A stretch of DNA of 64,000 nucleotides from a virus. The stretch's first letter is position 1, and every line of letters starts with the position of its first letter. The notes under the pieces were generated by a model. It was not told the DNA's origin. It saw only the letters and a program-made list of their open reading frames with translations, and ran no database searches. The translations under genes were made by a program, and so were the position numbers. This document shows positions 1 through 64,000 of this stretch, piece after piece. Location: the IMG/VR virus record IMGVR_UViG_3300045988_105383; one strand, 5' to 3'.

Positions 1-35
1 AGGGAAACTTCTGCGAGATTGCGCGGTGCAAGGAA

Positions 36-428
36 GTGAAGTGCCCATACGATACCGATTGCAGCCAGAAACAGGTATGGGAACGGCTGAAAGCCTATGA
101 GGACACGGGACTGACACCAAAAGAGGTAACTGCGCTAGGAGAGTTGTTCGATTACGCGCTGAAAGAATCAAAAACGCTGACTGAGCAGCTTACATTGCTC
201 AAGCACATCCGCGAGCTTGCCGAGGCCGACAAGGACGGGCGCGTGACGATTCTTCCCTGCCGGGGCGATGCTGACATTGTCCTCATGCGAAACGGCGTCG
301 CTTTTAAGCCAGATCACTGGAACATTCATCTGACAACGTTTGCAGAGAATCAGCCTACGCCGAGCGGAAAGAAGGTCGCCTTGTTCGACCTTAGAGAAGT
401 TCGGGAATCAATGGAGGACAAGGGATGA
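36..428 (+). CDS. Hypothetical phage protein (5' end possibly outside window)
   Basis: 130-aa ORF with GTG start in track; frame stays open back to base 3; no domain recognised; 4-nt overlap with next gene. Confidence 0.45.
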   Translation: MKCPYDTDCSQKQVWERLKAYEDTGLTPKEVTALGELFDYALKESKTLTEQLTLLKHIRELAEADKDGRVTILPCRGDADIVLMRNGVAFKPDHWNIHLTTFAENQPTPSGKKVALFDLREVRESMEDKG

Positions 429-787
429 GCTTCAGTAAGAAAAAACGGGAAGCGGTCTATGCGAAGTATGACGGCCACTGTGCCTACTGCGGACGGTCTA
501 TCGACATCCGAGACATGCAGGTAGACCACTTCCTGCCGCTGCGAGCGTGGGGTATTGAAGAAGCCGGAACAGATAATATTTCAAACCTCATGCCAGCCTG
601 CCGGATGTGCAACCACTACAAGCGGGCAAACTCGCTGGAAACCTTCCGGCGCTATATTGCGGAGATTCCGCGCAAGCTCCGCGAGAACTACATCTACAAG
701 GTGGGCGTGGTTTACGGGAATGTAGTTGAGAATGTGAAGCCGATCAAGTTCTACTTTGAAGAAATGGAGGGCAAGAAGGATGGCTAA
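425..787 (+). CDS. HNH endonuclease
   Basis: Cys pairs plus HNH core: CAYCG...QVDHFLPL...NLMPACRMCNHYK. Confidence 0.8.
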   Translation: MSFSKKKREAVYAKYDGHCAYCGRSIDIRDMQVDHFLPLRAWGIEEAGTDNISNLMPACRMCNHYKRANSLETFRRYIAEIPRKLRENYIYKVGVVYGNVVENVKPIKFYFEEMEGKKDG

Positions 788-1004
788 GTTTATCTCAAAA
801 TCGCAGATGGAAAAGCTCGAGTTGGCTGCACTTTTTGGCGGCGAGGAATACCGAAAGCTTCTGCGTGAGTACATGGGCGTCGAAGCCAGAGCTTACACGG
901 CGTACAACTTCTACGATGAGAGCGGCGATTTTATCGGAAACAGCGAGGACTATGATCTTGGCCAGCTGATGGAAGTAGCTGGCGTGGAGGTGCTGGATGG
1001 ATAA
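780..1004 (+). CDS. Hypothetical protein
   Basis: ATG 780 preceded by GAGGG; 74 aa; the upstream extension of the 756 ORF overlaps the HNH gene. Confidence 0.4.
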   Translation: MAKFISKSQMEKLELAALFGGEEYRKLLREYMGVEARAYTAYNFYDESGDFIGNSEDYDLGQLMEVAGVEVLDG

Positions 1005-1164
1005 GTTAAAGCCGTGCCCGTTCTGCGGCGGAGAAGCGGCGTTTTTGGGAGAAACGCAATCGATAAAATGCAAGCAGTGCGGCGGCATGTTTATCGTCAC
1101 AAATCCGCTCACAACGAGGTTGGAAGCTAGAGAGGCTTGGAACAGGAGGGTAAATGATGGCTGA
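997..1164 (+). CDS. Lar-like restriction-alleviation zinc-ribbon protein (55 aa, below ORF-track cutoff)
   Basis: Own translation: MDKLKPCPFCGG...IKCKQCGG...EAWNRRVNDG; LKPCPFCGG and AWNRR are the Lar-family signatures. Confidence 0.6.
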   Translation: MDKLKPCPFCGGEAAFLGETQSIKCKQCGGMFIVTNPLTTRLEAREAWNRRVNDG

Positions 1165-1411
1165 CTATATCCGGCGCGAGGATGCGCTGAAAGCACTCTT
1201 TGCGGACTATGCCTATCCAGCGATGGACATTATCAAGAGCGTGCCAACTGCAGATGTCGTGCCAGTCGTAAGATGTAAGGGCTGTGTGAACGCCACGCAG
1301 GATAGTGAAAACCAATATCGGTGTATTTTTAACGAAATGGCCATATATACGGCTGAGCACTACTGCTCGTTTGGAGAGAAAAAATGCAGTCAAAATTCAA
1401 ACGATGGCTGA
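1154..1411 (+). CDS. Hypothetical Cys-containing phage protein
   Basis: 85-aa ORF, VVRCKGC...HYCSFGE, overlaps neighbours (translational coupling). Confidence 0.45.
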   Translation: MMADYIRREDALKALFADYAYPAMDIIKSVPTADVVPVVRCKGCVNATQDSENQYRCIFNEMAIYTAEHYCSFGEKKCSQNSNDG

Positions 1412-1686
1412 TTTGCAAATTGGGCGGACGTGTCGGTCCTTGCATAAGCTGCCGAAAATATGCTGAGCTTGTTTCTCAGATAACCAGGACGGCAGAGACG
1501 CTTCAAGCCATATATGTTCTGAACGATTTTCAGGACCTTGAGCCTGCCGACATTCAATATTTCATCGCAAAAACCGCAATTGCAAACGAAATAGCACAGC
1601 GCCTTAAAGACGGCGGCTATATCAAATACGAAACTGACAGTGACGGAATTGTGCGCGGCAGTTTGATCGTAGTGAATCCAGTATAG
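1384..1686 (+). CDS. Hypothetical protein
   Basis: 100-aa ORF, last gene of plus-strand operon before the terminator. Confidence 0.45.
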   Translation: MQSKFKRWLICKLGGRVGPCISCRKYAELVSQITRTAETLQAIYVLNDFQDLEPADIQYFIAKTAIANEIAQRLKDGGYIKYETDSDGIVRGSLIVVNPV

Positions 1687-1687
1687 T

Positions 1688-1716
1688 AAAAGCCGGAGGC
1701 ATAGCCTCCGGCTTTT
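1688..1716. terminator. Bidirectional rho-independent terminator between convergent operons
   Basis: AAAAGCCGGAGGC-ata-GCCTCCGGCTTTT: perfect stem flanked by A-run and T-run, between stop 1686 (+) and stop 1720 (-). Confidence 0.8.
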
Positions 1717-1719
1717 ATG

Positions 1720-2391
1720 TCACTTCTTCGATTCGAGCACCGGGATATTTCCCTTGTTGCTCACCTTCAGATCAAGCGCCGCCGCGATATCCCGGATTTT
1801 CACATAATTCACACCGTTTTTCAGAATTCGCTCGACTTCCACCTGCTTGCCGTCGACGATCATTTTCACTCGCGTAATCATCTCAACTCTCTCCTTTACC
1901 ATTTCGCGGAATCTCACAATGCCCTGCGGGTCGTCTACCCAGTACTTCGGGCAGAGTTTTCCCATCACGTCATAATGCCGGATGATGTGGTCGACCGGAA
2001 TATTGTACTTCTCACAGAGCCACGCTGCCAGGTCTGCGGCGTTGGCGATGGTCTTCTCGGTCGCCATCACGCGCCCGTCTCGCTTTGCGTCGCACATCTC
2101 GATGCCGATAGAATTGTAATTTCGGCAGAAAGGATGCGTGTAGTGATACGCACCGCAGTGATACGCCACATAATCCTCCGGTACCGAGCTTGTAATGGAC
2201 GTATCATCGACAAAGTAGTGCGCACTCGACGGCGGTGTCAGGGCCTTCTGAAAATACTTTCCGTTGGAAGCGCCGGAGTCTCCGTCATTTGCCGTGTAGT
2301 GCATGACAATCCACTCAACGGGACCGCCGCGCTTCGTGCCGTAATTCGACCGATGCGCAAGAATCGTTTTAATCGGAACCATTGCCATCAT
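1720..2391 (-). CDS. Endolysin, N-acetylmuramoyl-L-alanine amidase (Amidase_2/PGRP type) with C-terminal wall-binding repeat
   Basis: IVMHYTAN, SAHYFVDD, AYHCG, NSIGIEMC, RHYDVMGKLCP motifs; C-terminal VNYVKIRDIAAALDLKV repeat; directly downstream of holin. Confidence 0.85.
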   Translation of the reverse strand: MMAMVPIKTILAHRSNYGTKRGGPVEWIVMHYTANDGDSGASNGKYFQKALTPPSSAHYFVDDTSITSSVPEDYVAYHCGAYHYTHPFCRNYNSIGIEMCDAKRDGRVMATEKTIANAADLAAWLCEKYNIPVDHIIRHYDVMGKLCPKYWVDDPQGIVRFREMVKERVEMITRVKMIVDGKQVEVERILKNGVNYVKIRDIAAALDLKVSNKGNIPVLESKK

Positions 2392-2593
2392 CCTTTCCGC
2401 CGATGCCATCCTCGCTCTTTGCGCTCTGGTATCCGAAGTAGAACGTCAGCACCATTACGATGATCGAGTAAAAATCCTTCTGCTCCACATTCCCCTGAAG
2501 CGACATTGCAATAAATGCCGCCGTAAGCATGATCGTCACCAGAGACTTCACCTTGAAAAGATTCGCAATCAGGGTTTCCCACCACTTGTTCAT
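2369..2593 (-). CDS. Holin
   Basis: 74 aa from MNKWW; two hydrophobic helices and charged C-terminus (KSEDGIGGKDDGNGSD); immediately upstream of endolysin. Confidence 0.65.
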   Translation of the reverse strand: MNKWWETLIANLFKVKSLVTIMLTAAFIAMSLQGNVEQKDFYSIIVMVLTFYFGYQSAKSEDGIGGKDDGNGSD

Positions 2594-2610
2594 AATATCA
2601 TCCGCCTTTC

Positions 2611-2904
2611 TCAATCCTTCAAAACTGTTTCCAAGACCCGCGCCACAGAATCCATTCCATACTGCTCTGCGAGTTCCCGGATAAATTTTATTGCATACTT
2701 GGATCGATTTTCATTTTTCGCTTTCCAGAAATAGAAGCCGGTCGCCGCCCCACACTCCATGATCCACGCGCAGACGATTGTCGCAAAAGAGGCTGTGTCC
2801 GCCACAGTCAGATGAATGACCAGCAGAACCACCAGCACCAGATACGAAAAAATCAGTATCTTCTTGCTGCAATCCAGCCTGCGCAGTTTCCCCACAGCAT
2901 TCAT
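2611..2904 (-). CDS. Two-TM membrane protein next to holin (possible second holin/antiholin component)
   Basis: MNAVGKLRRL... with two hydrophobic segments; ATGA overlap with upstream gene. Confidence 0.45.
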   Translation of the reverse strand: MNAVGKLRRLDCSKKILIFSYLVLVVLLVIHLTVADTASFATIVCAWIMECGAATGFYFWKAKNENRSKYAIKFIRELAEQYGMDSVARVLETVLKD

Positions 2905-3197
2905 CACGTCACGACCTCCCATTCGCTCACTTCCTCATATATCTGCTCAATGAAGCTGTTTCCCTTCAGTGCCTTGTACGCCTTGTAGGAATAGATGAAA
3001 TTTTCCATCTCATACTGTCGGATTTCCTTTTCATCCTTGTGCTTGTAGTAGGTGTGCAGCATGTCAGACCGGAGCTGGCACTTCAGTCCTTCTCTCAAGC
3101 TCTTCATCCACAAAAACAGCTTCGCAAAAACCATCAGAATCGCGCCAATTGTAGTTACTCCGCCGCACACCGTTACAATGTTTTTGAACGTGTCCAT
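2904..3197 (-). CDS. Signal-anchor membrane protein
   Basis: N-terminal hydrophobic helix (VCGGVTTIGAILMVFAKLFLW) then charged soluble part; RBS GGGAGAA. Confidence 0.45.
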   Translation of the reverse strand: MDTFKNIVTVCGGVTTIGAILMVFAKLFLWMKSLREGLKCQLRSDMLHTYYKHKDEKEIRQYEMENFIYSYKAYKALKGNSFIEQIYEEVSEWEVVT

Positions 3198-3238
3198 TTC
3201 ATTCTCCCATCGATCTGTATTTCACTTTCGCCTGCACA

Positions 3239-3355
3239 TCAAGGGGGAGGGAGCCATTTCCGATGGTAAAACTGCGCACGTTTCTTTATCCAGCGCACCA
3301 TGGTCTTTTCTGTACACAGGAATTTCTGACAATTCAGTTTTTCACGCATCGTCAT
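3239..3355 (-). CDS. Tiny ORF (38 aa), uncertain
   Basis: Own translation MTMREKLNCQKFLCTEKTMVRWIKKRAQFYHRKWLPPP; strong RBS GGAAAGGAG. Confidence 0.25.
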   Translation of the reverse strand: MTMREKLNCQKFLCTEKTMVRWIKKRAQFYHRKWLPPP

Positions 3356-3524
3356 GCTCCTTTCCAACAGCAGCCTCGACCTTCAAGACATCCGGGTTTG
3401 TTTTCAGAAATCGTGTCTCCGCACAGTACCAGTAAAGGCCGTCTTCTCGAATTACAGGAAAGTTTTCTCCGCTGCGGAGCTGCAAAATTTTGTCGTGCTG
3501 CTCTTCACCCTTCTTTTTTGTCAT
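3342..3524 (-). CDS. Hypothetical protein
   Basis: 60 aa from MTKKKGEEQ with RBS GGTGGTGAG. Confidence 0.4.
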   Translation of the reverse strand: MTKKKGEEQHDKILQLRSGENFPVIREDGLYWYCAETRFLKTNPDVLKVEAAVGKEHDDA

Positions 3525-3540
3525 TCTCTCACCACCTTCC

Positions 3541-4809
3541 TTATGCCGGCCAGCCAGTGATCGTCGCAATCGGAAGGTCGTTCACCGATGTGGCCGAGAT
3601 CGTCATATTTCCAGTGCTTGTCAACGGACGGGAATATCCTTGAATCAGATGCCGTTCCACCGGCGCGCCGGGTTTATCGCTCCGGCAGATTGAAACAAGG
3701 TTATTTTCAAAAATATGCATCATCTGCGTACAGGATATGGTAACAGCCTTCTGGAGAACCGTAGACCGTTTCAGCTTCCATGCAGCCAAATCCTCGCATT
3801 GTTTTTTCGTATAATATCCGGCTGCCGTCGTGCGGAACGTTTTCTTCCCAATGGCATAAACGTTCGTGTCCGAACTTGGGTCGAGATTCTGGGCTCGACC
3901 GGCAGCCTGTGCATAATCGGATGTCTGCTCTCCGATGACAATATAGTCGTTGTAGACCTCTGTGTTCTTTACAACGTAGGTTGCACCCAGAAGCTCCGCC
4001 TCATCGGTGGAAAACTGCCAAAGGACCGGCTTCGTCGTGTCCAGAATGTCATCCTGCGAGGGTTCGATTCTGAGGGCTCCATTTTGGTCATATCCGACCC
4101 ATCCGTTTACCATCTCCGCCAGTCCAAGCACAACGTCTGCGTAGGTTCCCTCGTCGCTGTCGACCCGCAGGGTGTACGGAGACAGCACAAGGCTTACAGA
4201 GCTGCCATTTGGAAGCGTCTGCGTCTTGCCATTGTAGTACTCTGTGAAGACCGGTGTCACATTGTCCACGAGATATCCGTTGCCGCGGTCCAGCGCAAGG
4301 AGTGCCTTGATCGGCTCGAAAATGTTGGTGTTCACCGGAACCTCGTAGGTGGATTCCAGCCGGCCGAAAAGAGAGCCATCGAGGTAGGCCCACTTATCTA
4401 CAAGCGGGTACTCCATCGTCCTTGCGTTCGGATAAAGCGTTTCTCGCGGCTCGGCAATGTAAAAAATGCCCTGTGGAATGTAGAAGTCAGAGCCGTCCGA
4501 TAAAATCAAGCCCTCATCAATAGCAATCTGCTGCCCGAACCACACATTATTGACGTTGTAGTCATACTCCGCATCCAGATTTGAAAGCACAACATTTGCC
4601 GTCCGCCGCTGGCCGTTCTGCAAATTGCCGGATATCGTCCCTTCCTGCAAAAAAGCGCCGCTCCTCCGGTTCTCCGGGTTGTTGTCCAATGCAAAGGCCG
4701 TCGAGCCGTCTGGCTGCAAAAAGCGCAGCCGGCACAGCTTCGTAAACGGCGTTCTCAGCTGCCGGAGGTAGTCGTTCATCCGTTCTGCGTGCGTTAAAAG
4801 TGCCATCAT
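3541..4809 (-). CDS. Tail tip/baseplate-type structural protein
   Basis: About 420-aa ORF, last large gene of the tail module before the lysis cassette; start at MMALLTH behind GGAGG; no specific family recognised. Confidence 0.55.
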   Translation of the reverse strand: MMALLTHAERMNDYLRQLRTPFTKLCRLRFLQPDGSTAFALDNNPENRRSGAFLQEGTISGNLQNGQRRTANVVLSNLDAEYDYNVNNVWFGQQIAIDEGLILSDGSDFYIPQGIFYIAEPRETLYPNARTMEYPLVDKWAYLDGSLFGRLESTYEVPVNTNIFEPIKALLALDRGNGYLVDNVTPVFTEYYNGKTQTLPNGSSVSLVLSPYTLRVDSDEGTYADVVLGLAEMVNGWVGYDQNGALRIEPSQDDILDTTKPVLWQFSTDEAELLGATYVVKNTEVYNDYIVIGEQTSDYAQAAGRAQNLDPSSDTNVYAIGKKTFRTTAAGYYTKKQCEDLAAWKLKRSTVLQKAVTISCTQMMHIFENNLVSICRSDKPGAPVERHLIQGYSRPLTSTGNMTISATSVNDLPIATITGWPA

Positions 4810-4819
4810 CCAACCTCCA

Positions 4820-7648
4820 TCAATAGGGCCACGCGCCATCTCCGCTCATCACGACAATCTGCGCATCCTCTGCGCTTCCGATTTCCACCCACGGAAGCGT
4901 CATGGTTTGAGCCTGACACACCGCGTTGTCCATCGTTGTCATTTCCACAGCACCATTTGTTCGCACTTTCATCAGATCACCCTTCCGGTTCTTGAGGAAA
5001 AGTGTATTCTGCGTGGTGCAAAGGCTCGAAATCGCATCCCTTCTCACAATGGTGTCAGAGTATACGCCGTCCGAGATCGTTCCAATCAGACTTTGCAGTG
5101 CGCCGCTCCGGTAGTTCCACGGGGCCGGCTGCACCGTTGGATACCGTGTGAAATTCTGCTGAACCTGCGGCGTGTTGTTGTTCGAGATGCTTCCGCTCAC
5201 CAGATTTTTTCCAAACAGGAATATCTCCTGCGGATGATAAACGCCGTCCTCATCCTGCGTACAGGACAGCAGCGCCCAGTCCCAGAAACAGAGGGAAATC
5301 GAATTGGAGATCAGCGCCGCGGAAACATAGGTACTCGCTCCGACACCGAATGCATAGTAGGTGTACTCCTTTCCAACGACCGCACCGCTGTCGATGATGA
5401 CGTTTCCACTGTCCGCCGTGGTGTTCACGACATGGGTCAGTGCTGCATCGCCGGGCGAATAGCGATAGATTGCGAAAGCGGAGAACTGCGTATCTCCGAT
5501 GCCGCCGCCGTTTGCAGAACCGTTGAAGTCTGCAAAGAAGAGCGTAGCGACATCAGAAGGATGGTAGGATGCGTCAGAAAGAATCTTATTTCTGATTGCG
5601 GTCGCCAGATGCCCGTTGCTTACGAGCAGGTAATCGCACGACTGAACTCCGAAAAGCTCAATTCGGTTGATTTGCGTCCAATCCATGGCGAACGTCGTGC
5701 TTTTGGTGCTCCCATCGTTCCAGTACAGATACGACGCTCCGAAGTACAGTGTCAGGTTCGCAGCGCTCCCAAGCACTGTGGAATACTGCGTCGACCCGTG
5801 GGCATACACGCTCATTGTCTTTTGTGCCGAGACAATGATGCTCATGGAGTCTTCTATTTCGGTCGCATCATCAGAGAGGGCTACCGCTATATCCGTTCCA
5901 TCAGCCACTACATAATATTTATCGTTCCAGTAGCAGACGCTGTTCCAGTTTTTTGCGATTGTAAGCGTATCCGCACTCCAGGTCGCACCATCATCAGAAA
6001 CCGCGCAGACGTTTGTTTCTGGTGCAACAGCCAAAAATCTGCCGTTTCCGAAGCAGACGGACAGCCAGTCTGCTTCGCTTGGCATATTCCGAAGCACCCA
6101 GTTCATGCCGTCCGAAGAATATGCGCAGTTCCCTCCGGTCTGTACCGCGATATACTTTCCGTTTCCATAGCAGACGCTGTTCCAACAGCCCATCGTCGGG
6201 AGATTGCCGGCGTACCACGTAGAGCCATCAGTCGAATAGGCGAAATTGGAACTGTTCGCCGCAACAGCAACAAATCTTCCGTTTCCATAACAGACCGAAT
6301 ACCAGCCAGCCGCCATCGGCAGATAGGCAATGTTCCATGTAATACCGTCAGAAGACCACGCCGCATAAGCGCCTGTCGAAATCGCAACGAATCTTCCGTT
6401 TCCATAACAGACGCTGTTCCATTTTTCACTGGATGGGAGGGTCGCAGGAGACCACGACACGCCGTCCGTCGAGTAGGCCGCAGTATTCCCGCCGCAGGCA
6501 ACAGCCACAAATCGGCCATTTCCATAACAAACAGAAAACCATGGCAGTCCGCCCGGAATATATACAGCAGTCCAGCTTTCTCCGTCGTCCGAATAAGCGA
6601 TCGTGCCGGATGCGGACACCGCAACGAGTTTTCCTCCACCCGCGCAGATCGAATCCCAGCAGGAAGAGGACGGGAGCGTGATCTGCGTTGAGCGGCTTCT
6701 GACTTTGCCTGTCACCTTCAGCACTGTGCCGACTGCTCCGTTTTTGCCCCTCCACGCAATATCGAAAGGCGGTTTGAACTGAAGTGATTCGCTGTTGACC
6801 GTGCTCCACGAAGCGCTTCCGCCACTTTGAAGATTCAGGTAACTGTCAGCCATTTCATAACCGCCAGTCAGCGTCGCAGGGATGTTCTTCACCTGTGGGA
6901 ATGTCAGCTTTACGCCGCTTGCCTTTCTGCTTTGGCATGCGGTCAGTGTTCCGCTGACGGGCTCCATGTTGTAGCTTACCAGAAACTCGTTCCACCCCGT
7001 ATCCGCCTCGATCCCGTTTTCGGTCTGCACGATGCACCGAACGGCGTATCGGCTCCCCGAAAACATACCGTCGTAGCTGAATCTGAGCTGCGCAGTTCCG
7101 TAAATGCGGCCCGTATCTCTGAGTACCCGGTATTCTCCGCTGTCAACAAGTGCAATTTCCCATCGCACCCAGTTCAGGCCGTCTCCCTGCGTTTGCGAAT
7201 ATCCAGCATAGAACGTATATTCCCGGACCGTCAACGGATTCGGAATGGTCGAAAGCGTCAGACTCGGCGCAGAGCGCGTGATAAACGCGCTCGCGCTCGT
7301 CTGCGTTACGGAGTCTGTGCTGTTCCACCACTGCCTGATGATGAGCTTGTATTCTCCGCCATTGGTGATTCCGTTGGCGGAAAGCGTAGTCGACGGGATG
7401 GTATAACTGAAAAACTGGATGTTTCCGGAATAGTCCACACCATAGAACGGGCAGCCCTGCGTCAGTTTTCCCGTCGTATAAAGCTGTGTTGAGGCCGAGT
7501 TGTTGCGGTAAATCGTAATCTGGAACGCCTGAAGTGCCGAATTTCCATTTACCTGAAAGCTGACAGTCAGGGGCTTTGTTGCGTCCACCACACCGTTTCC
7601 GAGGCTTCCCGTCATGCTGGGATAAATATTCGTCGGCTGATATAACAT
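4820..7648 (-). CDS. Tail fibre / receptor-binding protein with central seven-blade Asp-box (BNR-like) beta-propeller
   Basis: 942 aa directly downstream of tape measure; seven repeats W-x-S-V-C-Y-G-N-G-R-F-V-A-V...A-Y-S-x-D-G-x-x-W. Confidence 0.7.
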   Translation of the reverse strand: MLYQPTNIYPSMTGSLGNGVVDATKPLTVSFQVNGNSALQAFQITIYRNNSASTQLYTTGKLTQGCPFYGVDYSGNIQFFSYTIPSTTLSANGITNGGEYKLIIRQWWNSTDSVTQTSASAFITRSAPSLTLSTIPNPLTVREYTFYAGYSQTQGDGLNWVRWEIALVDSGEYRVLRDTGRIYGTAQLRFSYDGMFSGSRYAVRCIVQTENGIEADTGWNEFLVSYNMEPVSGTLTACQSRKASGVKLTFPQVKNIPATLTGGYEMADSYLNLQSGGSASWSTVNSESLQFKPPFDIAWRGKNGAVGTVLKVTGKVRSRSTQITLPSSSCWDSICAGGGKLVAVSASGTIAYSDDGESWTAVYIPGGLPWFSVCYGNGRFVAVACGGNTAAYSTDGVSWSPATLPSSEKWNSVCYGNGRFVAISTGAYAAWSSDGITWNIAYLPMAAGWYSVCYGNGRFVAVAANSSNFAYSTDGSTWYAGNLPTMGCWNSVCYGNGKYIAVQTGGNCAYSSDGMNWVLRNMPSEADWLSVCFGNGRFLAVAPETNVCAVSDDGATWSADTLTIAKNWNSVCYWNDKYYVVADGTDIAVALSDDATEIEDSMSIIVSAQKTMSVYAHGSTQYSTVLGSAANLTLYFGASYLYWNDGSTKSTTFAMDWTQINRIELFGVQSCDYLLVSNGHLATAIRNKILSDASYHPSDVATLFFADFNGSANGGGIGDTQFSAFAIYRYSPGDAALTHVVNTTADSGNVIIDSGAVVGKEYTYYAFGVGASTYVSAALISNSISLCFWDWALLSCTQDEDGVYHPQEIFLFGKNLVSGSISNNNTPQVQQNFTRYPTVQPAPWNYRSGALQSLIGTISDGVYSDTIVRRDAISSLCTTQNTLFLKNRKGDLMKVRTNGAVEMTTMDNAVCQAQTMTLPWVEIGSAEDAQIVVMSGDGAWPY
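5858..6658 (-). repeat. Seven tandem coding repeats of about 45 aa (propeller blades) inside the 942-aa tail protein
   Basis: Nucleotide-level recurrence of CCGTTTCCATAACAGAC (codes VCYGNG on the minus strand) near 6160, 6281, 6395, 6520; Asp-box S-x-D-G-x-x-W in each unit. Confidence 0.8.
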
Positions 7649-7663
7649 ATTGCCATCCCCCTC

Positions 7664-10600
7664 TTATGCCTGCGCTTTGATTACAAGCGTCCGCGCAGCA
7701 TCTGCCAATTTCTTTACCGTCATCGTCTGTGCCTCTCGCTCCGTGATCGTCACGCCGCCGAGCTGATAGAGCGGCCCGTTATACTGCGTTCCGATGCTGT
7801 TGGAGCTGTAGGAGTTTGCCGCATTTGCACCATTTTGCGCTCCAAGCGTCATCCGGATGCCGCGCATAATGCGGTCGCTTTGAGTATCCCGTGCCGGCGA
7901 CAGCGCCTTCCAGTTTCCAAACCGCTGTTTCAAGAGTTCCGTGGTATCCGGGTCCGCCACAAATTCATCCCGTCCGGTCGCCTTGATCGCGCCCATTCCG
8001 CGCAGGATACCTCCGTTGTCGTATGCATCGTAGGTTCCACGGAAATTGTAGATGGTCTGATTTTTGTCGTACATCTGCGACTGGTAGCTTCCGTCTGGGT
8101 TTACCGCTGTAATAATGTACGTTCCGACCGCCGTCACGACCTTGTCTCCGACCGAAAGGCCCTTCGGAGCCTTTCCGGTTCCGCTTTCTACGCGGACTGT
8201 TCTTCCGCCGCGCGAACCGGAACTTCCGCCGCCGGACGGATATTGATTCGGCCCCGTGTATCCTCCGGGCACATCGTCATATGGACCCGTGTAGTTGTAG
8301 ATCGTCTGGTTCGGGTCTACTTTCTTCGATTCGTAGCTGCCGTCCGGATTCACTCCCGTGATTTCAAACGTACCGCCGCCGGTGACGACCTGATCTCCAA
8401 CGTTCAATCCAGCCGGTGCCTTGCCGCCGGGAAGGACGCGAACGATCTTCTTTACCGTCTCCGTAAACGAATTGAGCAGTTCCGAAACATCGATTCCGAA
8501 CGACTTAAAAAGCTCTGCGTTCTCCAGAATGATCTGGCGCAGCTCCGGCGTTGCATTTTTGAGGATGTCCTGCAGGATTTCGCCAATGCCGCGCGTCTTT
8601 TCCTTCAAGGAATCAAGGAACCGATCATATTGTGCTTCCAGCGCGTCATACTTGGCGTTGATCGCGTCCTTCTGCGCTTCCAGCTCTGCCAGCCGTGCGT
8701 CATAGGCCGCCTGATCCTGAAAATCTTCAAGGTCTTTTCTGGCTTTGTCCAGCGCCTCCTGCGCATCATCAATGTCCTTCTGATTTGCGACCCATTCCCA
8801 CTGACCAGAGGACGAGTTATACTGCCGGACCGTCCGCTCCGCCTGCGCTGCGGCCAAATCCGCCTCTGCCTGCTGAATGGCGAGCAGCTTCTCTTCCAGC
8901 TCGACCTGCTTGTCCTTCTCATCCTTCTGCTTTTTCAGCGCATCGATCTGATCGTCGATGGCCTTCAGCTCAGCATCCCGTGCGTCCTGCTGCCGGTTGA
9001 GCGCGTCCTGAAGCGCATTTTTCAGCTCATCAAGAAGGTCCGCAGAGTCCTCCAGTTCTCCGTTGATCTTCTTCTGCCAGTCCCACCATTCCGCAGAAAG
9101 ATCATTGATGTCCGCCTCATTGCCGCCGATGCTCCGGAGATACTGTGCCTGCGCATGGAGCGCCTGCTGGATCTCTTTCATCTTGGCCTTCTGCTCGTCG
9201 GCACTCTTCCCCTGCTTTTCCATCAGGGTCAGTTCCGATTTCAGCAGAGACACCCGATCCTTCAGCGCCTCCAGCCTTGTGTCCGTGCCGCTTCCGCCTC
9301 CGCCAGACGTGGAAGTAGAGGTATCAGTCTTGGAAAAATCGAGCTGATTGTAGAGATTCTGGAGATATTTGGCTTCGGCCTCCGCCCGCGTTTTCGCCTG
9401 CCCCGTTTGAAGATAGCCAGAAATTGTCCGTTCTGCATTACTTGCCGAGGTCCCACCATATGCCGCCAGCATTGCAATCGACGCAGCAGTCGCGCCAGCC
9501 GCCTGACCAAGCGCAACAACTGCAGCAATCTGCTGTTCCAGATTCAGGCTTGTACTGTTGAGCTTGATTTCCTCCAAAACCAGCTCACGCACCGCCTGTC
9601 CTGTTTTGGCGCTCTGTTTGGCCTCATCCATCAAACTGGAAACGAAAGCCTCAGCCGACACGTTCGCGTCATCTGTCACACCGATTTGATCGTTTGTAGC
9701 CTCAATGTCCTCATAGATGGCAGAAACCAAGTCTCGAAGCGTGTCTTGTGTGATCTTGAGTTTTCCGTTTTCATCAATGAGAACATTGATGTAACCCTCG
9801 CTCATACCAAGAAGGGATTGCAGGGTTGAAGCTGTAATCTTGCCGACTCGCTGATACTCATCGAGTGCCGCATTCGCCGTTTTCAGGTCATTCTTCTGCG
9901 ATGTCAGAGCCTTTGCCGCATCCTGCAACTGTTCGGCCAGCGTTTTTTGGTTTTCCGCCGCTTCCCCGGCAACATCCGCATATTCTCCGGCCGCACCAGC
10001 TGCCTCATGTGCTGCATCTTCAGCCTTCAAGTAGCTTTCAAGCGTCCCATTCTGTGCCGCCGCCAGAGCGCCTTCCAAATAACTCTGATTCTCAATGGCA
10101 CTGTTATACGCCTCGATCAACGGCTGAAGCTCAGTCAGTTCTTTTACAATGTTGTTGTATTTTACGCTGCTGGTATCGCCAGAATCGATCAGCTCGTTCC
10201 GCTCCTTCATCAGCGCATCATAATAAGCTGTGATCTCGCTGACGTCATTCTGTCCAATACCGAAGAACTGGAAATCGCTTGCGCCCTTCAGGTCACTTTC
10301 TGCCGCGGCCACCGCAGCTTTCGCATCATAAAGAGCACTTTCGATCTGCGCCGCAGTTGCATTCCGAATCGACTGGTCAAGCTCATCATAAGAATCTGAA
10401 AGCGCATCCACGCCCGCCTTCTCAATCCCGAGCTTTTTCGTCAGCGTTTCCGAAATGTTCAAAAATTCGTCTTTTGATCCAGAACCGTCATCAACCGCTT
10501 TTTTTAGGTCATTATAATTCTGATAAAGGGAAACGACCTCCTTCGCTTCTTCTGTGGAAGCCTCTCCTGTCTCTATCGCCGCCTGCCTTGCTTCTTCCTC

Positions 10601-13054
10601 TGCCTTTTTGATCTTGTTGAATGCGATCACGGCGATGGAGATTGCCGCCACGACTCCGCCCACAAGAAGCTGCGTACTGGTCAGAGAAAGATTGAGGGCC
10701 TTCATCCCAGCGTCAAAACCAGCAGCGCCGCCTTTTGCCGCACTAAATAGCATCGGCAGCGCTCCAAGCACGGATTTCAGCGTTCCAAGTGCCGAAACCA
10801 CGCTGTTCCATTTCAGCGTCAGAAGCGTTCCGCCAAAAACTAAGATGACGTTCCCAAGGTTGTCAAATCCGTCGATCAGCCACGTGATTCCATCCAGAAG
10901 GCCCTTGATCCAATCCGTATCGACGGTCTTCGCAATAAACTCAACCCAAGTATTTCTGAGAATTTCTGCCTTTTTATCCCAGCTTTCCAGCATGATACCG
11001 AGTTCTTCATCGGCACTACCGGCAGCGTCTTTCAAAATCTCCAACATCTCACTTGTCATGTCGAAGTTTTTAATGAGCGCGTCGAGCTGGTTCGTGCGGA
11101 GCTTTCCGCCGAGGTCAGATTCGATCTGTGCGAGCTCTGCCTGCGTCAGCAAACCATCCTTATACGCTTTCGCCAGACTTGCAATGGCTTCCATCGGGTC
11201 AACGAGTGTGCCGAAAGCCTGGGCATCCTTCATCGCATCCTCTGCATAAATCCAGAGCGCATCACTGAGGCTTTCTACTTCCTTCTTCGTCCAGCTTACG
11301 CCATCGGCGATCTCCGTCTTCGTGTCGCCCATGATGTTCAATATGAGCGCCCGAAGCGCAGTAGCAGCTTTTGTGCCGGATTCCTGCGTAACAGCTGTGA
11401 TCGTTCCGAGAGCCGCCATCAGCTCATCGATGTCCATGTTCGCCATCGACGCAACATTAGCTACGATGGGGAAACCTTCGGCCATCTTCTGAATCGAGGT
11501 CGCATAGTTGTTTTCAATGACGTTGGCCTTGTCCAGTACGGTCGAAAGCCTTGTGACGTTGCCCTCCATCTTGTAGGCCGCATCCGCTGAGAGCAGGAAC
11601 TGGTTCGCTGTCTCCGCATTCACGTCACCGACGAGCTGCGTCTTTGTCGCCAGCTCCGCCATATCCTCTGAAAGTTCCTTGTAACCAGCCTTGGCAAATG
11701 TACCCGTCGATTCCAGATAATCCGTCACGGCCACGCCATACTGCGAAGCCACTTCATATGCGTGCTCGCTGAGTTTTGCCATCTCCGCATCGGTGTTGTT
11801 TGTCACCTTCTGGATGGCGGTCAGCTCTGTATCGACCTCTTTCAGAACGGAAACCGCCTCGCGGAACATCCCAATCACTTTCGCAACGGAAGCATTGATG
11901 ACCTGCCACGCAACGATCTTTTTTACAATGTTAGTAAGGCTGTCACCGAGAATATTTGTGGAGTTCTTCAGCTTTTCCGTATCTGCCCTCGTCTGAGCGA
12001 ATTCAGACTGCAAGCCTTTTAAGCCAGTTTTCGCCTCATCCACGCCGCGGACATAATCCTCATAGCTGACTGTCCCATCTGCCAGCCCAGCATCCAGCGC
12101 GCGAAGACTTTCCCGAGCCGAGGAGACGCCATCGGCAATTTCGTCAAATGTCCCTTTCGGATATTTGTCTGCTGCACTTTCAATGGACCGTGCCAAATCG
12201 GCATACTGCTTCTGCAGCGTCGGCATATTTTTCTGTGCCGATTCAAAAATCTTGTCCTGCCCATCCAGCCAGCTGTCGTACCAGGCAACTTCCTTCTTCG
12301 TGCTCTCTGCGATCTGCTGTTCGGCATCGGCCTGCTGCTTGGCATACTCTGCCCATGCGCGGTCCGTCTCAGAAATAATTCTCTGCTGATTCTCAAGCTC
12401 CGCATTATAGGAGCGCCACATATCGCCTTCTTGGCGCTGCTGCAAGGCAGCCGCAGCCTTTTCCGCCGCGTCCGCTTGTTTGTTGTAAAGCTCGATCTCT
12501 TTCTGCGTCTGCGCTGCGACCTTCTGCTCCGCCTTTTCCTGCTTGGCCGCATAATCGTCAAGCCCCTTGGAAACCTCGCCAAGCACCTTCGCCTGCTGTT
12601 CCAGCTCGGCGTTGTGCTGCGCCCACATATCGTCTTCCTGCTGCTGGCGCAGTTTTTCTGCCTGCTCGGCAGCTTTCTGAGCTGCCTGAGCCATCTTGTC
12701 ATAGTTGGCCGTGGTCTTAGTCTGCACAGTTGTGTAAGACTGCGTTTCCTCATCCAGTGTCCGGATGATCTCGGTCGTCCGGCCAAGTCCGTTGTTCACG
12801 ATCTCAATGGTCCTTGCCGGCGCGCCATCCGCCACGCCATCCCATATTTTAGTAAATTTTCCGTTCAGGCCACCGACATTCTGTTCCATCGTCTTGATCG
12901 ACGCATTAAACTTGTTGATGGCCTCCATACCGGAGGACTCCACACTAATTGAGAGTTTCTGGCCTTTGAGCGAGTTGACATCCTTAATCAGCGTATCAAG
13001 CTGATTCCGGACGACCTCAACCTGCAACTGAACTCTGTCGACGTTTCCCGCCAT
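7664..13054 (-). CDS. Tail tape measure protein
   Basis: About 1800 aa; long coiled-coil segments; TP901-type core (ATSIQKMAEGFPIVANVASMANMDIDELMAALGTITAVTQESGTKAATALRALI); hydrophobic segment; start at MAGNVD behind GGAGGG. Confidence 0.85.
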   Translation of the reverse strand: MAGNVDRVQLQVEVVRNQLDTLIKDVNSLKGQKLSISVESSGMEAINKFNASIKTMEQNVGGLNGKFTKIWDGVADGAPARTIEIVNNGLGRTTEIIRTLDEETQSYTTVQTKTTANYDKMAQAAQKAAEQAEKLRQQQEDDMWAQHNAELEQQAKVLGEVSKGLDDYAAKQEKAEQKVAAQTQKEIELYNKQADAAEKAAAALQQRQEGDMWRSYNAELENQQRIISETDRAWAEYAKQQADAEQQIAESTKKEVAWYDSWLDGQDKIFESAQKNMPTLQKQYADLARSIESAADKYPKGTFDEIADGVSSARESLRALDAGLADGTVSYEDYVRGVDEAKTGLKGLQSEFAQTRADTEKLKNSTNILGDSLTNIVKKIVAWQVINASVAKVIGMFREAVSVLKEVDTELTAIQKVTNNTDAEMAKLSEHAYEVASQYGVAVTDYLESTGTFAKAGYKELSEDMAELATKTQLVGDVNAETANQFLLSADAAYKMEGNVTRLSTVLDKANVIENNYATSIQKMAEGFPIVANVASMANMDIDELMAALGTITAVTQESGTKAATALRALILNIMGDTKTEIADGVSWTKKEVESLSDALWIYAEDAMKDAQAFGTLVDPMEAIASLAKAYKDGLLTQAELAQIESDLGGKLRTNQLDALIKNFDMTSEMLEILKDAAGSADEELGIMLESWDKKAEILRNTWVEFIAKTVDTDWIKGLLDGITWLIDGFDNLGNVILVFGGTLLTLKWNSVVSALGTLKSVLGALPMLFSAAKGGAAGFDAGMKALNLSLTSTQLLVGGVVAAISIAVIAFNKIKKAEEEARQAAIETGEASTEEAKEVVSLYQNYNDLKKAVDDGSGSKDEFLNISETLTKKLGIEKAGVDALSDSYDELDQSIRNATAAQIESALYDAKAAVAAAESDLKGASDFQFFGIGQNDVSEITAYYDALMKERNELIDSGDTSSVKYNNIVKELTELQPLIEAYNSAIENQSYLEGALAAAQNGTLESYLKAEDAAHEAAGAAGEYADVAGEAAENQKTLAEQLQDAAKALTSQKNDLKTANAALDEYQRVGKITASTLQSLLGMSEGYINVLIDENGKLKITQDTLRDLVSAIYEDIEATNDQIGVTDDANVSAEAFVSSLMDEAKQSAKTGQAVRELVLEEIKLNSTSLNLEQQIAAVVALGQAAGATAASIAMLAAYGGTSASNAERTISGYLQTGQAKTRAEAEAKYLQNLYNQLDFSKTDTSTSTSGGGGSGTDTRLEALKDRVSLLKSELTLMEKQGKSADEQKAKMKEIQQALHAQAQYLRSIGGNEADINDLSAEWWDWQKKINGELEDSADLLDELKNALQDALNRQQDARDAELKAIDDQIDALKKQKDEKDKQVELEEKLLAIQQAEADLAAAQAERTVRQYNSSSGQWEWVANQKDIDDAQEALDKARKDLEDFQDQAAYDARLAELEAQKDAINAKYDALEAQYDRFLDSLKEKTRGIGEILQDILKNATPELRQIILENAELFKSFGIDVSELLNSFTETVKKIVRVLPGGKAPAGLNVGDQVVTGGGTFEITGVNPDGSYESKKVDPNQTIYNYTGPYDDVPGGYTGPNQYPSGGGSSGSRGGRTVRVESGTGKAPKGLSVGDKVVTAVGTYIITAVNPDGSYQSQMYDKNQTIYNFRGTYDAYDNGGILRGMGAIKATGRDEFVADPDTTELLKQRFGNWKALSPARDTQSDRIMRGIRMTLGAQNGANAANSYSSNSIGTQYNGPLYQLGGVTITEREAQTMTVKKLADAARTLVIKAQA

Positions 13055-13068
13055 CTTGCACCCTCCAA

Positions 13069-13521
13069 TCAGTCTTTTACTGTAAATCCAGCCCCACGCA
13101 GCGCGGAAATCAGCGCTCCCTCGAACCATCCGCTCTGGACGACTTCCTCCTGCGCTTTTTCATGAAACGGACGAGGTTTTTGCCCGTCCCAAGGGAATTT
13201 ATATCCTTCGCCGCTTTCCACCACCGGCGCGATAAGCCGTCCTGTTTCATCGTCCCGGCTCATATCCTGCACTTCCAGTGTCATCGTCGCCGGGTCGTAG
13301 GTCGCAACCATCACATCTTTGTTCTGCGACTGCAAGCCGCCATCCACAGGCCCACGGCGCTTGTACATATGTGGCTGATATTCGTCATAGACTTCGGTTT
13401 CGACCGCATTGGAAAGCGCCACACGAACCATGGCTGCAACATCATTTTCCATTGCCTGACCGACAGCCGCGTTGAGCTTTGCATTGAACTGCGCCACAAT
13501 ATCCTCAATCGCCATATTCAC
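13069..13521 (-). CDS. HK97 gp10-like tail-completion/neck protein candidate
   Basis: 150 aa; VVESGEGY...KPRPFHEKA resembles the vEfG...PF motif of the gp10 family; sits just upstream of tape measure. Confidence 0.4.
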   Translation of the reverse strand: MNMAIEDIVAQFNAKLNAAVGQAMENDVAAMVRVALSNAVETEVYDEYQPHMYKRRGPVDGGLQSQNKDVMVATYDPATMTLEVQDMSRDDETGRLIAPVVESGEGYKFPWDGQKPRPFHEKAQEEVVQSGWFEGALISALRGAGFTVKD

Positions 13522-13613
13522 GCGCCTCCCTCTGAAAAATGCGCCAACCCGCCAATTCCTTGATGGATTCGCGCATTCCCCGGAGAGGCTTTCGCCCCTC
13601 CGGGCATTTTTGC

Positions 13614-14738
13614 TTACGACTGTACCGTCACAGTGCAGGAATCGGTGAAGGTCTTTCCGCCGACTTCATAGTTGACCGTGAGAGAGCCATCTCCTGCGGT
13701 TGCTCCGCTCGTGAGAAGGCCGCTGTCCGAAACAGTGAGGCCAGTCACGCCGGAAGCAGAATAGGTGCAGAGGCTCGGAGACAGGTCGACCAGCTGGCCG
13801 TTCTCCATGATGGCCTTCGGCTGCACCTGCATGGTAGAGCTCTTGGCCATGGTGATTACGCCGCCAATCTTTGCGATGATACCCTGATAGCTGTCTGCGT
13901 TGCTTTCGCAGGGGACATAGATGTAGTACGCAAGATCGGAACCACCGCCGTTGCAGTCTTCGCAGTTCTCAGAGATCACGTCAGAGTCATAGATGACCGC
14001 CTGGCCGGACATGGACGTGGTATCGTTGTTGGTCTGGTCGCCAACCACACCGCCGTTTGCGCCGAACTTCAGCGACGGAATGATGACATACAGCGTACCA
14101 ACTCGCGTGCCCTCGTTCTGCGCAGAGCCAGACTCATTGGCATAAACCGCCATTGCTGCAGTGAAATGAACGACCTTCGGGTCGAGCATGGAGGTGATGG
14201 TGGCGATCTGCGCATCCGCCCGATTCACGAAATACCAGACCTTATAGGTCTTGCCGGTTTCTGCCGTAAAGCCAGAGACAGCGCCCGTTGCCGGGTCGAT
14301 GCTGTATGCCTTGCCGCCGGTGGAGATCAGGGAACCAGCGCCCACCTCCTGCACATAGCAGCAGATTCTCGTCATGCCCTGCTGTGCAACCGGCGTTCCC
14401 TTGGTGACATCCGCAGACAGCGCCGTGCTTTCGGCAGTAACGTTCTGGCAGGTCATGACGGGTGCGGAATACTTCAGCGTCGCACCAACCTGTGCTGCCT
14501 TGCCCCAGAGCGAGAAGTCCGCAGCCGTAAATTCCACGTTGACCGCCGCATCGGACGGGATGATGGCCGCAACTGCATTGCCAAGGCCCGCGCGGATTTC
14601 GCCCATCGTAACGCCGGTGGTCACGTTGCCGGTCTGGAACTTGTTGGAGTAATACATGATGTCGCCCGTTGCTTTATCCGTACAGATGGCTTCGGACGTA
14701 CCCTTGAGATAAAGTCTCTTATCAGTGAAATGAATCAT
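13614..14738 (-). CDS. Major tail (tube) protein candidate with C-terminal Ig-like domain
   Basis: 374 aa; position upstream of tape measure; C-terminal roughly 80 aa Big_2-like (ASGVTGLTVSDSGLLTSGATAGDGSLTV...CTVTV). Confidence 0.55.
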   Translation of the reverse strand: MIHFTDKRLYLKGTSEAICTDKATGDIMYYSNKFQTGNVTTGVTMGEIRAGLGNAVAAIIPSDAAVNVEFTAADFSLWGKAAQVGATLKYSAPVMTCQNVTAESTALSADVTKGTPVAQQGMTRICCYVQEVGAGSLISTGGKAYSIDPATGAVSGFTAETGKTYKVWYFVNRADAQIATITSMLDPKVVHFTAAMAVYANESGSAQNEGTRVGTLYVIIPSLKFGANGGVVGDQTNNDTTSMSGQAVIYDSDVISENCEDCNGGGSDLAYYIYVPCESNADSYQGIIAKIGGVITMAKSSTMQVQPKAIMENGQLVDLSPSLCTYSASGVTGLTVSDSGLLTSGATAGDGSLTVNYEVGGKTFTDSCTVTVQS

Positions 14739-14775
14739 TTACTTTCACTCCTTTGTCGAAATGATTTTGAGTTTC

Positions 14776-15609
14776 TTACGTTGTGCGGCTTCCCGCATTT
14801 TGAACGGCCCGCATACCGGCTCCACCGGCAAAGCTCTCCATTGCAATCACACCGCCGGAGCCGTTGTCTTCTTTGGCGAAAAGCGGACTTGGGAACGGGT
14901 TTCCGCCCTTCCACTTAGCCCCCTGCGCCTCTGCCACGCCGCATAGCAGATAGCCCATCATTCTCCGCAATGCCTCTTTTCGCCGCGTCAGTTTCAAGAT
15001 CGGCCAGTCGTACATCTTCGTTTCATCCTCACCGCTTACCAGCGCGATTGATGCCATCATGCTCTCCAGTCGGTAATCCAGTTTCGGGGCATTCATCTCC
15101 GCAAGGTCCCTCTCCGCCTGCACCAGTTCAGGGTTGGCATTCTCCGAAACCAGTTCAATGCCGTTCTGGGCAGCTATGATCGGTCGAATGCGCTGAAATT
15201 GCACCGGTGTCACCCGCATCACCCGTCCGTTATCCTCAATCTGGACCGAATCAAGAACACGTGGGTCACTCTCTTTATGACAAATTTTTGCGCACTCCAT
15301 CCGTTCGCCGAAATCCTTCTCCTCTCCAACTCTCATCGATAGGAGCAGGAACAAAATGCTTTGATAAAGCAGTCCGACGCTCGGTTTTCCTTGCACCGCA
15401 GCCTCGAATTCTAACGTGTAGAACGCCTGCAGCAGCGGTTTCGACATCAAAGCCACAGGGAGGCTCTGCTGCATAAACTCGATTGCTGCCCGCGTCATGG
15501 AAAACGCTTCAAATTCTCGCACGCGGATTGGATATAGGGTCAGGCCCTCCGCCTCGATGGGCTTGTACTGCGAAACAGCCTGAACCATATTCAAAGGGAG
15601 TCCATTCAT
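14776..15609 (-). CDS. Virion morphogenesis protein, function unknown
   Basis: 277 aa from MNGLPL behind GGGAGGAAAAGG; inside the head-to-tail block. Confidence 0.45.
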   Translation of the reverse strand: MNGLPLNMVQAVSQYKPIEAEGLTLYPIRVREFEAFSMTRAAIEFMQQSLPVALMSKPLLQAFYTLEFEAAVQGKPSVGLLYQSILFLLLSMRVGEEKDFGERMECAKICHKESDPRVLDSVQIEDNGRVMRVTPVQFQRIRPIIAAQNGIELVSENANPELVQAERDLAEMNAPKLDYRLESMMASIALVSGEDETKMYDWPILKLTRRKEALRRMMGYLLCGVAEAQGAKWKGGNPFPSPLFAKEDNGSGGVIAMESFAGGAGMRAVQNAGSRTT

Positions 15610-15719
15610 GTTTTCCTTTTCCTCCCGGTTTGAAGAATAAAAAATGGAGCACAACGGCTTATCGCCGTCATGCTCCTCTCAGCCTTCCTGCCGCGCTCTT
15701 CCGCAGCAGGGATTCTGTA

Positions 15720-16421
15720 TCAAATTGTGTCTTCCTCAGCAGGAATATCCATTTCGCTGTCGCACCATTCGATGCTCATTTTGAGTCTTCGGCCGACGAG
15801 AGTTCCATACGTGAAGATGCTCTCACTTCCGTTGTCCGGATGTGCATACCGGCTGAAATCCACCACGCCGATTCCGGACATGTTCACCCCGTGCAGTGCC
15901 TCGATGATGCACTGCTCGATGTCATAGGCGCGGGAATAAGCGTCCGTCCTCGTCGTGTTCTCCAGATTCACATTCACCAGTATCTCGAACGTCAGCCCGA
16001 AGATCGTGTGAAAATTGTCTTTTGCGACCGTCCTGCCCAAATAGCACTTGAGCGTGGTCGCCGCCTCGGTCTCGCTCTGTCCCCAGACTCTCTGTGGATA
16101 GATGCGATATCCTTTCGGGTGCTTTTTCCGCAGCTCCTCTCCGTTCAGGACCGGTTCATCGCCGTCAAATAGCATCGAGAGCTTTTCATTGGGAGTCGGA
16201 AGCGCATTGCTCAGCGGCCTTGCTCCATCGTACCAGAGATATTTCGCAAGCCTTACGCGCGCCCTTTTGTTGTCATCCACTGGGAAATATCCGTTTGCGT
16301 CCGGCAGATCAAGCAGATACATCAACACCTGCTTCGGAATATTCTCAGAACCGCGAAGCCGGTTGAATCCCGACTGGACTCGATCAAATGGATAGGTGTC
16401 GGAGTTGAACGATGCGCTCAT
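15720..16421 (-). CDS. Virion morphogenesis protein, function unknown
   Basis: 233 aa from MSASFN; stop-start overlap with upstream gene. Confidence 0.45.
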   Translation of the reverse strand: MSASFNSDTYPFDRVQSGFNRLRGSENIPKQVLMYLLDLPDANGYFPVDDNKRARVRLAKYLWYDGARPLSNALPTPNEKLSMLFDGDEPVLNGEELRKKHPKGYRIYPQRVWGQSETEAATTLKCYLGRTVAKDNFHTIFGLTFEILVNVNLENTTRTDAYSRAYDIEQCIIEALHGVNMSGIGVVDFSRYAHPDNGSESIFTYGTLVGRRLKMSIEWCDSEMDIPAEEDTI

Positions 16422-16422
16422 C

Positions 16423-16998
16423 TCAGGCCCCACCGCCGATCTTCTTGGCCGCATAGTCCTGCAGTTCCTTCTGCACGCCTTCCAGTTCCTGCTTCAGCGC
16501 CTGCATTGCCTCCGGTGTTGTCTGCTGGCCGATGGCTGTCATGATGCGCGACACTGGTTCATTCATCACCTGCAGCATTCCATAAATTTCGGAGTTCAGC
16601 CGCTTCTCCAAATCCTTGTAGTCCGCGAGGATGTCAAACGCTTTGTCGCGCACATCCGGACTGCCCTTCTTGAGCCGGTCGATCTGGTTGAAAACGTGGC
16701 TTCCGGCCCACCGGTCATATTCTTCTACGCTCATCAGCCAGGGACTTTCCTTCTCCGCATCGATCTCGGTTTTGCAGTAGAGCCGTGCAACCGCGCCCAT
16801 CAGCATCCGGCTCTTGATGCCGGTGTTCTCCTTGTAGAGCGGCGGAATCGGAAGGCTGTCAGAACCGTTCCTGATTTTGATCTCCATTCGGTCAAAGCAG
16901 CCGTCAGCCGCCTCTTTCACAAATCGCAGTTTTTCCCCTAGCGGGATATAGTCCCTCATTTCCAACAGTTTCTCCGCAGAAATCACAATCTTCTCCAT
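16423..16998 (-). CDS. Virion morphogenesis protein, function unknown
   Basis: 191-aa ORF with RBS GGAGAG; inside structural operon. Confidence 0.45.
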   Translation of the reverse strand: MEKIVISAEKLLEMRDYIPLGEKLRFVKEAADGCFDRMEIKIRNGSDSLPIPPLYKENTGIKSRMLMGAVARLYCKTEIDAEKESPWLMSVEEYDRWAGSHVFNQIDRLKKGSPDVRDKAFDILADYKDLEKRLNSEIYGMLQVMNEPVSRIMTAIGQQTTPEAMQALKQELEGVQKELQDYAAKKIGGGA

Positions 16999-17041
16999 GT
17001 TTTACTCTCCTTTCAGATTCCCATGGGCTGAACTACTTTAA

Positions 17042-17221
17042 CTATCCGCGTTCCTGTCCCCGAATTTCGCACTGGATTGCTCCTCCGGAAACTTCCCATC
17101 TTCGCGTGCGCTTGCACAGGTACTGATGTGCACACCAGTCCCTTTCGCTCTCTTTCTTTTCCAAAATTCTGCAATGCAGGCTCACATCTCCAGCTTTTCT
17201 ATATGCATACTTGCAATCCAT
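17042..17221 (-). CDS. Small Cys-rich ORF (59 aa), uncertain
   Basis: Own translation MDCKYAYRKAGDVSLHCRILEKKESERDWCAHQYLCKRTRRWEVSGGAIQCEIRGQERG; fills an otherwise 300-nt gap. Confidence 0.3.
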   Translation of the reverse strand: MDCKYAYRKAGDVSLHCRILEKKESERDWCAHQYLCKRTRRWEVSGGAIQCEIRGQERG

Positions 17222-17297
17222 CTTTTTGCCTTTCCTTCCGGACCGTCTCTACTGATCTTTCAGCAGCCTGTCCAGTCCTTTCTTACAATTCCTGCTC

Positions 17298-17573
17298 TTA
17301 TTTTGCCAGATTATCCATGATGGACATAGCATCAAGATAACTGACCTCTCCGTCACCGTTGACATCTGCCCGCTTCAGCGCGTCCTCGTCTAGCGGTGCG
17401 GTCCCTGCCAAATGATCCATGATAGCCGTGGCATCATTCTTATCTACCTGGCCGTCCCCGTTCACGTCCCCAACTGCGAGGGGTCGCTCCACATCCAATG
17501 CGCTGACCAACTCAGCGGGAATCTCCAGCTTCAGCTTCATACCGTTTTTCAGTTCCACATTTAATTTGTACAT
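17298..17573 (-). CDS. Stand-alone type I dockerin-domain protein
   Basis: Two Ca-binding F-hand repeats: DVNGDGQVDKNDATAIMDHL and DVNGDGEVSYLDAMSIMDNL in a 91-aa protein. Confidence 0.75.
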   Translation of the reverse strand: MYKLNVELKNGMKLKLEIPAELVSALDVERPLAVGDVNGDGQVDKNDATAIMDHLAGTAPLDEDALKRADVNGDGEVSYLDAMSIMDNLAK

Positions 17574-17592
17574 AATAATCTCCTTTCAAAAA

Positions 17593-19311
17593 TCATGTTG
17601 TTGTAGTTGCGGTCAGCGGCAGCTCTCCCGCCGTGATTGTGATAGGCGCGTTAATTGCACCGCTTAGATAATCCACTATGTTCAGCTTCGCAGTCTCTAC
17701 TTTCAATACAGCAGTACCAGCGGAATCTGTGACGATCTCGGAACGGAAAAACACAGTAACCACGTAGTTCCCAGACCCCTGCATAGACGCAGGCTCCTCA
17801 AAACCTACACACTGATATGTTTTGCGATCGTAGATCAGCAAGGCGTTTCCGTAGTCAATTAACCCAAACGTTGTCGTTATGGTTGCCTCTTCTGTGCAGG
17901 CCGCGTCGGTATAAGCCTTGATCTTACCGTTAGCATCCGCCTTGCCGTATATCTTTACCCCCGGCAGAACAGCGATACGGGTCCTAAAAGCATCCATCGT
18001 GCTGGTAGGGATATTACTCCCATCCACTTTGGCCAGCAGCGCCGCCCCCCACGCCGTAGGCTTACCATCGGCATCTACGGCATTGATGATGGGAGACTGC
18101 CCCGTGCTGGCACCAGTAATGTCAAAGGATGCGTCTCCCTCAGCAGCCGCCCATGCACCGGAAACAACACGCATGAATTTTCCATTGTCGGAGGTAGTGA
18201 CATCTGGCAGATTCTCAAACCCAATGTGTTGCTTAAATTCATAACCGCCCGTGTCTCCTGTGCCAAAGATTTGATTGGAACCTGATATGCCATTGTATTG
18301 TATAAAGTTACCAGGAGATACAGTCGTTAATGTGTAAGTTCTTTCGCCCGACGTATCAATATCGACATTCCATCCTATCCCGAATGTACTTCCATCTTCG
18401 CTTATGGTAAAAAAATACAGATGACTAGGATTGTTGGCAATGTTGCAAAGCTGAGTTATAACATGGTTTTCGTCTACTAATGCTATGACTAGTTTTTTGG
18501 ACTCTATCGCATTGATAACCTCTTCTGGTGTTCTGTCTGATGTAATAATGGGGTCCCCTGTGAGTTTACGCTTTAGTGTGAAGTATACAATAAACGCTTC
18601 ATTTGGAAGTGTTGTTGCCTCCCATTCTGTGGGTTTCCCCTGCTCATCAATGGTTTTCACCGCTGGAACTTGTCCAACGGTTGTGCCGGTTAGTCCGAGG
18701 GAGAGGTCGGAGGTCGATTTGTCCTCCATGACATACTTGTAACCGTCACCGACCTGTTTTGAAACCGGAATTTTACCTACATTCTCAGCAGACGGTGTAG
18801 GAACATCCACAACACCGATATTATCTCTCGCCTGTTGCTTCTGAGCATCGGTGAGCGACTGAGTCTTGTCATATCGAACTGCTCCCTCTGCAGAAAACTC
18901 AACTCCCGCGGCAGCAACGATCACGAGGATAGCTCCTTGCAGCTCTGTCTGCATCGTCGGAGCGTTCTGTTTGGCAGCAGTGGTCCCATCGGTGCCGATG
19001 ATGCCTTTATTCAAAGCGTTCTGCAACTCAACAGGCTCTCCAGCGCCTCCAAAAATATCATCGTTCAGGAATTCCACTCTGGCCTGCGGCTCCACACTGC
19101 CACGCATGGCAAAGGTCTGCGCCTGCGTCACCGGAAACAGCCACTGGCCGTTTTTATAGGTGACATCCCCCGGATACTGCCGTGAGAGATTTCCAAGATT
19201 CAGGACAACGGTCTTGACCATCGCATCTGTGATAAGCGTACCGTCCTTCATCTTCAGGACAAACGGAATCGCGTGCTGGTCTCCCTGCATCAAGTTCTTT
19301 GCCATGCTCAT
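17593..19311 (-). CDS. Large virion-associated protein, function unknown
   Basis: 572-aa ORF, 4-nt overlap with upstream gene, inside structural operon. Confidence 0.5.
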   Translation of the reverse strand: MSMAKNLMQGDQHAIPFVLKMKDGTLITDAMVKTVVLNLGNLSRQYPGDVTYKNGQWLFPVTQAQTFAMRGSVEPQARVEFLNDDIFGGAGEPVELQNALNKGIIGTDGTTAAKQNAPTMQTELQGAILVIVAAAGVEFSAEGAVRYDKTQSLTDAQKQQARDNIGVVDVPTPSAENVGKIPVSKQVGDGYKYVMEDKSTSDLSLGLTGTTVGQVPAVKTIDEQGKPTEWEATTLPNEAFIVYFTLKRKLTGDPIITSDRTPEEVINAIESKKLVIALVDENHVITQLCNIANNPSHLYFFTISEDGSTFGIGWNVDIDTSGERTYTLTTVSPGNFIQYNGISGSNQIFGTGDTGGYEFKQHIGFENLPDVTTSDNGKFMRVVSGAWAAAEGDASFDITGASTGQSPIINAVDADGKPTAWGAALLAKVDGSNIPTSTMDAFRTRIAVLPGVKIYGKADANGKIKAYTDAACTEEATITTTFGLIDYGNALLIYDRKTYQCVGFEEPASMQGSGNYVVTVFFRSEIVTDSAGTAVLKVETAKLNIVDYLSGAINAPITITAGELPLTATTTT

Positions 19312-20633
19312 AGTCCCTCCAGTTCAATTTCTGCCGAAACGGAATAATCGCCGCATACTGCCGAAATGGTCAGCGGCTCATTGGCTCCGCGCCAGCATGT
19401 GATTGTTACACTCTCTCCCGTGATTTCTGCTCGATAGGCCGAAGGCTCTGCGCCGGAAAGCACAAACGATATGCCTGTATCTGTTTCTTCGCCGGTTTGG
19501 AAGAAAGCCGCTGTGATGGTTACACTCTCGAATGCGGCCAGCCTGCGCGGCACGGTGCTTGTAAACCGTACTTCTGCCTCTGTGGCCGGTTCGACCACCA
19601 TTTCATATTCCGCGAAAATATCCTCATTCTGTGCAAGAATGCACCGGATTTTACATGTTCCAGTAGCTACTGCCTCTGCGACTCCGTCCGGACGCATGGA
19701 TACGACATCTTCATTCTCGCTGCGCCAGATATAGTCGATGGGATGCTCGTCCGTCCCAGTCACATAATCGCCGTTTCTAAGGCTGACCGCAGTCAGCAGC
19801 GTGGTTTGCCCTTCATGAATAGTCGGTCGCCCATCCACACGGATTTCCCAAGAGAACGTCTTTCCGCCGGCAACATGCCGCTCCATATCGTCGATTTCAA
19901 GATTCGGAGGCTCATACCGGGCCGCGAACTCCAAAAGGCGGACCGAATCATAATCACCGGTAAATTCCTGCGTGAAGTCTCCAAAGCCCGTAATGCGGTA
20001 CGCACCGGAGCCAAGAATCATGCGGCTGTTCGTGCCGAGATTCTTTGTGGCCTCGTTTCTCTGGCATACCACATTCACATAGCCCTTCGTGATAAGCGCA
20101 TATTCCTGCATGTCGCTGTCATTGGACAGCGGTTCTCCTTTTTCGACGCACAGCGGCTCAGATTGCAGTCTTCCATACCAGTCCAACCAGTTCCAAACCG
20201 TTCTGCACCGCTGAACGATCGCGCTCCCAATCGCGTTGGAGATGTTCTGCGGATTTACAACGAGCCAGACGTTGCCCATACATCGGATTTTCGTCCCAAG
20301 CCTCACATAGTCGATGCTCTCGTCTGCAAACAGAATAATTTTATAATCGTCCTGCTTGCGCAAAGACGCAGGAGAGACCGCCGAGATATCTGCCATACGG
20401 ATTTGAACCGTCTCCCATGCGTCCGGCTCATTTGGATTCAGCCCCTGCACCTCAGCATCGAAATAATCAGTCGCATATTTCGCGTACTTGTGCATAAACT
20501 CCGCAGCCGCTTCCCCCATATACTGGTGCCTGCGGCTGTTATACTCGGTTGGAGAGTTTTTCACTGATTGCTGCAAGCGGCCTCCTATCGCAAGGCCGTT
20601 GGTCACGTTATTCTTGATGTCGATTGGGACCAC
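19308..20633 (-). CDS. Virion protein with C-terminal Ig-like (Big_2-type) domains
   Basis: 441 aa; C-terminal segments such as VSMRPDGVAEAVATGTCKIRCILA and SVTITAAF...VTITCW look Ig-like. Confidence 0.5.
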   Translation of the reverse strand: MVPIDIKNNVTNGLAIGGRLQQSVKNSPTEYNSRRHQYMGEAAAEFMHKYAKYATDYFDAEVQGLNPNEPDAWETVQIRMADISAVSPASLRKQDDYKIILFADESIDYVRLGTKIRCMGNVWLVVNPQNISNAIGSAIVQRCRTVWNWLDWYGRLQSEPLCVEKGEPLSNDSDMQEYALITKGYVNVVCQRNEATKNLGTNSRMILGSGAYRITGFGDFTQEFTGDYDSVRLLEFAARYEPPNLEIDDMERHVAGGKTFSWEIRVDGRPTIHEGQTTLLTAVSLRNGDYVTGTDEHPIDYIWRSENEDVVSMRPDGVAEAVATGTCKIRCILAQNEDIFAEYEMVVEPATEAEVRFTSTVPRRLAAFESVTITAAFFQTGEETDTGISFVLSGAEPSAYRAEITGESVTITCWRGANEPLTISAVCGDYSVSAEIELEGL

Positions 20634-20665
20634 AGCCTTTCATCTTCGAGTTTTCAGAGTTCCTG

Positions 20666-21358
20666 TCACTTATACATAGCGTAGACGTAGTACTCCTTGT
20701 TTGGATCAAATGTAAGTGTATACGATTGGTTCAAATCCATTGCCATAGCATAAAGGTATATCTTTCCATTTGATCGAATTTCGCTGTGATATGCGGTCGT
20801 AGCTCCTCCTCCAGTCGATCCCTGAACTATTGCTGTTCCGGAGTAGGTTGTTAGAGAAGAACTATTGTCCTGAATTGAATAACCCGTATACGCCTGCATG
20901 CTTTGGATATAAGTCGTGCTCGTGCTTGCACTAAATATCAGAACCGAAAATCCAATAATTTCTGTCGCCGTGCTTGGGATTCCCTTCAGTTCGAGACAAA
21001 TTTTCCCGTTGACTGTCGTTGGCATCGCCGTAGTGATGATCGTGCTATTTTCTGGTTCAAGCGTACCTGTCACGCCGAAAATCGAAACGCCCTTCTTGAT
21101 GTTTCCGGCCACGAGGTTTGAATCCTTATTGATCGTAGCGCGCCGAAGTCCTACATAAGACCCCGTTGGACTCACGGTATAAGGCAGCGAAGCAGGCGTA
21201 ATGGTGCGGTCTTGCAGAAGGACCTGATTGACCGTCACCTTGCTCAGTCCGTTATACCCGGAATCCGGCGACACGCTGACGGCCCCGGAGGCCGATGCTG
21301 TGACCGTCTTTTCCTGAAGCGTCACAACGCCGCCGCGGCGGCTGAACTCACAAGCCAT
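20666..21358 (-). CDS. Fibre-like virion protein
   Basis: 230 aa; N-terminal repeated LQEKTVTASASGAVSVSPDSGYNGLSKVTVN / ...VSPTGSYVGLRRATIN...NIKKGVSIFGVTG pattern that I associate with Firmicutes phage fibre proteins. Confidence 0.45.
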   Translation of the reverse strand: MACEFSRRGGVVTLQEKTVTASASGAVSVSPDSGYNGLSKVTVNQVLLQDRTITPASLPYTVSPTGSYVGLRRATINKDSNLVAGNIKKGVSIFGVTGTLEPENSTIITTAMPTTVNGKICLELKGIPSTATEIIGFSVLIFSASTSTTYIQSMQAYTGYSIQDNSSSLTTYSGTAIVQGSTGGGATTAYHSEIRSNGKIYLYAMAMDLNQSYTLTFDPNKEYYVYAMYK

Positions 21359-21371
21359 GTACAGTCCCCCC

Positions 21372-22094
21372 TCAAATCATCTGCCAGATGCGCCTCGTCG
21401 GATTCACCATCCGCATATAGGCGCAGTCCTGTTCGTATTTTCTCAGCTCCGCAAAAAAGAGCTGCGCATTCTCTTTGTATCGCGCCGTCGACTCCTTCAT
21501 CGTCGTGTTCTCATTCGGCGTGTCGAAGCTCTTGTCGTGCGGCTTCGGCTGGATGTTCAGCCAGTTTCGATTGAACCGATTGTCCCACGTCACAGCCACA
21601 GCCAGACCGAGGAGCCGCTTCTGTGTCGCAGTCAACTCATGTGCAAAGGTCCCATCCGTATAAAAGTCGAGCCTATATTCTGTTCCTGCGTTGTCCTGCT
21701 GCGGGAAGGTCACATTCCCGGTATCCGGGTCATAGGTAAAATCGGTATACGGGATGAAGGTCACGTCCCCGTTCCGTGCCGTCAGCGCAATTACACAGGA
21801 GCAAAGCTCATATCCGGTCTTCCCGGTTTCCACCACGGTCTGCCCTGTCGTGCTCTCCTGCGTGCTGAGCCACTCCGCATCGTCATAAACAGGCTCCGTC
21901 AGTCCCTCCGAAAGATAGGTCAGCAGCTCCGGAGGCCGGTTCAGCATCGGCATCGCAGTCTTCATCCAAAGGCTCATCCGCCGAAAGAAAAGGGCAGCGT
22001 TGATCGCAAGGTCATCGGTCATTCGCTCGTCATCAATTACGACCATTGCATACCCAGTGATGATCTCGCTCCAAGCCGTTCCGCTCACGTCCAT
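21372..22094 (-). CDS. Head-proximal structural protein (connector/adaptor candidate)
   Basis: 240-aa ORF downstream of capsid block; no motif recognised. Confidence 0.45.
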   Translation of the reverse strand: MDVSGTAWSEIITGYAMVVIDDERMTDDLAINAALFFRRMSLWMKTAMPMLNRPPELLTYLSEGLTEPVYDDAEWLSTQESTTGQTVVETGKTGYELCSCVIALTARNGDVTFIPYTDFTYDPDTGNVTFPQQDNAGTEYRLDFYTDGTFAHELTATQKRLLGLAVAVTWDNRFNRNWLNIQPKPHDKSFDTPNENTTMKESTARYKENAQLFFAELRKYEQDCAYMRMVNPTRRIWQMI

Positions 22095-22231
22095 CCCTCC
22101 TCTTCTTCGCCTCGCCGCATGATGCGGCGATACGCCTCTCTCAACTCATAGGCGGCGGTCTCATCCTCGATCAGTTCCAAAAGACTCTCCACGACACCGC
22201 AAAGCGCCTCAATCTTTTTCCGATCTTCCAC
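22085..22231 (-). CDS. Small ORF (48 aa, GTG start), uncertain
   Basis: Own translation VEDRKKIEALCGVVESLLELIEDETAAYELREAYRRIMRRGEEEEGWT behind GGAAGGCGG; stop overlaps next start. Confidence 0.25.
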   Translation of the reverse strand: MEDRKKIEALCGVVESLLELIEDETAAYELREAYRRIMRRGEEEEGWT

Positions 22232-22264
22232 AAAACCGCCGCCTTCCTGATTCAAATTGATAAT

Positions 22265-23167
22265 TTACTGCGCATCGCGTTCATTCATCTGCTCGATGAT
22301 TGCCACGAAATCGCCGCGCGGGTTCTCTTCGCTCTTACTCATCTCGTTGAGCTTCACCACGCGCTCCCGCGTCACATACGGGCTATTCTCTCCAAACGCC
22401 TCAGCGTACCGGGCCGCGACCATCTTCTTGTGCCCCGCGCAGAGCCTCGGATAGATATCCAGCATCTCGTCCCCGATCTCTACCATCTTGGCGAACGCCT
22501 TTTTATCCAGCAGCTCACCCTCGCAGTAGTCGCATCCCAGCGCCTCGCGTTCCTCCTCGTTGAGGCCGCTCACCACGATCAGCCAGCGCTTTTTCAAAAA
22601 CACGCGCGTCAGATCGGTCAGCACGCGCGAAAGGTCGTTCTTCGGCACATAGAAGCTGCCTGTCTTCCCCACGATTTGGCCGTACATTCCGTGCTCCCCG
22701 AAGAGGACGACATTGTCATCTGCAACCTCCGCCTGCCACAGGAAATGGACCTTCTCGCTGTCTCCCATGACCTGAACGACCTGCGGGGCAGTCGGCTGCA
22801 TCCCGGCCATGGCCTTCGCCACCGCCGCCGCGACCGCATCCGCGACCATCTTCTGCACATCATCTTCGGTGTAGGTCTTCTTTTCCGGCTGCTTCTCGGC
22901 GCTCTGCGCCTCCTGCTCCGGGATGACGGCTTCGGGAGGAACCGTTACAGTCTCGCCCTTGAGCGTTGGTTCCACGTCCACCAGCGGTGTATCGCTGCCA
23001 TCGTAGCCGACTACCGTCACATCCTCGGCGGGGACATGATATTCCGCCGGCACAGCAGAGGAGGAAGTCACAGGCTCCTCAAACTCACCGAGCTCTCCGA
23101 ACTCCTGCGATTTTTTCTTTTCCGGCTGCTTCTCTCCGGAATTGCTGCTGTTTGCTTTTCTGGGCAT
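22265..23167 (-). CDS. Hypothetical virion-module protein with disordered acidic N-terminus
   Basis: 300-aa ORF immediately downstream of capsid gene. Confidence 0.45.
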   Translation of the reverse strand: MPRKANSSNSGEKQPEKKKSQEFGELGEFEEPVTSSSAVPAEYHVPAEDVTVVGYDGSDTPLVDVEPTLKGETVTVPPEAVIPEQEAQSAEKQPEKKTYTEDDVQKMVADAVAAAVAKAMAGMQPTAPQVVQVMGDSEKVHFLWQAEVADDNVVLFGEHGMYGQIVGKTGSFYVPKNDLSRVLTDLTRVFLKKRWLIVVSGLNEEEREALGCDYCEGELLDKKAFAKMVEIGDEMLDIYPRLCAGHKKMVAARYAEAFGENSPYVTRERVVKLNEMSKSEENPRGDFVAIIEQMNERDAQ

Positions 23168-23346
23168 GTTTATGCTCTCCTTTCGGTTTCAGATGCCTTA
23201 CTCCTTCTTGTATATGCCCCTGCCGGACTTGCACCGGCATTTCGCGCTTGCGGGGCCGTTTATGTTGTGGGGAGGGCCGGAGGAAAACCCTCCCCACGGA
23301 GCACGCCTATAACATCTGCGTGAATCTCACGCAGCGTGTCCCATCC

Positions 23347-24582
23347 TTAGACCGTGATATGTGCGATCTTGCTGGAGAAGGTCGCAACAGAATCCAGTGC
23401 AATGGTCATGTTGATTGCCAGCTCAAAGTCAGCAGACTGGAGCGGATCGATCTCGATGGTGATCGGAGTCTCGGCCGTGTACGCAATGGTCATCGGCTTC
23501 CGGCCGGTGGAAGACATCATCCAGATGTCGTTGGCGCTCAGGATGGTCGCCGGAGCAGTGTTCTGCGTACCGGGGATGATCGCATCACGCAGAGGCAGCA
23601 GAGGTACGCTCATGAACTCACCGAGATAGCCAGCGCGGTTGTAGCGGTCGCCAAGCAGCGTCGCCAGCGCAGCATCCATGTTGACGTTGGTGGAACCGGT
23701 TGCCTGCGTCGGCAGGACCTTCGACAGCGCAACCATGCTGCCGGTCGCAAACAGGCCGCCGATCCCGGTGTTGTTGAGCGCGGCCAGCTTGTTCGCTGCC
23801 AGCATCCAGTTCTGACTGTTGAAAACATAGGTCAGGTTGGTGGGGATCAGATTGGTATCTGCGGTTGCGGCAGTCAGTGCGGCATTCCACATACCCATGG
23901 TCTTGGCGTACATGCCTGCCACAATATTGGCAAAGAAAACGCCGAAGTCCTGGTTGTTGCCGACCAGCTGATGCCACTTTGCGTTGATCTGTGCAGTCTT
24001 CGGCTGCGGGTTCAGCGTGTAGTCGCGGGAATAGAACCGGTTACGCGGCACGCTGCGGCTCGCACCCCAGGAGGAATCCTGGAAAATGGGGATGTCGTTA
24101 GATCCGATGGAAATGGCCTCAGTCGTACCGAAGCCAACCTCTACGGTATCCGCAAACATATCGACCGCCTCAGAGTAGACCGCCGGGATGATCGGAGTTA
24201 CGATTTCCTGATAGATGCCCTGCAGGACAGCGTAGAACTGCTTGTTGTTGTAGAAGTTCCGGCCCTGGCGGCGGAACTCATCGAAGTTTTCCGGAGTCAT
24301 GGAGCCGTTCTGGGCGCAGCAGACCTTGGCTGCAAACAGCAGGTGCTCCGCCTGGAACTGCTCATTGAGCTGCTTATAGGCGTTGGCGTTCATCAGGCTT
24401 GCTACACGCTCGGTGCTGCCTCTTGCCGCATTCAGCGCGTTCTTGCCTCTGGCCGCATGTTCAAAGAAAAGCATCCGGCCCTTTGCAACAACATCTGCGC
24501 GCTGTTTTGCAAGTCCGCTGCCGCTCTCCGCATTCACCTGAAACACAGACGGAGAAACGCTGTTCAAAGAAAGTCTCGACAT
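23347..24582 (-). CDS. Major capsid protein candidate
   Basis: 411 aa; position after scaffold-like gene and before connector genes; size and composition typical; family not identified by eye. Confidence 0.6.
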   Translation of the reverse strand: MSRLSLNSVSPSVFQVNAESGSGLAKQRADVVAKGRMLFFEHAARGKNALNAARGSTERVASLMNANAYKQLNEQFQAEHLLFAAKVCCAQNGSMTPENFDEFRRQGRNFYNNKQFYAVLQGIYQEIVTPIIPAVYSEAVDMFADTVEVGFGTTEAISIGSNDIPIFQDSSWGASRSVPRNRFYSRDYTLNPQPKTAQINAKWHQLVGNNQDFGVFFANIVAGMYAKTMGMWNAALTAATADTNLIPTNLTYVFNSQNWMLAANKLAALNNTGIGGLFATGSMVALSKVLPTQATGSTNVNMDAALATLLGDRYNRAGYLGEFMSVPLLPLRDAIIPGTQNTAPATILSANDIWMMSSTGRKPMTIAYTAETPITIEIDPLQSADFELAINMTIALDSVATFSSKIAHITV

Positions 24583-24602
24583 TTCAATTCACTCCTTCCT
24601 GA

Positions 24603-25202
24603 TTAGCCCGCCGAAGCGACAGCCGAAACGACCGTCTTGGCAAACACATCAACATACTCGAAGCTGTTGACCGTGCCTTCGGTGAAGTTGCCGGTGCCCT
24701 TCAGTTCAAAATATATTGCGCCATTGCCGGTCGGGGCGGCAGCCGCAGGAACCAGCTTGCCGCCTGCGATCGTGAAGAACTTGTTGCTGCCAAGCGCTGC
24801 CGACAGGTTGCCAATACCAAAACGGTAAGTCATTTCACCATTGAAAACGATCTTGGTGAACGTGCCATCCCGGCCCGCCGGGATACCAAGGCCAAGCGTC
24901 TCCGTGCCGACGTAGTAAGCGTTGCCGTGCCGGCCAGAGAGCATCGGAGTCTCATAGGTGTTTGCCGCGTAGATTCCAGTTGCCGCATTGGCTGCCGCAC
25001 CGGCTGCGGTCATGTAGAACGCATTCTCGTTCTTCACATTCGTAAACCCCTCGCAAGGGAGGTTGTCTCCGCGCACGCAGAGGATACCTGCCGAGCAGTC
25101 CGCATCCGCACTGCTTTCCTGATATCTGCCGGTGATGTTGCACAGATCATCGTTTCTGTTGTTCGTGATGCGCGGCTCAAACGCAGTTTTTTCGATAAAC
25201 AT
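24603..25202 (-). CDS. Auxiliary head protein (decoration candidate)
   Basis: 199-aa Gly/Ala/Thr-rich ORF between scaffold-like and capsid genes. Confidence 0.4.
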   Translation of the reverse strand: MFIEKTAFEPRITNNRNDDLCNITGRYQESSADADCSAGILCVRGDNLPCEGFTNVKNENAFYMTAAGAAANAATGIYAANTYETPMLSGRHGNAYYVGTETLGLGIPAGRDGTFTKIVFNGEMTYRFGIGNLSAALGSNKFFTIAGGKLVPAAAAPTGNGAIYFELKGTGNFTEGTVNSFEYVDVFAKTVVSAVASAG

Positions 25203-25222
25203 CTTGTTTCACTCTCCTTTTC

Positions 25223-26626
25223 TTACTGAGCGTCAATGCCCCAGCTCGCAAGCAGATCGGTCACAGAACCGCCGTCATGCTTTTCGTTCGTCTGGAACTT
25301 ATCCCAAGCGAAGACTCTCTGGTTCTTCTTTGCTGCTGCAGCGTCCATTTCCTCAACGGCCTTGCCGCAGACTGCGTAAACCGCATCAGAAACCTGCTTC
25401 TCGCCGATCCAGTTGCCGTCCTTGTCCATGCTGTTGGTGTAAAGTCCGCTCTCGATATCGCTGAGGATCGCGGAAATAGCCGACTCAGCCACTTTCTCCG
25501 TGCGGCTCGCATTGAACCGGGTCAGGATTTCCGAAGCCTTTGCCTTCGCAGCGTTCAGCCGGCGCTTACTTTCAAACTCCTGCATTGCGTTGAGCTGATT
25601 GTTTGCCTGTTCAAGCTGCGTTTTCAGCGTGGAAGCCTCCGCTTCCGCGGCATTCAGGCGCGTTCTCAGCTCTCCGTCTGCACGGTCGATGAAATCCTGC
25701 GCATCAACTTCACAGATTTCTTCTTCCGAGAACTGCATCGCTGCGTTGACAGTCACACTCTTGATTCGCTCCGGAGCGATGGTCTCGGCTTCGTTTTCCA
25801 TCACGTAGGACTTGAATCCGCCATCCTTCGCCATCAAACAAACAAGGATTTTCCCTTCCTTGTTCTTTACGGCGGAGAGGACTGTATAACCCTCAAAGCG
25901 AGCGCTCAGAGTTTCGAGCTGTCTCTTGTTGAAGATGTTCAAATTTCTCACTCCTTTTCGAGTTTTCTTCCCAATTTCGGGTGCGTTGCTGTCCGGGGCC
26001 TTCTGCAAAGATGCCGCTCTGAGCTTCAATGCCTTAAACTCATCGTTCATCGCGGCAAGTCGAGCGATGTTGGCCCCCGGAATTGCCGGAGCAACGCCCG
26101 ATCCAAGAATCGTCACGCCAAGTCCCTGCCAGGAATCAAAAATCGTGATTTCTCCGTCCTGGTATTCCTCGTCTACCAAAGTCTCCACGGATACGTCCAT
26201 GCGCCCTGTTCGCACGATCTCATCCACGGTTTCTTTGGCATAGAAGGCGAAGAGCTTTCCTCGCGCAACAATCCATGTATGGCCATCCCTCTCCCGGAGG
26301 GAAAAGTCATTTTTGTCATCTGACAGCGTGCCGACAATGCGTTCCGCCGTCCCGTCTGTGTAGGACTGGTATTCTTCTCCGGTCCTCATATCGATCTTTG
26401 TTCTGGAGTTGTGTCCATCTCCGACCTTACCGGCCACATATGCAATGAGGATTGGCCGGCCAACAAACGTCAGGTAGTACTTTTCGAGATTTCTGTAATC
26501 CCATTTGTTCTGATTCGCTCCGTCGCGCATCAACCACAGCTCCACGCCGAATTCATAAGGATTCAGCTTTTGGAGCACTCGGAGCTGCCCTGTTCCGACG
26601 CTCCTCGTCCTTCCCTTCACCGGCAT
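25223..26626 (-). CDS. Scaffolding protein (possible protease-scaffold fusion)
   Basis: 467 aa from MPVKGR; globular N-terminal half, C-terminal coiled coil (LNAAEAEASTLKTQLEQANNQLNAMQEFESKRRLNAAKAKA); upstream of capsid. Confidence 0.5.
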   Translation of the reverse strand: MPVKGRTRSVGTGQLRVLQKLNPYEFGVELWLMRDGANQNKWDYRNLEKYYLTFVGRPILIAYVAGKVGDGHNSRTKIDMRTGEEYQSYTDGTAERIVGTLSDDKNDFSLRERDGHTWIVARGKLFAFYAKETVDEIVRTGRMDVSVETLVDEEYQDGEITIFDSWQGLGVTILGSGVAPAIPGANIARLAAMNDEFKALKLRAASLQKAPDSNAPEIGKKTRKGVRNLNIFNKRQLETLSARFEGYTVLSAVKNKEGKILVCLMAKDGGFKSYVMENEAETIAPERIKSVTVNAAMQFSEEEICEVDAQDFIDRADGELRTRLNAAEAEASTLKTQLEQANNQLNAMQEFESKRRLNAAKAKASEILTRFNASRTEKVAESAISAILSDIESGLYTNSMDKDGNWIGEKQVSDAVYAVCGKAVEEMDAAAAKKNQRVFAWDKFQTNEKHDGGSVTDLLASWGIDAQ

Positions 26627-26627
26627 C

Positions 26628-27161
26628 TCAGTCACCGTCCTCCTCAAAGAGTTCTTCGATCCAGCCCTCAAAGCTCGTCGCGCTCATCTCGTGCTCCGAA
26701 CTCATCTGCCATGCGTAGAGGAATTTTTCGTAGCTCTCGCTATTCTCCATTTGCAGAGTTTCAAACTGCCGTCCCAATGGGAAAAGGCCGTTCTCGTCAC
26801 ATACCCGGACGCAGATGCGGAGTTTGTCTTCGATTCTCTGAAGCAAATCGATGATTGCCTCAAATACGCCGTCCAGATCATCAGGCCGTTCTTCGTATTC
26901 CGCCGTCTCCGGATAAATCTGCAGGATGTGCCGCTGATGCAGGATATCCCCAACGGCATCGAACCGTTTCGGCTGTTCATGCGCGAGTCTGTGGATCACC
27001 TCCGCCGTCTTCGGCATTCCAAATTCGATCAGGACGCGCTCCTTCAGCGTATCGAGCCCACGCGCCGCATCCTGATAAGCTCCAGTCGCGTCCCTTGCCG
27101 CATCGCGTACCGCAGCCAGTGCGCCGTTTTCAAAGTTCATTCGATCTCTCAGCCGTGCCAT
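26628..27161 (-). CDS. Hypothetical head-module protein
   Basis: 177 aa from MARLRD behind AAAGGAG; acidic C-terminus. Confidence 0.45.
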   Translation of the reverse strand: MARLRDRMNFENGALAAVRDAARDATGAYQDAARGLDTLKERVLIEFGMPKTAEVIHRLAHEQPKRFDAVGDILHQRHILQIYPETAEYEERPDDLDGVFEAIIDLLQRIEDKLRICVRVCDENGLFPLGRQFETLQMENSESYEKFLYAWQMSSEHEMSATSFEGWIEELFEEDGD

Positions 27162-27180
27162 GGCCGCATCTCCTTTCAAA

Positions 27181-27224
27181 ACAAAAAAGAGCCAACCGGC
27201 TACAAAATCGTAGTCAGTTGGCTC
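27181..27224 (-). terminator. Intra-operon hairpin plus T-run
   Basis: Minus strand GAGCCAAC-N20-GTTGGCTC followed by TTTTTTGT, just upstream of RBS of 27161 gene. Confidence 0.45.
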
Positions 27225-27332
27225 TCGTCAGCCCTTTTGCAGCGCCCTTTCGCCGCAAGTTTCTCTATCAGTTCCCGCCGCATCTACTTCAATACCCCGC
27301 GCATCAAGCGCAGGCCTTCGGCTTGGTAGGAG

Positions 27333-27485
27333 TCATTTTTCAAGAACCGCGCTCTTTTTCAGCACCCGAACCGTGTCCTCCACAATTCGGTATCCGTCCC
27401 GCGTCCGCTGGATTCGCACGTCCTTTTCCTCGTTGAGTGCCTTATTGATGACCCGCAGATCATCTGCCTTTACAAACTCTGTCAT
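27333..27485 (-). CDS. Small ORF (50 aa), uncertain
   Basis: Own translation MTEFVKADDLRVINKALNEEKDVRIQRTRDGYRIVEDTVRVLKKSAVLEK with GGAG RBS, just downstream of portal. Confidence 0.3.
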   Translation of the reverse strand: MTEFVKADDLRVINKALNEEKDVRIQRTRDGYRIVEDTVRVLKKSAVLEK

Positions 27486-27502
27486 TTCAAATTCTCCATC
27501 CG

Positions 27503-29254
27503 TCAGACCGGGTTCGTGGCCCCGTAGGTGTCGACCATAGCCTCTGTGCCATCCGTCGTAACGCTGCCGTCTCCTTTTGGGCGTCCAGTCTCCTGGGGTG
27601 GAAGACCCGAGGACTCCTGCTTCATATTGTAACTCGTCACCAGAGGTATGCGCCTATCCAAAATTCCGCTCTTGTAAACCACTTCCGAAAGCGAAATGTC
27701 ATCCAGGATAGAGCGATCGAGCAGCGCGTTGTAAAGAATCGTGTCAGGCAAAATGCCGTGCTCCATGCCCTTCATGCACCGGTCGAGCATCTTTTCATCC
27801 TCAGCGATGTCTCCAAACATCACGAATCTCCATTCATATTTGAGATTCAGCCTTTTCAGGATGGCGTTCATCATCCGCTCGAAATCCCGATATACCGTCT
27901 GCATAAACTTGCTTTCGATTTGCAAAGAAATCTGTGCGGTTGCTGCCTTTGCGTCGGAGTCAATAGGCATGATTGCGCCGAGGCCAGCCTGATTGATTGT
28001 ATCGCTGTATCCCTGCTTCACGATATCCATTGCACTCGGTGCCTCAGACAGGCTTTCGAGTTTCATATTCACCAGCGGAGCCATATAAAGACCAATACCG
28101 GATGTGTTGTTATCTCGCAGCATGTCATACCACATTGCCTGAAACAGCAGGATACCCGCGTTACTCAGTTTGTATTGGTCATCTGGGGATGCATTTGCAT
28201 CGTCCCGGTACGGTATTTCGCCGTGAAGCAGGCTGACGAGCGGATTCTGAATCAGTTCCAGCTGAATCTGCTCCATCTGTGCCAGCTGGATCATGCTCAA
28301 AAACACACCGGAAAACGGAGAGATCACTGCACGGCCCACATCATCAGCCTCAAACGGAAATACTTCTTCCGGCGGAAGGTAGACCCAGTAATACCAGCGT
28401 CCATTCTGATAGTAAACGTCCGGCGTTCCCGCCATCGGTCCGCTCGACTGGATCATGCTGAACCGTTCCATATCGACCAGCCGTCTTGCAAACACCACCG
28501 ACGAGCCGGTTCCCTTTGGCTTTCCAACTACCTGTGCGAAGTCGTATAGATATGGCCGGAAGAGGTCTCCAAACTGTTCCGGGACACATCCAGGCTGCAG
28601 GAAGTACATCATGTTGAACGCAACGGTGTACTTCGATACATTGTTGAATCCCGTGATTTTCACCCAATCGCTCGGAAGCTGCTGCGCAAATGCGTAATTG
28701 ACCTTATTGTGGCTCTTGTCCACACTATATCGAGGGTAGTAGAATACTTTACCCTCCGCGCCAGTCTGGCCGACAATCTGGTGCGCCAGCTCCTTTGGGC
28801 GAAACTCTGTCCGCAGTTTTTCCGCCAGCGTCCATTCTCGCATGAAATCGTCTTTCCCAGCGTCCTCTTTGGACACGAGGTTTGGCGTGATGTAACTGTG
28901 GTAGGTCAGCATATTTTGGTAGCTTTTCCGAATATGAAAAAACGGATATGCTGTGTATTCCAGAATATGTGCCACCTGCCGGAGCTGCATTTCGCTCTCA
29001 TACGGTTTGGTGAGCATCTGCGCCACGTCATCCTTGGAGTAATCCTCCGGCAGAGATGATATCTTCTTTACACGCCGATTTTGAATGTAGGGATTCGCCA
29101 GTCCATAGCGTCCGCTGTTGATCCCCGCAAACGCCGAGACAAGGCTCGACAGCGGCATTCCGCTATTTTCCTGAGCCAGCGTTCTGAACCGTTTGAAAAT
29201 TTCCGGAAAAGACTCATACTGCGCCTTCCGCAACTCCTCCATCGGTATCGCCAT
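27503..29254 (-). CDS. Portal protein
   Basis: 583 aa, immediately downstream of large terminase block; size and position; family not identified by eye. Confidence 0.7.
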   Translation of the reverse strand: MAIPMEELRKAQYESFPEIFKRFRTLAQENSGMPLSSLVSAFAGINSGRYGLANPYIQNRRVKKISSLPEDYSKDDVAQMLTKPYESEMQLRQVAHILEYTAYPFFHIRKSYQNMLTYHSYITPNLVSKEDAGKDDFMREWTLAEKLRTEFRPKELAHQIVGQTGAEGKVFYYPRYSVDKSHNKVNYAFAQQLPSDWVKITGFNNVSKYTVAFNMMYFLQPGCVPEQFGDLFRPYLYDFAQVVGKPKGTGSSVVFARRLVDMERFSMIQSSGPMAGTPDVYYQNGRWYYWVYLPPEEVFPFEADDVGRAVISPFSGVFLSMIQLAQMEQIQLELIQNPLVSLLHGEIPYRDDANASPDDQYKLSNAGILLFQAMWYDMLRDNNTSGIGLYMAPLVNMKLESLSEAPSAMDIVKQGYSDTINQAGLGAIMPIDSDAKAATAQISLQIESKFMQTVYRDFERMMNAILKRLNLKYEWRFVMFGDIAEDEKMLDRCMKGMEHGILPDTILYNALLDRSILDDISLSEVVYKSGILDRRIPLVTSYNMKQESSGLPPQETGRPKGDGSVTTDGTEAMVDTYGATNPV

Positions 29255-29612
29255 CTGTCTTTTCCTCCTTCTCCCTCTGTTTCAGCTTTTCCCTCTCTGC
29301 ATCCAGCGCTTCGGAGAGCTGATCCACCATCTGGCTGAGGCGTTCCATCGTCTTCGGTTCCTCTTTTTTCAGCCGTTCACACAGAAGTCTGGTCGCGCAC
29401 TCCACGATCCAATCCTCATCTGCTTTCGTCAGCCGCCGAAGCTCCTTACCGTTGATCTCAACGCTCTTTTCCGGCGCATCTCCCGCCGTATAGATGAGGA
29501 TATACCCAGACGAAATACGGCTGAATCTCTGTTCCAGTGCAAGTCCAATGTTCTCCTGCGTCAGGTTCAGCGCATAAAGCCGATATACAACATTTTCCTT
29601 CTGCTCTTCCAT
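29214..29612 (-). CDS. Hypothetical protein between terminase and portal
   Basis: 132 aa from MEEQKEN; ATGA overlap with terminase stop. Confidence 0.4.
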   Translation of the reverse strand: MEEQKENVVYRLYALNLTQENIGLALEQRFSRISSGYILIYTAGDAPEKSVEINGKELRRLTKADEDWIVECATRLLCERLKKEEPKTMERLSQMVDQLSEALDAEREKLKQREKEEKTDGDTDGGVAEGAV

Positions 29613-31462
29613 CAGTATAAGCGCCCTCCCCGGCGGCCTACCGCAATTCTTCCACCAGCGCCTTTTCCAGCGCTGGCCGTCAATGGCTTTCCTCTGTATT
29701 TCGCCAGTATCGAGTCCCAATCACTCTTTTTTCTGGCCGATTCTATCGCAAGCTGTTTTTCAAGTTTCTGGGCCAGCCGCAGGCCATACTTGATGGCCGA
29801 CCAGCTATCTCGCTGTATCGCTCTCGATATGCGCTTTTCACTGAATCCAGCTCCACTCGGCACGGCTTTCAGGTTCTGAATCTGTGCGGAAAGCTCTCTG
29901 GTCTTTTGATAGGGCCGCGCAATGCGGTAGTCCATATCATCCTCTTTGATCTTATGCAGCCGCTTGTATGCCTCCACGCCATCGCGGGTATTCATCGTCA
30001 GCAGCTGAACGTTGTGGTTATCAAATTGTATCTGCGCGTAGCGGATCATTTCTGCATCCGGGTCTGTGACACCCGTTCCGCCGGCCTTAATTGGGTATAT
30101 GATTGGAAGAGCGCCGTCCAGTTCGAGGGCCGTATATTCCGTATGGTCCATGATGCAGAGGGGCGGAAGGCCATCTCCGAGGTCCTTCATAAGGTCCTCA
30201 ATGACTGCCTTGCCATACTGCCAACCATCAATTGCAATGTAAGTCGTATTTCCACCATCAAAGCAAAACCGATACCAAACATCCTTGAGCATCCGCGCTT
30301 GTTTCATCGCATTGTCGGGCGGAGGCCAATCATCCAGCCAAACAAGCTGTTTGAGATATCGATCCCGCTTCAGGAAATCGCTCTGCCGCGTCAGTTTCCA
30401 AACGCCGACGGCACATTTCGCATTTCGCTTGTTTTCCTCGTAAGAAACGTCGTAGCAGACGATGTAGGTCACATCTTTTGGGTCGACTGTGCATCCCGGA
30501 TATTTGCAGCAGTGCTGACGTTCCATCGCCATCAAGCAGCAGCTTTCCGAAAGAGATTCATCAGAGATGATTGGATTCTCATCCGCACCGGTGTATCGGC
30601 TCTCCATCTCGCGCATCCACCGCTCCGGTGTCAGTTTTGTTTTCAGTTTCATTGCCCAAGAGTACGGGCGCATCTGCTGAAGCACGACACATTCCCAGCT
30701 CATGTCGTAAGCGAAGGCGCTTTCTCCGCAATACATTTCTTTGAGCGTATCGCACCGTACCTGAAACGATGGATGTTGCTTTCTCCCGGAGCTCGTAATC
30801 GAGTGGTTTTTATATGCAACGAAGTTTTCGTCAGGCTGTCCATTTACATTGTGCCGCAAACGAACGGCCGGCAGAACGATCGTCGAATATTCCGTAAAGT
30901 CAAATGCTGGGTTCTCTTCCTGCGCAAATTCTTCGGCAGTCACTGCATGGATGTTATCTCCGCGGAATGCCGAAATATAAAACGCACTTCCAAGATCAGT
31001 TTCGATTTTGAAGTCATCCTTACTCTCGGCCGTAATTCTCCATCCTTTGGTCAGTGCCGGATAGTCATGTGAAATCTGTTTAAACTGTTTACTTCCGATG
31101 GCCGCCATCTGTTTGTACGATGGCCCATAATATGCACTCTGCGTCCCCGGCCAAACAAGTCCATCCAACAACTCATATTTGAACTTTGTACTTGTCTTTG
31201 TAATTCCTCGCGTTCCCGTGAACGCAACATCTTCATATCTTGCATAGCAGCGCATCATAAGCCGCTGCATAAATTCCTCATTGGCATAGTCAGCAGACTC
31301 ATCCCGGAGGAGGTCGCACCCTTTGTCCGGATACCACCGAAGAACCCAAATCAGGAAGGCCCACCATTCCGATTCAAATGACGAATAGTCCCGCTGTTCA
31401 ACTTCTCGCTTACTGACCCAGCCAACCCCAGGGGCCCAAGCCTTCCCAGCACGTCTCGCCAT
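29612..31462 (-). CDS. Terminase large subunit
   Basis: 616 aa; deviant Walker A (FTGTRGITKTS); C-terminal RNaseH-like nuclease Asp motifs (IVCYDVS, YIAIDGWQYG). Confidence 0.8.
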   Translation of the reverse strand: MARRAGKAWAPGVGWVSKREVEQRDYSSFESEWWAFLIWVLRWYPDKGCDLLRDESADYANEEFMQRLMMRCYARYEDVAFTGTRGITKTSTKFKYELLDGLVWPGTQSAYYGPSYKQMAAIGSKQFKQISHDYPALTKGWRITAESKDDFKIETDLGSAFYISAFRGDNIHAVTAEEFAQEENPAFDFTEYSTIVLPAVRLRHNVNGQPDENFVAYKNHSITSSGRKQHPSFQVRCDTLKEMYCGESAFAYDMSWECVVLQQMRPYSWAMKLKTKLTPERWMREMESRYTGADENPIISDESLSESCCLMAMERQHCCKYPGCTVDPKDVTYIVCYDVSYEENKRNAKCAVGVWKLTRQSDFLKRDRYLKQLVWLDDWPPPDNAMKQARMLKDVWYRFCFDGGNTTYIAIDGWQYGKAVIEDLMKDLGDGLPPLCIMDHTEYTALELDGALPIIYPIKAGGTGVTDPDAEMIRYAQIQFDNHNVQLLTMNTRDGVEAYKRLHKIKEDDMDYRIARPYQKTRELSAQIQNLKAVPSGAGFSEKRISRAIQRDSWSAIKYGLRLAQKLEKQLAIESARKKSDWDSILAKYRGKPLTASAGKGAGGRIAVGRRGGRLY

Positions 31463-31476
31463 CCAGATTCACCGCC

Positions 31477-32439
31477 TTATTTTCTGTCCTTTTGGTCCTT
31501 CAGCGGCGGCATACGAATCAAGCCAAGTTTTTCATAAGCCTCCATCTCCGCTTCGTTCGGCTCCGGTGCAAATTCTCCCAAGTTATCGTGGATTCTCATT
31601 TCATCCGGCAACGTACTCAGTTCCGGCATTCCGTCGTTCTGCCGCATCCGATTCTCATTGATGAGGATCATCTGGTCTACGGCATCCGCTGTGTATTGGT
31701 ATCTCGGCTTACGGCCAAAGAAAAATTCAAACATCTCATCCGGACTGCACTGTTTTCCGTTTTTGAGCAGCCCCGCCTTTTCGAGCCGATCTGTGATCTC
31801 ATCGATTCGGATAATGTCGGCAGGCCGAACGTCCTTTTTCCGCAGATTTTCGCTGGCGAGGTTTTCCTGAATCAGACTGGACAGCTTTTTCGCCATATCA
31901 AACTTGCCGGCCGCAGACGCATCATTCATCTGCTTCATCCAGATCGTCACATTTCGCAAAATAAGCTGCTGCTTTGCGCTCAAGGCGCTTTCGCCGCCAT
32001 AATCAGAAACCAAAATCGCATAGATTCTGTCAAACTCCGCAAAATCCTCGTTCGTGAACGGACGTTCTGGGCTTCCTGTTCCCCAGTCCTTACGTTGCCG
32101 TTGCGTTCCAAATCTCGCCGACCTTGCGTTTTGCTCCGCGTAGATAGCCTTTGTGAACTCACCGTCCTTCAAGCCTTCCCCGAAAATTTTCGTAATGTCC
32201 GTGAGACCATCCAGAAAACCAAGCGTTTCTCCAGCTTTATTCACATCCAGCTTTTTGAGATGCAGATTGTCGATGTAAGAGAGCCACTTATCGCGTCCCT
32301 CGTCGCGCGGCACGCAGTCCCGCGCAAACGGAATGTTGTATTTCACACAGCAATAAAAATAGGCCAGACTCTCTGAGGTCTTCTTTGCAAGCTCATTGTA
32401 ATATTCCTGCTGCTGAAGTTCATTCGTCTGGTCTTCCAT
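31477..32439 (-). CDS. Terminase small subunit candidate
   Basis: 320 aa from MEDQTNE behind GGGAGGAA; first gene after late promoter/leader terminator, directly upstream of TerL; no motif. Confidence 0.4.
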   Translation of the reverse strand: MEDQTNELQQQEYYNELAKKTSESLAYFYCCVKYNIPFARDCVPRDEGRDKWLSYIDNLHLKKLDVNKAGETLGFLDGLTDITKIFGEGLKDGEFTKAIYAEQNARSARFGTQRQRKDWGTGSPERPFTNEDFAEFDRIYAILVSDYGGESALSAKQQLILRNVTIWMKQMNDASAAGKFDMAKKLSSLIQENLASENLRKKDVRPADIIRIDEITDRLEKAGLLKNGKQCSPDEMFEFFFGRKPRYQYTADAVDQMILINENRMRQNDGMPELSTLPDEMRIHDNLGEFAPEPNEAEMEAYEKLGLIRMPPLKDQKDRK

Positions 32440-32448
32440 CGTTTCCTC

Positions 32449-32503
32449 CCTGAAAAACGAAAAACGCCGTTCCGGTATCTTTGATAGATACACCGAAACG
32501 GCG
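32449..32503 (-). terminator. Leader terminator upstream of packaging genes
   Basis: Minus strand ACGCCGTTTCGGTGTATC-tatcaaa-GATACCGGAACGGCGT followed by TTTTTCGTTTTTC, then RBS and ATG 32439. Confidence 0.6.
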
Positions 32504-32529
32504 TGAAGTCACACTATTCTTTTTAACAC

Positions 32530-32557
32530 ATTATACCACACCTTTATAGAAATGCAA
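32530..32557 (-). promoter_or_regulatory. Sigma-A-type promoter (late operon)
   Basis: Minus strand TTGCAT-16 nt-TATAAT with TGg extended -10, in an AT-rich gap between 32604 and the leader hairpin. Confidence 0.55.
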
Positions 32558-32603
32558 GGAAAAATTCAAAATTGAAAAATCCTATTCTATTGCGTCTTTG
32601 TTT

Positions 32604-32924
32604 TCAGCTTGTGGCACCGAACGTCTGAATTTTCATTTCTGCAACCACGTTCTCATTCCAATTGACTGCATCATCCGTTCCTCCGAAAAACAGCAAGCCG
32701 TCCACTTCAACAAATCCTTTCGGATTCCACTGCACATGTTCAGAAATCCCGATCACTCTCGGTTTTCCATCTCTGTCAAATTGCAGGATTGGCTGGCTAT
32801 CCGCCTTTTCACATGCTTTTCGGATGGCTTCCTCTGAGTATTTCACCTTGTTTTCATCTGTAAAAATACCGCCCTCTATCTCAACCGGTATTACGGCGTG
32901 AATCTTGATGTTTTTACAACGCAT
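32604..32924 (-). CDS. Hypothetical protein
   Basis: 106-aa ORF, last gene before late promoter. Confidence 0.45.
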   Translation of the reverse strand: MRCKNIKIHAVIPVEIEGGIFTDENKVKYSEEAIRKACEKADSQPILQFDRDGKPRVIGISEHVQWNPKGFVEVDGLLFFGGTDDAVNWNENVVAEMKIQTFGATS

Positions 32925-32928
32925 TTGT

Positions 32929-33108
32929 CTACCTCATCGCATATTCGATCTTTTCCCTGACAGTCTCATAGTCCTCGGACGCGACAACGTAGTCCTGTTC
33001 CGCTGCATGAGGAACATTGAATGCAAAGAAAATCATTGTGCAACCTGTTTTTGGAACGACCATCTGAATCCACGCAGTATTTATGAGCACTTTTTCACGG
33101 TCTTCCAT
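32929..33108 (-). CDS. Hypothetical small protein
   Basis: 59 aa from MEDREKV behind GAGGT. Confidence 0.35.
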   Translation of the reverse strand: MEDREKVLINTAWIQMVVPKTGCTMIFFAFNVPHAAEQDYVVASEDYETVREKIEYAMR

Positions 33109-33142
33109 TGTTGTGACCTCGATAAATCCGTGCAACCCTGTC

Positions 33143-33556
33143 TCACCTCCCCGTACTGCCAAATCCGCCAGTTCCTCGCTCAGTGTCTTCCAGAGAATCC
33201 ACTACTTCCAGCTCTGGCAGCAGACATGGCAAGATCACCAGCTGCGAGATTTTGTCGCCATTCCGTACCAGGTACGGCTTTTCACCGTGGTTGTAGAGTT
33301 TGACCATGATACTACCCGTAAAGCCGCTGTCAATAACGCCTTCACTTGTAAGTCCGTACTTGACGTTCAGGCCGCTCTTGGCTTTTACCATTCCGACAGT
33401 ACCTTTCTCCAGTTCGACGTGTACGCCGGTGTCGAAAAGCTCGCTTCCGCCCGGATAGATATACACATCATCACGAGCCGAATAGAGGTCGAGGCCCGCG
33501 TCGAACTCATGTGCCCGTGTCGGCATGATCGCCCACGGCTCCAAAACAATTTTCAT
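33143..33556 (-). CDS. dut: dUTP diphosphatase
   Basis: PTRAHEFDAGLDLYS, GVIDSGFTGSIMVKLYN, GDKISQLVI, RGTGGFGSTG dUTPase motifs; start MKIVLE behind GGAGGAA. Confidence 0.9.
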   Translation of the reverse strand: MKIVLEPWAIMPTRAHEFDAGLDLYSARDDVYIYPGGSELFDTGVHVELEKGTVGMVKAKSGLNVKYGLTSEGVIDSGFTGSIMVKLYNHGEKPYLVRNGDKISQLVILPCLLPELEVVDSLEDTERGTGGFGSTGR

Positions 33557-33557
33557 T

Positions 33558-33776
33558 TCATTCCTCCAAATAAACTGCTCCGCCGAGTAGATGCGTCTTG
33601 ACCATCGCTCCGCACTGGTCGCAAATGATCTCCGCATCCCCGCGTTCCGAAGAATAGATGGCCGTTCGTTTTCGGTATCGCATCACAAGCCGTCCGTCCT
33701 CCACGCTTCCAACGATATGGCCGTTCCGGCAGCGAATCATGCTGCCGGATGCCATTAACCGCCACGCCAGACTCAT
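33558..33776 (-). CDS. Small Cys/His protein, function unknown
   Basis: 72-aa ORF, CRNGH...CDQCG. Confidence 0.4.
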   Translation of the reverse strand: MSLAWRLMASGSMIRCRNGHIVGSVEDGRLVMRYRKRTAIYSSERGDAEIICDQCGAMVKTHLLGGAVYLEE

Positions 33777-33946
33777 TCCACGCCCTCCGCAATGCAGGAC
33801 TGCTTTTCCAGTCGCTCCAACTCGTCAGCAGCCTCTTCCTTCACAGTCTTCTGACATTTGCTGCACATCGTTTCGCGCGGCTCAAACGGACACGAATCGA
33901 TTTTGGGGCAACGTAACCGTTTTATCAATTTCTCACGCTTTGTCAT
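33773..33946 (-). CDS. Small Cys-rich protein
   Basis: 57 aa from MTKREK; RCPKIDSCP...CSKCQ. Confidence 0.4.
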   Translation of the reverse strand: MTKREKLIKRLRCPKIDSCPFEPRETMCSKCQKTVKEEAADELERLEKQSCIAEGVE

Positions 33947-33947
33947 G

Positions 33948-34274
33948 TCAAACACCACACAGTTTTTTCTTGTATCGGGAAACCGTCATTCTGCTCATCC
34001 CGAGCTCCATGCAAATCTCGGCATTCGATTTTTTAAGGCGCAGCATCTCAGCCAGCCTTTCCATGTCAAACTTTTCTGGACGGCCTCGTTTCGCGTCCGG
34101 TCTTCCGCCAGAAAGGCAGTTGCAGCACTCTTCGCTCGCATAGGGGCAGTGGTTGAGGCAGAAGTCTATATCTTCCGGAGAATCTGTTGTATGTCTTTCC
34201 ACGATCTCTTCCCGGTAAACGCTTTGCCAAGGCACCGATGCCCGGATCACCAATGATTCATAATCGACTTCCAT
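33948..34274 (-). CDS. HTH DNA-binding protein
   Basis: C-terminal HTH: NAEICMELGMSRMTVSRYKKKL; Cys-rich middle. Confidence 0.5.
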   Translation of the reverse strand: MEVDYESLVIRASVPWQSVYREEIVERHTTDSPEDIDFCLNHCPYASEECCNCLSGGRPDAKRGRPEKFDMERLAEMLRLKKSNAEICMELGMSRMTVSRYKKKLCGV

Positions 34275-34295
34275 TTTGTTTTCCTCCGGTGCGAT

Positions 34296-34808
34296 TTAAA
34301 TTTCTGTAATTTCAATTCCGTGGAAGTAAAGCATCATTTTACGCTTCAAAACGAACTTCGCATAGGCCGCAGAAGACGGATTCCGATAGCCTTTCACATC
34401 TTCGACCACCAAAATTCCATCCTTTTCATACACAAAATCGGCGTAGTAATCCACCGCACGTTCCACCAGCTTCTGCCCATCCTTCAAACGCGCACCGTTT
34501 TTACCATAGCGGATGACTGTTTTATACTGTGCCGGCAGCAAAGGGAATTTTTTCTGCCATTCCAGATTGCAGATCACTCCCTGCCGCTCCATCAGTAAAA
34601 GTTCATCATAGCGGTCGGCTTCTTTGATGCTGTCAAAAGTCTTTCCGCATCGCTCAACCTTCTTGTTGTGCAGCTTTGCCGCTTTCTTTTCTTTCTGGGG
34701 AATCTGCGTCGCTGTAGTCTGCTTTTTCTTCATCTGCGAAATGATTTTCTCCGTTGCCTGCTTCCTGTAAGGCTCAGGCAGGTCCGACAAACTGATATTC
34801 AGGCTCAT
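34296..34808 (-). CDS. DUF1064-family protein
   Basis: F-DS--E--RY--L...YYADFVYEKDGILVVEDVKGYRN...KFVLKRKMM pattern. Confidence 0.65.
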   Translation of the reverse strand: MSLNISLSDLPEPYRKQATEKIISQMKKKQTTATQIPQKEKKAAKLHNKKVERCGKTFDSIKEADRYDELLLMERQGVICNLEWQKKFPLLPAQYKTVIRYGKNGARLKDGQKLVERAVDYYADFVYEKDGILVVEDVKGYRNPSSAAYAKFVLKRKMMLYFHGIEITEI

Positions 34809-34814
34809 AGTTTC

Positions 34815-35405
34815 TCAAATCGTCATTTCATAATCGTCCGCGCCATATCCATCCTCTTCGGCCGATTCTTCCGGGGCCTCTCCCTGCATTTCCTGACAGA
34901 GATTCCAGAAGGCATCCACAAAGGACAGGTTGAAGGCTTTTACGAAATCGCGCTTCTCGTCATATCGCCCAAGCGTCAATATTTTCGACATTGCGGTCGT
35001 CATGGCATCCACCACAGCCTCCCGGAAACCGTCACTGAGGATTTCGATATGTTCGATTCGCAGCTCATTCCAGGTCCTCTGCTCGCCGTCTTTGTTTGTA
35101 TACTCCTTGCTGGACCATCTTCCAGCAATCAGCACATAGTCTCCGGCATGAACGCGCTGCGCCAAATCCGTCTGGTAGCACTCTCCGATGGAGATGCAGT
35201 TCATGAACTTCTTATCGGTTTCTGCGCCCTTGTCTCCATACGCCACGCCGAACGTGACTTTTGGCTTGGGAGGGGCCGTGTCCGACCCCTTTGTGTATTC
35301 CAGCTTTGCGTCTCGCGTAACCTTTCCCCAAATGACCATGCTTTGGCAGAATTTGCGCTTTGAGTCTTTTGGGTCCTGCTCTACGCGATTTACCAGCGGC
35401 CTCAT
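34815..35405 (-). CDS. OB-fold ssDNA-binding-like protein
   Basis: 196 aa next to RecT; GDYVLIAGRWSSKEYTNKDGEQRTWNELRIEHIEIL resembles SSB OB-fold core; acidic tail. Confidence 0.45.
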   Translation of the reverse strand: MRPLVNRVEQDPKDSKRKFCQSMVIWGKVTRDAKLEYTKGSDTAPPKPKVTFGVAYGDKGAETDKKFMNCISIGECYQTDLAQRVHAGDYVLIAGRWSSKEYTNKDGEQRTWNELRIEHIEILSDGFREAVVDAMTTAMSKILTLGRYDEKRDFVKAFNLSFVDAFWNLCQEMQGEAPEESAEEDGYGADDYEMTI

Positions 35406-36427
35406 GCCTCACCCATACCGAAGAACCCGTCATCCGAGAAGTCATCTTCTGCCGGTGCAGCATTTTTCTGACTTTTCTTCTGGCTCTTGGGTTCTGTCGT
35501 GGCCTCAGTCTTCTGTGCTGCCTCTTCCCGCTGCTTCAGCTCTTCCTCGACCGTGTTTCCGTCGCCGAAGAAATCATCGTCTTTGGCGCTCTCGATTGCC
35601 GCCGGCGCAGGATTCATAACCTCTCCGGTGCTACGATCCACACTGAGAACCGGAAGGGCCGGAATCATGCCATCTTCATCATCTTCCGAAAGAACATACC
35701 GGACCTCGTTCGACAGCGGAGCATAACCAGAATTCAAGAGACTGCGAAGCACCGTCTTCTTGCACATCCGCTCCTGCCCACCTCCAACGTCATACCATGG
35801 AGAGGACTTTTTCAGCTTTGCCGTTTCAGCCTCGCTGAGTTCTTCGTTGACATAGGCGTTGAATTTATCCAGCTTAAATGCCTGCGAATATTTGTCGGCA
35901 TGTTTGAGCAGTTTGTCCATGTTCCAGTATTCCGAGCGGAACATTCCGTTTTTCAGCTCAAAATATGCGTAATATCCGATGACCCTTGCTTTCTCCCGTT
36001 CTTCATCATCCGCATAGACCTCAAAGTCAAACGACGGCTTTCCGGTTCTCCGGTCACGGCCTTTGTATTCACCCTCTCGGATATCAATGCAGTCAATATC
36101 GCTGTACTGCCCAGTCGCCAGCGCCAGAGCAATCAGGCCCTTATATCCAACGATGAACGTGCAGGTTTGCCCATACGGAACGAGATAATAGCCCATTCCA
36201 AGACTCAGTCCCATGCCCTCGCCACGAAGTGCCGCTGCTACAATCGTCCCCGGCTCGCAAGCCTTCAACTGATCCGATGCATTGACGGCCGAGATCAACG
36301 TCGATGTAAAGCGCGCTGCGGCCCGGTCATCCTTCAGCGATTTTTGGATCATCGTCTGCATTGTCGTGGATGTGATGGCCCCGGAGAACGTCTGCTGTCT
36401 CGGAGCCAGTCTATTTGTTGCGTTCAT
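35402..36427 (-). CDS. recT: RecT-family single-strand annealing recombinase
   Basis: GYYLVPYGQTCTFIVGYKGLIALA core; acidic disordered C-terminus; paired with YqaJ exonuclease. Confidence 0.85.
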   Translation of the reverse strand: MNATNRLAPRQQTFSGAITSTTMQTMIQKSLKDDRAAARFTSTLISAVNASDQLKACEPGTIVAAALRGEGMGLSLGMGYYLVPYGQTCTFIVGYKGLIALALATGQYSDIDCIDIREGEYKGRDRRTGKPSFDFEVYADDEEREKARVIGYYAYFELKNGMFRSEYWNMDKLLKHADKYSQAFKLDKFNAYVNEELSEAETAKLKKSSPWYDVGGGQERMCKKTVLRSLLNSGYAPLSNEVRYVLSEDDEDGMIPALPVLSVDRSTGEVMNPAPAAIESAKDDDFFGDGNTVEEELKQREEAAQKTEATTEPKSQKKSQKNAAPAEDDFSDDGFFGMGEA

Positions 36428-36442
36428 ATCTCAATTCCCTCC

Positions 36443-37321
36443 TCAGTAATCCTCTTTCGGCACTCGGCCAAACTTGATCCCATGTTTGAGCAGCCAATCA
36501 CGGAGCTCAATTTTCTGGCTTCGCGTAAGATAGCATCTGAAATCGAGCACTTCGAGCGGCTCTGTCGGTTCCTCACTCTGTTTTACAGTTGTTGCAATCG
36601 GCTGCTCCGGCTTCTGAGTGAAAGTTGCTCTCTCAGCAGCCTCTCTCTCGGCAGCTTTCTTCGCTGCAGCTTTCTGCGCAACTCTTTGAGCGTCGCGCTG
36701 CTTTTTCATCTGAACCAGCATCGTCTCGCGCTCGATCACAGACCGCATTTCAAGGCTCCGCTGGTATTCCAGCATCAGCTCATCCTGAAAATCGCTCTCC
36801 ATCCTTCGGATGGTGTCCAAATCTGATTGGACGGTCTGCACCTTGCTGTCGATCTCCTTCTTTGCATCCTCGAGGGAGAACGTCGCATTCATCCAACGTG
36901 GATTCTCGATGCGCTCAAATGCGAGCCAGCTCGGCGGCGTAACAGAGTGGAAGTACTCTCTGAGCATATCGCGCTTTTCAGCCTTGCGTTTTTCCTCAAA
37001 CGCCTTGAGCTGCGTGTCGATGTTCTTCGCCGCCTCGTCGCACATCCCGGAAAGCTCCTTCATTTTCGCTTCAAAGGAGTTATACGGCTCCAAATAGCGC
37101 TTCTTGACCGCGATCCGCTGTTCCGAAATTGCTGAGCTGATCTTTCGGATTTTCGCCTTGTCCGCCTTCGCAGCCCCAAGACCATCCTCCGTGACCACCA
37201 TTGTCCGATATGCTGTCAGATTTTCAGACAGCCAGCCTTTCACTTCCTCGAAGTTGAAATCGAGGCTCTGTGGAACGGCGCTGTCAAGGTCGGTAATCAT
37301 CCGGATTTCCGTCGTCTGCAT
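36443..37321 (-). CDS. DUF1351-like recombination-module protein
   Basis: 292-aa coiled-coil protein between exonuclease and RecT, the usual DUF1351 position in Firmicutes phages. Confidence 0.5.
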   Translation of the reverse strand: MQTTEIRMITDLDSAVPQSLDFNFEEVKGWLSENLTAYRTMVVTEDGLGAAKADKAKIRKISSAISEQRIAVKKRYLEPYNSFEAKMKELSGMCDEAAKNIDTQLKAFEEKRKAEKRDMLREYFHSVTPPSWLAFERIENPRWMNATFSLEDAKKEIDSKVQTVQSDLDTIRRMESDFQDELMLEYQRSLEMRSVIERETMLVQMKKQRDAQRVAQKAAAKKAAEREAAERATFTQKPEQPIATTVKQSEEPTEPLEVLDFRCYLTRSQKIELRDWLLKHGIKFGRVPKEDY

Positions 37322-37554
37322 CAGCCCTCTGCCTCCTCGACATCATATTCCGTGATTTTCTTCAGCGGAAAGAACGCCGGATTGATCTCCTCCTGCGGCA
37401 CATTCTCCCTTACAACGATAGCCTTGTTCTTTCCAGTCCCAGCCGGAACGATTACGCGGTCGCCAGTCTTCAGCGGCCGGCCTGTTTCATAGCTATACGC
37501 CATGCCAGAATATCCCGCAGTCTTCTCTCGGTAAAATTTTACTGCAACGTACAT
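37321..37554 (-). CDS. Hypothetical protein
   Basis: 77-aa ORF, overlapping stop/start with next gene. Confidence 0.45.
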   Translation of the reverse strand: MYVAVKFYREKTAGYSGMAYSYETGRPLKTGDRVIVPAGTGKNKAIVVRENVPQEEINPAFFPLKKITEYDVEEAEG

Positions 37555-37563
37555 TTTTCCTCC

Positions 37564-38211
37564 TTATAAACTTAAAACCATTGGCGGCATCTGTCGCCTC
37601 TGCACATAACCCCAGAAGGTTTCCGCCTTCTCCAGCAGCCATGCGAGGTCATCCTCGCAGTTCGCCCGTTCAATGTGGCGTGTCCGAATCGACCAGTCAC
37701 CGCGGACGTCTTCCAATGCTGCAAACAAGTCTACGAACTCCCAACCCGTAGCGAGGAGCTGAAAAAGCGTCTGGCAATAATAGTTGTCCGGTATCTTCCC
37801 ATCCGCCCACTTTTCATAGTCCGCTTTTTTCATAATCTGGCCGGTCTTGATCTCCAAAATTCCTCGCCGACCGCTCTCATCGGTTAATTCTCCGTCAAGG
37901 GTTGATGTCAACCAGTGGCGCTCGCTCTGCGCCAGAATGTCATACGGATAATGCTCGACTTGGACTTTAGGGTTCATAGCGGCGTACAGTGTTCTAAACG
38001 CCGGTTCCATCCGAACGCCGCGCTCCACAGCCTCGTTTTCAGAAATGTCCTTTGCTTTTTTCTGTCCCGTTTTGATTTTCCAGAGCTCCACCGGTGACAT
38101 CCATGGTGACAGGCCGCAGACCGCCGCCGCATCTGATCCGCCGATTCCAAGTTCCTGCCGGCCCTGCAGCCAGCTTTCCCGGTCCTCAAAGTGCTTTCGT
38201 ATCAGGCTCAT
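37564..38211 (-). CDS. YqaJ-type exonuclease
   Basis: GIGGSDAAAVCGLSPWMSPVELW and ILEIKT motifs. Confidence 0.8.
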   Translation of the reverse strand: MSLIRKHFEDRESWLQGRQELGIGGSDAAAVCGLSPWMSPVELWKIKTGQKKAKDISENEAVERGVRMEPAFRTLYAAMNPKVQVEHYPYDILAQSERHWLTSTLDGELTDESGRRGILEIKTGQIMKKADYEKWADGKIPDNYYCQTLFQLLATGWEFVDLFAALEDVRGDWSIRTRHIERANCEDDLAWLLEKAETFWGYVQRRQMPPMVLSL

Positions 38212-38438
38212 ACCGTAGCCGCCTGTCTCATGTCTTCAGCCGGAATGTGTGCCTTTCTGCATATCCGGTTCAGTTCCCCGAGCGTGAAGAGTTCCGGCGC
38301 ATTCATCTTTTTTCTTGCAGTCGTCGGCGAGCAGTTCAGAATTTCTGCCACCTGCGGCGGCGTGACATATCCGCGGATCAACCGCGTGATTGAGAAGAAA
38401 TCCGGCTGCTTTTTTCTGCTGTTTTTAAGATACGGCAT
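38208..38438 (-). CDS. Small HTH-like protein
   Basis: YVTPPQVAEILNCSPTTARKKM segment. Confidence 0.45.
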   Translation of the reverse strand: MPYLKNSRKKQPDFFSITRLIRGYVTPPQVAEILNCSPTTARKKMNAPELFTLGELNRICRKAHIPAEDMRQAATV

Positions 38439-38450
38439 TGTCTCCCCCCC

Positions 38451-38879
38451 TCATGCTGTTCCAATAATCATCATACGGAATGCCTCTCGGCCCTTCGCCG
38501 TAACCACCTGCAAGAGATAGTCCGGGTTCAGAATCGCCGCCTGCAATGTCTCGGGAGTCATATAAGCCCCATGCTTACGGATGCTCGGAAGCACCTCAGA
38601 CGTTACCCACTTGCGGAAAGGCTTTGCCTCCGGTTTGTCGGAACGAAGAATCACGTTGTAAAGTCCGGATTCGTTGACGCAAAGCATTTCTCGGCTCTGA
38701 CCACCTGACACGAATTTAATTCGGGTCAGCTCCTCCTGGTCAAGACGTGTGGAGATTTTGTTTGTATCGGTCAGCCCTAGAACATCGCACACGTCTTTCA
38801 GCACGAACCACGGTTCACCGTCAATCTGTACGGTTCTTACTGAAGCCTCTTTGTAATTGAAAATCCGTAATTCGTTCAT
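38451..38879 (-). CDS. Bro-N domain antirepressor-like protein
   Basis: LRIFNYKEASVRTVQIDGEPWFVLKDVCDVLGL...; start MNELRIF behind GGAGGGAG. Confidence 0.8.
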   Translation of the reverse strand: MNELRIFNYKEASVRTVQIDGEPWFVLKDVCDVLGLTDTNKISTRLDQEELTRIKFVSGGQSREMLCVNESGLYNVILRSDKPEAKPFRKWVTSEVLPSIRKHGAYMTPETLQAAILNPDYLLQVVTAKGREAFRMMIIGTA

Positions 38880-39133
38880 TCTCCCTCCGCCTTTTCGTCG
38901 CACATCGAAACAATGTCATCTTCGCCGCAGTTGTAAATTGCAGCAAGTACACGGCGGTATTTTCTCTGCGGACGTGATTTTCCGTTTTCCCATTGACTTA
39001 CTGCGCTCTGCGCAACATTCAATACTTTTGCGACTTCACGCTGTGTCATACCGGACATGAGTCGGAGCTTCTTTATGGTTCTGATGCTATCACCTCGCAA
39101 ACCTAATAAATATAAGTTTTTATTGACAAGCAT
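38876..39133 (-). CDS. Cro-like XRE-family HTH regulator (start uncertain)
   Basis: IKKLRLMSGMTQREVAKVLNVAQSAVSQWENGKSRP; first gene of the long minus-strand operon. Confidence 0.7.
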   Translation of the reverse strand: MLVNKNLYLLGLRGDSIRTIKKLRLMSGMTQREVAKVLNVAQSAVSQWENGKSRPQRKYRRVLAAIYNCGEDDIVSMCDEKAEGE

Positions 39134-39151
39134 AAAGCACAGTGATAGAAT
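39123..39151 (+). promoter_or_regulatory. Sigma-A-type promoter toward cI-like gene
   Basis: TTGACA-17 nt-TAGAAT. Confidence 0.55.
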
Positions 39152-39226
39152 GAAATTGTCTGAAAATCATAGTATCGATGCGCTTTATGCGGTCATTTTC
39201 TATACCCTATCAGCGAGTACATTCAT

Positions 39227-39255
39227 ATAATACCTTATGTTATTTAGTTTTTCAA
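39227..39255 (-). promoter_or_regulatory. Sigma-A-type promoter toward cro-like gene
   Basis: Minus strand TTGAAA-17 nt-TATTAT. Confidence 0.5.
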
Positions 39256-39312
39256 GTGCATTTCCTAAATTTCATTAGGTTTGTATGATTTAACAAAATA
39301 GAGGTACATAAT

Positions 39313-39693
39313 ATGAGCAAGATGCCAAGATCAGAAGAGGACATCACTTTAACGAGGATTCTCTCTCTCATCGAGAAAAATGAGGACGGGTCCTATAAAT
39401 TTGGAGCAAAAAAAGCCTTTGCAGAAAGCATTGGATACACTGGTGGCGAAATCATCAACGCTTGGGAAAATGGTTCCAGCAAGTCCTATCTCAATAAAAT
39501 CTATATAATCGCAACTGTACATCACGTCTCGCTCGCGTGGCTCGCTGGTGAGAGTGATGAAAAGTATGAAAAAAATGAACTCGCCGATTCCGACGAGTCC
39601 ATTTCTGACTTTTTGCTTTTAAACGATGCTAATAAAGCAGTTATTCGAGCCGCGATCTCTGATTTGCTAAGAGGTCAGAAATCATCTGAGTGA
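39313..39693 (+). CDS. cI-like HTH repressor candidate (no peptidase domain)
   Basis: KKAFAESIGYTGGEIINAWENGSSKS...VSLAWLAGES; divergent from cro-like gene; RBS AGAGGT. Confidence 0.55.
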   Translation: MSKMPRSEEDITLTRILSLIEKNEDGSYKFGAKKAFAESIGYTGGEIINAWENGSSKSYLNKIYIIATVHHVSLAWLAGESDEKYEKNELADSDESISDFLLLNDANKAVIRAAISDLLRGQKSSE

Positions 39694-39784
39694 CTTTCGT
39701 TTTGTTTTCGCTGTTCAATTTTGAAAAACTCTCTTTTACACGCCTGTATTCTTGCATTACTTCGTTCCAGCTCTTTTCCATCAT
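39641..39784 (-). CDS. Small convergent ORF (47 aa), uncertain
   Basis: MMEKSWNEVMQEYRRVKESF... behind GAGGGAA; overlaps the 3' end of the cI-like gene. Confidence 0.3.
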   Translation of the reverse strand: MMEKSWNEVMQEYRRVKESFSKLNSENKTKVTQMISDLLANQRSRLE

Positions 39785-39946
39785 TCGTTCCCTCGATTCT
39801 TTCTTGTTCCATGTTCTTATACTAAAACGTTTGTTTGTATTTTGCAATATCCAGTCTGCACAAATCGGCCCCAGAATTTTCTACATTGAGCCGCAACATT
39901 CGTCCTCATTATTGTACGTCAAATATGCTATGCTCAGCGTTTTATG

Positions 39947-39996
39947 AAGCCATGACGAGTCATGGCTTGCCCAGCCTGGCTGGGCAGTTCATTTTT
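39947..39996 (+). terminator. Tandem hairpins plus T-run
   Basis: AAGCCATGA-cgag-TCATGGCTT then GCCCAGC-ctg-GCTGGGC followed by agttcATTTTT. Confidence 0.55.
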
Positions 39997-40237
39997 CGCC
40001 TGAAAGGAGTCTTTCCGATGGGTTGAATCGCCCCAAGGCCGAGACATGTTTGAAAGCGGCCCCGCCGCCGTGCCACCGGCGACGGAGCCTATAGCAGATT
40101 CGCCTTTACACATCATCTGCTACGCTTCTATCGTACCAGAATTTGGTGTGGAAAGTCCACGCCTTGGATTTCAAAACACTCCCCTGTTTTGATAAAACGC
40201 TACCCTGTTTTGCAAATTCTGCTATTGGAGGCTCGAA

Positions 40238-40864
40238 ATGTCCACATCAATGGAAAAACTATCGCCCTATTTCGATTCCTTCTCTGTGAAAGTCAAGCAG
40301 CGAAGGAACGAGCTGGGTCTAACTGTAAACGCGCTCTCCGAAAAGTCTGGTGTCCCCTATTCAAACGTCAGCCGCATCAACGCCGGCACGCAGGCAAATC
40401 CTCTGCTGTTCAACTGTGCTGCCATGGCTGATGTTATGGGTTTGTCACTTGACGAACTCTGCGGCCTTTCTGTCTCTGGAAATGATGATTTCCAATCGAA
40501 AGACCGGCTTCACGCCCTAGAACTGGAAAGCGCGCAGAAGGATGCAGAGATTCAGCGACTCAAGGGCCTTGTAAACACAGCTACCGCAACAGCCGATGGG
40601 TTTAAAAAACTCGATGAGTACAAAATATCGCAGTCTGCTGTGCATCGCCCTGTAGAGTATGCACAGTTTGTGACGAACATCATTTTGACGTTCTTCCTGG
40701 TTGTCTATCTCATCATTGACTTTCAAATCAAGGATGCCGGGCTTATTCGTTTCGGAAGTTTCAGTGTTTTTGCATGGATCATCATTCTCATCATAGCTGT
40801 GGCCACTATTACGGTCACGATTTCGTTTTCCAGATATCTAGGCAAAGCTAAAAAGAAGAAATAA
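40238..40864 (+). CDS. Membrane-anchored XRE-family HTH protein
   Basis: N-terminal HTH (LGLTVNALSEKSGVPYSNVSRINAGTQANP), coiled coil, two C-terminal TM helices (IILTFFLVVYLIIDF, VFAWIIILIIAVATITVTI). Confidence 0.65.
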   Translation: MSTSMEKLSPYFDSFSVKVKQRRNELGLTVNALSEKSGVPYSNVSRINAGTQANPLLFNCAAMADVMGLSLDELCGLSVSGNDDFQSKDRLHALELESAQKDAEIQRLKGLVNTATATADGFKKLDEYKISQSAVHRPVEYAQFVTNIILTFFLVVYLIIDFQIKDAGLIRFGSFSVFAWIIILIIAVATITVTISFSRYLGKAKKKK

Positions 40865-40911
40865 CCTCCTCCGTCCAGCGATACATATCAAAAATTTCAA
40901 GAGAAAGAGGT

Positions 40912-41106
40912 ATGGCAAAATTGAAATCTAATAGTGAACGCGACAAACTCGTGCTGGACGCACTCAACGAAAACATCAAGAAGGCCCCATCGCTCGGCAT
41001 TTGCGCTGAGACCTTCTATGCTCTCAAGCAAGAATTCCTTCGTATTATGCAGGAGCGTGACGACGCTCTAAAACAGCTTCAGGATCAGGAAGACCATGAA
41101 ATGTAA
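40912..41106 (+). CDS. Hypothetical protein upstream of integrase
   Basis: 64-aa helical ORF overlapping int start by 11 nt. Confidence 0.45.
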   Translation: MAKLKSNSERDKLVLDALNENIKKAPSLGICAETFYALKQEFLRIMQERDDALKQLQDQEDHEM

Positions 41107-42202
41107 ATCCTGCGGCCGCGAAATCGAGGACAATTCTCTGTTCTGCAATTGGTGCGGAGAAAAACAGATCAAAGCACGCAAGAAGAAGGATGAACTCAAG
41201 GTCCCAACTCCGAGGAAACTCCCCAGCGGAAACTGGCGGATTTATTTGGACGCAGAGAAGCAGAGTATCACAGAGCCAACGAAGGAACTGTGCATTGCAA
41301 AGGCAAAAGCCATCCGCGCTGGCTTCATCGAGCAAAAGAAAAATACCTCAAGAATCACGCTCGGAAAAGCAATCGATAAAATGATTGCAGAGCGGGGGCC
41401 TTCTCTTTCCCCTTCTACACGCCGCAACTATATGTCATATCGAAAAAATCACTTTCTCGATTATATGGGTCGTGACCTTTCTGGAATTACAAGGAGTGAA
41501 TGGCAGATTGCCATTGGCGAAGAGCTGAAGCATTGTTCCGCAAAAACTGTCTGTAATATGTGGGCTCTCGTGACAGCCACGATGAACTATTTAGAAATCA
41601 CTCCTCCAAAAGTTACTCTTCCTAAATTCAAGAAAGGCGGTCGCCCTTATCTTGACTATGAGCAAATCAAAGTGTTCACAAAAGCAATCAAGGGCCAAGA
41701 CGTGGAACTTGCAGCTATATTAGGTCTTCATTCTCTTCGCCGTTCAGAAATTATGGGGCTCGCTCGCTCCGATCTGCATTTTGAGTCCAAAGGATTTGAA
41801 TACATTTCTGTTTCTGGCGCAGTCGTTTTTGATGAGAACGGTAAGTTAGTCAGCAAAGAAACAAACAAGTCATCCAAATCTACCCGCCAAATTCCGGTCC
41901 TTATTCCAAGACTTCTTGAAATCATACCCGAAGCCGATGGACCATTGATGAATTGTAATCCTAACACGATATGGAGGAGAATCAATCGGATTTGTGAAGC
42001 AAATAATTTACCGAAGGTCGGAGTACATGGTCTGCGTCGTTCCTTTTGTTCATTGGCTTATCACCTTAACTGGTCGGAGCAGCGTACCATGGATGTTGGA
42101 GGTTGGGATGATTTAAAAACAGTCCATGACTTCTATTTGCACGAAGCCCAAAAAGACAAGGACAAAAGCACAAATCGTATGCGGAAATTCTACGAGAAAT
42201 AA
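41096..42202 (+). CDS. int: Tyrosine integrase with N-terminal zinc ribbon
   Basis: MKCKSCGREIEDNSLFCNWCG; SAM-like N domain; LRRSEI, HGLRRSF, GGWDDLKTVHDFYLH catalytic motifs. Confidence 0.9.
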   Translation: MKCKSCGREIEDNSLFCNWCGEKQIKARKKKDELKVPTPRKLPSGNWRIYLDAEKQSITEPTKELCIAKAKAIRAGFIEQKKNTSRITLGKAIDKMIAERGPSLSPSTRRNYMSYRKNHFLDYMGRDLSGITRSEWQIAIGEELKHCSAKTVCNMWALVTATMNYLEITPPKVTLPKFKKGGRPYLDYEQIKVFTKAIKGQDVELAAILGLHSLRRSEIMGLARSDLHFESKGFEYISVSGAVVFDENGKLVSKETNKSSKSTRQIPVLIPRLLEIIPEADGPLMNCNPNTIWRRINRICEANNLPKVGVHGLRRSFCSLAYHLNWSEQRTMDVGGWDDLKTVHDFYLHEAQKDKDKSTNRMRKFYEK

Positions 42203-42404
42203 CCACTCGATTCCATTTTGCTCAAAAGCAGTTGGAATACAGATGCGAGTTATTGACCCTCCGAGCAACTTGAAGTCGTGCCGATTTTCGTGCCGATTTT
42301 CGTGCGTTTTTGGCTGACTGAAAGGTCAGAATAATGACTAAATAGTTAGTCATGTGGTGCTCTTGCGTTATGGTAGTTTCGCCGCAATATATTGAAAATA
42401 CAAG

Positions 42405-42437
42405 AAAACCCGGTAATCTCGACGATTGCCGGGTTTT
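42405..42437. terminator. Hairpin with T-runs on both strands
   Basis: AAAACCCGG-15 nt-CCGGGTTTT followed by CTCTCTTT (+); on the minus strand it follows the tRNA fragment and is followed by TTTTCTTGTATTTT. Confidence 0.5.
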
Positions 42438-42444
42438 CTCTCTT

Positions 42445-42471
42445 TGGTGCTGATGGCGGGACTCGAACCCG
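42445..42471 (-). other. tRNA 3'-end fragment (T-arm 3' half, acceptor 3' strand, CCA) = candidate att core
   Basis: Minus strand CGGGTTCGAGTCCCGCCATCAGCACCA; no D-arm, anticodon arm or 5' acceptor strand (GCTGATG) to the right. Confidence 0.6.
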
Positions 42472-42472
42472 A

Positions 42473-42913
42473 CTATAAATAAGCATAAACGTTGAAAATA
42501 CAAGGTATAAATATATCGTGCAAAATTCCGTGCCGATTTTTTGCATTAAACCAAAGTAAGGCCAAGGCTTCTTTTCCGGAAATCTTATGCATCACCGAAA
42601 GGTACAGATTTAACATCAACGAATGCAGCAAATGTGGTTTCAACGGTATTCGGCAGAACTTCATTGATTTTTTCTTGCATGACCCAAACATATAGCAAAA
42701 GCAATCCTGCGCCTGCGTTTTTTTCTTCGCAGTGCTTTTTCTTTTCGCAAAGGTCCGTGATACCGAAAAGCCGTGCATTCGCTTCCAGCCATTTGGAATC
42801 GTGAACCACAAATCGCTTTGCGAGCAGGCCCCGTGTTCCGCAGCTCTCCATATAGTTTCAAAGCGATCTCCGTAGTATTTTTGAATCGCTTCTTTTCGGG
42901 ATATTCTATCCAC
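42473..42913 (-). pseudogene. ORF of doubtful integrity running up to the att core
   Basis: GTG 42913 behind AAAGGAGG; N-terminal roughly 60 aa look protein-like, remainder degenerates; a second frame (42585-42851) also looks coding, suggesting a frameshift. Confidence 0.3.
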
Positions 42914-42914
42914 T

Positions 42915-43109
42915 CTAGTCCTCCTTTTCCTTGAAGCAGCTCCGGATTTTGATTCCCTTAGAGATTTCAAATTCCGCGAGATAGAATCTACGCTGAGGAT
43001 GTATCCAAATCACATTTCCGTAATATACTTTCGTTGTGCTGTCGCTTCTTCCATCCGCATGATCTGCCAGCGAAAATTTTTTCTTCACTTTATCTCCGAC
43101 CTGAATCAT
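42915..43109 (-). CDS. Hypothetical small protein
   Basis: 64-aa ORF MIQVGDKVKKKF... Confidence 0.4.
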   Translation of the reverse strand: MIQVGDKVKKKFSLADHADGRSDSTTKVYYGNVIWIHPQRRFYLAEFEISKGIKIRSCFKEKED

Positions 43110-43278
43110 TTTTTCTCACTTTCCCTTCTGTTGCAGGCCGATACACTTTTCCATCTTTGTATGCTTTATAGCCGGCCTTCATCATATTTCTGATCGTCGT
43201 ATCACTGTAAATGCAGCTCTCATGGCTGGTTGTCATCATGACTTGTCCATCAAGCGCTCGGACAATCTTGAATTCCAT
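43090..43278 (-). CDS. Hypothetical small protein
   Basis: 62-aa ORF downstream of DnaC-like gene. Confidence 0.4.
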   Translation of the reverse strand: MEFKIVRALDGQVMMTTSHESCIYSDTTIRNMMKAGYKAYKDGKVYRPATEGKVRKNDSGRR

Positions 43279-43284
43279 ACTTTC

Positions 43285-44127
43285 CTACCTCCCAGAGCGT
43301 AGCCTCCAGTTTTTGTCTGTCCCTGTGTTTCTCAGGCAGAATCCCTTCGACCGCTCATAGATGCGGCTCCCAAGAGCTTCGTCCAGCTCCAAAAGCTCAC
43401 TGATGCTCCGCTCCGTAGAAATCACCGTCAGCTTATCCGGCTGATTGTAGCGCGCCATCAGAATTTCAAGGGCAACGTCTGTGTCTGCCTTTGTCGGCAC
43501 TTCGTTTTTGCCGCACTTGAGAAAATCGTCGATGTAGAGCACATCCGCCGTCTTGTACTTGCGGAGCTGGTCGCTGCGCTCGTCCATGTCCCCGTCGTAG
43601 GACTTCAGGGCGCGGATTTGATCGCGCCACATGAGGTACTGCACCGAGCGGCCCTGTTTCAGCAGTTCTCCGCAGATCGCCACGCAAAGGTGGGATTTGC
43701 CGGAGCCGACCGCGCCGGACATCACAAACCAGCCTTTTTGTTCCTGCAAGTACCGCTCCGCCGTCCGCTTTGCCGCCGCTTGCCATGGCTCCACAGTCTG
43801 GAACCGGTCGAGGGTATAGATCTGCAAAAGGTCTTTCAGTCCGCTGGACTCCGCCCGCTGGATGCTGTTCCGCGCGTCCATACAAGCGCACCGAACCATC
43901 GTCACGGCATTGTGGCGAATCTCTGCGATGCACCCTCGGTTTTTGCAAAGTGGGCAATCGTAGCCCGTCAGCGTCCCCGGATTAGCATTGAACGAATCGC
44001 AGCGGAATTGCAAGTAGGCCGCGTTGTCAAAGCTCGATGATATCGAGGTCCCACTGACGCTTAGCCTCTGTCTGATTTGCGCTGGAATTTTGATCTGTTC
44101 CAAGTTTTTTTCTCCTCTCGCGTTCAC
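43285..44127 (-). CDS. DnaC/IstB-like AAA+ helicase loader (start uncertain)
   Basis: Walker A GAVGSGKSHL, Walker B ADVLYIDDF; N-terminal Cys cluster CPLCKNRGC...RCAC; 101-nt overlap with upstream ORF. Confidence 0.8.
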   Translation of the reverse strand: MNARGEKNLEQIKIPAQIRQRLSVSGTSISSSFDNAAYLQFRCDSFNANPGTLTGYDCPLCKNRGCIAEIRHNAVTMVRCACMDARNSIQRAESSGLKDLLQIYTLDRFQTVEPWQAAAKRTAERYLQEQKGWFVMSGAVGSGKSHLCVAICGELLKQGRSVQYLMWRDQIRALKSYDGDMDERSDQLRKYKTADVLYIDDFLKCGKNEVPTKADTDVALEILMARYNQPDKLTVISTERSISELLELDEALGSRIYERSKGFCLRNTGTDKNWRLRSGR

Positions 44128-44728
44128 TCGATTCCCAAGTCAGGAACTTTTGTTTCCAGTTCTTTACCTCCTGACCTTTGGAGTCCACCCAGTTTCCGGC
44201 AGTGAAATACTCGAAGAATTTCTGCGCCAAATCCGGAATTCCACGCTTGACGGCATATTCTTTCACTTCCTCTAACGTAGGTGGCATAAACTCTTTGTTC
44301 TTACCTTTCTTCTTAGAAACAGAAATATCTTCTTTTTTATTTCCATTTCCATTTCCATTTCCTAAAGGTAATACCATGGTATTACCATCTGTGTTACCAG
44401 CGTCGATACCAGATGCGGCGTTTCCTTTATTCCATCGTTTGGCGATATTCTCTCTCTGACGCTGACAATGAGCGTCGCGTTTTTCGATCTCCTGCTCCAT
44501 ACGGTGGTTGTAATATTTTCCCTCTTCGTCCTGCTGAAATTTGCTCATAACCTCGTCAGATGGCTTCTTGACAGCGCGCGTGATCTCCTGCATCGTCATG
44601 TGCCCCCGTTCCCGTTGGAGGCACAGAAGCGTGATATATTGCCCACGCTCCCGCATATCCATCAAGGCGCATCCGGATAGGAAATCGGACGTATAAAACA
44701 GGACGGCCGGGTCTTTTCCACTTCCCAT
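44027..44728 (-). CDS. DUF1376 (YdaU)-type replisome organizer
   Basis: DPAVLFYTSDFLSGCALMDMRERGQYITLLCLQRERG N-terminal motif; upstream of DnaC-like loader; ATG behind GGAGGT. Confidence 0.6.
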   Translation of the reverse strand: MGSGKDPAVLFYTSDFLSGCALMDMRERGQYITLLCLQRERGHMTMQEITRAVKKPSDEVMSKFQQDEEGKYYNHRMEQEIEKRDAHCQRQRENIAKRWNKGNAASGIDAGNTDGNTMVLPLGNGNGNGNKKEDISVSKKKGKNKEFMPPTLEEVKEYAVKRGIPDLAQKFFEYFTAGNWVDSKGQEVKNWKQKFLTWESSERERRKKLGTDQNSSANQTEAKRQWDLDIIEL

Positions 44729-44742
44729 AAGCAAAGTACCTC

Positions 44743-45171
44743 CTAGAACGGTAGATCAGGGTCTTCATCCGTCATTTCTGCAAATCCAGCCGGTTCCAAC
44801 GTAGCATTTGGAGCCGGTACATGAGGCGAGGAGCTTTCAGCTCCATTTTTCGGCTTGCTGTCACCGAAGTAGATATCTGACGCAACCACCTCCATAATGC
44901 TTTTCTTCTTTCCATCGCGGTCCTCATATTTCCGCAAGGCAAGCCTGCCGGCGATGATAGCCATGCGCCCTTTCGTGAAGTTGCGAGCCAAGAACTCGGC
45001 TGTATTCCCCCACGCTACCAGCGGAACGAAATCTACCTCACCTGTCTCTCCCGGCCTTGTGTAGTCCCGCTCCACGGCCAGAGACACTGTCGCAACGGCC
45101 GTTCCTTTTTGTGTACGTCTTAACTCCGGATCGGCGCAGAGCCGTCCGGCTAAAATTACTTTGTTGAGCAT
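44743..45171 (-). CDS. ssb: Single-stranded DNA-binding protein
   Basis: MLNKVILAGRLCADPELRRTQKGTAVATVSLAV...; C-terminal acidic tip DEDPDLPF. Confidence 0.9.
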   Translation of the reverse strand: MLNKVILAGRLCADPELRRTQKGTAVATVSLAVERDYTRPGETGEVDFVPLVAWGNTAEFLARNFTKGRMAIIAGRLALRKYEDRDGKKKSIMEVVASDIYFGDSKPKNGAESSSPHVPAPNATLEPAGFAEMTDEDPDLPF

Positions 45172-45298
45172 TTGCGTTCTCCTTAATGTTTTGGAACGAT
45201 GCGCCGAACCGCTCATTCGCCGCGACACATCGTTTGAATTTTGTTCGTGTCTTTTTGCGTTTTAAAAATAAAATGGTTCCTGCGCGCGGAAAGCGCCT

Positions 45299-45469
45299 TT
45301 ACAGGAGCGCGAAATCCAGTGTGAATGTCAGAGCATAAAGGATGAGAAGAAACTCGCAAAAGAAAATGGCGGCCCACAGAGGCTTCCGGAGTTTGACCGC
45401 GATCACCACGGCGGCCGATACGGGAATCAGAGCCAAAAGGTTCGCTACTCCTGCAGCAACTTCCAGCAT
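45299..45469 (-). CDS. Tiny two-TM membrane protein (56 aa), uncertain
   Basis: Own translation MLEVAAGVANLLALIPVSAAVVIAVKLRKPLWAAIFFCEFLLILYALTFTLDFALL, directly downstream of the hydrolase. Confidence 0.35.
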   Translation of the reverse strand: MLEVAAGVANLLALIPVSAAVVIAVKLRKPLWAAIFFCEFLLILYALTFTLDFALL

Positions 45470-45493
45470 TTTTACACGATCTCCTTTCCCTTG

Positions 45494-46186
45494 TCAGCGA
45501 CAAAAATAAATACCATCCTGATAAACCACAATCTCTGTTCCCTGAATGTGCTCGGACTGAAAAATGACATCGTCATCCAATACTCGCTCGCCTTCCAGCA
45601 ATCTTCTGGCACAATCGTAGGCGCGCACAACCGCATCAGCCTCTGATTCATTGCTGGCTCTTTCCGGCCATTTGATACCAGTCCAGGAGAAGGTGTTGTA
45701 CTGACGGGGCTGCAAAAGCACCTCCTCCATCGTATCGGGGAACCGATCATCTGCAACTCGGTTCAGTACAACGTTACCAACCATCATCCGGGTCTCATCC
45801 GAGCACGAATCTCCGCCGGCCTCTATGTAGATCGTGCAGGCCAGCATCTCAAGTTCCGTCTCATCGACAGTTACGGCTTCTTCCCTAGTATCAGCTTCTT
45901 GCAGACCGAGTTCTTCTTTCTCGGAGCACGTTTCGTAGGCTTCTGCTGTCTCTTTCAGAACGTCACACGGAACATATTTCTCCTCTGTAACCAATTGAAA
46001 ATTGGTTTTGTCCGGTATTGCTGCAGCATTTGTTCGCGGAGTTTCTTCTTCTATTTCGCTCGCTGTTCGGATTTCACGCTTATCCCTGGCTACTGCCGCT
46101 GCGCCAGCCTTAAAAATCACAAACGTAAAAGTGAAAAGTGCGACCACGAATATGATACATGCAAGCAGATCACAAAAATGTTTCAT
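45494..46186 (-). CDS. SleB/CwlJ-family cell-wall hydrolase with N-terminal membrane anchor
   Basis: LACTIYIEAGGDSCSDETRMMVGNVVLNRVADDRFPDTMEEVLLQPRQYNTFS; N-terminal LLACIIFVVALFTFTFVIF helix. Confidence 0.75.
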   Translation of the reverse strand: MKHFCDLLACIIFVVALFTFTFVIFKAGAAAVARDKREIRTASEIEEETPRTNAAAIPDKTNFQLVTEEKYVPCDVLKETAEAYETCSEKEELGLQEADTREEAVTVDETELEMLACTIYIEAGGDSCSDETRMMVGNVVLNRVADDRFPDTMEEVLLQPRQYNTFSWTGIKWPERASNESEADAVVRAYDCARRLLEGERVLDDDVIFQSEHIQGTEIVVYQDGIYFCR

Positions 46187-46625
46187 CGATTCCTCCAATC
46201 TTGCTGGTTGGCGCGAATACTTGATTTAATTGCTCCATAGCCAGCAGCTTTTTCTTCTTTCTACGATACCGGCTGTTTTCCGTGCTCAATCCGGGATGTG
46301 CAGCATAATAGGCACGCTTTTTGGCTCTGATTTCTTCTGCGTGTGCCAGATAATATCGCCTATTCTTCTCTTTGACATCGCGGTTCCGCTCACGTTCTTT
46401 CCGGCGTTCTTCTGTTTTCCCGTCAAAAAAGCCAATATGCTTATAGCTCGCAGCGAAACAGCTCTGCGAGCAGTAGTAGGTTGTCGCCTGTTTCTTTCCA
46501 TCCCGCTCGATCTGCCGCATCCACGGGCTTTCAGCCGATGTTATAAACGTTTGTCCGCACGTTCCGCAGCACCGCACGAGTGTAAGGCGGAAATCTGTTT
46601 TACGTCTTACACTCATACTGCTCAA
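46170..46625 (-). CDS. Hypothetical Cys-containing basic protein
   Basis: 151-aa ORF, CCGTCG...YYCSQSC, Lys/Arg-rich C-terminal half. Confidence 0.45.
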   Translation of the reverse strand: MSSMSVRRKTDFRLTLVRCCGTCGQTFITSAESPWMRQIERDGKKQATTYYCSQSCFAASYKHIGFFDGKTEERRKERERNRDVKEKNRRYYLAHAEEIRAKKRAYYAAHPGLSTENSRYRRKKKKLLAMEQLNQVFAPTSKIGGIDETFL

Positions 46626-46935
46626 TCAGCCGGTCGAGGTAGAATCTCGCTTTTTTGAGGTCTTCGGCCGGTTTTCCTTTGAAGGGATGCTTCCAAATGT
46701 ATTTAACAGTCTGCCATGCAAGGACCGCAGCTACCGGACCATCCCATCCTTCGACCATAGCGTTGAGTGCGTCAATGCACTCAATAGAGCCATGATTATA
46801 GTGCGCAGGATGGGAAACCGCGCTTTGCGATTCTTTCGGCAGCAATGTATCACTGAAGCTATTCGTAGGTGCAGTGCGGTCATTCTCCGTATAGACTTTC
46901 AATTTCTTTGTCCTCCTCATATTTTTCACATCCAC
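46600..46935 (-). CDS. DUF3310-family protein
   Basis: HPAHYNHGSIECIDALNAM...AWQTVKYIWKHPFKGKPAEDLKKARFYLDRLIE. Confidence 0.7.
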   Translation of the reverse strand: MDVKNMRRTKKLKVYTENDRTAPTNSFSDTLLPKESQSAVSHPAHYNHGSIECIDALNAMVEGWDGPVAAVLAWQTVKYIWKHPFKGKPAEDLKKARFYLDRLIEQYECKT

Positions 46936-47089
46936 AATTCACAAAATCCGCACAATATGGGCTTTCACCATTGAAGCAAACCTCGTTCCATGGCTCCCAC
47001 CATTTGCAGCTGTCGCAGGTTTTATTCTCCAAAATCGCTACCTCCCGAATCTGCTTCGCGCGAACCTGGCATTCACCTTGTCGTTCCAT
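46880..47089 (-). CDS. Small Cys-rich protein
   Basis: CDSCKWWEPWNEVCFNGESPYCADFVNCGC. Confidence 0.4.
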   Translation of the reverse strand: MERQGECQVRAKQIREVAILENKTCDSCKWWEPWNEVCFNGESPYCADFVNCGCEKYEEDKEIESLYGE

Positions 47090-47436
47090 CCTGGCTTTAA
47101 CCGAATGCCGTGGTCTTCCACGCATTCAACGTTCAATTTCACTTCTATGCAGTCCGAAGGTTTCAAAAGCAGCGGCTTCCCGCGAACTGTGATTCGATAC
47201 CGAAAACCAGTTCCGACCTTGTTGTTGATACGAGCCGCCTCGTAGATTGCGCCGGTCTCTGGCTCCATTCCCCCAGAAAGATAAAGCCTCCTAGGTATAA
47301 CGATCAGGACCGGCGTAGAAAATCGGTCATCTCCGGAGTTCCGGCGCGCTTGTTCTGCACACTCCCGGCTGCAGCAGTCCTTTGCATATCTCCCCCAGCC
47401 GGAATATTCTCTTCCGCAGGCCTTGCATCGCATCAT
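47038..47436 (-). CDS. Zinc-ribbon protein
   Basis: 132 aa from MMRCKACGREYSGWG...CCSREC; ATGA overlap with upstream stop. Confidence 0.45.
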   Translation of the reverse strand: MMRCKACGREYSGWGRYAKDCCSRECAEQARRNSGDDRFSTPVLIVIPRRLYLSGGMEPETGAIYEAARINNKVGTGFRYRITVRGKPLLLKPSDCIEVKLNVECVEDHGIRLKPGWNDKVNARFARSRFGR

Positions 47437-47666
47437 CCCAGATAATCTCTGACGCGCATCTTTTGAAGGACCTGCTGTTTCACATACTTGGACATTTCCT
47501 CGTGAATGCAGGCATACTTCTCCTTCGTAAGTCTGGCATGTTCTTCTGAGCAGGTTGGAAGATACTCTGTCCGACCGTTGCAATTCACAACACGAACTTT
47601 CCACACATAACCAGATTCTCCGATTTCTTTCCCGCAGAATGCGCATTTGACTTTCGCTTCAATCAC
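47433..47666 (-). CDS. Small zinc-finger protein
   Basis: KCAFCGKEI...LPTCSEEH. Confidence 0.45.
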   Translation of the reverse strand: MIEAKVKCAFCGKEIGESGYVWKVRVVNCNGRTEYLPTCSEEHARLTKEKYACIHEEMSKYVKQQVLQKMRVRDYLG

Positions 47667-47884
47667 TTTGCTTCCTCCGTAACGTAGTATCGCTTATATC
47701 TGGTAGGCTTCTGATGCCGATTGACTCCATACTCCCAAGCATCTGTGACAACGATGCCGGGGCGGCGTTTCAGATCCCAGATCCGACCCGAAAGCCGTGT
47801 GCAGCCCAAAGCGTTGGTAGCTTCCATCTGCGTGATGGAGCCGTGCTGCTTGCAATACGCAATAATGAGATCACGTGCACTCAC
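47663..47884 (-). CDS. Winged-helix DNA-binding protein (HTH_39-like)
   Basis: ITQMEATNALGCTRLSGRIWDLKRRPGIVV. Confidence 0.5.
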   Translation of the reverse strand: MSARDLIIAYCKQHGSITQMEATNALGCTRLSGRIWDLKRRPGIVVTDAWEYGVNRHQKPTRYKRYYVTEEAK

Positions 47885-48093
47885 TTTCTCAGTCCTCCAA
47901 TGTCTGCCCAGTTTCGCGCCAAATGGCCTAAACTGTCGTAGTGGATCGCCTCACCATCCACTTCCACCCAGATGCGGCGGTACATGCTGACCAGTGACAC
48001 AGTGTAAACTTTTCCGTGCCGAAGGCCGCGCACACCGCTTTTTCCGATATAGCGGAGCCGAATGAGGCTGTCCTTTTGTCTATGGTCTTCCAT
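47881..48093 (-). CDS. Hypothetical small protein
   Basis: 70-aa ORF, 4-nt overlap with next gene. Confidence 0.4.
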   Translation of the reverse strand: MEDHRQKDSLIRLRYIGKSGVRGLRHGKVYTVSLVSMYRRIWVEVDGEAIHYDSLGHLARNWADIGGLRK

Positions 48094-48144
48094 TCATTTT
48101 CCTCTCCACGGCGTTATACCGCATTTTCAAAACACATTTCTAAC

Positions 48145-48609
48145 TCACACTACTCCGCACGGGTAGAAGCAGAAACAGTTCTGAAACCGCTCGCGCACCA
48201 TCCGGCGGGCCTCGGGGTCTGGAACGTAGTTGCAGATCGCAAAGTATTCCAGATTGTTGAACTGATACGGAATTGGGCCATCGGCGGCTAGGAAATCCTG
48301 AATCCGGCCATAGTAGTGCGTCGCATTGGGCGGCCGGAACCGCTGCATATCCATTACCCCATCCACACCGATGTAGGCTTTATGATCTTTGAAGAAATAG
48401 CTCTGCGCAGCCAGATAACAACCAAAGTCGATTATCGTCGTGTCTTGGGGAATGAGTTTGCTCAATGCGTAGTAGGCATCCACAAAACCAAGAAAATTCG
48501 GTTCCAGCTCGCATCTGTACTGCAAAAGGATTCTGCGCTGTTCATCAGCGGGGATCAGATTGGAAAGCGTAAGATTTGCCTCTTCGAAGAATTGTTCTTT
48601 CAGAGTCAT
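48145..48609 (-). CDS. Hypothetical protein (weak Rossmann/SAM-motif-I-like segment)
   Basis: TTIIDFGCYLAAQS segment; otherwise unrecognised. Confidence 0.4.
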   Translation of the reverse strand: MTLKEQFFEEANLTLSNLIPADEQRRILLQYRCELEPNFLGFVDAYYALSKLIPQDTTIIDFGCYLAAQSYFFKDHKAYIGVDGVMDMQRFRPPNATHYYGRIQDFLAADGPIPYQFNNLEYFAICNYVPDPEARRMVRERFQNCFCFYPCGVV

Positions 48610-48944
48610 GTTCCCTCCCGACGCACCGCGTCCGCGCAGAAATAATTCTCATCGAACGTCTTCCAGTCGCTGCTCTCCCAAGGATGACACGCTTCACCTT
48701 CTGAGCCGATAAAATGCGAGTGTTCCTCGCACCACGCTTCGTCCCGATGCCATCTCTGGCAGTCTTTGCAATGAACCACTTCCTCTACATCGGCCGCAGA
48801 AAACTGTTTGATGGAGCGAATAATGCGATCATAAGTGTCTTCTACGACTCTTTGAGGACACGGATCAGTGAGAGAACCCTTTTGCTTGCGAATGAGGTCG
48901 ATTGCAGCACTGCGAAGAATGAATTTGTCACTCATTTCCGGCAT
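48606..48944 (-). CDS. Hypothetical Cys/His protein
   Basis: 112-aa ORF; HCKDCQRWH...WCEEH. Confidence 0.45.
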   Translation of the reverse strand: MPEMSDKFILRSAAIDLIRKQKGSLTDPCPQRVVEDTYDRIIRSIKQFSAADVEEVVHCKDCQRWHRDEAWCEEHSHFIGSEGEACHPWESSDWKTFDENYFCADAVRREGT

Positions 48945-49353
48945 CTCCGATCAAAAGTTGATTTTTCTGATAGCACTGAAAGAGCGTCTGTCCAGAGTCG
49001 TTTATCATATAGGGCAAGAAGATCTCATCCATCTGAACCATCTCGGTTTCCAAAATTGCCATCTGCGCAGCTACCCAGTCCTTGATGATGCGCCAAGCGA
49101 CACGTTCCGCCTGTGCCCGGTCGCATTTCACCTTCTGGCGCTGGAGCACTGACCATACCGCATCAACGTTTGCCGGGAGCCGGATTCCGCGCGGGCCGTT
49201 CGGCGTGTCGATCATGAAACACAGAGACACAATGCTGCCGGCATCATCATAGTCCTGCACGATCTTCTTGGCGCCGTGCTTCACGAGATCTGCCTGAATG
49301 GTGCCGAGGGTCTTGTAGACATCTACGTCTGTCGTATAATTCTTAATTGGCAT
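48928..49353 (-). CDS. Hypothetical protein
   Basis: 141-aa ORF, translationally coupled. Confidence 0.45.
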   Translation of the reverse strand: MPIKNYTTDVDVYKTLGTIQADLVKHGAKKIVQDYDDAGSIVSLCFMIDTPNGPRGIRLPANVDAVWSVLQRQKVKCDRAQAERVAWRIIKDWVAAQMAILETEMVQMDEIFLPYMINDSGQTLFQCYQKNQLLIGDAGNE

Positions 49354-49362
49354 GTTCTTACC

Positions 49363-50178
49363 TCATAGCAACACCGTTTCCGGCAGCACTTGCGCGTTGT
49401 CTGTAATTTTGACCCTCATCTCATCCGTCAGCTTAATTTTCAGCATAGCGCCTTCTCCCCAGAACGGTGTAAACGCGGATTTATAGCAGTCGCAGACCAG
49501 CCAGTCACCTTCCATGCGGAATACGTTCTTACCGTCCACGTACTCACACACCGGGTTGCAGGTAGCGAGTTTTGCTATCCGACCAATGAAGTTTGGCTTT
49601 TTCTCCGCGTATTCCGGGTACTCCGCAATCAGGGCGGCGTATTCGTCTGGAAACAGTAAGGACATCTGGTGCAAGAAATTCGGCACGGTCTCTTCCTGAT
49701 ACTTCGTGATCGTGCCGCCCATCAAACTTTGCGGCCTGTACGAACATATCCGATTCAGGTTTTCCGGGGTCAGCGTCTCGCGCTTTACGACAACCCAATT
49801 GCAGCCAAATCCGGGGTCTGAAACATTCAGACGCCCGTTCCAGTCCCCGATCTTGACAAACGGCGGGCACAAATAGGCATCGTCTCCGATTCGTCCAATG
49901 TGTTCATCCGACGGATAGTTCAGTTTTGCGTAGCATGGGTCGGCTTTCACCTGCTCCCGTATATTGCTAAACTTCTTGCTCTGCTTTGTTCCACCGTCCA
50001 CGCAAGTTCTTTCCCCGATAGGGCAGCGGTTTCCGAAAAGTGTTGTCACGTTGAAGCATTTCCCGCTTTTGTAAAGCGAGCACTCATCCGCGCGATCGCA
50101 GTAGATATACTCCGCCCGGAGCCTCGCGCCCCGGCTTCCATCGCCATACAAGCCGACATTGATTTTTCTTTGATTCAT
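49363..50178 (-). CDS. Hypothetical Cys-rich protein
   Basis: 271 aa; N-terminal CDRADECSLYKSGKCFNVTTLFGNRCPIGERTC cluster. Confidence 0.45.
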   Translation of the reverse strand: MNQRKINVGLYGDGSRGARLRAEYIYCDRADECSLYKSGKCFNVTTLFGNRCPIGERTCVDGGTKQSKKFSNIREQVKADPCYAKLNYPSDEHIGRIGDDAYLCPPFVKIGDWNGRLNVSDPGFGCNWVVVKRETLTPENLNRICSYRPQSLMGGTITKYQEETVPNFLHQMSLLFPDEYAALIAEYPEYAEKKPNFIGRIAKLATCNPVCEYVDGKNVFRMEGDWLVCDCYKSAFTPFWGEGAMLKIKLTDEMRVKITDNAQVLPETVLL

Positions 50179-50744
50179 CTGTCGGAACCTCCCAGTCTGA
50201 TTGGAAGCACCATTTTGATGTCGTCCGTGTTCGTCCGGATAATCACCGGAGAAATAGGAGACCAGAACTCCAAGACGATTGGATTTCTGAATGTCTGACC
50301 AGCGCTGATCTTCGCGGCCTGAAGTGCTGTCAGCAGATAGTTTCCATTAAATCCAATCTTGAAGTGCGGTTCGCCTTCCGGAATTACCTTCTGCCATTCA
50401 AACGGCTGTGGATCTTCCGGCTGCTCAAATCCAAACAGGGCCCCAGCGCATCGGATCTGAACTTCGGTCCCCACCTTCTCAATCACAGCGTAGGTTTTTC
50501 GCGGAAGGCGGAAGCTGCCCATGATGTAGACCGAGAAGTTCTCGTCGCACTCACTCACCACAGAGTTCTCCACGCTCATCCGATAGCCATCCAGCGACAT
50601 CGCCGTCACCTTCTGATGCTCGGCGTCAAAATCGAAGCGAATGTACTCCTTCGCTTTCCGGCTCTCACAATGAACCTTGCTGACGAACTGCTTCGTGGCA
50701 TCTACGATTCTGTTAAAATCGTCTGAAAAGATTGTTGCTCTCAT
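50175..50744 (-). CDS. Half-size (two-domain) DNA polymerase III beta-clamp homologue
   Basis: 189 aa from MRATIF behind GGAGGAAGAA; SLDGYRMSVE (cf. TDGHRLA), IGFNGNYLLTALQAAK (cf. FN-KYL-DAL), C-terminal MVLPIRL (cf. DnaN C-terminal P-x-R motif). Confidence 0.5.
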   Translation of the reverse strand: MRATIFSDDFNRIVDATKQFVSKVHCESRKAKEYIRFDFDAEHQKVTAMSLDGYRMSVENSVVSECDENFSVYIMGSFRLPRKTYAVIEKVGTEVQIRCAGALFGFEQPEDPQPFEWQKVIPEGEPHFKIGFNGNYLLTALQAAKISAGQTFRNPIVLEFWSPISPVIIRTNTDDIKMVLPIRLGGSDR

Positions 50745-51826
50745 TTCTTCCTCCAATATTTCATCCGTTTTCCTGCGGATTTGTTTCTCTATTCTCATCG
50801 TACCATCCGCCCAAAACGATTTATGTTACACTCCCGGCTACCGCGACGCCGACTCCGCCTTACTTCGCTGCTGCACCATAACCACCCCTTCCCTGCCATA
50901 GACCCGAAGGGTATCTGCTTCGTTGCCGTAAGGCAACCGCGCAAATTTTATTTTTTGGTCTTTTCCTTTTTTGATTTCCAAAATTCCAGCTCGGGTTTGA
51001 AAAGTATGCCCCCTCCCCACCTTACGCATAAGAAAAGCGCCGGCCGTAGACGCAGATGGCCTTTGGCTGACGCGATGAGAAATATATATATGGTTGAAAA
51101 CAGGTTTACCCGGCGGTGGTATGTCGGAGGGGAGCCGATGTGGAACATGGATGGGGGGAGAAGAGCTATTGCCCTTCTCCAGGAAAAAGGGCCTTTCGGG
51201 TTTGTAAAGTGGGGCGGGGTCTTGCATTTCTGCATGCTGCCTTGCATTTTTAGGCCGTTGTCGTTTACATTCTGCCGTGGAAAGTAAACGACATCCCTGA
51301 ATTTCTGCAAGTTCTCTTGCAAGTCATGCATTTTTGCCAAATTCGGCGGGTTAATCTCGCTCGGCTCGGACTTGCTGCGGAGCTAGGGCGGATGCTCTGC
51401 CGATCAGATGCGGATGGACCGGGCTGTGCCCGTCCAGATCGGCGGCCTGAACACGCCGGAGCCGCGAACACTTTTCCCTGTCCTCGTTTCCCTCTCTTGG
51501 TTGCCCTCTGTTGGCCTGCATGGTCTTCTCTTTGCCGGTGCTTGGCTGCGTGTGGCTGGTCTGGCTGGGTTGGTATGATATGAGTTTAGACTATAGTATG
51601 CTCGCCCGCGCGGAGTACACGCGCGCACGCGCGCGATTATAATAAAGAGTAGGCGCGGAGCTGTTCCGGGCCGTTCTGCTTGGCGTGGCGGCGCTCTGGC
51701 TGGCGCTGGGGTGGCGTGGATGGCCTCGGCGGGTTTGTTGCCCGCTTGGAGCTGGGCGGGGTGTTTTGGGCGCAGGAAAGCCGCTCTGGGCTATACCGGG
51801 GCGGCTAAAGGCTGGGGCGGTATATA
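50745..51826. other. About 1.08 kb non-coding, repeat- and hairpin-rich region
   Basis: Only low-complexity ORFs; CTTGCATTT x2 (51230, 51250), TGCAAGT x2 (51306, 51318), inverted repeat TGTCGTTTAC-15 nt-GTAAACGACA (51259-51293), AT tract 51090-51102, (CG)n tract 51619-51636, G-rich GCTGGG repeats 51550-51810. Confidence 0.6.
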
Positions 51827-52537
51827 TTATGCAATGGCCTTGCGGTAGCGCTCGCGGATTGCTTCGATGCGTCTTTGTACGCTGCTCTTGCTCATGGCGA
51901 GCACGGCGGCGATGTCTCGGACGGTGTAACCGGCTGCGAGCTGCTGCACGATGATCTTGTCCGTGTCCGTGGCGATGGCCTCGCGGATGATCTCGGCGGT
52001 GATGGCTGCGGCCTCGGGGCCCTGCGTGATCGGCTCGGCGGTGACGCTGGCGGAAAGATCGATCACGGTCTGAGTCTGGTCCTCGTCGGTGACGATCTGG
52101 CGGCATGCGTTGGCGTGGCGGCGCTCGGCGCGGCTGATGCTGTGCGCTGCCTGGGCGCACGCGGAAAACATGATATAGGCGAGCGGGCGCGGCTCCTCTC
52201 GCTGCTCGTTGCGGTCGAGGGCGGCGAAGATGCGGCAATAAGCATCCGCTGCGACGGTCTGCGCGTCGTCCGGGGTGACGATCCAATCGGTGTCCATGTC
52301 CCGGCCTTGGGCCTCGGCGCGGTGCTTCATGGTCCACGTCATGCGGATCAGGGCGGAATATTTCTCCTCACCGGTCATGGCGTCCCACTCGCAGCGGGCT
52401 GTCTGGGCCGCTCTGGCGGCGCGGTGCGCCTCTTTCAGGCAGATGGCAAACTGGGCGCGGCTGCGGGTCTCGGGGTACTCGGTGACGGTCTGGCGGTACA
52501 GGCTCCACGCCTGAGACATGATGGCGGTTTTCTTCAT
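51827..52537 (-). CDS. ECF-like sigma factor candidate with N-terminal extension
   Basis: Region-2-like DDAQTVAADAYCRIFAALD...PLAYIMFSACAQAAHSISRAERR; region-4 HTH IIVQQLAAGYTVRDIAAVLAMSKSSVQRRIEAIRERY; ATG behind AAGGAG. Confidence 0.55.
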   Translation of the reverse strand: MKKTAIMSQAWSLYRQTVTEYPETRSRAQFAICLKEAHRAARAAQTARCEWDAMTGEEKYSALIRMTWTMKHRAEAQGRDMDTDWIVTPDDAQTVAADAYCRIFAALDRNEQREEPRPLAYIMFSACAQAAHSISRAERRHANACRQIVTDEDQTQTVIDLSASVTAEPITQGPEAAAITAEIIREAIATDTDKIIVQQLAAGYTVRDIAAVLAMSKSSVQRRIEAIRERYRKAIA

Positions 52538-52622
52538 GGTATTGATCTCCTTTACATCGTCAAAATTTTGATGGGATCGGGTCGCTTTACGGTGCGGCCC
52601 GTCAAGGTGTCCGGCTGCTGGA

Positions 52623-53381
52623 TCAGACAAGATACAGAATTCCATCAAGCTCGATGCTTACCGCCTCCTGCTTCATCTCCTCCTTGATCCGCTGGGCAAT
52701 GCGGATGATTTCCGGAACCTGCTCGTGATACTGGCGTTCGGTACAGCTGGCGTAAACGATGGTAACGGCCTCGGCAACCAGTCCGGCGGAGTCGCTTACC
52801 CAAAAGCCGCGGGCGGTGGTGGCGGTCGCGCCGCCGAACATTTCGGCAAGCTCGCGGGCGACGCGCTGGACCTGCTCGGAGTTGTCGGTGTTCTCTGCCG
52901 GGCCCTGCGTGCTGGGGACGTACACCGCGACGCGGTGTGGCAGCTGTACGCCGCCGAATTGCTCGACGGTCAGGCGGACCGGTGCCGCCGGGGCGCTGGG
53001 CTTGGCCGTCTCCTGCGGCGCGGGCGGCGCGTACTTGCTCATCGCCTGCGCAAGCTGGTTGATGTGCGCGGGGTGGATTTCGGCGGGCTGGTAGATGCTC
53101 TTTGCTTCCAGCTCGTCACGGGTCGCGGCGGTCTCGATGGTGGCGGCCCACTCGCGGGAGCTGGGCCAGATTCTGCCGTCCCACTCGCCCACGGTGTTGA
53201 TGATCTCGGCGATTGCCTCGCGGGCGGTATCGTATCCGAGGCGTTCCACGATAGCGGCGACGGTCTCGGCGGGGGTCCGGTCGCTGGTTTCGCGGTAGAT
53301 GTTTACCACGGTTTTGATGTTCGCGCGGGTGGTCTTGATCTGCTCGCGGCGGGCGGTGATCTCGGTTGCATTCATTTTCAT
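52623..53381 (-). CDS. Hypothetical two-domain protein, first gene of leftward operon
   Basis: 252 aa, RBS AAAGGAG; N-terminal helical domain, Pro/Ala linker, C-terminal alpha/beta-like domain; family not recognised with confidence. Confidence 0.5.
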   Translation of the reverse strand: MKMNATEITARREQIKTTRANIKTVVNIYRETSDRTPAETVAAIVERLGYDTAREAIAEIINTVGEWDGRIWPSSREWAATIETAATRDELEAKSIYQPAEIHPAHINQLAQAMSKYAPPAPQETAKPSAPAAPVRLTVEQFGGVQLPHRVAVYVPSTQGPAENTDNSEQVQRVARELAEMFGGATATTARGFWVSDSAGLVAEAVTIVYASCTERQYHEQVPEIIRIAQRIKEEMKQEAVSIELDGILYLV

Positions 53382-53433
53382 ATTGGTTTCTCCTTTCCCT
53401 TGCGGGGCGTTCGTTGTTTCATTTGATGGCTTT

Positions 53434-53587
53434 ATTTTAGCACTTATTATGTGCCGCGTCTATTGACGTTTTCAACAATTATTAAGTGCCGTTTTCGTGT
53501 ATTTTAGCACTTATTACGTGCCGCGCTTGGTACTGTGCAGCCGCCACTTATTAAAAAATAAATTGGCACTTGCTACGTGCCGCCGCG
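53434..53587. promoter_or_regulatory. Operator array: three 15-bp palindromes plus two half-sites
   Basis: GCACTTATTATGTGC (53440-53454), GCACTTATTACGTGC (53507-53521), GCACTTGCTACGTGC (53566-53580); half-sites 53484-53490 (reverse) and 53544-53553; first two embedded in a 25-nt direct repeat ATTTTAGCACTTATTAYGTGCCGCG. Confidence 0.7.
53446..53475 (-). promoter_or_regulatory. Candidate leftward sigma-A-type promoter overlapping operator 1
   Basis: Minus strand TTGAAA-18 nt-CATAAT. Confidence 0.4.
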
Positions 53588-53598
53588 CGTGGTATAAT
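53570..53598 (+). promoter_or_regulatory. Rightward sigma-A-type promoter overlapping operator 3
   Basis: TTGCTA-17 nt-TATAAT with TGg extended -10. Confidence 0.55.
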
Positions 53599-53613
53599 TT
53601 TTACATCGGCGGC

Positions 53614-53638
53614 GGGACAAATGCCGCCGATCCGGTAG
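53614..53638 (+). promoter_or_regulatory. GGGACAA-N-GGTAG motif copy 1
   Basis: GGGACAAATGCCGCCGATCCGGTAG; 33 nt before ATG 53671; GGGACAAAT is the loop of a 9-bp hairpin (53605-53631). Confidence 0.6.
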
Positions 53639-53670
53639 ATTAAAAAGCAAAAGGCACGGGAGGGCATCAC

Positions 53671-54285
53671 ATGGCAGTAAGTGAGCGCAAAAAGGCATCG
53701 AACAAAAAGTGGGATGTTGCAAATATTGAGCGGCTATCTATTGCAGTCCCCAAGGGCGAGCGCGACGAGATTAGAGCATCGGCAGCGGCGGCGGGTGAGA
53801 GCATCAACAAATACATCATCGCGGCCATTCGGGCGCGGATGGGCGACGCGGACGGCGGCGCGTCTCCTGCGGCTGAGATCGTCCAGGCGGCGCAGCCGGT
53901 AGCAGAGGCGCAGCCGGGGCAGGTGCTCAACGGGGCCGCGCTGGAGTCGGCCAAGGTGGCAGCGGCGGCGGCCGGTGAGACTTTGCCCGCATTTGTGGCG
54001 CGGGCCGTCCAGCAGGCGGCGGACGCGGACGCGCGGGAGCGCCTGCTTGCGGTAGCGTGTAAAAATGCAAGTTTGCCGTCGTCAGCAGATGCAAGCGCGG
54101 CGGCTGAATCTTGCGCGACTTCCGCGTGTGATGTCGTGGACTGGGCCGCACGCACGGACCACCTGCGCGCGCTGCGAGAATCCGCCCGCGCGTCCGCTGG
54201 AATTCCAAGCCCTGAACAGACGGCTCCCGGAAATTCTGGGGACTTACCGCCTGAACAGGCAGGGTCGAAAACTCCGGGAGACTGA
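53671..54285 (+). CDS. Ribbon-helix-helix protein with internal RHH-like duplication and Ala-rich tail
   Basis: RLSIAVPKGERDEIRASAAAAGESINKYIIAAIRARM and a second LESAKVAAAAAGETLPAFVARAVQQA segment. Confidence 0.55.
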   Translation: MAVSERKKASNKKWDVANIERLSIAVPKGERDEIRASAAAAGESINKYIIAAIRARMGDADGGASPAAEIVQAAQPVAEAQPGQVLNGAALESAKVAAAAAGETLPAFVARAVQQAADADARERLLAVACKNASLPSSADASAAAESCATSACDVVDWAARTDHLRALRESARASAGIPSPEQTAPGNSGDLPPEQAGSKTPGD

Positions 54286-54304
54286 CGGCCATCTTTTGAA
54301 ATTG

Positions 54305-54411
54305 CTGAACAGCGCCCCTTCCAATTTCCGGGGAAAAACCTGAACAGCAGCGCTCCGCAGCTCCTGAACAGCACCAACTTGAATATTCTGAACAGCAGCG
54401 CCCGATCACTC
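54305..54411 (+). repeat. CTGAACAGC repeat array (24-nt period)
   Basis: CTGAACAG at 54212, 54251 (inside the CDS), 54305, 54340, 54364, 54388; the last three are spaced 24 nt; CTGAACAGCAGCGC identical at 54340 and 54388. Confidence 0.75.
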
Positions 54412-54426
54412 GGGCGCTATTTTTTT
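54397..54426 (+). terminator. Rho-independent terminator
   Basis: AGCGCCCGA-tcac-TCGGGCGCT followed by ATTTTTTT. Confidence 0.75.
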
Positions 54427-54436
54427 ACGTTTTTGC

Positions 54437-54460
54437 GGGACAAACGCAGAAATCGTGTAG
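54437..54460 (+). promoter_or_regulatory. GGGACAA-N-GGTAG motif copy 2
   Basis: GGGACAAACGCAGAAATCGTGTAG; 33 nt before ATG 54493. Confidence 0.6.
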
Positions 54461-54492
54461 CTATAAAGAAAAAGCAAAAAGGAGCACGTAAC

Positions 54493-54834
54493 ATGATTAT
54501 TGACCTCATTCTCGACCGCAAGGACGGCATTTTCTACAATCCATTCGATTTTTACATTGGCGTGGCAAGCTACGCCGAAACGGCCTCGGACATCGCCCAG
54601 AGAATCGCCGAAGCAATGGACGGCGGCGAGGAAGCGGACGTCCAGCGCGAACTCTGCGCATACATCGCGGCCAACAACTACGATCCGGAAATCTGCGAGT
54701 ATATCAAGTCGGTCAAATGGCTGGAAAAGGACGCTGAACAGCTGAATCCGATCTGCGTAGACTGCAAGCGGCGCGGAAGCACGTGCAGCGGCACGACCTG
54801 TCAGGCGTGGACCGGCTGCGTCTATCGAAAATAG
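54493..54834 (+). CDS. Hypothetical protein with C-terminal Cys cluster
   Basis: 113 aa from MIIDLILD behind AAAGGAG; CVDCKRRGSTCSGTTCQAWTGC. Confidence 0.55.
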   Translation: MIIDLILDRKDGIFYNPFDFYIGVASYAETASDIAQRIAEAMDGGEEADVQRELCAYIAANNYDPEICEYIKSVKWLEKDAEQLNPICVDCKRRGSTCSGTTCQAWTGCVYRK

Positions 54835-54857
54835 GTCAAAAAAATCCCGCCTTCGGC

Positions 54858-54881
54858 GGGACAAATCGGAAAATACGGTAG
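54858..54881 (+). promoter_or_regulatory. GGGACAA-N-GGTAG motif copy 3
   Basis: GGGACAAATCGGAAAATACGGTAG; 36 nt before ATG 54917; GCGGG is the 3' arm of hairpin CCCGCC-ttc-GGCGGG. Confidence 0.6.
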
Positions 54882-54916
54882 CTTCAAAGTCAAAGAACAG
54901 AAACGAGGTACACACC

Positions 54917-55135
54917 ATGAAACATGTCACAACAGTCAAGGCGCAGCTCGTCAAAACGTCCATCGGCTACGGCGTTGCCTATACGTGGCCGTCTGCAATT
55001 ACCGGCTCGATTATGGCGCATCAGGAGCGGTTCCAAACATTCCAGCAAGCGGAGAAATTCATCGACCGCCTGAAATGGGAGGCGGTGTTCTGGAATTTCC
55101 GCTTCCTGATCCGCGGAGCAAAAACGCCAGTCTGA
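54917..55135 (+). CDS. Hypothetical small protein
   Basis: 72-aa ORF with RBS GAGGT. Confidence 0.5.
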   Translation: MKHVTTVKAQLVKTSIGYGVAYTWPSAITGSIMAHQERFQTFQQAEKFIDRLKWEAVFWNFRFLIRGAKTPV

Positions 55136-55212
55136 ATGTCGCCGAAAAACCGCAAAGAATCCGAACCAACCAGCAGCGCCCAAAAACGTGAAAAAACCAA
55201 GCGACAGAAAAA

Positions 55213-55240
55213 CCGGGAGAAATCCCGGCTTTCTTTTTTT
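55213..55240 (+). terminator. Rho-independent terminator
   Basis: CCGGGA-gaaa-TCCCGG followed by CTTTCTTTTTTT. Confidence 0.7.
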
Positions 55241-55270
55241 CCCAAAAACGAGAAAATTTCCGAACCAAGC

Positions 55271-55294
55271 GGGACAAATCCAATTTTGAGGTAG
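55271..55294 (+). promoter_or_regulatory. GGGACAA-N-GGTAG motif copy 4
   Basis: GGGACAAATCCAATTTTGAGGTAG; 34 nt before ATG 55328. Confidence 0.6.
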
Positions 55295-55327
55295 CTATAA
55301 AGAAAAAACATAAAGGAGTCCTCCAAG

Positions 55328-55705
55328 ATGAAAAAAGCAGCAAGCCGCACGATCCCCTATCGGGTCTACAAAAAGATGTTTTCGGACTGCAAAGCCTACG
55401 ACTACAAAAGCGGAAAAATCACGGTTGACTTCCCTGTCGACTATCTGGAATCGAAGATGTACATACCGGACGGCTGGTACTCTGGTGCAAATTATGTTTC
55501 TAAACGGATTGGGCGCACAACCGCAGGCCGTGAGGTTCGGGCAGAGATCGCGGAGCATTCGGACGGCGGCTGCAAGTATTACGACGCCGTTGTGACGGTC
55601 GGGAACACGTTCTACGGCGGTTCTATGCGGACGCGGGACTTTATACGTTCGTTCGACGCCGCCATCGCGTGGGCAGTTGAAACCGCCGAAAGTTTTTTGA
55701 AATAA
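55328..55705 (+). CDS. Hypothetical protein
   Basis: 125-aa ORF behind AAAGGAG. Confidence 0.55.
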   Translation: MKKAASRTIPYRVYKKMFSDCKAYDYKSGKITVDFPVDYLESKMYIPDGWYSGANYVSKRIGRTTAGREVRAEIAEHSDGGCKYYDAVVTVGNTFYGGSMRTRDFIRSFDAAIAWAVETAESFLK

Positions 55706-55720
55706 GCGCACACAATTACA

Positions 55721-55747
55721 GCGCCGGATGAAATTCCGGCGTTTTTC
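55721..55747 (+). terminator. Rho-independent terminator
   Basis: GCGCCGGA-tgaaat-TCCGGCG followed by TTTTT. Confidence 0.7.
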
Positions 55748-55760
55748 CTTTATCCAGTGC

Positions 55761-55784
55761 GGGACAAACGCCGATTTCCGGTAG
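55761..55784 (+). promoter_or_regulatory. GGGACAA-N-GGTAG motif copy 5
   Basis: GGGACAAACGCCGATTTCCGGTAG; 43 nt before ATG 55827. Confidence 0.6.
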
Positions 55785-55826
55785 AGGTAAAGGTAGAACA
55801 TCAAAACTAATTTTGGAGGTATGAAT

Positions 55827-56153
55827 ATGAATAAACTGTATTTTGTGGAAACGAACGGCGGCTTCATGACAGTCGCAACAAGCGACGACGGACGCGCCTG
55901 CTACATGTGGCAGGACGGACGGGAGCAGAATTACCCGACGCAAAATCCCGCGTGGAACGAATCCGTCAGAACCGAGCGGGAGCAGATCGCGCTTGCGTGG
56001 CTTCGTAGCATTGCGGATGTGAACACGTTTGACGGTCTTTACGCCAACTCCGACGTGATAGAAAGCGGATACGTCGGAGTTTATACCGTGCAGGAGTTCC
56101 GGGAGGATCTCAAAAAAACCGGGGACAGAATCATTGCAAGCATCGAATTTTAA
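55827..56153 (+). CDS. Hypothetical protein
   Basis: 108 aa from MNKLYFVE; GGAGG 7 nt upstream. Confidence 0.55.
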   Translation: MNKLYFVETNGGFMTVATSDDGRACYMWQDGREQNYPTQNPAWNESVRTEREQIALAWLRSIADVNTFDGLYANSDVIESGYVGVYTVQEFREDLKKTGDRIIASIEF

Positions 56154-56157
56154 GAAA

Positions 56158-56197
56158 ATATCCGGGGGACGTGAAAAATCCCCCGGATATTTTTTTG
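56158..56197 (+). terminator. Rho-independent terminator
   Basis: ATATCCGGGGGA-9 nt-TCCCCCGGATAT followed by TTTTTTT. Confidence 0.8.
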
Positions 56198-56206
56198 CCC
56201 GTCAGC

Positions 56207-56230
56207 GGGACAACCGCAAAAAACCGGTAG
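56207..56230 (+). promoter_or_regulatory. GGGACAA-N-GGTAG motif copy 6
   Basis: GGGACAACCGCAAAAAACCGGTAG; 38 nt before ATG 56268. Confidence 0.6.
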
Positions 56231-56267
56231 AACCGAAGATAGAAAGAAAAAACGGAGGTACTTACTC

Positions 56268-56612
56268 ATGACTAACGCAGCAATCATTCTTGACGAATCT
56301 ATCCGCCTTATGCAGTCCGGCATCCTGTCCGGCACGGGCCATTTCATCGACATCGTAGACGAGAACGGCCAGACCGAGCAGCTGGAGCTCCCCGAGGAGA
56401 TTCACACCTTCAACGCCTGGAAGCAGCGCGGCTATATCGTCCGCAAGGGCGAGCACTCCATTGCGTCCTTCCCGATCTGGAAGTACATCGGCGGCAAGCG
56501 CAAAGAATCCGACGAGCCGCAGGAGGGCGACGAGGCCGAATCGAGCGGCTACTGCCGCATGAAACTTTCCCACTTCTTCACCGCCGCGCAGGTCCAGCCG
56601 CTGACGGTCTGA
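56268..56612 (+). CDS. ArdC-N-like (DUF1738-like) ssDNA-binding domain protein
   Basis: EEIHTFNAWKQRGYIVRKGEHSIASFPIWKY matches the TF-Q-W-G-VRKGEK core of ArdC N-terminal domains; acidic C-terminal part. Confidence 0.45.
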   Translation: MTNAAIILDESIRLMQSGILSGTGHFIDIVDENGQTEQLELPEEIHTFNAWKQRGYIVRKGEHSIASFPIWKYIGGKRKESDEPQEGDEAESSGYCRMKLSHFFTAAQVQPLTV

Positions 56613-56632
56613 GTCTGAGGAACTCACAAAAA

Positions 56633-56662
56633 ACGCACGGAAACAATCCGTGCGTTTTTTTT
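56633..56662 (+). terminator. Rho-independent terminator
   Basis: ACGCACGGA-aacaa-TCCGTGCGT followed by TTTTTTT. Confidence 0.8.
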
Positions 56663-56746
56663 CGTGCGTTCTTTGTGCGTTCGACTGTATCAAAATTCAC
56701 TTTTCCCGCATGTCATACTGAAATCAGAGAAAAATTTCAAATCCAC

Positions 56747-56770
56747 GGGACAAATTCAAATCTCCGGTAG
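56747..56770 (+). promoter_or_regulatory. GGGACAA-N-GGTAG motif copy 7
   Basis: GGGACAAATTCAAATCTCCGGTAG; 40 nt before ATG 56810. Confidence 0.6.
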
Positions 56771-56809
56771 CAATAACAGCGAAAAGAAACCGACCACGGA
56801 GGAACGGCT

Positions 56810-56908
56810 ATGAAAATCAAACTTCAAAAAATCCTGACGGCCATCGCCGTCATCGCCCTGTTCTATCTCATGCTCGGGGCGGATACCCTGATCGAATACA
56901 TTCTATAA
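56810..56908 (+). CDS. 32-aa single-TM peptide
   Basis: Own translation MKIKLQKILTAIAVIALFYLMLGADTLIEYIL; RBS GGAGGAA; has its own motif copy. Confidence 0.4.
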   Translation: MKIKLQKILTAIAVIALFYLMLGADTLIEYIL

Positions 56909-56921
56909 AGGGGCAGCAACC

Positions 56922-57293
56922 ATGAAAAACACGAAATTTCTTCGTAAAATGTGCGGCTTTTCCGCGCGGCACGGCCTCGATATGGAGCCCGAGAAAATCA
57001 GCGTCGCCATCCGCTGCCGGACCTACGAGCAGTACCGGGCGGCGCTCGCCGCGGCCTATCGCCTGAGAAACGTGAAGATCGAGAATCTGTACCATAGTCT
57101 GTTCATCCGCATCTACGATGCCGCCGACTGGCAGGCGTGGAAAGAAAGCGAGCAGCGCCGGCAGCAGATCGTCTATCGCTTCTGGGAGGCCATGCGCGAA
57201 AACGGCAGAGATCAAAAAGCCTCTCAGGCCGCAGCACACGACCTTGCCGTCCAGATCGGCGCTCTGAAGGAATACGAAGCCATCTACGCCTGA
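56922..57293 (+). CDS. Hypothetical protein
   Basis: 123-aa ORF. Confidence 0.5.
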   Translation: MKNTKFLRKMCGFSARHGLDMEPEKISVAIRCRTYEQYRAALAAAYRLRNVKIENLYHSLFIRIYDAADWQAWKESEQRRQQIVYRFWEAMRENGRDQKASQAAAHDLAVQIGALKEYEAIYA

Positions 57294-57309
57294 ACAGGAG
57301 GCCACGATC

Positions 57310-57462
57310 ATGAAATATAGCGAGATCATCCGAAGCATCGACGATATTTTCGACTACTTCAAATTTCACAACAAAAACATGACGAAAGCGCAGGAAGAAA
57401 AACTGTATGAGCTGCAAGACTTGATCCACGAACTTCGCATCACGCAGGAGAGAAATAAATGA
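57310..57462 (+). CDS. Hypothetical 50-aa protein
   Basis: Own translation MKYSEIIRSIDDIFDYFKFHNKNMTKAQEEKLYELQDLIHELRITQERNK behind GGAGG. Confidence 0.4.
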   Translation: MKYSEIIRSIDDIFDYFKFHNKNMTKAQEEKLYELQDLIHELRITQERNK

Positions 57463-57623
57463 AACGAAATCAGCACCGCCGAACCTTTGAATTTTTCAGC
57501 ACAGAACAGCAAGCCGCCGCATTTGTGGCGGCTCGCAAAAAGCAGCGCCGCAAGGCGTACCTGACCCCGTGGACATCAGCAGACGGAACAGAACACAAGT
57601 TTATCGTCTGGTATTACATCTGA
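57459..57623 (+). CDS. Hypothetical 54-aa protein
   Basis: Own translation MKRNQHRRTFEFFSTEQQAAAFVAARKKQRRKAYLTPWTSADGTEHKFIVWYYI; ATGA overlap with upstream stop. Confidence 0.4.
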   Translation: MKRNQHRRTFEFFSTEQQAAAFVAARKKQRRKAYLTPWTSADGTEHKFIVWYYI

Positions 57624-57639
57624 ACAGGAGGAACAGAAA

Positions 57640-57906
57640 ATGACCGTATATATTGCGCTTCACACTTGGGATACCCCGGATAACGAGGGCAGCGAAATTC
57701 TTGGCGTTTACTCAAACTTTGAGAAAGCCCGTGAACAGATCGAGGCCGGAGCCGCCGCCATCCGCGAAGAGTACGACGATGACCTGTGGGAGGATGACAT
57801 GACATGGGACGAACCCACAGAAATCCACCTCGGAAGAACCACGGATTTCATGGGAGACTATGCCACGATCTACAGCTGGGAGATCATCCCGCGCGAAATC
57901 GAATAA
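57640..57906 (+). CDS. Hypothetical acidic protein
   Basis: 88-aa ORF rich in D/E (EEYDDDLWEDDMTWDEPTE). Confidence 0.5.
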   Translation: MTVYIALHTWDTPDNEGSEILGVYSNFEKAREQIEAGAAAIREEYDDDLWEDDMTWDEPTEIHLGRTTDFMGDYATIYSWEIIPREIE

Positions 57907-57921
57907 AAAGCACCGGGAAAC

Positions 57922-57945
57922 GGGACAAATCCCGTTTCCCGGTAG
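57922..57945 (+). promoter_or_regulatory. GGGACAA-N-GGTAG motif copy 8
   Basis: GGGACAAATCCCGTTTCCCGGTAG; 43 nt before ATG 57988; inside a perfect 13-bp hairpin 57913-57942. Confidence 0.6.
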
Positions 57946-57987
57946 ATACATGGGTGCAATAAAGCCATCAGGCAGGAGGTATTTAAA

Positions 57988-58650
57988 ATGACGCAGCTCG
58001 AAATCTACCAGAAAATCGCCGATGCCGTGAACGCAGCAGCCGGTTCCAAGAATCCAAAAATGACCATCGTAACCGAAAGTGAGTTCGGCGGTGTGTACTT
58101 TTTGCACATCAATGCACATTCCGCAGATATCAAGCCTTATGCGCAGTACAAAGACGCGCTGACGATCTACTTCAAAAAGCGCGGTGGCCGCTCAGTCTAT
58201 GGAATGCGCTTCTATGGTACAAAGCCCGTGGCAATCTTCTCCGGGTGGCAAGAGACAACATGGGCGCAGCCCAGAAGCTTCCTTTGCTTTGACAAGAATA
58301 TGTTCTACGGTCTGGTTGATAGCTTCCCGAAGGAACAGAAGATTTCCGAAGAATCCGAGCGCGTTCACCTGTCCGAGATTCAGCAGAAGGGTAAGGTCTA
58401 CAAGGTTGTCAGCATGAACACGGACGACCCGCGGCCGCGCATGATCGTCGAAACATTTGAAACCGTCGAGCATCTGAAAAAAGCATTCGAGACCACCGGA
58501 GAATTCCACAGCGTATCCTGCCGGGCCGAGCTGCAAGGCGCGCCGAAGATTAAAAACTTCTGCGGGCCGATGTACGACGGCGAGGACAGCCAGGGGCGCG
58601 CGGTCATCCGCTACGAAACGCAGGAGGTCTACGACATTCTCAGCGCCTGA
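57988..58650 (+). CDS. Hypothetical protein
   Basis: 220-aa ORF behind AGGAGG. Confidence 0.55.
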   Translation: MTQLEIYQKIADAVNAAAGSKNPKMTIVTESEFGGVYFLHINAHSADIKPYAQYKDALTIYFKKRGGRSVYGMRFYGTKPVAIFSGWQETTWAQPRSFLCFDKNMFYGLVDSFPKEQKISEESERVHLSEIQQKGKVYKVVSMNTDDPRPRMIVETFETVEHLKKAFETTGEFHSVSCRAELQGAPKIKNFCGPMYDGEDSQGRAVIRYETQEVYDILSA

Positions 58651-58660
58651 TTTTAAAAAT

Positions 58661-58681
58661 GGCGGGACAATCCCGCCTTTT
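58661..58681 (+). terminator. Rho-independent terminator overlapping motif copy 9
   Basis: GGCGGGA-caa-TCCCGCC followed by TTTT. Confidence 0.6.
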
Positions 58682-58688
58682 CCCGTAG
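58664..58688 (+). promoter_or_regulatory. GGGACAA-N-GGTAG motif copy 9
   Basis: GGGACAATCCCGCCTTTTCCCGTAG; 35 nt before ATG 58723. Confidence 0.55.
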
Positions 58689-58722
58689 ATATAAAACCAG
58701 AACAGAAACCGGAGGTGCAACC

Positions 58723-58929
58723 ATGAAATACAGCAAAAAAACGGAACGTAAGCTTCTGGAAATTGCCATGCAGCATATGCCGCCCGTTGCAGATCGTGGA
58801 GACTTGAAAACGCGCAACTCAGACAGCGAGGACTTTCTCAATGTTGCTGTTTGGGGACTTCGGGACGCCCTGATGGAAGCATACGAACTCGGCAAGGATG
58901 AGAAGGGAGAAAACCGCCATGAAAGATGA
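58723..58929 (+). CDS. Hypothetical small protein
   Basis: 68-aa ORF behind GGAGGT. Confidence 0.5.
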   Translation: MKYSKKTERKLLEIAMQHMPPVADRGDLKTRNSDSEDFLNVAVWGLRDALMEAYELGKDEKGENRHER

Positions 58930-59128
58930 CTACAGACTCGGCTTTGGGTATCTCGGAAATGGGCTGACGGTATGGAACAGGGCGAAAGAGGTAAATCACG
59001 ACTATCAGACGGTCGCCCACATATCCTCTAGCGGAGAAATCACCTACTACAAACAGGATCTTCCGCAGTGTGTCCGGGCGCACATAGAACAAGTTGCACA
59101 AGAAGAACGTGACCATAGAAGACTTTGA
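58919..59128 (+). CDS. Hypothetical small protein
   Basis: 69 aa from MKDDYRLG behind GGGAGAA; overlaps upstream stop. Confidence 0.45.
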   Translation: MKDDYRLGFGYLGNGLTVWNRAKEVNHDYQTVAHISSSGEITYYKQDLPQCVRAHIEQVAQEERDHRRL

Positions 59129-59162
59129 ATCGCACGATTTTAGATAAGAAGGGAGAAAAACC

Positions 59163-60386
59163 ATGTATTACATCATCAACCGAGAAACCGAGAAGCTGGA
59201 GCTTCATTTTGATAAATCCGAATACCAGGCGCTTTCTGACGATCAACAATCCACCATCAAAAGCAACTTCCTCTTTTCAAGATACGGCGGCTGTTGGGTC
59301 AGCCGCGCAAAAATCCCGAACCTCTGGCGCGCAGAACAGGTTGCAAAGAGCCTTGGCGCGGAGAATCAGGGAAAGACGGGTGAGCTTCTTTCCTTCGAGG
59401 AAAAAATGGAGCGCAAAGCAGCCCGCGCGGAAGAACGAGCCGAGCGCATGGACGCGCGCGCCGATGCAGCAGAGCAGCGCGGCGAACAGCTGCAAAAGCC
59501 CATCAACGCCAGGCGCGGCGATATTGCGTTCTTCACCCAGCCGAACATCAACACATCCTCCGGGCGCGCCTTCACGCGCCAGCGCGAAAAAATGTTCGCC
59601 GCCTTTGAGCGCGGCATGGACGAGTTCAAAAAATCGGAATACTACGCCGAACGTGCCGAAGCCGCACGCAGAACAGCAAATCTGGAAAATTCCAAGGATA
59701 AGGCATTCTGCGACCGCCGCGTGAAGGATGCCGAGAAAAACATCCGGGCTATCCAAAAGAACCTCGAAGGCTACCGCGCGCGGCTCGAACGCATCCGGAA
59801 CGGCGAACAGCAGACCAGATTCAACGGAACAGTCATTGAACAGTCCGAAATCGAGCGCTGGATCGAGGACGCAGAAGAACGCCTGGAATCCGAAATCTCC
59901 CGCCTGTGCTATTATCAGTCCTGCATCGACGAGCTGGGCGGCGTACAGTACAGCCGTGAGAACATCAAGCCCGGCTACAAGGTAAAACTCAAGCGCTATG
60001 GCGTTTGCGAAGTTCTCAGCACCGGGCCGAAGAACATCGTATACGAGATTCTTTCCGGCGGAGCGGAGGGATTTACCGGACGCGCAGCCTATGCCGAAAT
60101 TCTGGAAGTGACCAGCTCCGAGGAAAAAGCGAAACCAACTCACCCCTTCAAAGTCGGCGATACCATCGTCGTAGAAGCAATTCGAGATAACGGATTTGTG
60201 CGGGAGACCCTTGAAGTTATTAAAACGACCAAATTAACCGTATCCATGAAGAATCGGGCAACCGGGGCGATCATCTGCAAAACGCCGAAAATCCGCTGGA
60301 CCAGAGACGGAAACAAATGGGTGCTGTTCTTCACGAATACCGATGGCCTGCTCACCCAGTATATCTATCGCAACCCGGAAGCGTAA
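59163..60386 (+). CDS. DUF3560-domain protein with C-terminal extension
   Basis: ERKAARAEERAERMDARADAAEQRGEQLQKPI...FTRQREKMFAAFERGMDEFKKSEYYAERAEAARRTA matches the DUF3560 pattern. Confidence 0.6.
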   Translation: MYYIINRETEKLELHFDKSEYQALSDDQQSTIKSNFLFSRYGGCWVSRAKIPNLWRAEQVAKSLGAENQGKTGELLSFEEKMERKAARAEERAERMDARADAAEQRGEQLQKPINARRGDIAFFTQPNINTSSGRAFTRQREKMFAAFERGMDEFKKSEYYAERAEAARRTANLENSKDKAFCDRRVKDAEKNIRAIQKNLEGYRARLERIRNGEQQTRFNGTVIEQSEIERWIEDAEERLESEISRLCYYQSCIDELGGVQYSRENIKPGYKVKLKRYGVCEVLSTGPKNIVYEILSGGAEGFTGRAAYAEILEVTSSEEKAKPTHPFKVGDTIVVEAIRDNGFVRETLEVIKTTKLTVSMKNRATGAIICKTPKIRWTRDGNKWVLFFTNTDGLLTQYIYRNPEA

Positions 60387-60403
60387 AAAAACTTACCGGC
60401 AGT

Positions 60404-60428
60404 GGGACAAACCGTCTCCTGCCGGTAG
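60404..60428 (+). promoter_or_regulatory. GGGACAA-N-GGTAG motif copy 10
   Basis: GGGACAAACCGTCTCCTGCCGGTAG; 35 nt before ATG 60463; enclosed by stem CCGGCAG/CTGCCGG (60396-60425). Confidence 0.6.
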
Positions 60429-60462
60429 CATTATATGTGAAATCAAAAAGGAGGCCGAAACA

Positions 60463-60777
60463 ATGACCAGAATCTACGAAGAAACCAGATACGACAAAGA
60501 AGCCGACGCGCTCGTCCACGTCGCCAACTGGAGTTTTACAGTCTATCCCGGCAGCAGTGAACAGTTCACCGTCTGCAAAAACGGCGTGGCAAAAACCGTC
60601 CGCGTCGAAGACTGCGGCAGCGAGTTCGTCTACAAGCTGCTGAAAACCAAGGTCAAGGCCGCTGGCGGCGCGCACGGGCTCTTTGAATGGCTCGACATGT
60701 GCCTTTCCGAAAAATTTGAAGAGTGCCACGCCTGGAAGGTCCTGCGCTGGTGCTTCGACACCTGCCGCCCGCTCTGA
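60463..60777 (+). CDS. Hypothetical protein
   Basis: 104 aa from MTRIYEE behind AAAGGAGG. Confidence 0.5.
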   Translation: MTRIYEETRYDKEADALVHVANWSFTVYPGSSEQFTVCKNGVAKTVRVEDCGSEFVYKLLKTKVKAAGGAHGLFEWLDMCLSEKFEECHAWKVLRWCFDTCRPL

Positions 60778-60793
60778 GAAAGGAGAACACAAC

Positions 60794-60985
60794 GTGAAGA
60801 TTCGGGCAAACATCAACGGTAAAGTCTTTCAGCGAACCGTCCATAAAACGACTGTTGAATTTTCCGACGGAAGCCGCGAACGCTTCAACTGCGTATCGAT
60901 CTCCGGCAGGGAATACGTCGTTCAGACCTGCAACGGAATCCCGGTCAGCGTCTATCCGCTGATTTCTTATCTTCTCATCCCGTAA
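60794..60985 (+). CDS. Hypothetical small protein (GTG start)
   Basis: 63 aa VKIRANINGK... behind AAAGGAG. Confidence 0.4.
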   Translation: MKIRANINGKVFQRTVHKTTVEFSDGSRERFNCVSISGREYVVQTCNGIPVSVYPLISYLLIP

Positions 60986-61068
60986 AATTTCCGGAAACCG
61001 CTGGAAAATCCGGAAGAGCCGTGATAAACTATGGATACCAGCATAAAGTAAAAAAGGAGAACAGAATC

Positions 61069-61296
61069 ATGTTTTACGATCATAACGAATATACCATCAT
61101 CGGCGGCCAGTTCATCGTGAACAAAACCAACAAACCCATGGAGCCCGGCGACATGGCTGCCATCCATGTCTACTCCGCCCCGGATGATATCTCTGGCGTT
61201 GAAACCTACGGCAAGGAGCTCGTCGCCCAGAACAGAGAGATCGTCGAAAAAGACGGCAAAAAGCAGCTCTGCAAAGTCGCCATCGTCCGTATCTAA
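61069..61296 (+). CDS. Hypothetical small protein
   Basis: 75 aa from MFYDHNEY behind AAAGGAG. Confidence 0.5.
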   Translation: MFYDHNEYTIIGGQFIVNKTNKPMEPGDMAAIHVYSAPDDISGVETYGKELVAQNREIVEKDGKKQLCKVAIVRI

Positions 61297-61300
61297 ACCA

Positions 61301-61335
61301 GAAACAGCCGCCCGATTGGGCGGCTGTTTCTTTTC
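61301..61335. terminator. Strong hairpin between convergent genes
   Basis: GAAACAGCCGCCC-gatt-GGGCGGCTGTTTC followed by TTTTC. Confidence 0.75.
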
Positions 61336-61519
61336 AAAAAACTACAATCAGAATTCCTGCGAAAGCCACAGCTATTCCAATACATAGAATTACCGATGTC
61401 AGGCATCCGTTCGGCTCCCCCTTCGGGTGTGACTGCCGCCAATAGGAATTGAACGCCTGCCGCGCCCTGTTCCTGCAATACCTTCCTCCAAATCCTCCCC
61501 AAGTTCCTCTCCGTCCCAT
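61334..61519 (-). CDS. Small protein with basic N-terminus and C-terminal TM helix
   Basis: 61 aa MGRRGTWGGFGGRYCRNRARQ...LTSVILCIGIAVAFAGILIVVF behind GGAGGT; only minus-strand gene in the array. Confidence 0.4.
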   Translation of the reverse strand: MGRRGTWGGFGGRYCRNRARQAFNSYWRQSHPKGEPNGCLTSVILCIGIAVAFAGILIVVF

Positions 61520-61554
61520 AATTTTACCTCCTATAATTTCTCCATAAAACAATA

Positions 61555-61583
61555 TTGACTTTTTGATAATCATAATATATAAT
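61555..61583 (+). promoter_or_regulatory. Sigma-A-type promoter
   Basis: TTGACT-17 nt-TATAAT. Confidence 0.6.
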
Positions 61584-61602
61584 GGTAATCAGAAAGTGAG
61601 GT

Positions 61603-61788
61603 GTGAACGTGACAAAACCGATGGGCCGTCCCAAAATTGAGAACCCGAAAGAAACGCAGCTTGGCGTTAGACTGAATACGGACGAATTACGAAAACTGGA
61701 CGAAAACGCCCAGCATTATAATGAAACCAGAACGCAGTCACTCCGACGTGGTATCGAAGTTTTGAACCAGGCCATAAAGTCAGAATAA
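61603..61788 (+). CDS. Ribbon-helix-helix (CopG/MobC-like) protein, start uncertain
   Basis: GRPKIENPKETQLGVRLNTDELRKLDENAQHYNETRTQSLRRGIEVL. Confidence 0.55.
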   Translation: MNVTKPMGRPKIENPKETQLGVRLNTDELRKLDENAQHYNETRTQSLRRGIEVLNQAIKSE

Positions 61789-62025
61789 TATAAAACGCCC
61801 CCTCTTTGCGGTTAGTTTGGCGACCGAGCGCAAAGAAGGAGCCTCCCTTGAGGGAATACCTCGCGGTAAATTTATTATACCGTGCAGTATACCCTCTGTC
61901 AAATGCAAATTTGAACGGAGGGGATTTTTATACCCATTTTCAGGTGTAACAAAAAACATTTTGGTTGCGTGCTACGCTTGAAATGAAGGGGCATCCCCCA
62001 TCAACTGATTTACGAGGAGAATTTT

Positions 62026-62823
62026 ATGGATTTACAAATGTTCAATAATCCGAGATTTGGTGAAGTTCGCACAATCGAAGAAGGCGGAAAGGTTTTGTTC
62101 TGTGGTAACGATATTGCAAAGGCACTCGGATATAAAAGCCCAAAGGATGCGATTGCCGCACATTGCAAGGGGGCGGTAAAACGCCGCCTAGGGGTGCAGA
62201 CTGGTACAAAAGCAGATGGAACTCCTGCTATGCAGGAAGTAGAAATGACTTTCATTCCAGAGGGTGACATTTACCGCCTTGCCGCTCGCTCCAAGCTACC
62301 GGGTGCAGACGAGTTCGAGAGATGGATTTTCGATGAAGTACTTCCCAGCATCCGGCGTAACGGCGCGTACATGACACCAGAAGTCATCGAGCGTACTCTG
62401 ACAGACCCGGATTACATCATCCAGCTTGCAACTACGCTCAAAATGGAGCAGCAAAAGCGCAGAGCGCTGGAAGAAAAGGTCAAGGCCGACGCGCCTGCGG
62501 TATTCTTCGCCGAAGCCGTCACCGGTGCGGACACAAACATCCTCATTCGGGACATGGCGAAGCTGCTTGCGCAAAACGGCACAGACATCGGCGGAAATCG
62601 ACTCTATGAAGTTTTGCGTCGGGACGGATATCTCATCAAATCGGGCAGCGATTACAACATGCCGACGCAGAAATCCATGGAACTTGGCTTGTTTTTCGTG
62701 CGTGAAACGCCGCGCATTTCAAAAGATGGTGCTGTGATTGACCGCACCACAAAGGTTACGCTAAAAGGGCAGAAATATTTCATCAACAAGTATGCGACCC
62801 AAAAAGCGCTCGCCAAAATGTAA
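62026..62823 (+). CDS. Bro-N plus KilAC-type antirepressor
   Basis: N-terminal FGEVRTIEEGGKVLFCGNDIAKALGY; C-terminal ILIRDMAKLLAQNGTDIGGNRLYEVLRRDGYLIK...PTQKSMELGLF. Confidence 0.8.
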   Translation: MDLQMFNNPRFGEVRTIEEGGKVLFCGNDIAKALGYKSPKDAIAAHCKGAVKRRLGVQTGTKADGTPAMQEVEMTFIPEGDIYRLAARSKLPGADEFERWIFDEVLPSIRRNGAYMTPEVIERTLTDPDYIIQLATTLKMEQQKRRALEEKVKADAPAVFFAEAVTGADTNILIRDMAKLLAQNGTDIGGNRLYEVLRRDGYLIKSGSDYNMPTQKSMELGLFFVRETPRISKDGAVIDRTTKVTLKGQKYFINKYATQKALAKM

Positions 62824-62838
62824 CAGGAGGATTTTGAT

Positions 62839-63042
62839 ATGACCATTCAGGAACTTGTGAACGTTATGGAAAAGCATGTCAAAAGATTCTCCGTCTTCTA
62901 CGACGAGGACGCGCTTGAGCTTGACACCTCCAATCCTATTGTGATGGCCGGTATCGGGCGGCTGACGGTCGATTCGGTCGACCCCATCCCCGTAGACGAT
63001 GGCGTGACCGTCTATATCCATCCTGCCGTCAAAATTCTGTGA
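62839..63042 (+). CDS. Hypothetical small protein (paralogue of next gene)
   Basis: MTIQELVNVMEKH...NPIVMAGIGRL. Confidence 0.45.
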   Translation: MTIQELVNVMEKHVKRFSVFYDEDALELDTSNPIVMAGIGRLTVDSVDPIPVDDGVTVYIHPAVKIL

Positions 63043-63075
63043 CCAGAAACCAAAATCCAAAGGAGAGTTCTCATA

Positions 63076-63282
63076 ATGACCATTAAAGAAGTTTATGACC
63101 ACATGGAGAATGTCGATGACTGGTGCGTCAGCGTTGACGGCGTTTCATCCCCAATCGTGTTAGAGAATCCGGCGATCATGTCCGGAGTTGCGAAGTTTCA
63201 TGTCCAGAAAGTCTATCTGCTTGCCGAGGCAGATAAAATTACTGCCGAACTGGCTCTCGCTACGACAATCGAATCCGATTAA
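63076..63282 (+). CDS. Hypothetical small protein (paralogue of previous gene)
   Basis: MTIKEVYDHMENV...NPAIMSGVAKF. Confidence 0.45.
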   Translation: MTIKEVYDHMENVDDWCVSVDGVSSPIVLENPAIMSGVAKFHVQKVYLLAEADKITAELALATTIESD

Positions 63283-63302
63283 AAGAATTTTTGAAAACTG
63301 GC

Positions 63303-63327
63303 GGGACAAATTCAGTCCTGCCAGTAT
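63303..63327 (+). promoter_or_regulatory. GGGACAA-N-GGTAG motif copy 11 (degenerate downstream half)
   Basis: GGGACAAATTCAGTCCTGCCAGTAT; 87 nt before ATG 63414; stem GGCGGGAC/GTCCTGCC 63300-63322. Confidence 0.45.
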
Positions 63328-63413
63328 CTATAAGGATGTAACATAATTCATTTTTTCGCCGTGATACGATAAAATCAGAGGCCACAAAACGTCAAAAAGA
63401 AAGGAAAAGAACC

Positions 63414-63767
63414 ATGGACGAACTTGACCGCAAAATCTACACACTCCTCAAGCGCATCGGCGTTCCTGCCGACATCGACGGATACGACTATATTTTCCAC
63501 GCCATCCGTCTTCTTGTCGACAACGGATACCGGAGCATTCCTATCACGAAACCCGGCGGGCTTTACGACCAGATCGCAGCACGCTACAAGACCATGCCGC
63601 TGCGCGTCGAACGCAGCATCCGCCATGCGGTAGAGCTGACATTCGACCGCATCCCGTACACCGTCAGCGAGCAGGTCTTCGGCGCAACGATCGACCCGAT
63701 GAAGGGGAAACTCACCAACAGCGATTTCATCCGGCAGCTCGCACTGGAGATTCGCTACAGCAACTAG
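63414..63767 (+). CDS. Stand-alone Spo0A C-terminal (DNA-binding) domain protein
   Basis: IGVPADIDGYDYIFHAI, LYDQIAARYKTMPLRVERSIRHAVE, KLTNSDFIRQLALEIR align with B. subtilis Spo0A IGVPAHIKGYLYLREAI / ASRVERAIRHAIE / KPTNSEFIAMVADKLR; no receiver domain. Confidence 0.85.
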   Translation: MDELDRKIYTLLKRIGVPADIDGYDYIFHAIRLLVDNGYRSIPITKPGGLYDQIAARYKTMPLRVERSIRHAVELTFDRIPYTVSEQVFGATIDPMKGKLTNSDFIRQLALEIRYSN

Positions 63768-63785
63768 AAAAAAATCTCAAAGGCC

Positions 63786-63809
63786 GGGACAAATTCAGAT
63801 TTCCGGTAG
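63786..63809 (+). promoter_or_regulatory. GGGACAA-N-GGTAG motif copy 12
   Basis: GGGACAAATTCAGATTTCCGGTAG; 36 nt before ATG 63845. Confidence 0.6.
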
Positions 63810-63844
63810 CATTCAAAACACACAACATTTTAGGAGGTAGCACC

Positions 63845-64000
63845 ATGCGTCATTCCCGCACAAATCTCACCCTTCTCCCGGCCTGTCTGCCGGAGAACGT
63901 CTTCGAGCCCATCGTTGACCGCCATCACGCAGAAGTCCGTCTCCGTTCCGCCCAGCGGGCGGAGGCGGAGCGGATTCACCGTCTTCGCTGCCGTGTCCGC
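63845..64000 (+). CDS. Hypothetical protein, 3' end outside window
   Basis: ATG behind AGGAGGT; open to the window edge (MRHSRTNLTLLPACLPENVF...). Confidence 0.45.
   Translation, partial: MRHSRTNLTLLPACLPENVFEPIVDRHHAEVRLRSAQRAEAERIHRLRCRVR

Follow-up and report, generated by a model that had tools for sequence, protein, structure and literature searches.

We asked what function is served by a short two-part motif that recurs, always on one strand, upstream of the genes in a small-gene array of a viral DNA. The window, meaning the whole 64-kb stretch analyzed (IMG/VR record IMGVR_UViG_3300045988_105383), belongs to a tailed phage of the gut. The most likely answer is a class of promoters peculiar to this phage family and read by a phage ECF-like sigma factor. 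Comparison of sequences makes it highly probable that the copies are promoters through which a phage-encoded sigma drives a cassette array of accessory genes. Control by a phage sigma with private promoters is of a familiar kind; the phage family in which it is proposed here is undescribed. If the proposal is true, small accessory genes would be switched on one by one.

Distribution and shape of the motif

A sequence-only reading had listed 12 plus-strand copies, and all 12 positions proved correct (Table 1). GGGACAA was present 12 times on the plus strand of the window, all within 53614–63786, and once on the minus strand, at 21580. The strict pattern GGGACAA-N12/13-GGTAG gave nine matches, compared with 0.00 expected from 100 dinucleotide-preserving shuffles. 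In all 12 copies the sequence found 12–13 nt after GGGACAA was GGTAG or differed from it by one or two bases, as did TGTAG at 54437, CGTAG at 58664, and AGTAT at 63303. The earlier description of copies 24 or 25 nt long, 11 of them at a near-constant distance from the next start codon and one farther away, was also accurate: eight copies were 24 nt and four were 25 nt, and the distance was 32–42 nt for 11 copies and 86 nt for the one at 63303. Every copy lay between genes, on the strand that encodes the array. A scan of both strands of the window, allowing one mismatch per half, found no further credible copy, in agreement with the earlier reading, which had seen no complete copy elsewhere, and none was found ahead of replication or structural genes.

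The conserved ends had been given as GGGACAA and GGTAG. The bipartite form with a free spacer stood, but the element is wider than this and the 3' half less strict. About 10–21 nt upstream of all 12 copies was an A/T run 5 nt or longer; a C directly preceded GGGACAA in each of them, and in most an A followed it. The consensus of 130 distinct family copies was aaattttt-N8-gCGGGACAAAt..-cc.GTAGAa.TAAAgatAgAA, in which the part of the 3' half that never varies is G-[T/C]-A-G, not GGTAG. The motif has a bipartite promoter layout, with two boxes separated by a near-fixed, sequence-free spacer, located upstream of genes and on their strand. Its boxes, GGGAC and (c)GTAGA, do not clearly carry the canonical ECF signatures, AAC in the −35 and CGT in the −10. 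No Rfam 15 covariance model matched over any copy at E ≤ 1.

Canonical ECF promoters have a spacer of 16–17, and sigmaW-type promoters a spacing of about 17. Whether the spacer here is shorter, as had been proposed, is a matter of box alignment. The gap between the AC of GGGAC and GTAGA measures 15–16 nt in the window lineage; lineages with a GGTTTCC upstream box (see below) have an N16 spacer, and the conserved 3' box of the window lineage lies 2–3 nt nearer the 5' box than in those lineages. The statement that neither half matches TTGACA or TATAAT calls for correction in the −35 half, which has GACA in common with TTGACA.

Table 1 Coordinates of the motif copies and of neighboring features in the window
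Feature	Position	Strand	Description
Proposed specificity factor	51827..52537	-	Remote ECF-like sigma, 236 aa; proposed from fold, profile matches, and sub-threshold family matches
RAGATH-5 RNA motif	52565..52614	-	27 nt 5' of sigma start codon
252-aa ORF (p252)	52623..53381	-	Upstream of sigma gene, shared leftward unit
Operator-like direct repeats (three)	53440..53583		GCACTT[AG][TC]TA[CT]GTGCCGC at 53440, 53507, 53566
SigmaA-like leftward promoter	53446..53475	-	p252-sigma unit; TTGAAA-N18-CATAAT; overlaps operator-like repeat 1
SigmaA-like rightward promoter	53570..53598	+	TTGCTA-N17-TATAAT, TG upstream; overlaps operator-like repeat 3
Copy 1	53614..53638	+	GGGACAA-N13-GGTAG; 15 nt 3' of sigmaA-like −10; 32 nt before g1 start 53671
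Copy 2	54437..54460	+	TGTAG 3' half; start 54493 32 nt on; separate upstream terminator 54397–54426
Copy 3	54858..54881	+	Start 54917 35 nt on; hairpin 54844–54862 adjoins box
Copy 4	55271..55294	+	Start 55328 33 nt on; upstream terminator 55213–55240
Copy 5	55761..55784	+	Start 55821 36 nt on; upstream terminator 55720–55750
Copy 6	56207..56230	+	Start 56268 (ArdC-N-like gene) 37 nt on; upstream terminator 56160–56196
Copy 7	56747..56770	+	Start 56810 39 nt on; five-gene unit 56810–57906; upstream terminator 56633–56663
Copy 8	57922..57945	+	Start 57988 42 nt on; inside 14-bp hairpin, dG −27 kcal/mol
Copy 9	58664..58688	+	CGTAG 3' half; start 58723 34 nt on; hairpin + TTTT overlaps box
Copy 10	60404..60428	+	Start 60463 34 nt on; inside hairpin, dG −24 kcal/mol
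Copy 11	63303..63327	+	Degenerate, AGTAT 3' half; Spo0A_C-like gene 63414 86 nt on
Copy 12	63786..63809	+	Start 63845 35 nt on; gene continues past window end

Because five units have a canonical terminator just 5' of the motif, transcription must restart there. At 53570, where the sequence-only reading had placed a sigmaA-type promoter, a sigmaA-like promoter with an upstream TG was identified.

A candidate sigma factor divergent from the array

ORF 51827–52537, transcribed divergently from the motif array, begins with roughly 85 extra residues, followed by a sigma2-like domain (86–146), an acidic disordered linker, and a sigma4 helix-turn-helix (HTH) domain (174–236). Apart from the N-terminal region this is a sigma2-linker-sigma4 architecture without sigma3 or sigma1.1. 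Its AF2 model (pLDDT 82) has helical domains at about 56–146 and 174–235 joined by a disordered linker at 155–173. Among the top 35 Foldseek matches in the PDB nearly all were sigma factors, mostly of the ECF type (sigmaH, sigmaE, sigmaL, AlgU, CnrH, SigW), and the sigma4 domain matched with an rmsd of 2.2–2.6 Å. Positions 95–238 of a 56-homologue profile matched residues 45–186 of E. coli sigmaE (E = 3.9e-5), and the profile also matched CnrH and AlgU. Pfam matches among the 56 family members were to Sigma70_ECF in 30 and to Sigma70_r4_2 in 21; no Sigma70_r2 match was found. The ORF itself gave weak, near-full-length matches to TIGR02937 and SigX and stayed below the curated thresholds for Sigma70_ECF (20.2 bits, cut-off 21.1) and TIGR02937 (18.7, cut-off 42.9). 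Judged from the modeled fold, the profile matches, and these sub-threshold family matches, the protein is a putative ECF-type sigma factor, remote and very diverged.

In the window scan the minus strand upstream of the sigma gene carried no motif; the gene thus lacks the autoregulation that is usual for ECF sigmas. An anti-sigma was not recognizable, and the co-transcribed 252-aa ORF, which accompanies the sigma gene at 34 of the 36 related loci, had no family match.

The second candidate proposed earlier, ORF 63414–63767, proved a poor fit to the motif. It encodes a Spo0A C-terminal domain with the recognition helix RVERSIRHAVE, which differs little from RVERAIRHAIE of Spo0A, and a gene of this kind recurs in the family. 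The consensus of the Spo0A binding site, the 0A box, is TTTGTCRAA. Ten canonical TGTCGAA sites are scattered through the window. As a candidate identity for the motif the 0A box (core TGTCGAA) was rejected: read on the opposite strand, the 5' box is TTTGTCCC, which has only TGTC in common with that core.

Conservation in related viral loci

In 36 related viral contigs a homologue of the sigma gene faces a same-strand motif array. Wherever the divergent side extended for 6 kb or more, the locus contained several motif copies, mostly 5–11 strict ones, on the opposite strand to the sigma gene; for L145, L148, and L153 the count of 5–7 was reached only when GCAG 3' halves were included. In total a single copy was on the same strand as the sigma gene. 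G[T/C]AG followed at the fixed distance in 130 of the 139 distinct GGGACAA sites of the array strand. The homologue in GenBank MT835520.1 had no repeated motif within 12 kb.

Covariation of the motif with protein domains

Eight distant homologues were examined (L155, L246, L247, L248, L249, L250, L252, and L254), and each faces a small-gene array with its own exclusive bipartite motif. Among seven more distant homologues, 29–34% identical where measured, the motifs were GGTTTCC-N16-GATTGGTAT, GGTTTCC-N16-GACATTCC, GGTTTCC-N16-GCGTGGTAT, GGTTAAT-N15-GTTTGGTAT, and GGTWGTCA-N15-GTTTGGTAT. Across the 12 loci tabulated, the motif matrix was exclusive; L254, a thirteenth locus, agrees with it.

Each box changed with its cognate sigma domain. 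The helix SHTA[I/V]NKR was present in six proteins, all six with the upstream box GGTTTCC. Proteins P0310 and P0306 are 89% identical in sigma2 and have the downstream box GTTTGGTAT in common; they are only 44% identical in sigma4, and their upstream boxes are GGTTAAT and GGTWGTCA, respectively. In P0321 the helix that goes with GGTTTCC is retained, but sigma2 has diverged and the −10 box is another one, GACATTCC. For P0303 and P0308 the motifs were first predicted from the protein and only afterwards found in the DNA. In these comparisons the upstream half varies with the predicted C-terminal recognition helix and the downstream half with the predicted central domain. An independent division of labor between sigma4 at the −35 and sigma2 at the −10 is established for ECF sigmas (PMC3817407). 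The covariation covers roughly seven motif types, all from phages that are related, and common descent therefore plays a part in it.

The comparative evidence supports the original proposal, in which a specificity factor encoded by the element reads this class of promoter. The case for ORF 51827–52537, its first candidate, was strengthened by the ECF fold and profile similarity, the constant divergence from the array, and the domain-wise covariation.

Proposed mechanism

Upon infection or derepression, two divergent sigmaA-type promoters in the operator-bearing region 53440–53600 would fire, the leftward one expressing the 252-aa ORF and the sigma gene and the rightward one expressing g1. Host core RNA polymerase carrying the ORF 51827–52537 sigma would then read the motif. 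Sigma4, the C-terminal HTH, would bind CGGGACAAA at about −35, and sigma2, the central domain, would read the (c)GTAGA region at about −10; the A/T tract 10–20 nt further upstream may serve as an UP element. We estimate that transcription would start about 7–12 nt 3' of GTAG, which would give a 5' UTR of about 25–35 nt ahead of the Shine-Dalgarno sequence. Within the array, every small gene or short operon would form a separate transcription unit, ending either at a separate hairpin plus T-run terminator or, at gaps of 13–23 nt, at a hairpin inside the −35 or spacer of the next promoter.

Alternative explanations

Another phage DNA-binding protein, working with host sigmaA, might recognize the motif, but we regard this as unlikely. 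The site could be an activator box in place of a −35, bound by the Spo0A_C-like protein 63414–63767 or the RHH protein g1, or a "stoperator"-type repressor site that silences each unit in the lysogen. Copy 1 lies directly 3' of a sigmaA −10, a typical operator position; GGGACA has four of six bases in common with TTGACA; TTTGTCCC has TTTGTC in common with the 0A box; and the Spo0A_C-like gene is recurrent in the family. Its near-identical recognition helix, however, predicts binding to canonical TGTCGAA, the CGAA part of which the motif lacks, and among the 10-kb arrays of the distant lineages none had such a gene flagged. Use of sigmaA is disfavored by the 3' box, which lacks the last-position −10 T that sigmaA needs, and by the spacing of 19–21 nt to any TATAAT-like hexamer. 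As for repression, the sites are restricted to the array, not genome-wide as are L5 stoperators, and separate operator-like repeats are already present at 53440–53583. Both halves, moreover, vary in step with the sigma-like protein's two domains and not with another gene.

Action in RNA is very improbable. The motif would then be a processing site, an antiterminator loading site, or part of a terminator hairpin in a long transcript from 53570. Copy 1 is within the sigmaA transcript in the window, significant hairpins surround 6 or 7 of the 12 copies (z-scores down to −6.2), and an enclosing hairpin was found in 38% of family copies compared with 16% of shuffled controls. The pairing register, however, varies by copy, five copies have no significant structure, and paired and unpaired copies conserve the same bases. 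The hairpin-embedded copies are exactly those 13–23 nt from the upstream stop codon, which fits terminators squeezed into the next promoter. The gap from the sigmaA −10 to copy 1 was 15, 9, and 1 nt in relatives; with this variation the L138 sigmaA start lies inside the box, and its transcript cannot contain the whole box. This supports the motif acting at the DNA rather than the RNA level. A role in RNA also has no Rfam match to the motif in its favor and leaves the covariation with a DNA-binding HTH without explanation.

Equally improbable is a reading of the repeats as, in the main, scars of recombination or boundaries of cassettes without regulatory role, spread by cassette shuffling: breakpoints in homology between this array and related phages fall at the motif more often than expected (21 of 69, 8.9% expected, p = 3e-7) and relatives differ in gene order with junctions at motifs, but repeated promoters make recombination there an expected by-product, and scars would not keep a fixed start-codon distance, bipartite conservation with a free spacer, or lineage-specific sequence matched to the domains of a neighboring protein.

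Comparison with known systems

If the motif is the promoter of the phage sigma, its nearest functional parallels are other phage sigmas. SPO1 gp28 and gp33/34 and T4 gp55 are phage-encoded sigma factors with private promoters. The same is true of phiEco32 gp36 and the sigma of phage 7-11, which use a single −10-like element, TAATGTATA (PMC4331800), whereas the window motif is bipartite. In these systems, as proposed here, a sigma70-family phage protein brings host core RNAP to a repeated phage consensus, and the sigma gene is first expressed from host-type promoters. Those phage sigmas serve middle and late essential genes, in contrast to the window regulon, which is apparently only the divergent small accessory array, and the window sigma has no detectable sequence relationship to them.

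In the early region of Streptomyces phage phiC31, many small units each have an unusual conserved promoter not of the main host type, as each unit here has its own motif copy. To our knowledge, no dedicated neighboring sigma gene has been described for that array, and the hosts and sequences are unrelated.

Bacterial ECF (group 4) sigmas such as sigmaE and sigmaW resemble the proposed system in their sigma2-linker-sigma4 architecture, in a bipartite promoter with a free spacer tolerating ±1 nt, and in independent box recognition, seen here as natural "chimeras" such as P0310 and P0306 (PMC3817407). Unlike them, the window sigma is sub-threshold in all curated models, has the N-terminal extra of about 85 aa, is virus-encoded, and would be dedicated to viral genes; its system lacks a recognizable anti-sigma, a self-promoter, and clear AAC or CGT boxes.

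Many short, asymmetric, intergenic motifs in one orientation ahead of phage genes are also a property of the L5 stoperators and the Cluster K start-associated sequences. L5 stoperators, in mycobacteriophage, are single 13-bp repressor sites over both genome arms, and the Cluster K sequences abut the start codon. An L5-type stoperator identity was rejected, all copies of the bipartite motif being within 53.6–63.8 kb. In contrast to both classes, the window motif lies 32–42 nt upstream of genes and after terminators, occurs in one array only, and covaries with a sigma-like protein.

Extent and confinement of the motif

The sequence-only reading had listed 12 plus-strand copies of GGGACAA-N12/13-GGTAG upstream of the rightward small genes of the array, and all 12 coordinates were correct. 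The upstream box, GGGACAA, occurs 12 times on the plus strand of the window, always within 53614–63786, and once on the minus strand, at 21580. Nine matches to the strict bipartite motif were found, where none was expected from 100 dinucleotide-preserving shuffles; the remaining three copies deviate in the downstream box alone (TGTAG, CGTAG, and AGTAT). The spacer is 12 nt in eight copies and 13 nt in four. From the end of the motif to the start codon, which is preceded by a Shine-Dalgarno sequence, the distance is 32–42 nt for 11 copies and 86 nt for the degenerate copy at 63303. A search of both strands allowing one mismatch per half gave no credible extra copy, in agreement with the claim that no complete motif lies elsewhere in the window. 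The core bipartite element stands as noted earlier, but its conserved part is wider than was described: an A/T run lies approximately 10–21 nt upstream of every window copy, C precedes the upstream box, A usually follows it, and the family consensus is aaattttt-N8-gCGGGACAAAt..-cc.GTAGAa.TAAAgatAgAA.

A putative sigma factor encoded beside the array

We consider it likely from comparative sequence evidence that the motif is a promoter read by the phage's own sigma factor, the proposed product of minus-strand ORF 51827–52537. Pfam gave only sub-threshold matches of this ORF to sigma4/HTH models, and NCBIfam gave weak, near-full-length alignments to TIGR02937 and SigX that were far under the cut-off. 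Because the ORF is below every curated sigma-model threshold in these two collections, the named database copies of the protein are all labeled hypothetical. An AF2 model (22 homologues, pLDDT 82) has two helical domains and a disordered acidic linker. When the model was compared with the PDB by Foldseek, sigma factors, mostly of the ECF type, made up nearly all of the top 35 matches, with probabilities of 0.94–1.0 for the best 16, and the C-terminal domain superposed on region 4 of sigmaE, SigC, and SigD with an rmsd of 2.2–2.6 Å. A search of 1.8 billion representative proteins yielded a family of 146 clusters (E < 1e-10). A 56-member profile of this family matched Escherichia coli sigmaE (profile positions 95–238, chain residues 45–186, E = 3.9e-5) as well as CnrH and AlgU, and Pfam found Sigma70_ECF in 30 and Sigma70_r4_2 in 21 of the 56 members. 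Fold prediction and remote homology thus concur in identifying the ORF product as a predicted remote ECF-like sigma factor. It has an unexplained N-terminal region of approximately 85 aa; neither a self-promoter of its gene nor a recognizable anti-sigma was found.

Occurrence of motif and putative sigma gene in related phages

An IMG/VR scan for CGGGACAA-N11/12-CGGTAG detected many gut viral contigs of 40–120 kb, with 3–6 same-strand copies per fetched stretch. The same scan for GGTTTCC-N16-GATTGGTA, a motif of a distant lineage that is absent from IMG/VR, returned nothing but single background matches and serves as a control showing that chance matches do not cluster.

An independent set comprised 36 viral loci encoding a sigma homologue 54–97% identical to that of the window. 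Every locus with at least 6 kb of divergent side had several motif copies on the strand opposite the sigma gene, and the loci lacking copies were those truncated beside that gene; the sigma gene's own strand carried one copy in the whole set. Most loci had 5–11 strict copies. One sublineage (L145, L148, and L153) reached 5–7 only when GCAG downstream halves were counted, most of its copies having GCAGA in place of the window's GTAGA. At a fixed distance, G[T/C]AG followed 130 of 139 distinct array-strand GGGACAA sites.

No relative of the sigma protein was found in genome contigs. Only two clues point to a host: one homologue (P0006) is labeled as an "Oscillospiraceae bacterium" MAG, and 56 nt match Faecalibacterium phage FP_Toutatis. 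GenBank phage MT835520.1 encodes a 46%-identical sigma homologue; no repeated bipartite motif was found within 12 kb of it, a result that is uninformative because the genes there are tightly packed.

Covariation of the two boxes with protein domains

Distant homologues of the sigma protein were traced to contigs (29–34% identity to the window protein in two measured cases); two others, P0124 and P0128, gave no match when used as queries against viral contigs. Each traced homologue again faces a divergent small-gene array, some of whose genes (RHH, ArdC-N, and DUF3560) are homologous to those of the window. The motifs of these arrays are listed below; in a cross-matrix, each was confined to its own lineage and to the array strand.

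Motifs in arrays facing distant sigma homologues
Homologue	Locus	Motif	Copies
P0271	L155	GGTTTCC-N16-GATTGGTAT	4
P0209	L246	GGTTTCC-N16-GATTGGTAT	11
P0303	L247	GGTTTCC-N16-GATTGGTAT	5
P0308	L254	GGTTTCC-N16-GATTGGTAT	9
P0316	L250	GGTTTCC-N16-GCGTGGTAT	7
P0321	L249	GGTTTCC-N16-GACATTCC	11
P0310	L248	GGTTAAT-N15-GTTTGGTAT	7
P0306	L252	GGTWGTCA-N15-GTTTGGTAT	3

The recognition helix SHTA[I/V]NKR is common to all six GGTTTCC lineages, and the central domains of the five compared are as little as 35% identical. P0321 keeps this helix; its central domain diverges, and its downstream box is a different one. Identity between P0310 and P0306 is 89% in the central domain, and the two have the same downstream box; their C-terminal domains are 44% identical and their upstream boxes differ. 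For P0303 and P0308, the upstream box was foretold from the helix before the DNA was read, and both predictions held. In ECF sigma factors domain 4 reads the −35 and domain 2 the −10 element, a rule that domain-swap chimeras obey (PMC3817407). The agreement of motif halves with protein domains, which rests on approximately seven motif types in related phages, would be a natural counterpart of that experiment. The downstream box of the window lineage lies 2–3 nt nearer the upstream box than in the N16 lineages, and the window lineage's true −10 may extend into GAanTAAA.

Layout of the window

The window is a tailed phage. Its features are collected in the following table.

Coordinates of features in the window
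Feature	Position	Strand	Remarks
Tape-measure protein	7664–13129	−
Integrase	41096–42202	+
RAGATH-5 RNA motif (Rfam RF02685)	52565–52614	−	57.9 bits vs. gathering score 50
Three operator-like direct repeats	53440–53457, 53507–53524, 53566–53583		GCACTT[AG][TC]TA[CT]GTGCCGC
SigmaA-like leftward promoter	53475–53446	−	overlapped by operator-like repeats
SigmaA-like rightward promoter	53570	+	TTGCTA-N17-TATAAT, TG upstream; overlapped by operator-like repeats
Variable-sequence GC-rich hairpins at motif	54845–54861, 57912–57943, 58661–58677, 60393–60428, 63297–63325
Near-consensus sigmaA promoters in insert 61334–62000	61555; 61902	+; −
Small RHH-like ORF in insert 61334–62000	61609–61788
Stand-alone Spo0A C-terminal DNA-binding domain	63414–63767	+	Pfam E = 3.6e-25; no receiver domain

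By eye, translations of the minus-strand genes from 53381 down to approximately 42900 include SSB-, DnaC-, and clamp-like ORFs. Region 53382–53670 looks like a switch, and its three direct repeats are probably operators of a lysogeny repressor. Leftward of it lie a 252-aa ORF and then the sigma gene; rightward lies the array, in which RHH, ArdC-N-like, DUF3560, and Spo0A C-terminal domains were recognized, with Bro/KilAC seen by eye. The RAGATH-5 RNA falls in the gap that separates the 252-aa ORF from the sigma gene, with 27 nt from its end to the sigma start codon, and is found at the equivalent place in two related phages (L139 9921–9976 and L145 9922–9977). It overlaps the sole stretch of 50000–64000 with a megablast match to a GenBank phage (FP_Toutatis), and could control sigma expression.

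Inside the array, the lower-GC insert at 61334–62000 is free of motif copies and resembles a moron that is expressed independently; the Bro/KilAC gene 62026–62823 and two small genes after the insert are also without the motif.

Alternative readings of the motif

The motif copies might be recombination scars, and homology breakpoints are enriched at them: of 69 breakpoints between window 53600–63900 and related phages (L119–L154), 21 lie within −25 to +50 nt of a copy, where 8.9% was expected (p = 3e-7). Scars, however, leave the fixed geometry and the covariation unexplained, and we take the enrichment as a consequence of repeated promoters.

The Spo0A_C-like protein (63414–63767) might instead act as an activator at the motif, since TTTGTCCC resembles the 0A box, TTTGTCRAA. 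Its recognition helix, however, differs little from Spo0A's own, which predicts canonical boxes, and the motif halves track the sigma-like protein rather than this one. The protein, which has homologues in at least nine related contigs, may be a mimic or a competitor of host Spo0A.

Recognition by host sigmaA was rejected in two forms: GGGACA-N15/16-TAGAAn has no T at the last position of the −10 hexamer, and use of the next TATAAA-like block would give a spacer of 19–21 nt, with 21 nt for the TAAA block. Among relatives, the gap from the sigmaA −10 to the first motif copy is 15, 9, or 1 nt, and a sigmaA transcript of L138 would begin within the box.

Pairing around the box has no constant register, and for this reason a conserved RNA hairpin was discarded; five window copies have no significant structure, and no Rfam family matches the motif. 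Stoperator-like repressor sites do not fit, since they account for neither the bipartite form nor the confinement to a single array nor the separate operator repeats.

Five array units have a canonical hairpin-plus-T-run terminator and then the motif ahead of them. In six others, the upstream stop codon is 13–23 nt away and a GC-rich hairpin abuts or encloses the upstream box and spacer. The hairpin-embedded copies are exactly those without room for a separate terminator. Our reading is accordingly that these hairpins are the preceding unit's putative terminator or 3′ stabilizer, which would fold within the next promoter's free spacer. Several have an A-run upstream and can also be read as minus-strand terminators, and the layout recurs around GGTTTCC and GGTTAAT in distant lineages.

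Possible cassette exchange

The repeated promoters seem to be recombination points for cassette shuffling. In L121, homologues of array genes g3 and g4 are in reversed order, with junctions at motifs. A further repeat, CTGAACAG, occurs nine times, all on the plus strand: six copies cluster at 54212–54395, in and after the 3′ end of g1 (start 53671), and the others lie at 54734, 57290, and 57620. At each of the last two, the TGA of the repeat terminates an array gene. The CTGAACA core occurs 13–18 times on the array strand of L246, L250, and L253 and 0 times on the other. The repeat may form a conserved context of stop codons or cassette ends, or it may be a second site of regulation.

It is conceivable, though we hold it rather unlikely, that sigma factor and promoter code form a plug-and-play system of accessory-gene cassettes, the genes probably being anti-defense genes. 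Each gene would stand as a self-contained module made up of A/T tract, promoter, RBS, ORF, and a terminator that in many cases folds into the promoter of the module after it, and all modules would be wired to one phage sigma factor that drives nothing else in the genome. Repeated promoters, along with the stop-codon context CTGAACAG, would at the same time supply the homology by which cassettes are gained, lost, and reordered between co-infecting phages. Lineages would swap sigma2 or sigma4 together with the matching promoter half, creating incompatible "expression dialects," and the RAGATH-5 RNA may gate the whole programme.

Relation to known systems

Phage-encoded sigma factors with private promoters are classical, as in phiEco32/7-11 (PMC4331800), SPO1, and T4. 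We found neither this motif nor the sigma protein family described in the literature that was searched. New are the protein family with its promoter code, the apparent dedication of a sigma factor to an array whose accessory cassettes mostly comprise one gene each, and apparent natural modular specificity swaps between lineages. A sigma factor seemingly for accessory rather than middle or late essential genes would, if true, be an unusual phage division of labor. A widespread unannotated family (at least 146 clusters at 50% identity, in 40–120 kb human-gut phage contigs) would gain a function, and its regulons would become readable directly from sequence. The motif marks gene starts in arrays where ArdC-N, DUF3560, Lar, Bro/KilAC, and Spo0A_C domains abound and which are good places to seek new anti-defense and host-takeover genes. 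The lineages offer a natural set of mutually exclusive sigma/promoter pairs, including apparent natural domain swaps, that could be put to use as orthogonal expression parts in gut Firmicutes.

Downstream of the sigma gene, L246, L247, and L249 carry tRNA, Acb2/Tad1-like sponge, Lar, and DNA-methylase genes. L250 encodes a 336-aa protein (12316–13326) with HTH_3, Sigma70_r4, and RNA_pol_A_CTD matches, which may be a second transcription factor.
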